Assembly (NCBI GenBank): GCA_010909165.1
Contig: MU008241.1
Span: 1 to 48,759, forward strand
DNA: 48,759 bases
Reading direction: 5' to 3'
From: Anthoceros angustus
Taxonomy: Eukaryota > Plantae > Anthocerotophyta
Part shown: in pieces, positions 1 through 48,759 of the stretch
Layout: each line of letters opens with the position of its first letter
How positions within the stretch are numbered: the stretch's first letter is position 1
Made by a program: the position numbers and the translations under genes
The notes under the pieces: generated by a model
The model's input: only the letters and a program-made list of their open reading frames with translations
What the model was told of the DNA's origin: nothing
Database searches by the model: none

Positions 1-440
1 TATTCGGCGCTGCCACTTTTTGGCCCCAGAACTCCATAGAATAGTTGAATCGTTGGGCATCTCCTACTTCACGATTTGCAAATGTTGCTCAAAGCGCTCA
101 ACAAATTCATCGGGATCCTTCATACCCCTTCCTTCCCCATACAAGGTAAGGTTGCTTGGTGGTGACCACCACCATGGTGGTGGATGACTATCGTGGCGAT
201 TGATCGGTGGTGACTCGTGACGTGTCCAGATTTCGATGCACACACACGGAAGGAAGGTTAGTTGGCAAGGTTGGGTCAAGGTCCCTTGGCCGTGGTACCC
301 TGTCCGAGACCAGAGATTGGGGATCTTGCTCCAACAAGATCGGACCCCCGAATCCCAGTGAATCTCTTGCCCCCTTCTTCTCCCCAACAAGTGCGACCTC
401 CAATTGAGTTCTCCTCAACTCCCGGTTTGCGACCCTCTTC
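1..440 (-). pseudogene. Ty3/Gypsy 5' leader and gag N-terminal fragment (runs off the window)
   Basis: Minus-strand translation ...LYGEGRGMKDPDEFVERFEQHLQIVK resembles the start of retrotransposon gag (DPxEFxxRFE). It lies directly downstream of the LTR at 459-1465. Confidence 0.6.
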
Positions 441-458
441 AACCTTTCTAGGGCCTGG

Positions 459-1465
459 TGTGGTAGGAGAAAACCACAGGGGCTTAATTCTCTCCTCTAG
501 CTGGCCGTACACTTGTCAGCCTTAAACCCGTGCGTTGGGTTTCGTCCCATGAGACTTGTGTGAAAGTTCGAGGTCTTGTGATGCCGATCGCTACTGCGAG
601 ACACAACTCTCGACCTTCTAAACAAGCAAGGCGCCCTCTACTCTCCCTCTTACGGTGCACCACTTGCCTCGAAAAATCACCAATCCTCGACCTACAGCGA
701 CACAACACAATTCGAGGTCACGCCTTAGCGGTGAGCCTATCACGGGCCAGGGACCCCAGTCCACACACAATTTCGTCCCTACTTCTAAGACCACTCTTCT
801 CCACTCGGGGCGCTCTTTACTTGCAGTTGGGATTCGTCCCTTAGGCTCTGCTGTGGCCTTCCACTAACACCTACACCTCTAATCCTCTACTCATCTTCTC
901 ATCCTCTTCCTCCTATTCTAACCTCGATTCGGGCTTCTTGGCTTACTCGCCCTTGCAGCTGTGCACAGGTCGGCCTCCACAAGTTCTTCCTTGGGCGGTT
1001 GCTATGAGTTTGACACGGGGCGAGAACCTCGAGTCTTTCCTGTAGTCTACCCTCAAGCCGAGTTCACAGGCATTGCCACACACCCAAAGCAAAGCAATTT
1101 CCGCAACCATTCACAAGGGAGCAACTCGTTTAGGCACTTGCGAGCAAGTCCTCCACCAAACACTCAGGCCACACGACTTCCTCTCTGCAGACTGCGTTGG
1201 CTCACGGTAGGCCACGAAATTCCTTTACAAGGGCAAAGGACTCGCAGTATGGAGCGCAAGACATGATACTTTACTTTGTGAAATCCTCCTCCTCTTATAG
1301 GAGGCCTTCATACAACCTCCCTGGGTGACCCTCTGCAGGTCACCTTTTCCAATATTTATCATTTCCTGACATTTAAGACTGGCATCTAAGTCTCTTATGC
1401 GGTCCTTGGTAAATTCTATTCTAGCAACTTCACCTAAGATCATCCTTAAAGGATGTCAGTCTACA
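459..1465 (-). repeat. Gypsy family G LTR, copy 1 (~1.0 kb)
   Basis: Co-linear similarity to 22033-23106 (same strand) and 18281-19280 (opposite strand), e.g. shared CGTTGGGTTTCGTcCCATGAGACT and ATTCTATTCTAGCAACTTCACCTA. It begins TGTAG on the minus strand, preceded by the purine tract GATAGAAAGGATAGG. Confidence 0.8.
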
Positions 1466-2480
1466 TCACCTATCCTTTCTATCATTCCTCTCATCATTTA
1501 TGGTCTTTGACCATATCTAGTCTTCACCCTGCTGGGATAGTGATGCGTTCGTTGCGGATTGGCTCCCTCGCCCTCCTTTTGCTCTTGCCCCTTCCCAGTC
1601 CTTGTCATCTTCCCAATGTGTGGGGCAAGTACAATCTTGCCCCTTCCTTGACCCAGCGGCGCATTCTGTCATTCTCCATTAATCGCTTCCCCAGCGCTCG
1701 GCGCCCTTCCTTCCGCCTCCGCCACACAGTGCGCCCGTTTATCGACACCTACGCGGTAGTCGGACTACGGGGTGGTGACCTACCATGGTAGTCGATCTCT
1801 TTCCCCTCCTTCTTTTCTCCATGGCGATGTCTCTCGGGTGGAATCCTCCTCCTATCCTCTGTTTGATTTGTCCATACCTTGCTTGGAGCATTTTTCACAG
1901 TCTTCTCCCCAATCGGCGATGTCTAACTTCTTGGGCCCTTTTGCAGTCTCTTCTCCCTGGCTCTTCCCTTATCAGGGGTGAGGAACTTCTACCCCCTCCC
2001 CTACAAACGGGTGACCCCATCCTTAGTCTCTTGGTGGGATTGTCTCCCCACCTCCTCTTCTATTCTGCGGGGTGTGTCACTAGGCCCCGCTCCTTCCTCA
2101 CAGCCGGGGCCTCGCGGCGGCTCCCCGCAAGCCCTCGCTTGCGGTTGCCCGATGCTGGCGGACCTAGAGGCAGTTGTCTGAGTGTATGGCGTAGTCTACC
2201 ACGTGGTGGTGGTCACTACAGGTGGTAAGGTCACCCTACATGGTAGGGTGACCCCCTGAGGCGGTGTCCCCCCCTCCTTGCGCTCGCCATCTTCCACCTG
2301 GCCAGCTGCGCTCTTCGCCCTCCTTCTTGGACCTTGAGTCCATGTCGCTTATGGCCTCATCAAAATCAGGCCTCCGGCTGCACACTGCTGCGGCTCCTTC
2401 CTATCATCATCGTGAGGACCCAATGTCCTCCTCTTGGCCGATCGCAACTTCATTGTTGGCCTTCAATATCGGTTATGAAG
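1466..2480 (-). mobile_element. Gypsy family G 3' internal region (PPT, 3' non-coding region, C-terminus of extra ORF)
   Basis: 1466-2260 resembles 23107-23978 and the reverse complement of 17940-18280. 2330-2470 matches 30520-30660 (GAGTCCATGTC...CATCAAAATC...GAGGACC...GTCCTCCTCTT). Confidence 0.7.
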
Positions 2481-2989
2481 ATGGCGCCCAAGCTATGATG
2501 CATTTGGAGATCATCAATCTCCATCCGGACTCTCAGACCCTTGTAGGCATCCCTTGGTTGTAGTCCTCCCACCTTGACATGGAGGTCTTTGATTTCTTCC
2601 GGTGGTTGGCATCTTTTAAGTCGGTAGGCACCTTAAAATCTCCTCTTCCTCATACTGACATCCCTATGAAGTCACTCTTCTTGGTACCACCTCGGGTAGC
2701 AGGGGTGGGCTCTTGTTGCTAGAGCCTCAACGGACCTTGATTGAGGTCGCCGAGAATAAAGTTTTGGTGTATTCACCTTGCATGTAGAAGTGTGTAGAAG
2801 AGTGGATGGCCGAGGCACATAGAGGTAGCCTTCTGGAGGTGGGCCTCGTTCTCAATTCTCCTCCATGTGGGATGGGATTGGTAGTGGGCGCGTTTCGGGA
2901 GGAGTATGTGGATCAAGCGTTGTAGTAAGGGACTTGGGACTAGAGCTTCCTAGCAGGTGAGTCGTTTTCTAGATACTGCGGAGGTAGAG

Positions 2990-3884
2990 CAGGGAGTTTA
3001 AGTAGCGTGCTTGGAGTATGTCGATGTGTTTGCCTTCAAGATTACTAACATGACGAATTCCGGAGCTGCATCATCGGATTGATTTGAAGGAAGGCATCAC
3101 TCTTGTGAAGAGGATCAAACAATAAAGGAACCCATTCCTAGTCGTCAAGGATCAGCTGGACCAATATTTGGGCGATTTCGGTACTCACCGGTGGGTGGTA
3201 ACTCCTATTGTGATCCTGCAGCGGCGAGGAAAGGTTGGTGCCAAGATTTGAGGGAAGCTTGGCGACAAGAGGTTACCACCCCTTACCCTTCATGGGCAGT
3301 GCTGAACCACGGTAGCGGACATGGATATGATTCCTTGGGCCGGATACTGCAGAGTACTGTCGATTTGTTGAAAGGAGGTGGGCAGACAACGTTCGCATTG
3401 GGGCACTTACGCTTATTCAGCTCCCTTTATTGTGTAGTGTCACCTTCCACGTGTAGTAAGCAGCAATATTCGAGACTTCTTACGGAAGTTCATGGAAGTG
3501 TTCTGGATGATTTTTGTGTGTTGGGAGGAACGCATCTAGACCATTGAGGCGTGTTTCACGGAATCGAACATGAAACTTCATCGGGAAGTGTTACTGGTAT
3601 GGCGGAGGCATTTTGTTTGTGTGAGTTTCTCACGGTGCGGATAGTAGGGAGAAAGTAGCAGTTGATAGAGATGGATGCCCCACACACGGTGGAGCCGTCA
3701 CGAGCTTTGTAGGGTTAGTAAGGGTATTATAGGAGGTTTATCAGGACTTGAATGAAAAGCGGTGAAAAGAATAGAATGAGAGCGAGATCCACCCGATTTT
3801 TTTTTTTATCTTTGAGGCGCTCACGGATGAGGAACTACTCGATCCCAAAGGGGCGGGGTCTTGGTATCATCTACTCACCCCAAG
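2990..3884 (+). pseudogene. Gypsy reverse transcriptase and RNase H N-part (frameshifted)
   Basis: Fragments EYVDVFAF, HRIDLKEG, VVTPIVI, HPLPFM, GYYRRFI, RNYS...GLGIIYS. Confidence 0.75.
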
Positions 3885-4131
3885 TGTAAGTGTTAAAGCC
3901 CAATGTACTTAGACTAATACACTTAGTCTAAGTTGGGTGTCGATTAAGTATCATTAGTTTAGCTTAAGCTAATCACTAGGAAGCTTCTTGTGCTCCTTCC
4001 TAGGAGCTTCTTGTGGAGCTTCCCTATTGGAGGTATAAATACCCTCCAAGCCTCATCTCAATGTGAGAGAGCTACTCTTGCCTCCTCTCTCCTCTCCTCT
4101 CCTCTTTCCACCCATCTGCCCACGATCCTTC
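3885..4131 (+). repeat. Copia A 5' LTR
   Basis: TG...CA termini, TATAAATA box near 4034, near-identical to 8746-9006 and to the reverse complement of 41860-42111. Confidence 0.92.
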
Positions 4132-4946
4132 AAGTATCGAGCCATGGTTTGGTTGTGTTGTGATGCTAGAATTTTCTAGGCTGCGGCAGCTGGAGTGCAG
4201 TGATCGAGATCGCGGCGCGGCCGCAACGCGGCGGATGAGGCCGTGGCGAGCGCCGCGATGGCGGCGAGGCCGGGCGAGCGCAGCGGGCCGTGCGCCGGCC
4301 GCGCGGGGGCGCGGGCCGTGAGCGGGCGGCAGCCGCGGAGGCCTGGGCGCGCGAGCGCGGGGCCGGCAGCGCGCGCGCCGCGCGCCGGGCCTTGAGCGCC
4401 CGGCCGCGGCAGCAGCGCGGCGCGGCCGCGCGAGCCAGCGCGTGGCGCCGGCCCGCGAGGCAGCCCGAGCCCGCGCCAGGGCCAGCCCGAGCCGCGCGGC
4501 GCGCGGCCCGCAGCCGCGGCCTGTGGCCGCCCAGCAGCCGCAGCGCCCGCGGCGCGGCGCCGCCCGGCCAGGCCGCGGCGCGCAGCGCCCGCGGCGCGCG
4601 AGGCCGCGCCGAGCGGCGCCGGCGCCCCCAGGCCGTGGCGCCAGCCGGGCCGCGGCCCCGGTGCGCCGAGGCCGGAGCCCCGGCAGGCCTTGGCCGGCGC
4701 GGCGCTGGCCGCGGCCGGCCGGCCGCGAGGCGTGCGGGCGTGGCGGCCGTCGGCCGGTGGCGGCGCGCGGCGGTGGCGTCAGGCGCGATGCCGCGCGCGT
4801 GGCGTGAGCGGCGAGTGGCCGCGAGTGCAGGTGGCGGTGGCGAATTCGCCAAATATACTCGGTGGAATAAGCGCAAAATACAAGACCTTGATTTTTTTTT
4901 CTTCTAACAAGGCGAGTTGAGTGTTTTATCTATCGATTTTTGAGTC

Positions 4947-7900
4947 ATGATGTCTTCATCATCGAAAAGCGTCATGTTCAATATCGAGAAGTTAGATGGT
5001 ACTAACTTCCCGTTGGAAAGAACAAGTGTATAATGTTCTAGTGCGAAAGCGGATCAAGCCCATAAAGTTGTTAGGCGTCAAACCGGATAGTATGACCGGG
5101 ATGAGTGGCGGGACTGGATGAGCTTGCTAGATCTACTATCATGCTAACATTGTCAAAAAGTGTACTTCAATGTGAAAGATAAGACCACGAGTTACTGGCG
5201 GTTGTGTGACTGTGAGAAGCAAAGTGCTTCGGTGTATTGGTTGAAGCAATGGTGGACTTGAAGATGAAGGAAGGGACGAGGATGTCCGATCATCAATGAT
5301 TTCAATACCATTTTCAGCTCTCATCTCAAGGTATCACGTTCCCAGTTGTGAGAGCTATGTTTACATTGGTCACATTACGAGTTGGGACACCTTTAAATGC
5401 TCGAGTAATTACTCAGTGGTCTTACCATTGTAAATGTAGAAGGTAGCACATTGGCGAGGTGAGCAGGAAAAACATGGAACCTTCCAAAGGTTCCGGTGCC
5501 CTCATAGTGAGAGGGAGGTCCACTGCGAAGGGAAGCAACGGATGGAAGCTTCTCTCGTAGCAAATCTCGTAGTCGTAACAAGAATGTGGAGTGTCACTAT
5601 TGTCACAAAGGGTCACTTCAAAGAGTGCGAGAAGTTCAAAAGGACCAAGGAAAAGAGAAGAAGCGGGGACAAGGCGAAATGCATCGAGTTGGAAGAGTTA
5701 AACTACTGTTGAGGACGGAGATGTCCTTATCTCTTCTTACTTGAATCTTGCACAATTAACGTGGATAGTCATTTATTACGCAATTGGATAATTGACTCGG
5801 TGCATCTTTCCATGTTACTCCTAGAGTGGTTTAACGTATGATGCTACAAGGAAAGGATGCGTTAGGCTTGGAAATAACTATGCATGCCGGATCGCAGCGT
5901 GGGTGATGTGCAACTCAAGTTTGACAACGGATCTTCATTCATCTTTGAAGGGCGTTAGGCATGTTCGAAGTTGACAAAGAGCATGATTAGCGCGGGGCGG
6001 TTGGATGATCTTTGGTTACCACGCTGGTTTGGATCACTCTTGGAAGATCTCAAAGGTTCTCTTGTGTTAGCTCGTGGATCGGTGTGGCACTTTGTACTCA
6101 CGTAAACATCAAAAGATCATGTGATCATGTGACAGCAACCAAATGTTTCCTTGTGGCATTGCCGGTTAGGACATATGTCTCAGAAGGGAATGAAGGTTTT
6201 ATCTCGTTCTGGTTATATCCCTGTTCTTAACTTCTCTGATCTCTCGATGTGTGAGCACTGTTTATATGGGAAACAGACAAAATCATCACATCGAACAAGA
6301 GGTAAAGGTAGGAGTAAACCTCTTGAGTTGGTTCACAGTGATGTATGTGGACCTATGCCTACTGCATCATTAGGCGGTGCCTCCTATTTTGTCACTTTCA
6401 TAGATGATTTCTCACGCAAGGTGTGGGTTTATCCTTTGAGGAAAAAGGATGAAGTTCACGGTGTTTGAAATTTGTCACCCTTATGTAGAGAATCGGCCAC
6501 CGATTGAAGTGTCTAAGGGCGAGATAATGGTGGCAGTATGTTTAGCTTTCCAGTCATTCTGATTCCAAGGAATCAAAAGAGAATTTGCGCCGTATACTCC
6601 TCCACAAAATGGTGTGGAGCGGATGAAGCAGAACCATTCGGAGAGGATGCGTAGTTTGTTGTCAAACTCGGATTGCCTAATGGGTTTTGGGCGAGGCGTG
6701 TCTCTGCGATTCATCTTATTGAGATCTCCTAATAAGGTCATTGATGAGCGGTTCGAGGAGCTATGGTCCGGAAAGAAACCATCCTACAAGCATCTGCGAG
6801 TGTTTGGTATGAGGCATCGCCATGTTCCAAAAGAGTTTCGGGACAAGTTGGCACCTAAGTCCAAGAAATGTATTTTTCTTGGCTATGGTGATTCGTGAGA
6901 TGGGATACCGTTTGTGGGATCCGAGGCTAGAAAGGTTGTTCGTACTAACGACGTGTTCTTCAATGAGAACAAGATGCACGAAGCCTACTCCAAGCGTGGA
7001 GGTGCGAAGGGTGATCTTCCAAGAAGATGGACATGATCATCATGGCGGGGTTGATAGCATGTGTAATGTGGGAGCACATTCCTCCACCGATAGATGAACC
7101 AAGAGTCGAACAAGCACCTATAGAGGTGCACAGGGTTCGAGGCGGGATTACGACCTCCGGCGGTATGATCCATCTGGATTATGTTATCTTGTGATTGTGG
7201 GGAACCCTCTTCTTACAAAGAGGCTATGTCAACGAGTAACAAAGAGAAGTGGGAGAAGGCCATGCGATCGATGAATTGCGCATAAGAACCAAACTTGGGA
7301 GTTGGTTCGTTGCCTAAGGATAAGAAGGCACTACGCAAATGGGTGTACAAGATGAAGGTCATACCGCTTGATGGCAAACCAAAGTACAAGGCGATTGGTT
7401 GCTAAGGGTTTCAAGCAACAACCAGGCATTGACTTTGATGAGATTTTCTCACCAGAGTCAAAATGACAACTTTGCGATGTGTTCTTGCTTTGGTTGCCAT
7501 GATATGGAACTTGCGGATGGATGTCAAGACGGCATTCTTGCATGGTGACCTTCAAGAGGGCGTCTACATGCAACGGAAGGTTTTGTTGAGAAGGGCAAAG
7601 AGCATCGGTGTGCGAGTTGAGGAAGAGCCTTTATGGTTTGAAGCAGGCACCGAGTGGTATCACAAGTTCCACTCATTTATGCTTTCTCAAGGCTACAAAG
7701 CGTGGCGATGAGGATCATTGCCTCTATCTGAAGCAAGCTAAGGATCAAAGCTTGCTCATTTTGATCCTCTATGTGGATGATATGCTAATTCTTTGAGCGA
7801 TCTTGATGAGATTTCGTTGAAGTCAAAGTTGAATGCTCACTTTGAAATGAGACTTGGGAGGCGAGCCATATACTTGGCATGCGTATTCGTCGGAACAGAC

Positions 7901-8703
7901 ATAAGCGTCTGCTTTATTTGTCTCAGACGGAATACATTAACAGGGTGCTTCAACGTTTCAACATGGAGAAGGGGAAGCCATTGGGTACTCCATTGCCTCC
8001 ATATGTGAAACTTTCAAGCGCGGATTGCCCAAGCTCTGAGGAGGACAAAGCTGAAATGGAGAAGGTCCCATACTCATCAGCTGTAGGGAGTTTGATGTAT
8101 GCAATGATTGCTACACGTCCTGACATTGCCTTTGCAGTGGGAGTGGTTAGCAGGTTTATGTCAAACCACGCAAGAAGCATTGGGAGGCGATAAAAGGAGT
8201 TATGAGGTATCCGAATGGTACAAAAGCTTTGTGCATATGTTTTGGTAGTGAAGATGCATGTGTGGTTGGGTACAGATCGATTATGCAGGATATGGACAAA
8301 AGGAGGTCCACATCAGTTATGTCTTCACGTGCCTTTGGAGGCGATCTCATGGCGATCTCGTTTGCGATCGTGCATTACGCTATCTACCACGGAGTATGTT
8401 GCGACAGAGGCTTGCAAGGAAGCCATATGGCTTGCTCGTTTAGTGGGAGACTTGGGGATCAAGGTTGAGCTGCCAGTGTTGCATTGTGATAGCCAGAGTG
8501 CTATCCAATTGGCAAAGAATCCAGTGTTTCATGCGAAGACTAAACATGTGGATGTGAAGTATCACTTCATTCGAGAGGTGTTGGACGACAAGAGGGTACA
8601 ACTTGTCAAGGTTCACACCAGCCAGAACCCTGCAGATATTCTTACCAAGGGACTCTCTACGGAGCAATTTGCACAAGCTCGGACACTGATGGGCATGAGG
8701 TAG
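4947..8703 (+). pseudogene. Copia A gag-pol (many frameshifts)
   Basis: FNIEKLDGTNF (gag), zinc-knuckle remnant near 5590, WIIDS(G)A protease, WHCRLGH, LELVHSDVCGP, TPPQNG integrase, MDVKTAFLHG and LYVDDMLI RT, CDSQSAIQLAKNPVFHAKTKH and ADILTK RNase H. Confidence 0.93.
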
Positions 8704-8745
8704 TCCATTCTTCCACGAAGGTAAATTGGCCTTTAAGTGGGAGGT

Positions 8746-9006
8746 TGTAAGGGTATTAAAGCCCAATGTACTTAGACTAATACACTTAGTCTAAGTTAGG
8801 TGTCGATTAAGTATCATTAGTTTAGCTTAAGCTAATCACTAGGAAGCTTCTTGTGCTCCTTCCTAGGGCTTCTTGTGGAGCTTCCTAGGGAATATTGGAG
8901 GTATAAATACCCTCCAAGCCTCATCTCAATGTGAGAGAGCTACTCTTGCCTCCTCCTCTCCTCTCCTCTCCTCTTTCCACCAGCATGGCTGCCCCACGAT
9001 CCTTCA
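8746..9006 (+). repeat. Copia A 3' LTR
   Basis: Follows the PPT; TG...CA; repeat of 3885-4131. Confidence 0.92.
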
Positions 9007-11225
9007 AGAAGTTTAGACACTATTTGCTGGCTTGCAAGGTGACGTTTCATGTTGACCATTTCGCGTTGAAGTACCTTGTGAACAAGCCAGATCTATCGGG
9101 AAGGATAGCCAGGTGGGTGCTCCGCAAGAATTTGATTTCGATGTGGAGACCAGGCCAGGGAAGCAACATCTGAACGCAGACTTCATTTCTCGTCTGAAGA
9201 CCGGAGAACGGCTTGAGGCCACTGATGACCGGTTTCCTGACGAAGAATTGTTGCCACAATGTGTGTTGAGGAAGGAAGGCATGAACGCGTGGCTGAGCAA
9301 CAGACCTTGCTTGCAGCAAAGGGGATCGGAGGGCTAGAAGAGGCGGCGGCAGTGCAGTGGGCGACACAGAGACCCAGGAGCGATGGGGGAGTGCCGGCGT
9401 GACTGCGGAGGAGCCAAAGCCGCGTCCCTAGGGTGAGCAGTCAGGAGGGCTGCAAGTGGAGGCCATGATGGTGGCAAGGAGCGATGGACAAATTGCGGAG
9501 AAATCGCAACTTGGAGGAAGGAGAGGTGGCACACAAAAATGGTGTGCTCAGAAGGTGTGTGCACTAGGGCCTAGGAGCGGGAATGGCTCTATGGCGATGA
9601 GTAAGAAGGAGAATTGTGGAGAAATCACACCTCAAGGCGTCCTTGCAGTGGAGCTGCAAGAAGGAGCATCGACCGGCCATGGGTCGATGGCGGAGATTGC
9701 TGCATAGGACATGCAGCAAGGCGAAGAGGTCGCCGAAAGAACTCGATCTGGACCTGTGCGCGAGGTCGGATCAATAGAAATAGGAGAAGCTGAAGAATTT
9801 TCGCAGGAAGGGCTGGCCGATGAGTTGCAAGACAGGGGCTCCACGACATGGACCAAGCAAGGAGGAAGTGGTTTGGCAAATGGGACGGCAACGTCTGGAA
9901 CTGCCGGTAGGCGAGTTGGCAGGAAGCGACGTGGTATGAATGGAAGGAAGAGACTCGAACGTGAAGGTCGACCATGCCCGAGGTACCTGCTGAACGGCGA
10001 AGTCCGTAAGTTCCTGGAGCATGGAACCATGCTTGATGGTTTGTCCCAAGAGGGGTACGCAGTCTTTCTTCGTAAGGCTGCACTGTATTGTCGAAGGGAA
10101 GGAGTCCTATACAAGCTTGGCCCAGATGAAAAGATCCGGTGTCTGGAGGTCGAAGAAGCTGCGCTCGTCACGGAGGCGCTACATGCAGAAGAGGCCGGTG
10201 GCCACTATTCAGCACAGATAACCGTGAAGAAGATCTTAGGTGCAGGCTTCTGGTGGGCTGCGATGCAAGAGGATGTGTGGGAATTTATTCGAAGGTATGA
10301 CGCGTGTCAGAGGGTTGGGCGGCCTACACTGTCGACACAATGGCCCCTCACCTATATACTACCGCTAGCACCGTTTGAAAAGTGGGGGATAGATTTTGTT
10401 GGACCGATCAAGCCACCCACCCAGTGGACGAGGAAGCAGTACATTCTGGCGGCTACGGACTACTGCATGAAGATGGTGGAAGCGGAGGCGACAAGAAAGG
10501 ACGACGCACCTGCAGTGGCGAAGTTTCTCTTTGAGAACATTATAACGAGGTACGGGTGTCCTTTAGAGTTGGTCAGCGACCAGGGAACTCATTTCCTCAA
10601 CTCCGTCGTTGAGTCTCTAACCACCTACTTCAACATCCGGCATCGAAAGACGACTCCTTACAACCCCAAAGCGAACGGATTAACGGAGAAGATGAATAGG
10701 TTGTTATGCACAATCCTTACCAAGGTAACCGTAACACACATGTACGATTGGGATGCTAAATTACATTAGCGGCTTACAGACTACGGGAAGTGTAACCAGA
10801 AGACCCTTATTACCTGACATATGGCATGTCCCTTGTGATGCCCGTGGAATTCGAAGTAGCTACCTATAGGATTCTGAAGGACGAGCGCATGACTATAGAG
10901 GATAGCCAAGTAGCTAGATTAGAATCTTTCATAGAACAGGAGGAACGTAGGGAAGATGCTTTAGAGGAAACCCAGCAAATTCAAGAGCTTAGAAAAGATA
11001 GGCATGATGGAAGGATGAGAGCGAAGGTGGGGTTATCGTGGCGAGTTTGGATTTCTTCTATCGATAGTCGCTACACGACTTCCCGAAGCTTAGGTTGAGA
11101 TGGATGGGACCTTATGACGTGGTGGCGGTATATGAGAATGGATCTGCAGCGCAGTCTTGGATGGAGATTTCTTGCCGACCAACGGAGTGAATGGGTGGAA
11201 GGTTGAAATACCTTCAACCTGAGTT
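9007..11225 (+). pseudogene. Gypsy RNase H C-part, long linker and integrase
   Basis: KFRHYLL...DHFALKYL...RIARW, RPGKQHLNADFISR, zinc-binding H...GGH...(C)DACQR, FEKWGIDFVGP, SDQGTHF, TPYNPKANGLTE, and a GPY-like motif near 11107. Confidence 0.9.
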
Positions 11226-12272
11226 TTGTTTCTTAGGGGCGCAAAACGTGAGAAGGAGTATGTGGAATGCAAAAGTTTGGGCAACCAACCCAAAAGAGCC
11301 GGAGGAAGAACGAATTTGATTTTTTTTGGCTTAAAACAATTGAAGGGGATCATGCTGGGAATTTTCTGAAATCTTTGAAGCTGGAATTGTAGGATACTGT
11401 TAGGAAGGCAGAGAGGATATCTTGAGGAAAAGAAACGGGTCAAAATGATCCCAATGCGAGGAAGGCAATCCCGGCGAGAAAGCGGTGGTGTGAGACTACC
11501 ACCATAGAGCCACACCACTAGATAAATGTGATGAGGGAAGCCTCGGCCAAAAAGGGAAAATAGGATAGAGGGATATCCACTATATATGCCTACCAATAGG
11601 GGAATAAATGCATAGGATTAATTAGAAGGCAATTAATTAGGGGTTGCAAATAGGACAGAGAAATAGGCAATTTAGGCAGGATTAGGTATTTTAGGATAGT
11701 AAACCAAATCTAGGGTTGAGGAGTCTCCAGGTGGCAGCAATCCAAGGAGGGCAAAGTGCAGTGTGGGCAGCGCCAACTCTCTCTTCGAACCGAGGTATCC
11801 TCACTTGGCAAGAGACGGGTTGGAGTTGGGCGTAAGAAGAAGAAAAGGCTGTCATCGTGGCTGCCATCCGTCGGTTGCAAAGGGAAGACAAGTCTTGCGC
11901 ATGAAAGTGGGGAGAGGAAGCCCTAGCTGTGACCCCGGAGAAGAGAGCGAGGAAAAGGGAGGTGGAGAAGAGTGCAGCTGGAGCGTGAGGCCGTCTTGAG
12001 ACGTTGAGAGGAGGCGAAGGTGGAGCACCGAGCAAGTGGAAGGAGTGGCGCAATTGAGGGAAGGGTCGCAAGGAAGGCGCAAGTAATTTAGACGGTAACC
12101 TCCGTTTGGAAAGCGAAGAGAGAAGAGGGAGTGGGGGCTTAAGCAGGCTAACTCACGATTGTGTTGCTTTCCACCAAGAGGATTTTTGGGCTGAGGCGTT
12201 AGAAGGGCGAGAGAGCTTGCGATTGGAGAGTAATTCCCTTCCTTAGAAGCGCTTGGAAAGTGGAAAGGCGCC

Positions 12273-13645
12273 ATGCCTCGAGCAGGGAAAGGCAAGGGGA
12301 AGGCGGCGCCCGCCAAGGGCTCATCCTCGGGAGGAGGAAAGGGCAAGAAGCCAGCAGCAGGAGCCGCGCCGCCAGGCGGAGGGGAATTCGAGATGCCACA
12401 ATTCACGTGTTTTGTAGGGCAACTCAACCCCAGGAATTTGGTGGATTTCAGGCAGTGGGCGGAGGAAGAAAACATCCAACTGGAATGGGTGTATGGCCGC
12501 AAGTGGGCCTACACCAATTTAGAGTTGATTGAGGAGTGTTACATCAACCTTCATCAATCAGGCGTACTGCCTTGTTGGAGAAGCTCGAACCACTTGTTGG
12601 ATTTGGAGCATTCGGCGGTGTATGGAAGGCGAGGAGGAGAGCTCCTGATTGCTCTCCTTGAGAGGACAAATGGAGAGGGAGAAATTTCCCGAAATCCCAC
12701 AAGAGGTCTTAGACATGATGGATGGGAGTGAAGGCCACGCCAAGAAGCGGCTGGAAGGCAAACTGACATCAAGGAGTCAAGTGGAGGCTCTTTGCCAAAA
12801 TTGTCCTGGGGTTGGTGAATTACCAACGGACTTCTTATTTCAACACCAACTTCCTCCGATTTTTGTGGAAGATTTCGCGAGGAGCTAAGCCGGATTGGGG
12901 CACCATCATGTATGAGGCCTACATCCATCACAAGGAGAAACTCCTTAGGGCGAACTCCGTGGATGAAGAAGGGCCAAGGCCATGTTACCTCAGCACCTAT
13001 TTGGTGCACTTGTGGGAAACGGAGGGGCTCTTGACCAGCAAAGAGCTTGAGGATGCTTGGCATCCTTTCGAGATCATTCACCTCTAGCCAAGCTTAGAGC
13101 GGCCTTTGCCCTTCGCTCTAAGGAAGACCATGGGAGGGCAGACCTCCACAAGCACGCCGGGTCCGAGGATTGAAGAGGTGGAGGCAAGCGAGGTTCTTGA
13201 GTGGGAGCCTTTCCCCACAAGGAGGCCGGAGGAGGAGAGCAAATCCGGCCATAGAGGGCCGGTGGTAGTCTATGAGGGGGACTACCACGGTGGGTGGCTG
13301 ACCCAAGGGTGGGAGGAGTCCCCACCATTTCATGGGTGCAGTGAGGAGGCACCCTCTACCCCGTAGGTAGGCGGACTCATTGGTAGCCTACCACCAGTGA
13401 GCAATCAGGAGCCGCAGTAGGGGTTCCCTACGCGGTGGCGAGCCCGGTGAGCTAGCGTCTGGCGGTGGGAAGAGGAAGGAAGGCAGCCTTGAGCTGAGGC
13501 GAGCCGCCATCACCAGCTAGGCGGAAAGGCGGATGGGGCGGTGAGGCCTCGCCCGGCCGATGGCCCAGGGAATGCGGGAGGTGGGTGTTCCAGCAAGAGG
13601 CCGACAGTGAGATTAGGGCTAGGAGCATGTCCCGAGAGTTTGAGG
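12273..13645 (+). pseudogene. Gypsy family G extra ORF downstream of pol (N-terminal half; unknown function)
   Basis: ATG-initiated K/G-rich start (MPRAGKGKGK...), continuing through frameshifted ORFs 12649-13366. Its distal part is similar to 31560-32095 (VVIY.G.., SSKRPT). Confidence 0.6.
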
Positions 13646-13649
13646 TGCT

Positions 13650-16600
13650 GCGGGCGTTTGATCAAGTTTAGTGCTTTACTAATTGATACAATTGATTACA
13701 AGAGGTGGGCTTTTATAGCACAGTAGAAGAGTTGTACCTCTTCGGTACAAGATACCAAAGGTATGACCACTTGGGTTTAGCTAAGGTAACCATAACCAAT
13801 GCATGCTTCTAACTCTCCCTCTCGGACTAGTTGGGTTATCTAAATCAAAGAACTAATAATCATTTGCCTGGAGTATTGTATAAGTACTACGGTCTTCAAC
13901 TAAACTCAACTCACCGATCGTCACCGGTCAAGTAAGATTGAAGCAAGCGGTCTACAATAGTCAACTTCAAATCGAACGTTACGAGATAAGATCGCCTCAA
14001 ATGTGTGGTGGTCCGGCTTCAAAAAGTCACATCAACCAATCCAAGCCCTTCTCTGTGGGCAGTGTTTGAACTTCGCAAGGATTTTGTCGATTATATCTGT
14101 ATTGTCATACGTGGGTACATCTTTATACCTTAACAATTCCTCTCTCAGCAGCGTCACGAATATAATGGTGTTGAATCTCAATATGCTTCGTGCGCGCATG
14201 AAAGACAGGATTAGCGACAAGAGCAATGGCTGACATATTGTCACAATTAAGCACTGTTGGCCCTTCCTGCTTCATATCCAAATCTTCACATAGCTTTCTT
14301 TCCCATTCCCTCTTTCGGCTTGGAGTGCTTTGTACTCGATTACATTGATGAAAGTGATATTGCAGCTTGTTTTCTACAAGACCAATTAACTGTGAAGCCG
14401 CAAGAAAGCAATATCGAGATACTTTTGGTGTCGGTCCAAGCCCAATCTGCATCGACAAAGCATGTCGATGTGCTTCTTTCCAGGCTTGAAGCGAGGCCAT
14501 AATTTGGAGTACCCTTGAGGTACGCATGATGCGCTTGAGAGCAACCCGGTGATCCTTTCCCGGATTCTCGAGCAATAGCATTTCTGATTTGAGATATCAG
14601 TGCAGTCGATTACTCAAGAACATGAGAGTACCAACTCCCATACGATAAGGAATATTTTCCATCTCTTTCTTTTCCTGTTGATTGTGGGCAGCGGATGAAA
14701 GCACCTCGGCGCCGGTGTGGGCCGCGTGCATTCTCCAAATTGAAGCGTTTTAACATACCACTACATATCTTCCTTGATGGAGATAGATAGCACCGATGGT
14801 ATCTCTATGTACATGCATACCAAGAATATATTTAACTTTGCCGAGATCCTTCATCTCGAATTCTTTACTAAGGTCGACTTTAATCTTGTTAACTAGTTCA
14901 ATATTGTTGCGGGAATAACTAAGTCATCAACATATAGTGCAACCACAAAGGCTGTCCTTGCGAGTACATAGATATTGGTGTCGCTTCACTTTGGATAAAC
15001 CTATCTTCTTGAGGTAAGAGTCCATTCTCTCATACCATAAAGCGTGGGCTTTGCTTTAGTAAATAGAATGAATAAGTTTACACACCTTGTTTGGGTATTG
15101 CTCATCTTCATAGTCTTGGTTGATCCATATAGATCTCTTCTTTGATGACCATAAAGGAAAGCGGTACAAACATCAAGTGATAAATTTCAGTTAAGCTCGG
15201 CACATAAAGCCGAGCATTCTCAAGCACCTTGACTACGGTGAATAAACCTTATCGCCCTGATAGTCCACTCCCTCTTTCTGACTATAACCCTTAGCCACTA
15301 GTCTCGCCTTATAGCGAATACGAGGGTCAACCTCCTGGAATTTAGTTTTGAGAACCCACTTACATTTGACAGTAGTTCTGCCTTTAGGCAAGTTTACTAG
15401 AGTCCAAGTATTGTTTTTATAAGAGAATTATATTCATCATCAATAGCGAACTTCCACTTAGCTGATGAATATGGTTGCGAATATGCCTCTTGAAGAGTGA
15501 GAGGATCTCCCTCTGAAGGGGCAACATTGAAGGCGTTGAAATGACCTACAGCAGTGGTGGTGTAGACATTGAACTCTAAATCAAAGGGATCATTCCAGGT
15601 GTCTCGGTTGTGATGGCCGAAGGATACCCGCTCATGGATCAAGTATTACGGAGAAGGTGGAGCGAGGCATCTGGGTCTTGTGGATTAAGAGCACCAAAGT
15701 CTTCTGTTTTCATAAGGATCAACAATGGCTGTTCATCTTCCCCCTCTCGAGCAGGAACAATAGGTATAGGTGCTGCTTGAGGTGAAGAGGCCAGGGATGG
15801 AGCAAAGTTGCGGGACAGTCAACAGAGGGCTGAGTCAAAAACTCAGGCATAAGGTCACCTTGGTCGGAAGAAGCGTGTCGTCAAGGAGCCCGGAATCCAT
15901 GGACTCGAGCGGCGGATGCTAGCGAGCCTCATCAAAAGTGGTCGAGCATATACAATAGCATGGGTATCCAAGTCAACCGGTTTATAAGCCTTACGGTCCT
16001 CGCCATAGCCACAAATACCGACTTGCGAGCACAGCGGCTTGTCGAGAAGGAATATTAGCATAGGCGGGGGCAAAATCGAAGATGAGTAATAAGAGGCTTA
16101 TATCCATGCCAGACTCAAAGGGTGTCGGCGGGACTTGGAAAGAACCCTGCGGAATCGCCATAACCGCCCGGGAAGGGTTTGGGGGCGGCGGGCTAGCATG
16201 GCGGGCCATGGCGAGCGGTCTGGCCTTTTCAACCCCATTCCGAAGTATAGGGAACCAAAACGGCGGATAATCCCCTCTCAAGACGAAGTCCTTAAATTGC
16301 GGTTATTTAATTCTCCGCATTGTCGATCTAATGCAAAGCTTGCAACCGGTTTGCTCGACCATAGTGACAAAAGGAGTAAAGGAGCCGAAGGAATCACTCT
16401 TCAACTTGAGCGGAATAGCAAAGGTATAGCGACTAGTCATCAACAATAGTCATAAAGTGCGGCGCCAAGTGAAGGGAGAGTGGACCACAAAGATCAACAT
16501 GGACCAACTCCAAGGGGTGAGTAGCGACGGCGGTGAGTAGGATAGGGAAGCTACGTTGTTTAGCATATATACAAGGTTCACATAACGGAGGAGTCATGAA

Positions 16601-17940
16601 AAGTGTGGTAGCTTATCCCTAAATAAATCCCTAGACATCTCTAAAAGCTTATCATGATTAATATGTCCAAGCCGAGAATGCCATAATAGGAGTCACCTTT
16701 GCGAGAACTCTCCTCTGAGCATGGCCATTACTGGTCGAGGGTGATCACCACGTGGAGAAGACATAGAGGTCATCGCGGACGACCTCTAGCAACCCGCGAC
16801 CGGGGGAATAGATCTTGTGAGGCAATCGCCTCGCCGAACTCTAGCCTGAAAGTCCTTCACCAAGTGTCGGACGGAGATAAGATTCGCCATTTGCGGAACA
16901 TGTAGCACATCACTTAAAAGAAGGGCGAACCATCTTCAAGAGTAAAAATAAAGTGCAGTGCCGCAATAGTAAGGCCGGAGTCATCAGAAGAACAAAACGC
17001 GTTGATCTTGGTAGAGATAATCGAGAAACATATGGTGATGGCGGATGTCGGTGAGTCCAATAGCCAAGAGGTCTTATATTGAAGCTACCAATGTGAGGCA
17101 ATGTCGGCTGTTTACGCTTGGAGGTCGAGGCCATATTAGCGGACTTGGAAGGCGTCGAGGCTCACTTTCTTCTTCTTGCGGTCGGGCTCCGGTGGCACAG
17201 ATCGCACGATTGCAAGTAGGCTTGCTGGAACCCCGAGCTTGGAGAAGGAAGGACCGAGAAGGAGCGGAGAAGCGCGATGAAGGGCCGTCTCTCAGTGGAG
17301 GAGGACGGCGTCAGCTTGTGGCGTTGACGGCCTTTGCTACGAACATAACTCGTTCACCACCATGCTTGAAGTGCGGCGTTGAATCAAAGCCTCCTCTTGA
17401 AGGAGGCGGCAATTTCGGAGATGGAAATGTTGGGTGTCTGACGGCCTTTACTGATGAGCCTCTCGAGCGTGCCATTACGAGAGGACACAAATGCTTGAAA
17501 TGGCGGGAAGGGAGGCCGTGGTTGGACACAAGCTTCAAATTCCGATAAGGGGTGCCTAAAGCGACAAGCTGGGCCGAAGATATCGAAACTTCCAACATAA
17601 GTACCAATGCTCTCATTATTATGCATGCGTAATAAAATTAGATTACGCTGTTATAATGTCATAACATTGGTAGATTGAAAAATATCTACTAGCCAAACTT
17701 CAGCAGTAGCCCCATCAAAATGATGAAGAGTGACTTCATCGAGGCCGAATAAGGATATGCATAGCAAGCTTGTCTTGTTTCAACCAGAGTCGAGGCGAGG
17801 CCCAGTGGGCTTGACAGTTCCATCAACTATGCCAATTAGATCTACGGTATTTAAGGCGAGCATACGTTTGGACCATATTTTGAACTTAGTGCCGTCAAAG
17901 CGGTCATAGAATCTCAACCCGAGGGTCACCCGATGAAGAA
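13650..17940 (-). mobile_element. Ty1/Copia element B, 5'-truncated (gag-pol, PPT, 3' LTR ~13650-13813)
   Basis: Minus strand: RFDGTKFKIWSKRML gag start, WHSRLGH, integrase remnants, YKARLVAKG, LYVDDL, CDNMSAIALVANPVFHARTKHIEI. PPT complement TCTCCCTCT at 13814. Confidence 0.88.
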
Positions 17941-18280
17941 GAAGGAATGGGGACCAAACTACCATGGTAGAGTAGTCGGACTACCCAGTGGTCACCGGAC
18001 TTGATGAGATGAAAGCAGCGACCAGCGGGCGGGCGTGGGCGAGACACACGAGTGCGTGGAGGCGATTCTTTGGAGGATGAAGCGGAACCAAGGCGCCACC
18101 CGCGAGCGAGGAGGAAGCAACATGTGCCACAAGCTAGGAAGAAGGCAATTTGGGAGGGGACAAGAGCAAAAGAGGGGCGAGAGGCCAATCCACGAGGAGG
18201 CCGTCCACCCAGTGAGGATGAGGACTAGAGTATGGTCAAAGGCCATAAATGAACTTGGAGAGAATAGGAAGGATGGGTGA

Positions 18281-19280
18281 GATAGGGTGACATCCTTTAA
18301 GGATGATCTTAGGTGAAGTTGCTAGAATGGAATTTACCTAATCGAATGATGAGACTTGGATGCTAGGTCTTAAATGCTGTGAGGAAATAATAGAATATTG
18401 GAAAAGGTGACTGCGGTAGGTCACCCAAGGGAGGTCAGTAGGAGACCTCCTATAAGAGGAGGAGGATTTCACAAAGTAAATTATCATGTCTTGCGCTTCC
18501 ATACTCCGAGTCCTTTGCTCTTATAAAAGGAATTTCGTGCCGGTATGAAAAGATCAGTAGAGAGGAAATCGCGGTGGTCGGAGTGCTTGGTGGGGCTTGC
18601 TTCATAGCGCCTAAATGAGTTGCTCCCCTTGTGAATGGTTGCTGTGAAATTGCTTTGCTTTGGGTGTGGCAATGCCTGGGAACTCGGCTAGAGGTTGATC
18701 CACAGGGAAAGACTCCCTGGAGGTGCTCTCCATTCGTGTCAAACTCATAGCCCGTGAGGAAGAACTTCTTTGGTGGAGGCCGACCCAGGCGGTTGTCGTG
18801 AGGCGAGTCAAAAGCCCGATGGCCCAGCGAGGTTAGAATAGGAGGAAGAGGATGAGGAGATGAGTAGAGGATTAGAGGTGTGGTGTTGGTGGAAGGCACA
18901 GGTAGAGCCTGAGGAATGATCCCAAATCACCAAGTAAAAGGCTCCCCACAGGTGGAGAGTTGGTCTTGAAGTAGGGACAGTGCCGGCGCGGATGGGGGTC
19001 CCACAGGCGCCCATGGTAGGCTCCCCTTTGGCTAAGGCGGGACTGCAATGGTGTCGTTGTAGGTTGAGGTGGTAGTCTTCGGAGGCGGTCAAGTGAGTGC
19101 AGTGCATGGGGAGTAGTGAGGCGCCTTGCTTGTTTAGAAGCTGAAGTTGTGTCACCGCTGCGGAAGCGATTGGTTATCACAAGACCTCACCACTGAGTCT
19201 CATGGGAACGAAACCCAACGTCTGAGCGGTGGGATAAGTGTGGCGCTAGAGGCCTCGGGAAGCCCAGGGGTTTTCCCTAT
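18281..19280 (+). repeat. Gypsy family G LTR, copy 2 (3' LTR, preceded by PPT)
   Basis: Reverse-complement similarity to 459-1465 and 22033-23106; purine tract at 18258-18278. Confidence 0.8.
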
Positions 19281-21240
19281 GATGTATACCTCATCCATGT
19301 TGTCTTGCTCTACATCGTGGTGTCTTGACTGAGTATACCCTTCGTGTGCTTTCATGATCTCCCACAATAGGTGTTTTTTCTCCATGTGATTGCAACCCTT
19401 CCTTCCCTCACCTTAGAGTCCCAGTCCACTGGCTTGAAGTGAATCTCCTTTCTCCCGAAGTGTAGCTTCTTTTGAGCCAGTCCAAGCCAGGGCCGTCCCA
19501 ACAGCACCTCATACCCCAATGGTCCTGCCGGTTTGATAACTACGAAATCCAACGTATAAGGTGCGCCGGCTATGGTGGCTAGGACTCCAGTTCCCCTGCT
19601 GGATCTCGCCTTGACATGTCCGCCATCGTCAGGGTCTTGGTTGAGGGTTCGAAAGTGGTGAACCCCAACCTCCTAGCCATGGCCTCCGTGATGAGGTTGA
19701 CACCCAACCCCGTGTCAAAAGGTACATCCTTAATGATACACCTGGCGATTTCCACCTATACCACTGGCACTCCCGGTCTGTATGGAACACCACCCTCACC
19801 TCCACGGTGTCGTTTTTCCGGGATGTGGTGCTTCGGCGCGGTTGCGTCTCCCGAATGGCCCGACGGACCTCCTGGCGATACTTCGGGTTGTCCCTCAACA
19901 GCTGCCGGAACGACACCAGGTGTTGTTGATTCATCATCAGGTTCGCCACGTTGAAGGGGGTGGGGGTCTTTGTAGGCCCCCGGGGTAGCTGCTGCAGCCT
20001 ACTGGGCTCTCCCTCCGAAGCCCCTCCAGCCATTCGCGTCCGGACGGCCTCCGGATACTGGCGCATTTCCTCCTGTAGCATTTCCGTTACCTCCCGGACA
20101 ACATCCGGCAGAAATTGGGGTGCTACCTTGGGGGGACCCACCTCTTCTTCTTTCTCCTGCCCAGGAGAACTCTCTTCGGGTAATTCCTCGGGTAGAGTTG
20201 CCCGTATCAACTCTCCTTCATTGGCCGGATCTTTTACTGCCCTTCCAGCTTGGCTACCGTCCTCAGTGTCCGTAGCACTCCCTCCCGTCTTCTTCCGCTT
20301 CAACTGTCTTCTTACCTGTCTCTCTCTCTGGCGACTATGGGTAGATACCTCCAAAACCTCGGCGCCGTCCTCCCTCTCCTTCGGACCAACCGTACCTCCC
20401 TCACTCCTCACTGGCTTCGGACCCCTGGGAACCTCCTCCCACTCCGCAAGTTGCGCATCTTCGATTTGCAGTACGGGAGCGGTCTTGCAAGTGAGCGGCG
20501 TGGGCGGTCGGGTTTCTCCAGCTGGCGTGGCATAGCGTACCATCCTCGTACGGGGGTTTGGACTGGCGTGTTGCCATGTGTCCAAACTTTTTTGAAGCAT
20601 GCGTCCGAAATTTCGATCGCGCAGATCCTCCTCGCTGTGGAAGAGGAAACGCGCATGACGCGCTGTCACGAGGAAAGCCCCGGCTGTCTCGGCGAGAAGC
20701 GCTGCCTCACACACGGTCTTTGGCACGCGCTGGGCGGCCACATTGCCGCCTTCCTCGCCAATGTCACGTTGCAGGAAACCCTCGACGGCATTCCGCCCGC
20801 GAAGCTGGCGCGCGGCGTCTCGGCCAGCGTGCAGGTCGCGGCTGAATGACGAACCGGCACANNNNNNNNNNNNNNNNNNNNNNNNNNNNNNNNNNNNNNN
20901 NNNNNNNNNNNNNNNNNNNNNNNNNNNNNGTCTCCTCCTCTTTCTCTGACGAGACCTCCGACTCCTCGTCCTCCTCTTCTGAGGACTCCTCCTCCTCGGA
21001 ATCCGAACTCCTTCTCTTCTTCTTCTTCTTGCCCCCCTGGGTAGATTTCTTCTTCCTTTGGTGCAACGATTCCTCGTAGTTCTCAACCGCTCTAACCGCC
21101 TTGTCCACATCCTTCTTGGCTAGTAGCTGGACGTGCTAAGCCATGGGTTTGGCTAATCCGGCCGCGAACCACCGTACCGCCTGCATGGTGGTGTGAGTAG
21201 AACTGCTCGATGTATGAGCCCAACTTCTCCTTTTTACCCC
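19281..21240 (-). pseudogene. Gypsy gag C-part, zinc knuckle and aspartic protease (fragment)
   Basis: K/S/E-rich gag tail, knuckle remnants, protease-like IIKDVPFDTGLGVNLITEAMARRLG and YEVLLGRPWL. Confidence 0.8.
20862..20929. other. Assembly gap (68 N)
   Basis: Run of N. Confidence 0.99.
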
Positions 21241-22025
21241 TCTTCAAGTTTTGGCTGTTAGGATGACCTAAGCGACAATGCCAAAGTGTGGTGTTGGAGA
21301 AGGTGGCAGAATTGTGGGTGGCTACACTACATTCATGGTATGTAAAGGAACCACTTGGACTGACAGTTTATATAGACCGTCCTCTAGTGTCGGAGCAGAT
21401 GGTATAAAACTTACTTGTGAGATAAGAAATAAGACAAATATCTACGTGAAGAATAACTTGCATGCTATGATCGGAACATAAGCTAGCGGCAAACACTAGG
21501 TTTTTGCACATGGATGGTACGTGAAGGACATGGGAAAGAGAGAGACCTTGGCCTGAAGAGCATCTGAGAACAACTGAACCTACACCAGAGATGGGGAGGT
21601 TGTGATCATCGCCAATAGACGAGTTTGGTGTCACATGGGTAAATAAGACTCAAAGAGTTTTTGTTGTAGCGGATATGTGATGTAGCTCCCTTGTCATCGA
21701 GAATTGGTTTGATGGCTTTGATGATGCCATCACCGACAATAAAATATGGTGTTGTGGAAGATTGTTTCTTCACTACAACATGTGCTCCAGGTGCGGCCTC
21801 CTTCCTAGGCTCGCCGTTCTTCTTTTTCTTGCAGTCCTTCTCCATATGATTTGGAATTCTGCACCAATTACAAATAATAACTCCAGTCTTCTTATTACCT
21901 TTTGTAGGTGTTGAAGAAGACGAGGATTCGCCGCCGAGTCAATATTGGTTGGGATTGGGTCGTGAAGAAACAAGTCCTCTACCACGGCCTCGGCCTCGAT
22001 CTCTTCCTCTACCCCTTCCAGTGAA
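21240..22025 (-). pseudogene. Copia gag zinc knuckle/protease fragment
   Basis: GRGRGRG tract, NHMEKDCKKKK knuckle end, LDDKGATSH, GDDHNLPISGVGSV...LSHVLHVPSMCKNLV. Confidence 0.8.
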
Positions 22026-22032
22026 CATCACA

Positions 22033-23106
22033 TGCGGAGGAAAATCCCGGGCTTAGAGATTCACCTCTGCGCCCACACTTATCCCACTTGCCGTTTAAAT
22101 ACGTTGGGTTTCGTCCCATGAGACTTGTGTGAACGGTCGGATCTTGGGAAATCGATCACGCACTCTACACACTACCTCATTTCCCTAAACAAGCAAGGCA
22201 CCCACTACTCTCCCTCACGTTGCACACACCTGCTCCTTCACTCAATCCTCGACCTACAATGACACCATACAATTGCAGGTCATGCCTTAGCAGCAGGGAG
22301 TCTATCACGAGCGCGCCCAGGGACCCCTTGGCCCACACCGCAATTTCGTCCCTACTCCTAAGACCAATCTTCTCCCCACAGGGAGCGCCCTCTTACTGCA
22401 TATTTGGGATTCGTTCTGTAGCCTATGGCCTTCCGTTTTTCCTACACTCTAAGCTCCCTCACAACCTTCTCAATCAACAACGCTCTCTCCTTCTCTACTC
22501 ATCTACCCTTCCTCCTTCCACGATCTCCTACTCTAATGCCGTTTGCTTGGCTCATTAATTCCAACTCGCTATACAGCTGGCACAGTCCGTCCAAAATTAG
22601 CAGAAGTTCTTCCTTGGGCGGTTGCTAGTGTGGTTTGCAGATTGAGAGAACCTCCAGAGTCTTTCCTCATGAGTCTACCCTCAGAGTTCCTTGAGCATCG
22701 CCACACACTCAAAGCAAAACAATTCACGGCAACCATTCTACAGTGAGCGGTGGCGGGCGCTGCGGTGAACAAGCCCTCCGCCCCACCACTCAGGCCAGTG
22801 GCGTACTCCCTCTGTGCAGGCCATTTGCATTGGCTTGTGATGCAGTCACGCACACAAAGCGAAGGACTCGGGAGGATGGGAGCGCAAGACACGATAATTT
22901 TACTTCACAAACTCCCTCCTTTTATAGGGAGGACCTGTACATACAACCTCCCTTGGGTGGGCCTGCTGCAGGCCACCTTTCTCAATATTTTATAATTTCT
23001 TACCGCTAGCATTTAAGTTCTGGCATCCAAGTCTGCTGTCTGATTTCGGGTAAATTCTATTCTAGCAAGTTCACCTATGTCAACCTTGGAATAACTTCAG
23101 TCTACA
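22033..23106 (-). repeat. Gypsy family G LTR, copy 3
   Basis: Begins TGTAGAC and ends ...CCGCA on the minus strand; similar to 459-1465. Confidence 0.8.
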
Positions 23107-23978
23107 CCACCTATCCTTCCCACTTCCCAAAGTGCATTAATGGGCATTGACCAACTTGAGTCCTTATCTTGCTGAGGCGGTGACGTGTTCCCTGTTGGTT
23201 GGCTTTCTCATCCTCGTTTTGCTCCTGCCACCTCCCCAGTTTCTGTCTTCTTCCTGACTTGTGGGGCAAGAATCTTCTTGTCCCTTCTTCCGCGTGGGCG
23301 CCTGATTCCCTGATTCTCCGGATAATTCGCCTCGCCCGTGCTCCAAGCGGCCTATCTTCCATTCTCCGTTGGTGCGCTCTTTCAAGGCACCCTTCCGATG
23401 TAGGTGGCGGCCCTCAGGGTAAGTTGGCCTCCTACCATGGTAGGTTGGTCCCTTTCCTCCATGCTGTTCTCCTGTCTTCACCTTGGAGAAAACTTCATGG
23501 GCTAATGTCTTCTTGGCTCCCTTGCCTGCTGTTTGGTTTGTCCATACCTATCATGGAGCATTCCCAAAAGACCCCTTTTCCCCCAGTCGTGGCTCACCAA
23601 TGTCTCCTCCCTAGTGATTCCTCCGGGCCTTCTTCGTGTTGGACTCCTTCCCGGGTCCCGATTCTTCCCTTGATCATGGGGTGTGAGAATTTCTCACCCC
23701 TTCTCCTGTTCCGACGGGGCGGACCCCATCCTTGGTCTCCTCCGGCGGCTGTCCCTTATCAACCACCTTGTCATCTTTCCTGTGCTTTGGATCCCCGGCC
23801 TTCCATCCTCTACAAGGCCCCATGGCTGCTTCTGCCTCGGACCTCGTTCGTGGGTCCACCTTCCCGCGATAGGGCTGCCTACTCTACAGGTAGGCGGTCT
23901 CCCTCAGTGGTAGGTTGACCCCCTGCACTTCCCGCGCCATCTCCTTCCTTCTGCTATTTCCTCTCCCTCTCTCCTTCA

Positions 23979-24183
23979 TGTGCGTTTACATGATTGGTAG
24001 GCTAGACATTCAGATGAACATAAGGAAAAAAGGAACTGGTACATTACAACGATAAGAGAACAAGGATATATTGTCCAAGTCTCACGAACGGTTACAACTA
24101 ATAACTGTCATTAGGGTTTTGAGTAAACCTATCGACCTAGGTATATAACAATGTAACATAAGTAATATTTAACTATTCTAACA
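23979..24183 (-). repeat. Copia C 3' LTR
   Basis: Adjacent to the PPT; repeat of 30298-30509. Confidence 0.95.
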
Positions 24184-24355
24184 CCCCCTCTCATTGTATA
24201 TACAGCTAAAAGCCTAAACGGGAATAATAGCTGAAATCTAAAAAACGGTAACACGCAAGCCCCGCAGTCTGAACTCCTTTAATACTACGCTCCAGCTTCA
24301 GCTACTGAGCTTCAGCTCACGAATCCTCCTAACATATTCACGCTTCCGTTGCGCC

Positions 24356-25235
24356 ATGGCTGGATCCAAAGCTGCTCCAATTGACCTATCTGATCCTGAA
24401 TATGACGAGCCAGATACGGGATACCACAGCGCATCTGAGAGCGAGGCTCAGGCTGGTCACGCGAGCTTAGCACCTGCTTCACCTGTGAAGAAGGAGTCAC
24501 CTGGTACCACTGCCCTGAGACGCAAGCTCTGCAGATGTCCTGACGATGCTCCTCCTCACCTGCATCCTAAGCGGTGACAATCGAGGATGTCGGATAGGAG
24601 TCATGAGGCCGGCGTAAATGCATGATTGAAGCGGGAGAAAGGGAAGCTAAGCTGAGGCGGGAGGTGGCAAGACTCAAGCAGGCTGTAGCTACTTCTTCAA
24701 GACACCCTGCTTCATACAATCACAGCTTCGTCAAGACCAGAACAGAGAAGCTAACGGAGGCCCTCGACGTTGTCGTAATGCCTGAGAGCTACCGGCCCAG
24801 AGACTTTCAGATGCCCTTAGGCCACCTCTATAAGATGAAACGTGTGATTACTGACGGGGACGGAGCGGACGACCCCATGACCCCAGAGGTTTACATCTGC
24901 CCTACCTCTAAGGTCACCATGTTCAGGCAAAATTGGTTCAGATGGGGTGGACAAGACGGGAATTTTATTTCCTACTACGGTATGTACAGGTTCTACAGCT
25001 TGTCAAACACCTGCTCACTGTGACTTGACCTACTGCTAATGTCTGCTTTATGTGTGAGAGTCCAGTTTCACGGGAGAGAATGGCTGAGGAGTCAGGTATG
25101 GTCTGGATGGACGAGAATGAAGATGGGTCTGAGGAAGACAAACCAGACTTCGACCCAAATTTCGATGAGCTTCATGAGATGAGCAAGAGGGGAAAATCCA
25201 AATTCCTATCCCCCTCTAGCTCTGAAGAATTTTAG
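24356..25235 (+). CDS. Putative antisense two-exon gene inside Copia C (unknown protein, ~265-270 aa after repairing small indels)
   Basis: Consecutive + ORFs 24356-24577, 24622-25023 and 25050-25235. Good start context GCCATGG; donor G|GTATGT at 24980; branch CTAAT at 25036; degenerate acceptor near 25056. Confidence 0.55.
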
Positions 25236-25318
25236 ACCCTTAGACACAGACAGACCTAGGTAGAAAAGACACTGTTAGTGCAAGACTCTCCTACCTACTG
25301 CTCCTCAGACTACTGTAA

Positions 25319-28300
25319 CTAATCTTTGCTGGACTTGTTGAAGGGTTGACGTGGACTAAACACTCCTAACGCCTCCTTAAGTTGGTAATGCTTCACCCTG
25401 GGTAAGCACTTGGTAAAAATATCTGCAGCATTGGAATCTGTTGGCACATACTCCAGCGTAACCTAACCAGTCTCAACTGCATGCCGTATAAAGTGATGGT
25501 GGACTTCCACATGTTTTGTTCTGGCATGGAATACTGGGTTTTGAGCCAATGCCAAGGCTGACTGATTATCACAGTATATCAAGGTTGGCCCCTTCTGTGG
25601 ATGTCCAAGGTCAGCTAACAGTCTTCGCAACCAAATTGCTTCTTTGGAGGCTTGTGTGAGGGCGGTAGTATTAAACCTCTGTGTGAAAGTGACACCATTG
25701 TCGCTGATGACCATGTCACAAAGACCTGCAAGTAAAAGCGTGTAGACCGACCTTCTCAGACTGGCGGGTGCAGTCGGCATCACAGTAACCAACAAGGGTA
25801 AACTCCTCTTCATCATATCCTTGCTTGGTGTAATTGATGCCATGGTCACAAGTCCCTTTTAAATAGCGAAGAATCCTCTTTGTTGCTGACCAGTGTACTC
25901 TTCCCGGGCTCTTGAGATGCTGGGAGACCATGCTTACAGGAAGAGCTATATCTCCAGTCTGTTATTGAGCAATAAATTAGCTAACCACTGAGCATAGGAA
26001 TCGCCTCCATTTCACTTCTCATGCTCGATTAAGGTATTTCCTTGGACAACTTGCAGCCAGCCTCAAGAGGGGTAAGTGCTGGCTTGGCATCAGTAAGTTT
26101 GTACTTAAATAGCATGTCGAAAATATATTTTTCCTGATGAATTGTAAGCGTTCCAGATGCAGGATCACGGTAAAGCTGCATTCCAAGACAATAAGAAAGC
26201 TCTCCTACGTCAACCATGTCGAAACGAACAGATAAGAGGCCCTTCACTTTTGTAATCTGTGCTAAATCAGTGCCCAACAGAATACAGTCATCTACATAGA
26301 GTGCTAATATGACATAGCCTGTGGGGTCTTGCAGACGATATACGTTCGAGTCAGCAGTACTCTTCTGAAAAGTAAGACCCAGCAAGTATTCATCAATAAA
26401 TTGATACCAGGCTCTGGGGCTCTGCTTGAGCCCATATATAGTCTTGAGAAGCTTGCACACATGATCCTCTTTGCCTTCCATCTCGAAGCCCTCAGGTTGT
26501 TGCATAAAGATTTCCTCCTCCAACTTACCATGTAAAAAGGCTGTTTTGACGTCCATCTGGTGTATAAACAAACAGGGAGAAGAACGCCGACATCGAGAAG
26601 AGAACCCTCAAGGACTGAGCCTTCACAACAGGCGAAAAGGTATCATGATAATCCAGTCCTTCTACTTGAGAAAAGCCCCGAGCAACCAACCGCGCTTTGT
26701 ATCTAGAAATACTGCCGTCCGCCTTATATTTTAGCTTGAAGACCCACTTAGAGGTCACAATTTTCCTCCCCTGAGGCGGAGGGCAGATTTCCCATGTCTT
26801 ATTCTCAATCAGACTATCATACTCCGACTTGATGGCTTGTTTCCAAAAATGAGCTTCAGGACCAGAGATAGCTTCATTATATGATGAAGGTTCATAACCC
26901 GGAGTCACCACCATATTAGCCCTCTCAACAACATCAATGACTACCTCCCCTGGACTTGAACCAAGCGGACGAGGAACCTTCCGAAAGTCCTCAATCCGGT
27001 AAGGCGGCTCAGCCCACTGTGCAGGAGGTCTCCTAACTCTGGTAGACCATCTAGGAGGGGCCAGCTGAGGAGGAGGGATTACATATTCCACAGGATCATC
27101 GACAAACCAATCTGGAATTTCAACAGGTCGACGTGGAGATAGTGGTGGAGAAAGCAGGTGATCATCGGTGGCGGGCATCACATCCGGCGCTCATCAACAT
27201 CCATGATGATCGGGGCATACGAATCGACATCGAGCCACAGTAGCGGTAAGGGGCACCTTTGGAACTAGAGGTGGAACAGCAGGGTAAGAAGGATCATTAT
27301 CGGGAAAATGTACAAAGTCAGACTCACTAACCTCACTGTCTGTGTCTACAGGAGGTTCCTGAAGGGAAACTTCGTCTGAGTCTAAAAAATCATCAGGGGA
27401 ATGGGAGGGTGGTTTCAAGACAACACTCTCATCAAAGGCTACAGTCCTAGCATGAACAACTCGACGAGAAGTAGGATCAAAAAGCTTGTAGCCGTGAATT
27501 CCTGCTGTATAACCTATAAAGATATGCCTTTTAGACTTGAAAGCAAACTTGGTACGTAACTTATCTGGTATGTGTGCATATGCAGTGCTGCCAAACACTC
27601 TGAGATGAGACAAATCAGGTTTACTACCTGTCCAGACTTCGAAGGGGGTGGAACCACGAAGGGAAGACACAGCTGACCTATTGGAGATAGTGGCAACTTT
27701 GCCTCAGCCTACTCCGACGATGAGCAACAGCCCACAGTACGGAAAGGGCTCGTGCGGCGTCCTGAATAGTCCTGTGCCTCCGTTCAACTCGTCCATTCAT
27801 ATCAGAATGGTACGGAATGGTAAGTTGTCGTGTGATCCCCCTCTCCTGACAAAATGCCTGAAAAGCTGTAGACATGTACTCCTTGCCATTGTAAGCGAAT
27901 ACATTTGGTGTAATGCTGCTCGCATATGCGGAATAACGTTAAGCTATGAAACACCTCACTCTTTTGGCGGAGAAGCTCAGTTACTACAAAATGGGATCTG
28001 TCATCCTCAAATACGACAAAGTATCTGGCTCCTCCCCACGAGGGAACAGACATTGGTCCACAGATGTCTGAGTGGACTAAATCCAGGATCTCTGTAGGCT
28101 TTCTTGTCTTTCCACTGCCAAAGTGGGACTTAAACTACTTCCCATGCACACAGGCTACACAGAGATCAAGATCAGGTAATTCACTTTCATTAAAACCTGT
28201 TACCATTTTTTCTCGCAAAAGTCTCCTCATGGCTTGAATATTTGGATGTCCTAGTCGACAGTGCCACTTAAAGGCATTTCCAGCTTTAACGTTTGTGGCT

Positions 28301-29712
28301 GTAACACTTGCAGTAGCTTTCTCACGAGGTACATCAGACACAAAGTCCAGAAGGTACAAATCAAAGAGTGGTGTACTCTATATGTGTGATTGGCGAGTAA
28401 GTGGATCGACATTGATTGCCTTGACGTAATCCTATAGAGATTCGTTTTTCCCAGAGCCATAGTGCTTACCAAATTTTTGGCAAGAGCTGGAACATGAAGT
28501 GCACCTTCTAACAAAAGATAACTGCCATCCTTCAATGTAATTTGTACAGCTCCAGATCCCTTGATTGGTATAGTAGAGTTGTCTCCTAACACTACTGCTG
28601 TTTGGTGGCATGTAGGAGATGACTCATAGGTGATGAAGGATTTCTTCTTCGAACACATATGATTGTTGGCTCCACTGTCGAGAAACCACTTCTGACAACC
28701 TGCTTTGGAAGAAGACAAGAAGGCTACTAGCAGCCCTGGTGTCGCAGCCCTAGCAGTATGTGTTGCTGGTGGATGAGGCCCCTTAGCACTGTCGTCCCTC
28801 ACCTTCTTCCTGCAATCTTTAACCCAATGGCCTGGCTTCCCACAATAGTTACAATTTCCAGGTTTGGAAGTGGAGTTTGAACTTGGCTGACTTGCATGAG
28901 AGAAGGACGTCTGACCTCTACCCCTGCCTAAACCACCTCTCCACTTTCCTCTAAACCTACCCCTGCCCCTACCCCTACCAACATATAATGCTGTATCACT
29001 TTGTTTGTGAGAGGTATATGAAGCTGACGAGCCACCTTTCATTTGTTTTCTATTGGCTTCAAACTGTAACAAAGCCCCTACAACTTTCTGGACTGTAAGG
29101 TTAGAAGATGCTGGGGTAGTTGCTGTGGCAGGGTTAACTATTGCTGAGGTTTGCAGGCTGGAACTAAACTGTTCATAACTAGGTGGAAGCGAAAGAAGCA
29201 GCTGTATGGCCGCTCTTGATTCAGTTACCAACACTCCACAGGATGCAAGTTTGGCTCTACAGGCCCTGAACTTGGCTACATGACTCTCAACTGAGTCTAA
29301 TTCCTTCATGCGAAGTGTCTGGTATTGCAGGGTTGCTGCTGCCTCTGCTACCATGTCCTTTGAGTCATATGTCTCTGATAGCAACGACCAAACCTCGTTT
29401 GAGGATTCAGTCAATCTGATGTGAGGTATCATCTCCTGCGATACGGAGGCCACGAGGATTGTTCGTGCCTTCCTATCTTTATGCTTCCACTCTAATTCAT
29501 CTTTCATTGTCCATTTAGGTACAGTTCCTCCAGGCGAAGGAGGACCAGAGGGCTGTCCGTGAACCTTCTTCGGAACAGACCCATCAACAACTTCCATGAG
29601 AAGTTTCTCCTCTAGGATGGTACGCACCCTAAAGCTCCAGGCATCAAAATTATGAGAATTCAGACGGTCCCTCTCTTGCAGCCTATCACGGGCGTGGGTT
29701 CTTCGACGCCAT
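25319..29712 (-). CDS. Copia C gag-pol polyprotein (frameshifted as assembled)
   Basis: RLNSHNFDAW gag, CNYCGKPGHWVKDC knuckle, WFLDSGANNHM protease, WHCRLGH, integrase (LSHLRVFG), YKARLVARG, QMDVKTAFLHG, LYVDDCIL, CDNQSALALAQNPVFHARTKH, ADIFTK; stop at 25319. Confidence 0.93.
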
Positions 29713-30176
29713 GATACTGCGGAAGCAGACAAAATTATAAATAACAATTTGCTCCACAGTCCGACCTGTCTCTGGTTTGCCATTGTCATCAGATCTGAAA
29801 CACGTTGCTTCTCAATGTACTCCTGTTTAATCTGAACTGCATCAATTCGGGACGTGTATTCCAAGACTGTGCTCTTAATGTTCAGAATGGAGTTGAGAAT
29901 GGCCTGATGCTCAGTGAAAACTTCAGGTCTGGAATGCTTTCTGTGAGCGACAGCTGGATATTCAGTATGCTTCTTTTTGCATTCACAATCTGATGACGAT
30001 GCACGGCTGTTTGCAGGAATATGAGAATCAAGAAAAGCGTTAAGAAAACGTGCTCTGTCTCTAACTTTGGCAGGCGACGGAGTCTTCTTAAAGTAGAGCC
30101 TTTCAAATTCAGCTCTGCGCTCCTTTGCGTTCTCAAATTCTGGACAGAACTGCCTGCAAGGATGCTTGCGAGGCAT
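29690..30176 (-). CDS. Putative upstream ORF (~160 aa) in the Copia C leader
   Basis: Stop-free frame from ATG 30176 (MPRKHPCRQFCPEF...) between the PBS and the probable gag ATG at 29712; fused in frame to gag as assembled. Confidence 0.45.
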
Positions 30177-30297
30177 GTTTCCACATCTACTAGGGTTTTG
30201 CAATAATTGCCATTCGGCTTCAAGAAATTCTAGTATTATGTGGTAAATGCAAATAGCCAAATAGCCCAGAAGATCAGAACGTGGTGCTCTGATACCA

Positions 30298-30509
30298 TGT
30301 TGCGTTTACATGAATCAGATTGGTAGGCTAGACATTCAGATGAACATAAGGAAAAAAGGAACTGGTACATTACAACGATAAGAGAACAAGGATATATTGT
30401 CCAAGTCTCACGAACGGTTACAACTAATAACTGTCATTAGGGTTTTGAGTAAACCTATCGACCTAGGTATATAACAATGTAACATAAGTAATATTTAACT
30501 ATTCTAACA
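30298..30509 (-). repeat. Copia C 5' LTR
   Basis: TG...CA, adjacent to the PBS. Confidence 0.95.
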
Positions 30510-32095
30510 TTCTGGCTCCTCGGAGTCCATGTCACTTGTGGCTTCATCAAAATCTGAAGCCTGTGGCCTCACTTGCAGCAGCGCCTCTCGGTCATCATGA
30601 TGAGGACCTAAAGTCCTCCTCTTAGCAAGGCGCAACACCTTGTTGTTGGCCTTGAACACCCGGTTGTGGAGGTGCGCTCCCAAGCTCTGATACTGCATCT
30701 GGAGGTCGTCGAGCTCCGTGGGCCACTCTCCACTCTCACACCTACCTCTGTAGGCGTCTCTTGCCATGGTTGCTTCGCCCACCCTCACGTGTAAAGCGAC
30801 ATCCTCCTCCCTCGCTTCTCTAAGTTGGCTAGCCAGCTTTGATTGAAGGGCATAATCTGCCCGAAATCGCCTCTTTCTCACTACCAGCAACCTATGGACC
30901 ACCTTCTTGTGGCGCTCCTCCTCTCACGCCCTCCTCTGTTCCAGGTCTGCCACCTGCTTGGCAAGCTTCTCCTTCTCCTCCTGCTAAGCATCCTTCTCGC
31001 GTTCCAGCCCTTGCACTCGGAGATCTTGGTTGATCAATTCCGTGCTCCTCACTTCCAAGATCAATCGGGTCTTCCGCAATTCTTCCTCTACATCCCGGAT
31101 CTTGATGGCTTGGGTGGCCAACACTTGCTCCTGTGCTTCCACTTGTTGGACCGCCTGCTTTTCCCTCCCTAGAGCTTTAGATTTGCTTCGCCGCTCCTGC
31201 TCTAGTTGGGCAAAATGGTCCTCCGCCTTTTGCCTCCACGTGTCTCGCTGGCCGGTGGCTCGGACAGCTCTTTCTTCCACTTGGGATAGCTTCCCCTCCA
31301 GAGTCTTCTCCGTCCGCCTGTGATCCATAATATCCTGTTGGAGCTTCTCCACAGCCTTCTCCAACTTGGCTGCCTTCTCATTGGACTCCATGGCCTCCAG
31401 CTGCCACTTGGTCCCCGCTCATCTCTCCTCCATCTCTTGGGCTTTGTTCGCCCGGACCTCCTCTTGACCTGCCAAGAGGGAGGCTGCCATTTCCCTTGCC
31501 TTCTTCAAGTCTACTTGGCTAAGTGTCTCACAGACACTTAGCAAATCCCCCAGGGGCCCCAATTCAGACCCCGTTGGCCTCTTGCTAGAATTTTCAAGCG
31601 TCCTCGTCCCCACAGGCATCGCTGGCGGGCGGTCCTCACTGCGCGCTCCATCCCCTCTTCCTCCTGGCGCGGGTGATGGCTGCCTGGCCCGGACCCTCGG
31701 TGCCCTCATGGCTCTCCTTCCTCTTCCCTACCATGGTGATGCGCCCCTCTGGGCGTGGTGCCTACCGCGGTGGGTTGAGTCCCTACTGTAGAGTGCCACC
31801 TACCATCGCGGTAGGTTGGCTACCTACCGTGGTAGGTTGATGGGGTGCCTCTCCTGCTGGCACCCACGAGATGGTGGGAACCCCTCCCACCCTTGGGGCT
31901 GTCTCTCCTACCGCGGTAGGTTGCCCTCCTACCGTGGTAGGCTGCACTCCTACTATGGTAGGAGTGCCCTTATAAATCACCACTTGGCCCTCATTGGCCT
32001 GCATCTCTCGTCCTCCTCCTTGCTCCTCATGTGAGGGAAAATCCCCCACCTCCGGCACGCTATGATAGCTTGCCAATTGCCTCTTTCGAGGACCC
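30510..32095 (-). pseudogene. Gypsy family G extra ORF, C-terminal coiled-coil half
   Basis: Frameshifted ORFs 31783-32097, 31419-31709, 30984-31391 and 30504-30902, with E/K/Q/L heptad-rich sequence and QPTTVG repeats. Confidence 0.7.
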
Positions 32096-32559
32096 ACACG
32101 CTCATTGGATCAGTATGGCCACAGGTGGGCACGCAACATGAAATCAGCGCAAAGCATAGGCCGCTAGCATGATATGTGCTATGTGCAACAATCGCAACCC
32201 GAGCTTGGTAGTGGGCACAGGAATTTCAAGCAAAGAGGTGGCTGGTAGACTTAAGCAAGTGCTTTTGTTTCAACAAACCAGGCACATCATTGAAAGCCCC
32301 TTTGAACATGGCAGATCTAAGAGGAGATTGACGGCTATGTTGAAATTTGGATATCGTAAATAGCCTAAATGCAAGTAAGGCCACATACAAGTGTATGTGT
32401 TGCACGCAGGGCCTATTTCACCAAAGCGTTTCATAGGATTTCACTTAGGGAACACCATATGCACATACACATGTATGCACACATATGCCCATTAGGGCTC
32501 AAGCATCAATCATGGCACGCGGCTTGTGCCATGTGCCAGCGTTATCGCTCGCGTTCTCT

Positions 32560-33420
32560 GCCTTCCCACTTTACTTTTGTGTCCGGTTAGTTCTCATTCT
32601 TCTTATACTTACATGGTACGAAATGATCTTGTCCTCTGCATCCTTGGCTAAATTGTACTTTGAACATGTGTTATATTGTAGAATATTGTCCTCTCTAATC
32701 CTTAGTTCACATGTCTTGCTACATAATTTATGAAAAACGGGCTTTATCATCACGGTTCTGCAGTTGTTGGTTACTACATTGTCACATTCTTGCATATGGC
32801 AAATGGTATATTTTTTTCCCACATGGACAATAGCTCACCAAATTCATATATGTTGTTGAACGGACGTGCGATAGTTGCTAGGAACTCAGTGTCAATGGCA
32901 GCTTTCAAAATCTCAGCGGTTAAACCTCTTTCAATTGCTGACTTCCCATTTTTCATATCTTTAATAGCCTGCTTGACTTTGGCCATTGTGAATATGGAGT
33001 AGGCATCCGGTGGTGCCAATGGTTTTCTGTTGTAGTGAATACATTTTTCAATTGCTGACTTCCCATTTTTCATATCTTTAATAGCCTGATTGACTTTGGC
33101 CATTGTGAATATGGAGTAGGCATCTGGTGGTGCCAATGGTGTTCTGTTGTAGTGAATACATTTTGTACATTCGTATAATTATTTGCCGGGTTCGTACCAT
33201 AATTGCAGGTCCCGAATTGGTTCGCTGATCAAGTTGGTAGCCATCCTACTATTTATTAGACTTGTGTAGGTTCTCCTTCTTGTCCTGCAAGCCTTCTTGT
33301 ATTCCTTGCTTAATTTGTCAAACAAACTCTGGTTGAAATTCTTCGTATTTAGTACCTCTCGCACTTTGTTTGTAATCCTTATTATACCATATCGGTAGGT
33401 TAGACTTCTCAAGTGTTGGG
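32560..33420 (-). mobile_element. Degenerate non-LTR retrotransposon (LINE) RT-region fragment
   Basis: FTMAKVKQAIKDMKNGKS...GLTAEILK...FNNIYEFG...W...N(Y)RTVMI..VFHKL matches the pre-RT/domain-1 region of LINE ORF2. Confidence 0.75.
32929..33164. repeat. 117-bp tandem duplication (2 copies, 3 mismatches)
   Basis: TCAATTGCTGACTTCCC recurs at 32931 and 33048. Confidence 0.95.
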
Positions 33421-34251
33421 ATCCTATCTTGATAACATATTTCCTTGCTGTTTTGCCTACGAGAGTCCCTAGCCTGCCGGCTGGGGGTCCGTTTGCCTTT
33501 TGTCTCCCAAGATTTGTTCCTAGAGAATCCAGCCTGGGTAGTTGTACAACGAGTGTAGACTCACCTACAAGTGTCCAGGCTGGAGTACAAGTTCACGTCG
33601 AATGACTAACCTAACCATAAAGTTATCTAAGATAAAAGGAGACACCGTCTCCACAGCACGCCGCCTTTCCTACCCGTAGGTCAGGAAAGGCGCGGATATA
33701 ATAAATATAATCAAGGCGGTATTGATTAGGCCTTGACTAGATAAAGACTAGCTCCTTCACCCTCAAGAATCGTTTCCATTTTCCGCAGGGCTGATTTCGG
33801 TGGTTGCTTCTATCGGCAGATCCTAGCGGAAACGGTACAAGCTGGGATGACTGCTGGTCTGGGATAGGCATAGTGCCGTAAGGGCAAGAGTTTTCAGCTC
33901 TTCAGCGCTATGTAAGGCCGCCTCGTCGTGGGTCTGTTCACGCCTTCGCTCTTTGGTTGCTTTGCGCTGCAAATTTCGCCTTGGCACCGCCAGGACTCGC
34001 CCTTTGATTTCCTCTTCTTTCTCGGCTGCACTGTGTTCTGATCTCGTGGCGGCTAAAGAGGAGTGCCTCTTCTCCAATTTTGAGAGACTGCTATGAGGCG
34101 AGCTTGGGAAGCCTTCTTCCCTTTCGAACGAAGCTTGAAATGCTGTGCAGTTTAGGAGTGCACGTTGCGCCAAGACCTGACGAGCAGGAACAAACAGAAG
34201 TCTGAGTCGGCGTAAGCAAGTGCCTTTCCGTGCGCAGGCTGTGAGTTTGAA

Positions 34252-38372
<4,121 letters not shown>

Positions 38373-38852
38373 TGTCTTGGACCAGTTGACTTGTCGTTGT
38401 GGTGTTGTGGAACTGCGGAGCTTTCTATATCCTCGGAAGAGAGTGGCAAGTGTGCATCTTGCTATCTTATCAGGAACCCGTAGCCTTTTGCTGAAAGGAA
38501 TTGTAGCAAATTATGCTCGCTTGACGTGTTCTAGGCGGGGTGTTTTAATTCATGATACTGGCTGACAATAAGACTTAGGATCTGGGATATTGTTGCACGT
38601 GACTGTGAAGATATTGGTTGTGCAAGCCGGGGGGAGGTTGTAATGAAGTATTCTGGAGGGCTATTCCCGTCTTTTTAATAAGGTGGTGAGATTATTTAAA
38701 AGAATCGCTATCTTCAAGTTTGGTATATAGGAGCACATTATTCAACGTTGGTGCATACTAGCACATCATTCTACTTCATAACTGCAACCCTGGCCTACTA
38801 TGAGTAATGGTATTGATAAAATAAGATAAAAACGTGAAAAAAAATAGGTGAA

Positions 38853-39655
38853 TGTTAACTAGGAGCTGCCTTGCTGAGACGATGATGTGTTGCATGCTTA
38901 TGCAATCTCCTAGTAGAGAAGCTAGTAGCCACCTTGCTGAGAAGGTTTTGATTTCCATTGGGGTTGTCTTGGGATATCCATCGGGGTCGTTTTGGGATTT
39001 CCATCGGGATCGTTTTGGGATCTCCATCGGGGTCGTTTTGGGATTTCCATCGGGATCGTTTTGGGATCTCCATCGGGGTCGTTTTGGGTTCTTCCTGTTG
39101 AGAGAAGTGATACATCGCACGGAACTCAGTAAACCCATATTCTTGTTTGTGGTGCTTTCGGGAAGCTCTGTGAAGTGATCCCTATGTTGCATGCTTATGC
39201 AATCTCCTAGTAGAGAGGCTAGTACCTGCCTTGCTGAGAAATCCATGTGTTGCATGCTTATGCAATCACTTAGTAGAGAGGACTCTTGGTGACGAGAGGT
39301 CTACAAGAATTCCCTGGGCTAGAGCAAGGCCTTAGAGGCATTTATTCTACATTGCAAGCCTTGTGTTGAGAGAGCTGAGCCTAGCTAGTGAGCTTGACAT
39401 TAGTTGGGCGTAGATAGCCAGACTCCAGTGTATTTTTGGGGAATAGAGAGTAGCGCCTCGAGGAGGTGGTCTGCGAGTCGTCAGTTGACAGCAGGCTACT
39501 TAGAGCCTAGTGCTGCGTTGTGAGGTTGAGAATGCTAAGAGTTGGTGCATGTCTCTAATCATGAGTGAATTGGCAAGATCCTAGACCGCTGGAGCCTGCA
39601 CTTGTCGCTTCTATACTTGCTGTGGAGTAAAGCGCGTTATTTGTGGTATTAGAGC
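38853..39655 (+). mobile_element. Probable LTR with internal repeats, followed by a tRNA-Met PBS
   Basis: TGGTATTAGAGC at 39644-39655 (11/12 match to the PBS) after a repeat-rich segment. The 5' boundary is uncertain. Confidence 0.5.
38948..39090. repeat. 23-bp minisatellite, ~6 units (GGGATHTCCATCGGGRTCGTTTT)
   Basis: Units start at 38971, 38994, 39017, 39040, 39063 and 39086, plus a degenerate unit at ~38948. Confidence 0.95.
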
Positions 39656-41378
39656 ATAGTCCATTCCTCCGAGTGACTAGGGCATGCACGAGATGGTCAA
39701 TCAGAAGCGCAAGAAGATGTTTTAGAGGCCTCCTGAGGCCCCTTGTCGATCAGCCACCTACACCTCCACAGCCTGAAGATTCTTTTCATAAGAAGAAGAC
39801 CAACATGACAATAAGACGTCACCGTCCAAAGAGGCAACTGAGACATCTTGTCAAGTTGAGTCTCCAGGTGTCTAGGAATTAAGTGAAGAATGGTCTAGCT
39901 TAGCTTCTCATGTTAGTTGTGCAGTTGAAGTCACTTTAATTAAAATGCTTATAAGTCATGTAGCTTGTTTTTATCTAGTTTCAGTGTGCATGGGAATTAA
40001 GTCAGACACTTTAGGCATGTTGTAAACATGATGAAGGAGTGTGGAGGTGCGACTGCTTTGGACGATGATGCTGGCTATGGCAATTGCGGGTGGCATCATG
40101 GAGAGGAGCTTAGGAGTGGTGGCGCCACCGCACATGGGGTACGTCGATGGCTGCTACGGCGCTTAGGCTCTCATTGTGAAGAGTGCTACTGGCCCAACGC
40201 TGAGCTTTTGACATTTGTAGTAACCACTTTATGGGTTGCATGTGTGGTTGTTGCAAGATGGTGGATTATGTGAAGGCTTCGTACACTGACCTGCTACTGC
40301 TAAGCGAAGCGATCCCTTTGATCCCTGAGGAGGAAATGCCAACATTGCAATCTACTTGCTCTCGCTTGTTATTTCCTAAACTACTACCATGCGAGCATGG
40401 ATTTCATGTGTGAGACATGCTTGCTGGTAGACAATCACGGAAGCTCATCATCTCGGTTATCGAGTTTTTTAGTAGTTGCATGAGTAGCAAGGGTGTTAAT
40501 TGCCTGAGGAGCTCCATTAACCTTAGTCTACATTTTTGTGATCCTACCCAGTCTAGAAGATACATCTGCTCCATTTGTCATCTTCAACTGCCTGAAGATT
40601 TTCATCATGATTCATTGCCATGATTTTTATTGCCGTATTGAACCCGCAAAGCTGGTGACTTGTGATCTTCTCCCCGGTATTGAGGAGGTTTGTGACCTTA
40701 TCAAGGGAGTTCTGTGGTGCTAATGTGCTGGGACAGCAAGCACAGGCTGGAGGATTTGATAACCATCTCCTACAAGCTTTAGCCTGTTTTGTGGAGCGAC
40801 CAGAGACCGAGTTTGAAGGCCTGAACATCACCTGCGTACAATTGGAAGCTAGATCAATCGATAACCATCTTAACTAAAATACGAACTACTGTAACTGCCA
40901 TGATAAGATCATGTTACCATAACTACTATCCTAACACTCCCACTTAGTGAGCATTTTAGTCAATTTAATGACCATTAAAATCCAAGTACTTAAACAACAT
41001 GATGAAACGCACTGAAATAAGTTTACATGCGTGCGGTACAGTACCACACACTGCACATGGAAAGTAAGGCTACCAGCTAGGCAACGATTACTCTCCATTC
41101 CTACTCTCCTCCCTTGTGCTCTAAACCACCTACAAAAGGACTAAGATGGCGAGCCTCAATGTAGTGGAGTTGGCACTCTTGATTGCTGGGGTCTTTGCTG
41201 CTCTCTTCATTCACGCTCGCCCTTATCAAGGTGCCTACTCTTGCAAGCATTTGGAGTTGTAGTCGTGCTCAATAGCAAGCATGGGTTACCAGAAAGGATT
41301 GCGATGCCTGGGCTGCTCCAGAGTGTGGGTGCCTACCACAAAATTCTCTAAACGGTCTTCTTGCCTAATGAAATAGAG

Positions 41379-41633
41379 TGTTGAAATCATGATCAGGATT
41401 TAGGGTTTAGCTAACAAGTACATATATAGAGGGCTCATGTACTTAGAATTATTTTCATATACCCGTTCATTAGGGTTACGTCTCTTGGTGAGTAGAGACA
41501 CCTGTTCATATCAAATTAAGTTGTCTTTTTCATGCATAAGCAATAGTAGTCTTCTTCCTTGATGATACAATGTAGTTATCTTAATTGATTAATTGATCTG
41601 CATTTACCTTATAAATTGTCATGGTATCAGAGC
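41379..41633 (+). mobile_element. Orphan 5' LTR plus perfect tRNA-Met PBS
   Basis: TGTTG...GTCA (41379-41621) immediately followed by TGGTATCAGAGC (41622-41633). Confidence 0.8.
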
Positions 41634-41859
41634 TACCAATGCAAATTGCATTCTAGAGAATGCACATTGAATTGTGCATTAGGAGATGTGCACAATTATA
41701 CATCTTTTGCTGTTTCTTGTTAAGAAATTAAGTCTAAGTTCAAGAAAACAACAAATGATCAAGAAACGAAATTGTGTTGCTTTTTCTTAGAATTTTTTTT
41801 ATATTAATATGATCACCTACCAATGTAGGAGTAGCTCCTACCACGGTAGGAGAGGGGTA

Positions 41860-44815
41860 TGAAGGATCGTGTGGCAGCCCATGATGGTGGAAAGAGGAGA
41901 GGAGAGGAGGAAGCAAATGTATCTCTCACATTGAGATGAGACTCTGGGGGTATTTATACCTCCAGGGCTCCTAGGAAGCTCCACAAGAAGCCCCTAGGAA
42001 GGAGCACAAGAAGCTTCCTAGTGATTAGCTTCTAAACTAATGATACTTAATCGACACCTAACTTAGACTAAGTGTATTAGTCTAAGTACATTGGGCTTTA
42101 ATACCCTTACAACCTCCCACTTAAAGGCCAATTTACCTTCAGAGAAGAATGGACTACCTCATGCCCATGTCCGAGCTTGTGCAAATTGCTCAGAGAGTCC
42201 CTTGGTAAGAATATCTCTAGGTTCTGGTGTGAACCTTGACAAGTTGTACCCTCTTGTCATCCAACACCTCTCGAATGAAGTGATACTTCACATCCACATG
42301 TTTAGTCTTCGCATGAAACATCGGATTCTTTGCCAATTGATAGCACTGCTATCACAATGCAACACCGACTCAACCTTGATCCCCAAGTCTCCCACTAAAC
42401 GAGCAAGCCATATGGCTTCCTTGCCCCGCCACGCAACATACCCTGTGGTAGATAGCGTAATGCACGATCGCAAACGAGATCGCCATGAGATCGCCTCCAA
42501 AGGTACATGAAGACATAACTCGATGTGGACCTCCTTTTGTCCATATCCTCGCATAATCGATCTGTACCCAACCACACATGCATCTTCACTACCAAAACAT
42601 ATGCACAAAGCTTTTGTACCATTCAGATACCTCATAACTCCTTTATCGCCTCCCAATGCTTCTTGCCGTGGTTTGACATAAACTCGCTAACCACTCCCAC
42701 GCAAAGGCAATGTCGGACGTAGCAATCATTGCATACATCAAACTCCCTACCGATGAGAGTATGGGACCTTCTCCATTTCAGCTTTTGTCCTCCTCGTAGC
42801 TTGGGCAATCCGCTTGAAAGTTTCACATATGGAGGCAATGGAGTACCCAATGGTTTCCCTTCTCCATGTTGAAACGTTGAAGCACCGTTAATGTATTCCG
42901 TCGAGACAAATAAAGCTTATGTCCTGCTCCAAATACGCATGCCAAGTATATGGCTCGCCTCCCAAGTCCGTCATTTCAAAGTGAGCATTCAACTTTGACT
43001 TCAACAAATCTCATCAAGATGCTCCAAAGAATTAGCATATCATCCACATAGAGGATCAAAATGAGCAAGCTTTGATCCTTAGCTTGCTTCAGATAGAGGC
43101 AATGATCCTCATCGCCACGCTTTGTAGCCTTGAGAAAGCATAAATGAGTGGAACTTGTGATACCACTGGGTGCTTTCAAACCATAAAGGCTCTTCCTCAA
43201 CCTGCACACCAGATTCTCTTTGCCCTTCTCAACAAAACCTTCTAGTTGCTGCATGTAGACGTCCTCTTGAAGGTCACCATGCAAGAATGCCGTCTTGACA
43301 TCCATCTGTACAAGTTCCATATCATTCCTGGCAACCAAAGCAAGAACACATCGCAAAGTTGTCATTTTGACTACTGGTGAGAAAATCTCATCAAAGTCAA
43401 TGCCTGGTTGTTGCTTGAAACCCTTAGCAACCAATCGTGCCTTGTACTTTGGTTTGCCATCAAGGGGTATGACCTTCATCTTGTACACCCATTTGCAGAG
43501 TGCCTTCTTATCCTAGGCAACCAACCAACTCCCAAGTTTGGTTCTTATGCAAATAATTCATTTCGATCGCATGGCCTTCTCCACTTGCTTTGTTACTCAT
43601 TGACATGGCCTCTTTGTAAGAAGAGGGTTCCCACAACTGTCAATATGACATAATCCAGAGATGGATCATACCCGTGAGGTCGTGTAATCCCCACCGACAG
43701 GGCACTCTATAGGAGCTTGTTCGACTCTTGGTTCATCTATCTGGAGGAATGTGCTCACATTACCACTGTATCAACCCGCCCATGATGATCATGTCCATCT
43801 TCTTGAAGATCACCCTTCGCACCTCCACAGCTTGGAGTAGGCTTCTGCATCTTGTTCTCATTGAAGAACACGTCGTTAGTACGAACAACCTTTCTAGCCT
43901 CGGATCCCACGGTATCCCATCTCACTAATCACCATAGCCAAGAAAAATACATTTCTTGGACTTAGGTGCCAACTTGTCCCGAAACTCTTTTGGAACATGG
44001 CAAGATGCCTCATGCCCAAACACTCGCAGATGCTTGTAGGATGGTTTCTTTCCGCACTATAGCTCCTCTCGAACTCGCTCATCAAATTTTATTAGGAGAT
44101 CTGTTAATAAGATGAATTGCGTGAGACATCGCTCGCCAAAACCCATTAGGCAATCCGAGTTTGACAACAAACCACGCATCCTCTCCTCGAATGGTTCATC
44201 CGCCACCACACCATTTTGTGGAGGAGTATGGCGCATAATTCTCTTTTGATTCCTTGGAATCAGAATGACCGAAAGCTGAAACATACTTCCACCATTATCT
44301 CCTTAGACACTTCAATCGGTGGCCGATCGATTCTCTACAAGGGTGACAAATCAACACCGCCGAACTTCATCCTTTTCCTCAAAGGATAAACCCACACCTT
44401 GTGAGAAATCATCTATGAAAGTGACAAAATAGAGGCACCGCCTAATGATGCAAGAGGCATAGGTCCACATACATCATCGTGAACCAACTCAAGAGGTTTA
44501 CTCCTACCTTTACCTCTTGTTCGATGTGATGATTTTGTCTGCTTCCCATATAAACAAAGGCTCACACATCGAGAGATCGAGAAGTTAAGCAGGATATAAC
44601 CGTAACGAGATAAAACCTTCATTCCCTTCTCGAGACATATGTCCTAACCGCAATGCCACAAGGAAACATTTGGTCGCTCACATACGATCACATGATCTTT
44701 GAGGTTTACTCAAGTGAGTACAAAGTGCCACACTTCGATCCACGAGCTAACACAAGAGAACCTTTGGAGATCTTCCAAGAGTGATCCCCAAACCAGCAGT
44801 GGTAACCAGCATCAT
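41860..44815 (-). mobile_element. Second copy of Copia A, 5'-truncated (end of PR, INT, RT, RH, PPT, 3' LTR 41860-42111)
   Basis: Reverse-complement near-identity to 6000-9006; ORF 42976-43488 RT motifs (KYKARLVAKG, QMDVKTAFLHG, LYVDDMLI). Confidence 0.93.
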
Positions 44816-44819
44816 CTTG

Positions 44820-45012
44820 AAACTTTTGTGAGCGGAAGCTCGTTGAATTGCAAGAAGGAATAAAAGCAATTAATTAAAAAGGTTGAATACAAAATTGTCT
44901 TAAGTACTTCATGTGAGAAGGTGTGACCATTCACCACTAACCAAGATATTAAATAACTAAATAATAACTGGTAGGTTAATAAGAACCTTCCACATTCTAA
45001 CACTCCCACTTA
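44820..45012 (-). mobile_element. Remnant LTR start with PPT
   Basis: Minus strand reads TTAAGTGGGAG|TGTTAG, the same PPT/LTR junction type as at 40930-40946 and 48205-48219. Confidence 0.5.
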
Positions 45013-45044
45013 ACCTAAGCAGGTAATTTTTTTTAATTCCACCA

Positions 45045-45160
45045 CTCCAGGTAAATACGAGTAACTCCATGTAAATATGGGTAATTCTAGGTAAATACGG
45101 GTAGATACAGGTGAATACCATTATGTACCGTTAAAAATACCGTTATGTACCCATCACCAT
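45045..45160. repeat. Cluster of short GTAAATACGG/TACCG repeats; possible DNA-transposon (hAT-like) terminus
   Basis: GTAAATAC/GTAGATAC/GTGAATAC repeated, ending in ATCACCATG. Confidence 0.4.
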
Positions 45161-46319
45161 GCACATGTAGGGGTAATGGGGGTTGTTGGGCATTAAAGAC
45201 CCATACCCCCTTCACCCCGTGAAAGCCGTATCCCGCGCCGGCTTCAAAAACACACCAGCCATGGACCTGAAAAACCAGCGAACACGGGCGAAGCCGTCAG
45301 CTCAACGCAGAGGGTATCGGCTCAGAACAATGGAGGGAGGACGGGCGCGCACGGCGCGGATGAGCGTGGGAGGTCGCGCCCTAAGGGGCAATCTTGCAGG
45401 GCGCCAACAAGCGGCTGAGTCTGCCGAGTGCGCATGCGATCTAAAAGACCGGATCACTGCATCCGTCACGCCACTCCACAACGCCGCCACGGCCTGAGAC
45501 GTCCGTGACGGGCCCTCGGCGAAGCAGCTGACTCCCTGCGATCGACGCGGCGAGGCGCGTGGTCGCCTCCACCACCCAATCTTGTGTCCTTGCTCCTTTG
45601 TTCCCTGTAACAGGCTTTCTGTCCACAACCCATAAGGGATGCACCCTCAAATGGAGACATCCTAAACATGAGATGCAGGCATCTGGGCACCCTGAACGAG
45701 GACAGGCATCTGGGCATGAAAAATAGCCGTGCAGTTGTAAACCCTATATTTATGCTTCATATCCTGTTCTTGATTTTCCTTGAAGAGGTGCTTGCTGTTA
45801 ACCATAAAGTGCATATGATCTTGCTCCAGATACATGGCCAATGGAAAAACTCCGTAGAGGTCCGATGCGTGTTGATCCTAACCGTCATCCAGATGTGAGA
45901 TATGACCAGAGACACTTTGAGGAGGACAGAGAAAAGATCCAAGGAGTGATAAGAAGAAGGATAGCCGCTAGAAAGGGGGACATCCAAGACCTACACTCCT
46001 TTGGATGCAGTGGGAAGAGTGGATAGTGCCCGGCGTCTTGAGGTAAAATAATGCAGGTGATAATTGTTAGTTGAAAAATACTAACCCTTAGATCAATTAC
46101 TAGTCAGTTCACGATTTTATTTAACCTGTATGCTTCATCCACTATACTGACCTGTAATGTGCAGGCAACTTAACAGAAAGAAAAAAAAAACTTTACACTG
46201 ACCATGGATGCCTTGAAATATGTAAACAGACTCAGGTGGCGAAAACTGGCAAGCTAAGAAGTTAGCAGCTAGTAAAACTCAAGTCAAGAAGCGTGAGCCA
46301 TGTCAAGGCCATGTCGCGC

Positions 46320-47292
46320 AATGGCCGCATAGCATCGCATGCGGCGACCCGCAGATTCCTTGCGCAGGAAAAATTGCCTTGGCCTTTGGCCGGAAGGACA
46401 CCAAGTTCTTCCTTGGTCTTTGGCCAAAAGGGCAGCAAAGTTCCTGGCCTTAGCCAAGGAACAAGGCAAAGGGAGGCATAAATAGCCTCCGACCGCGAAC
46501 AGGTGAGATCAAGTTGGTTGCCTGAGGCTCCCACTTGATAGTGCGGTTCCCAAAAGTCACAAGAGAGAAATGAGAAAAACTGTAGGGACGAAGTATGGCT
46601 GCCTTTCCATTCAGACAAACATCTACAATCCAAGAATCCACGGCTGGGTGCCCACATATATAGGCAAAACCCTCAGGAGTTCTCGATGAAGTGCCTCCTC
46701 GTTCTTGATGGTAGGCACTTTAGGTCTATTTATAATCCTACTTTCCTTGGCCTTCGAACAAATAATAATGTTTATGTGTTCAACCATCTATTCGCCCTTT
46801 TCCTTGATTTACGATTTTTATGTATTTTCCAATATAGGTCCGCTGCCTATATATGCGTCATGCCACCGCGCCTTACATACATAACCATGTATATAGATTG
46901 CATGCGCCATGACACATCGTCCCTCAACATGTCCACATACATCACATGTCATCCATCCGTCGCACATACCATGTGCATGCCATCCATGGGCAATGCACAT
47001 GCCATCACATGCACTCGCATCCAAATCAAGTGGCTTATGCCAAATGGGATGCCAATCGGCGTCATTGTTTCATCGGGCCTTGCTTTGTCGACAAGAATAA
47101 AGATGACAACAAGAATGGCCGTGATAGCCGCATGCGGCGCCTGACTGCGATTCCTTCGTCTGCAGCAGCAAAATTCGTCCTTGGCCTTTGGCCGGAAGGA
47201 CACCAAGTTCTTCCTTGGTCTTTGGCCAAAAGGGCAGCAAAGTTCCTGGCCTTAGCCAAGGAACAAAGGCAAAGGGAGGCAAAATAGCCTCC
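46320..47292. repeat. Pair of ~170-bp direct repeats (46320-46490 and 47113-47292)
   Basis: The core CCTTGGCCTTTGGCCGGAAGGACACC...GCCAAGGAACAA is identical in both copies. Confidence 0.93.
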
Positions 47293-47377
47293 ACGACGCT
47301 CGGAAAATCTAGGGGTGAAAAACCCACAGCTTTTCCACATCAAAAGCTACCACAATCCGAGTGAAAACACTACTTAC

Positions 47378-47962
47378 CAGAAACCAAACCATCCTTTCTG
47401 CGGGCCTGTGTGAGACGAGGAGGATGCATCACTCAAGTCCTCATCATCCGATTCTTCAATGTGTTCGGCTTGATCTCTTGAGCTTGACTCCAAGAGCGAC
47501 AAAACTCAAAATCGGACTGTCACGTACCTCCTGCTCGGATAATCAAAAACAGGCTTGGGACAGTGAATGACCATGTGTGGTTCTACCAGCTTGCGCAGCA
47601 ACCGAAATGCCTTCTTGTCCGCTGAATCCCATTCTGTCTGCTCAATGTAGGGGATCTTCAACTTGTCTGTGACACGATAAAATTGCCTAGGCCATCCGAC
47701 AACTGTATGGCCTGTCTTGAGGTGATGGAAAAACAGAAGCCAATCTTTTAGATAGACTAACCTCTCTGGCACCCTGTCCTCCCACATGATCAACTCCTTG
47801 GGTAACCTCAAACCGTCAAACGTTTGATGCATGAAGAAGTGGTGCTAGATTTTGCGCCAGGCTCCTTCACAGTAGGCTGTCCATGTCCTGGAGTCCTCTC
47901 CTGTGCAGCTCAAACAAATCACGGTGGTCTGTGGGGTAGAATTCCACCCGACACCGCTCATG
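47378..47962 (-). pseudogene. Exon-like fragment of an unknown protein
   Basis: Protein-like ORF 47506-47832 with an acidic continuation (EESDDEDLSD), ending at donor TG|GTAAGT at 47377. Confidence 0.4.
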
Positions 47963-47979
47963 GTTGAAAAATATGAGAA

Positions 47980-48219
47980 TTGGTGTAGATCAATTGCTAT
48001 AAAATAACTACATTATTATATTTGTTAAAACAATGAGTATGTAAAACACAAGCAAAATAACTGAACTTAACCTAGGTGGGTCAATAGACACACCCCTTCA
48101 TAAGGACGTAACCCTAATGAACGGGCACCTAGACTTATAATAGCTATGAACGCATTCACACTATATATGTACCAAATCGAACCCTAATGAATTAACACTT
48201 GTTCTCATCACTCCCACTT
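47980..48219 (-). mobile_element. 3' LTR plus PPT, related to the LTR at 41379-41621
   Basis: GACGTAACCCTAATGAACGGG (48104-48124) is the exact reverse complement of 41462-41482; PPT complement CTCCCACTT at 48211. Confidence 0.6.
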
Positions 48220-48759
48220 GTTAATTATTATGGAGTCTTTTGCCTCCTCCACTACGTCCCGTGTTGTGAAGACTGTGAGTCCATTGAGAATCTCACGATC
48301 CTTGTGTGTACTTTGGGACGTAAGCTCAAGATGGCGGTACGGTGTGAAGGCGACCATCTTGTGTTCGCGCTTGTAGCGCTTTACGTCCCATGCCTCCGGC
48401 AATAAAGCTGCTGAGCGAAGGCTAAGAATAACATTTGTTTCAAGTCAATGAAACTTTGATTATTTAATGGTAAATAATGACTTTTTGTTATATGGTTGAT
48501 GAAACCAATCCTTACCTTGACTAATCAAATCTCTCACCTCATGCCTCCATCACTTTAACTTGCCTTTTCACTATTGAAAGTTCTCTATGCAATCTGAATA
48601 TATTAAGATATTATTATCTATTATAATTTAATAATATTTCTCTTAATTTATCCTGATATATTATATTATCTTCTCAATTACCATTCACAAAAAGAATCTA
48701 ATCCTACTCAACTTCATAGACAAATAGAGTACTTGTAAGAAAAATATCTCACACATCCT

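Follow-up and report, generated by a model that had tools for sequence, protein, structure and literature searches.

The 1.1 kb spacer between the pol stop and the polypurine tract (PPT) of a Ty1/copia element carries three open reading frames (ORFs) on the plus strand, opposite to gag-pol. We consider it somewhat probable (about 55%), judging from the sequence of the single copy studied, that this spacer holds a family-encoded, two-exon antisense accessory gene of ~265 codons. Its position, orientation and coding signal can be read directly from the DNA, as can a GT-AG intron whose removal keeps the assembled reading frame. The earlier note had proposed a spliced, protein-coding gene on the opposite strand, and this proposal was partly supported: coding statistics favor it, as do the frame-keeping intron and the use of the first ATG as start.

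A young Copia element

The element is an LTR retrotransposon of 6.5 kb on the minus strand (23979-30509) of the window, the whole stretch of 48,759 nt that was analyzed. Its domains follow the Copia order (gag, protease, integrase, reverse transcriptase (RT; RVT_2) and RNase H), its polyprotein matches the Pfam families Retrotran_gag_2, zf-CCHC, Pol_BBD and RVT_2, and its gag-pol (25319-29669, minus strand) aligns collinearly with full Copia polyproteins. TG...CA LTRs, a primer binding site (PBS) and a PPT are all present. The 5' LTR (30298-30509, minus strand, 212 nt) is directly followed by the PBS TGGTATCAGAGC (30286-30297, minus strand), which from its motif we take to be of the tRNA-Met type, and the PPT GAGAGGGGG (24184-24192, minus strand) adjoins the 3' LTR (23979-24183, minus strand). 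The LTR pair is not identical, as the 3' LTR lacks 1 and 6 nt near its outer end, yet there are no substitutions in 207 aligned columns, and by this comparison the insertion is very young. A check for a 5-bp target-site duplication gave CTTCA on the left and TTCTG on the right; both LTR gaps are next to the left junction. An older element at 533-2522 aligns collinearly with the two flanks, and no second copy of the Copia element was found elsewhere in the 48,759-nt window. The best RT identity to database proteins was 55%, and in a quick tree of 116 rows, with references lacking lineage labels and matches covering 150 residues or fewer left out, the RT sat on a long branch that joined none of the strongly supported groups. 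In viral contigs, the RT search returned 1 of 2, a 16-residue match.

Layout of the antisense reading frames

Between them, the antisense ORFs occupy nearly the whole spacer, leaving 172 bases before the start and 83 after the stop. As the earlier note described, the set opens at GCCATGG with its ATG at 24356, comprises three plus-strand ORFs and converges on pol. ORF1 (24356-24577, plus strand; 73 codons, GCC-ATG-G start) would be the first part of exon 1 and encodes an acidic, Ser/Pro-rich sequence with a basic patch at its end. ORF2 (24607-25023, plus strand) would supply the second part, with 124 codons up to the donor (24607-24979), and encodes a predicted coiled-coil-like helix followed by a ~90-residue region without a recognized fold. 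Between them lies a break zone (24541-24606, plus strand) with a frame change and stops at 24541, 24568, 24595 and 24604 in the ORF2 frame and at 24575 in the ORF1 frame. ORF3 (25029-25235, plus strand) contains the putative exon 2 (25066-25235, plus strand), which encodes an acidic tail and ends with the stop TAG at 25233-25235, separated by 83 bases from the pol stop (25319-25321, minus strand). The translated ORFs contain the features noted previously, namely a basic patch, the stretch EREAKLRREVARLKQ and acidic termini.

No ATG occurs between 24151 and 24356, and ATG gaps of that length are uncommon in the window (29 of 925). Inside the 3' LTR, TATATAA (24142-24148, plus strand) is a candidate promoter motif for the antisense gene; given its palindromic core and LTR location, it may equally well serve the element's own sense promoter. 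A second candidate, TATATA, lies at 24197-24202 (plus strand). All of the motifs reported earlier were recovered: TACG/GTATGT at 24980, CTAAT at 25036, TATATA at 24142 and 24197, and the PPT beside the LTR.

Coding signal on the plus strand

Between 24356 and 25232, limits that were picked after the ORFs had been seen, the plus strand can be crossed with 4 frame switches compared to a shuffle mean of 9.4, and 6 of 1000 shuffles were as low. Across the whole spacer the plus strand required 8 switches versus 12.7 in shuffles (31/1000), and the minus strand had no coding tendency (819/1000 shuffles). An untuned test of base composition by codon position, pooled over the three pieces, gave a chi-square of 27.6 versus 6.9, a value reached by 2 of 3000 shuffles, and the ORF1, ORF2 and ORF3 combination scored highest of the 9 possible frame combinations. 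When pieces were assessed singly, periodicity was strong for ORF1 (0/2000 shuffles) and weak for ORF2 (117/2000) and ORF3 (209/2000), while the codon score of the pieces was matched by 75 of 3000 shuffles. The acidic, low-complexity ends inflate such periodicity scores. With a tuned statistic, the antisense gene was outscored by 1 of the 12 open stretches that run antisense to pol; limits were chosen post hoc in several of the tests.

A putative intron between ORF2 and ORF3

A putative GT-AG intron of 86 nt (24980-25065, plus strand, phase 1), with an ACG/GTATGT donor, CTAAT at 25036 and a CCAG/ acceptor, would connect ORF2 and ORF3 in one frame without any change to the sequence. Within this interval the coding signal is lost in both frames, with the ORF2 tail dropping to z = -3.1 right after the donor, and T content is 33% versus 20-22% in the flanking coding parts. 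The intron had been predicted to span 77 nt; its donor at 24980 and CTAAT motif lie where stated, whereas its acceptor was misplaced, the CAG that gives the in-frame join ending at 25065. A 77-nt intron was rejected because, as assembled, it has no AG at its end. AG dinucleotides past the branch start at 25057, 25059 and 25064, so that two (GAG) precede the CAG acceptor. Scanning both strands of the window for a donor, branch and YAG flanked on either side by 50 open codons, a filter designed when this site was already known, returned 2 sites, the antisense intron among them, and none in gag-pol. Donors of comparable quality occur about once per 440 bases per strand (112 on the plus strand in 48.8 kb), and a second good donor at 25096 had no qualifying acceptor.

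Homology and fold searches

ORF2 served as the query for broad searches; for ORF1 and ORF3 the search covered Pfam, NCBIfam and the window. HMMER against 1.84 billion representatives returned two ORF2 matches, a Lingula TIMP-repeat protein and a repetitive FAZ1-domain protein, both rejected because each score added up 6 or 7 repeat units worth 6-10 bits apiece. For ORF2 there was no hit in a word search among longer proteins (0/263 candidates), no usable match in the ESM Atlas, no match in viral contigs (0/7) and, in Pfam, only matches with E of 0.057-0.11, which did not reach the cut-off. Transposase_28 (PF04195), PMD and DUF390 gave no Pfam match when ORF1, ORF2 and ORF3 were scanned separately (E up to 1), and there were no matches in NCBIfam (0/4 proteins), PDB sequences or Rfam (23900-25400). 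In metagenome contigs, 1 of 98 stretches gave a 20-residue match, which was set aside as chance. The antisense gene matched nothing elsewhere in the window and no conserved host gene. AlphaFold2 without an alignment produced two low-confidence, mutually inconsistent models (pLDDT 39.6 and 50.1), and fold comparison of the middle-domain models gave best Z scores of 4.5 and 5.6, below the usual chance level. The structure prediction and fold comparison suggested in the earlier note yielded low-confidence models and no confident structural match.

Reading-frame breaks in the assembly

While gag is free of breaks (0 in 1.3 kb), pol has 14-15 in ~3.0 kb from about 28370 downwards, including 3-4 in-frame stops and three frameshifts clustered within 80 nt near 25700; the earlier note does not mention these pol breaks. 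Break density is similar in the antisense gene (4 switches in 877 nt). Among 121 gaps between other repeat copies in the window, 28 fell on CAG/CTG versus 6.5 expected and 26 on CG versus 9.9 expected; likewise, CAG/CTG was identical between repeat copies in 12 of 88 look-ups compared to 224 of 346 for AAG/CTT. This error analysis rests mostly on elements other than the Copia element. Given the pol breaks and the gaps piling up on CG and CAG/CTG, many of the breaks in the element are likely read errors. Like those of pol, the break between ORF1 and ORF2 probably reflects either a misread or a lesion that this copy acquired recently. Some lesions may nonetheless be real, since gag is intact and pol has in-frame stops. 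A concentration of damage at CAG/CTG, previously invoked to explain the ORF1/ORF2 junction, is seen in the window's other repeat pairs; the junction itself is a real break in the assembly of this one copy. Methylation-linked nanopore errors may explain the pattern; a search for literature on such errors in plants found nothing usable.

Alternative explanations

The spacer could instead be a one-off, reverse-oriented capture of a piece of a host gene, or of another transposon's gene with its intron, carried as cargo without a role. Reverse-oriented uptake would keep an intron intact, captured ORFs present in one or few copies are known (PMC7264820), and the host seems poorly covered in databases, as judged from the RT identity and long branch, so that a lineage-specific host gene could be missed. 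We nevertheless regard such a capture as unlikely: there was no true homologue among the representatives searched and none elsewhere in the window, the region looks like a complete gene, with its own start and stop, more than a piece of one, and captured genes usually lie in sense to gag-pol (PMC7264820).

A real family accessory gene in a dead copy, or one that is itself decaying, with ORF2 and ORF3 perhaps a single exon split by lesions, is less probable still. The in-frame stops and clustered frameshifts of pol fit this explanation, as does the ORF1/ORF2 junction with its frame change and stops, but the LTRs differ by no substitution, and from 24980 to 25065 the coding signal disappears in both frames while T content rises; moreover, a one-exon reading requires two lesions and the intron reading none. 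The smallest likelihood goes to a non-coding spacer in which ORFs and splice signals arose by chance, yielding a regulatory antisense RNA at most. Against it, the untuned periodicity test, the strand asymmetry and the in-frame intron concur, even though no family, homologue or confident fold was found, several tests had limits set afterwards, and non-coding antisense RNAs have been described for other elements (PMC7264820).

Proposed expression and function

In the two-exon antisense gene that we favor, a promoter located within the 3' LTR or next to it would drive a transcript towards pol, from which the 86-nt intron would be spliced out and in which 24356 would be the first ATG. Because the genomic RNA of the element carries only the complement of an antisense intron, the intron would survive copying, as follows from LTR retrotransposon biology. 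By composition and analogy, the basic patch may import the protein into the nucleus, the helix may dimerize it, and the middle domain may bind DNA, RNA or a host factor. The acidic tails could then contact chromatin or the transcription machinery, which would make the protein a trans-acting regulator or anti-silencing factor. That the product is a nuclear regulator of the element's own expression is a tentative suggestion. More speculative is an undescribed Copia lineage, probably of a seedless plant, with two accessory genes arranged much as in complex retroviruses. One would be the sense ORF that precedes gag; the other, antisense and spliced, would be expressed from the 3' LTR, and its product, a nuclear dimer, would found a new protein family and either relieve silencing of the element promoter or adjust its activity.

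Relation to known extra reading frames

Antisense ORFs between pol and the 3' LTR (aORF-3R or eORF-3'R) are known from maize Grande (gene23), rice RIRE2, Silene Retand, bean PvRetro13 and Botrytis Boty, and that of Grande has its own upstream promoter and a nuclear product (PMC7264820). The ORFs described here, with one junction broken, share the position, orientation, convergence on pol and lack of clear homologues of this class. They differ in that the well-described plant cases are Gypsy elements and this one is Copia, and in having a putative intron, no Transposase_28 and a spacer of only 1.1 kb, compared to 2.9-6.6 kb in Retand (PMC11963269). The Gypsy domain order of Retand/Tat elements is absent here, with the Copia order in its place. 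Nor is there a sense ORF after pol like the env-like ORF of SIRE, as we saw no coding tendency on the spacer's minus strand. SIRE elements average 9.9 kb and their extra ORF is typically sense (74%) (PMC6317226), whereas our element measures 6.5 kb with 212-nt LTRs. In Gypsy, 3' reverse ORFs occur in 86% of Retand and 60% of Ogre elements (PMC6317226 supplement 5). The earlier assertion that the extra ORF of Copia is sense was too strong, as 1% of SIRE Copia elements carry 3' reverse ORFs (PMC6317226 supplement). Overall, the antisense layout is common in Gypsy and rare in Copia. That survey counted only unbroken ORFs of at least 250 codons, however, and would thus have missed a two-exon gene such as this. 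An intron-bearing antisense Copia case was not found in the literature searched.

Antisense transcription from Copia provides a further parallel. AtRE1 of Arabidopsis is a Copia element. Antisense promoters are reported for it and for apple Mdoryco1-1, called Ty1-copia in a cited title, and the review that reports them describes no antisense protein-coding gene for either (PMC7264820). HTLV-1 HBZ, a spliced antisense gene expressed from the 3' LTR, acts on sense transcription via a dimerizing helix (PMC2731725) and offers a model of how such a gene might work; with a retrovirus, a TATA-less promoter and a bZIP protein involved, it serves as an analogy only.

How antisense extra ORFs serve LTR retrotransposons is still debated as an open matter (PMC7264820). 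The class is already known, and here a single copy in an error-rich assembly is described, with function as a proposal only. If the reading is correct, a short, young Copia element whose antisense gene is single and compact would be easier to test than Gypsy elements of 11-15 kb. Spliced accessory genes would also escape surveys for long unbroken ORFs (PMC6317226), so that the published tables may understate their number in Copia.

A sense reading frame ahead of gag

No homologue was found for a further ORF upstream of gag, its best ESM Atlas score of 0.77 being a lead at most. A word search with gag and this ORF returned 0 of 7992 candidates, which indicates that such a search can be very blind. 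The Gypsy elements Tekay and Ogre have additional 5' ORFs (PMC11728184, PMC6317226). The ORF seen here (29763-30176, minus strand; ~138 codons) resembles these in position, as an extra sense ORF preceding gag, but belongs to a Copia element and, in the assembled sequence, continues into gag without a change of frame.

Coding signal opposite pol

The ~1.1-kb spacer between the pol stop (25319-25321, minus strand) and the polypurine tract holds ORF1 (24356-24577), ORF2 (24607-25023) and ORF3 (25029-25235), all on the plus strand and thus opposite to pol; these ORFs and the sequence motifs claimed for them in the earlier note were all recovered. Reading through 24356-25232 on the plus strand required 4 frame switches, compared to 9.4 in dinucleotide shuffles (6/1000 as low), and the whole spacer required 8 compared to 12.7 (31/1000), while its minus strand was ordinary (819/1000). 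A base-by-codon-position chi-square, applied without tuning to these ORFs, gave 27.6 for the three pieces pooled versus 6.9 in shuffles (2/3000) and peaked in the proposed frames among nine frame combinations. Individually, the pieces ranked at 0/2000 (ORF1), 117/2000 (ORF2) and 209/2000 (ORF3). With 1805 Copia codons from the window, the element's own among them, as its training set, a codon model ranked the pooled pieces at 75/3000. A further statistic, devised with the compositions already known, gave 0/3000 for the pieces, but one of the 12 open stretches lying opposite pol scored higher still. Together, the frame-switch, periodicity and codon-score results make it likely that the spacer codes, or once coded, for protein antisense to pol.

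A putative intron between ORF2 and ORF3

The 77-nt intron proposed previously from the donor at 24980 ends in TG and had to be abandoned. A CAG ending at 25065 instead defines a putative 86-nt, phase-1 GT-AG intron (24980-25065) that joins ORF2 and ORF3 in frame with the assembly unaltered, although either of two GAG-type AG sites preceding this CAG may serve as acceptor instead. The coding score drops directly past the donor (z = -3.1), and T content is 33% in the putative intron versus 20-22% in the flanking coding parts. A scan of both window strands, using criteria chosen with this intron already known, asked for a consensus donor (≥7/9) and a YAG acceptor bounding an intron of 60-120 nt that holds a branch motif, has 50 open codons on either side and is needed to keep the frame open. 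Two sites were returned including the 86-nt intron, with none in gag-pol; relaxing the scan to 30 codons gave eight donors.

Predicted protein and proposed expression

The pieces sum to ~265 codons (plus strand). ORF1 would supply an acidic, Ser/Pro-rich N-terminal part of 73 residues with a basic end, followed by a helix at ORF2 residues 9-28 (predicted by a low-confidence structure model), an aromatic-rich middle region of ~90 residues, and an acidic tail in which 17 of 55 residues are D/E. Searches and folding used the unaltered separate pieces rather than the whole joined protein, and identified no homologue, family or fold in Pfam, NCBIfam, HMMER, ESM Atlas, PDB, metagenome and viral contigs, the window or by fold matching (ORF2 throughout; ORF1 and ORF3 in Pfam, NCBIfam and the window); two HMMER matches were discarded as repeat artefacts. 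The Atlas recognition value of ORF2 (2648) exceeds a level reached by 91/100 known and 9/100 shuffled proteins, which is not proof of a real gene.

Transcription would begin at or just past the 3' LTR (23979-24183) and head towards pol. TATATA motifs occur at 24142 and 24197. Past 24151, the next ATG is the one at 24356; ATG-free gaps of this length account for 29/925 in the window. As the 24142 motif is palindromic and lies inside the LTR, 37 nt in when read in the element's own sense, it may be a sense promoter or be shared by both directions. The intron would persist through retrotransposition because reverse transcription copies sense RNA, where it is no splicing substrate. If transcription carried on beyond the 83-nt gap, the transcript would overlap pol RNA and might double as an antisense RNA. 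The combination of a basic patch, a dimerising helix and acidic tails would fit a protein that regulates the element promoter or chromatin from within the nucleus, a tentative role suggested by composition and by analogy to Grande gene23 and HBZ.

The host element is a young Copia

The host LTR retrotransposon (23979-30509, minus strand) contains Copia gag, zinc knuckle, protease and RVT_2 (Pfam) and aligns collinearly with full-length Copia polyproteins from 29669 to 25361 (gag, protease, integrase, RT, RNase H). Its LTR pair (~212 nt) is free of substitutions and differs by just one 1-nt and one 6-nt gap, indicating a young insertion. On the minus strand, TGGTATCAGAGC directly follows the 5' LTR (30298-30509) as a primer-binding site, presumably of tRNA-Met type, and the polypurine tract GAGAGGGGG precedes the 3' LTR. 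A putative target-site duplication is imperfect (CTTCA left vs TTCTG right), with the left junction beside both LTR gaps. Both flanks align, in order, with one older element at 533-2522; the Copia is nested in an older element (22000-23978, 30510-31700), to which the copy at 533-2522 is 70-74% identical. RT identity reached 55% at best among 120 matches listed. In a quick-method tree of 116 rows, the RT formed a long branch outside a strongly supported group with most named flowering-plant matches; its placement close to Marchantia and Adiantum sequences was loose and not strongly supported, so that a seedless-plant host would be a guess.

Reading-frame breaks and alternative explanations

A break is left at 24541-24606, between ORF1 and ORF2. 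Frameshift-aware alignment to three reference polyproteins counted 14, 14 and 15 breaks in the element's gag-pol. The first 1.3 kb is unbroken and every break falls within ~3.0 kb of pol, with in-frame stops accounting for 3-4; the corresponding counts for three further Copia copies of the window were 26, 32 and 28 breaks in ~2.6 kb each. Two copies of another Copia differed by 112 gaps and 85 substitutions over 3067 columns, and gaps of 1-6 nt outnumber substitutions between repeat copies across the window (e.g., 6013-9006 vs 41860-44808). Three repeat pairs together had 121 gaps, of which 28 overlapped CAG/CTG (6.5 expected) and 26 overlapped CG (9.9 expected), with homopolymers barely enriched (28 vs 21.8 expected). 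CAG/CTG was identical between copies in 12/88 look-ups compared to 224/346 for AAG/CTT, its changes being mainly losses and rearrangements, not C-to-T. Methylation in plant repeats falls on CG and CHG contexts, and the distribution of gaps points to misreading of methylated bases. Breaks in the window therefore say little on whether a gene is alive, and broken-gene or frameshift claims in this assembly need caution. The error data come mostly from elements other than this Copia, and this copy may carry real lesions.

We favor an antisense gene encoded by the element family, at a probability of about 0.55. A one-off capture is unlikely. Somewhat less probable again is a dead or intron-less gene, and chance ORFs are improbable.

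Relation to known antisense ORFs

By its position in the sequence, the putative gene is of the aORF-3R kind (additional ORF between pol and 3' LTR, antisense to gag-pol), a class whose distinction from cargo also calls for family-wide conservation and expression. It is neither a Retand ORF nor an env-like ORF. Antisense ORFs in this position are described for Grande, RIRE2, Retand, PvRetro13 and Boty in a review that also reports that Grande gene23 has a nuclear product and a promoter of its own, cites AtRE1 and Mdoryco1-1 as carrying antisense promoters, and urges a search for antisense and spliced transcripts (PMC7264820). Retand spacers span 2.9-6.6 kb, with Transposase_28 in 97% (PMC11963269), sunflower Gypsy elements carry 5' and 3' extra ORFs (PMC11728184), and HBZ is spliced and expressed from a 3' LTR (PMC2731725). 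In a Copia/Gypsy survey, 582/5410 Copia elements had extra ORFs of at least 250 codons, and the values for SIRE elements were 74% for 3' forward and 1% for 3' reverse ORFs; Bianca (5, 2) and Ikeros (4, 6) also have values, in a table whose column assignment is lost in the available text (PMC6317226). "Fern" is absent from the available main text of this survey, and its element table and FASTA supplements may include Copia elements with reverse ORFs. No report of an intron-bearing antisense gene in Copia was found in the literature searched, which excluded most subscription journals.

Upstream ORF and other repeats

An extra sense ORF of ~138 codons precedes gag (30176-29700 region, minus strand) and is open in frame into gag as assembled. 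Its periodicity ranked at 1/1000 by the tuned statistic and its codon score at 35/1000. A T-rich stretch just ahead of the gag-homologous part ends in a strong acceptor-like CAG (~29722), with an ATG in a different frame at most 5 nt past it; from this arrangement, gag may be made from spliced RNA. Should both extra ORFs prove conserved, the upstream ORF would raise the ceiling of the finding.

Near 30504-31500, the minus strand of the older element shows coiled-coil-like frames, perhaps its own extra ORF. A second Copia family (3885-9008 and 41860-44808; LTRs ~250 nt) has its pol end ~40 nt from the LTR, without a spacer, and its first copy includes a 72% GC stretch (~4070-4930). The third Copia pol, at 14110-16700 (minus strand), is more broken (28 breaks), and nothing behind it matches the antisense ORFs. 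Integrase-like and gag-like frames at 9708-10769 (plus strand) and 19629-21119 (minus strand), read from translations, belong to other elements, probably Gypsy-type; a run of 68 N lies at 20862-20929. A 117-nt unit occurs twice head-to-tail at 32924-33157 (96% identical), and a 23-nt tandem array (38950-39088) has 61-nt repeats on either side (38859-39281).
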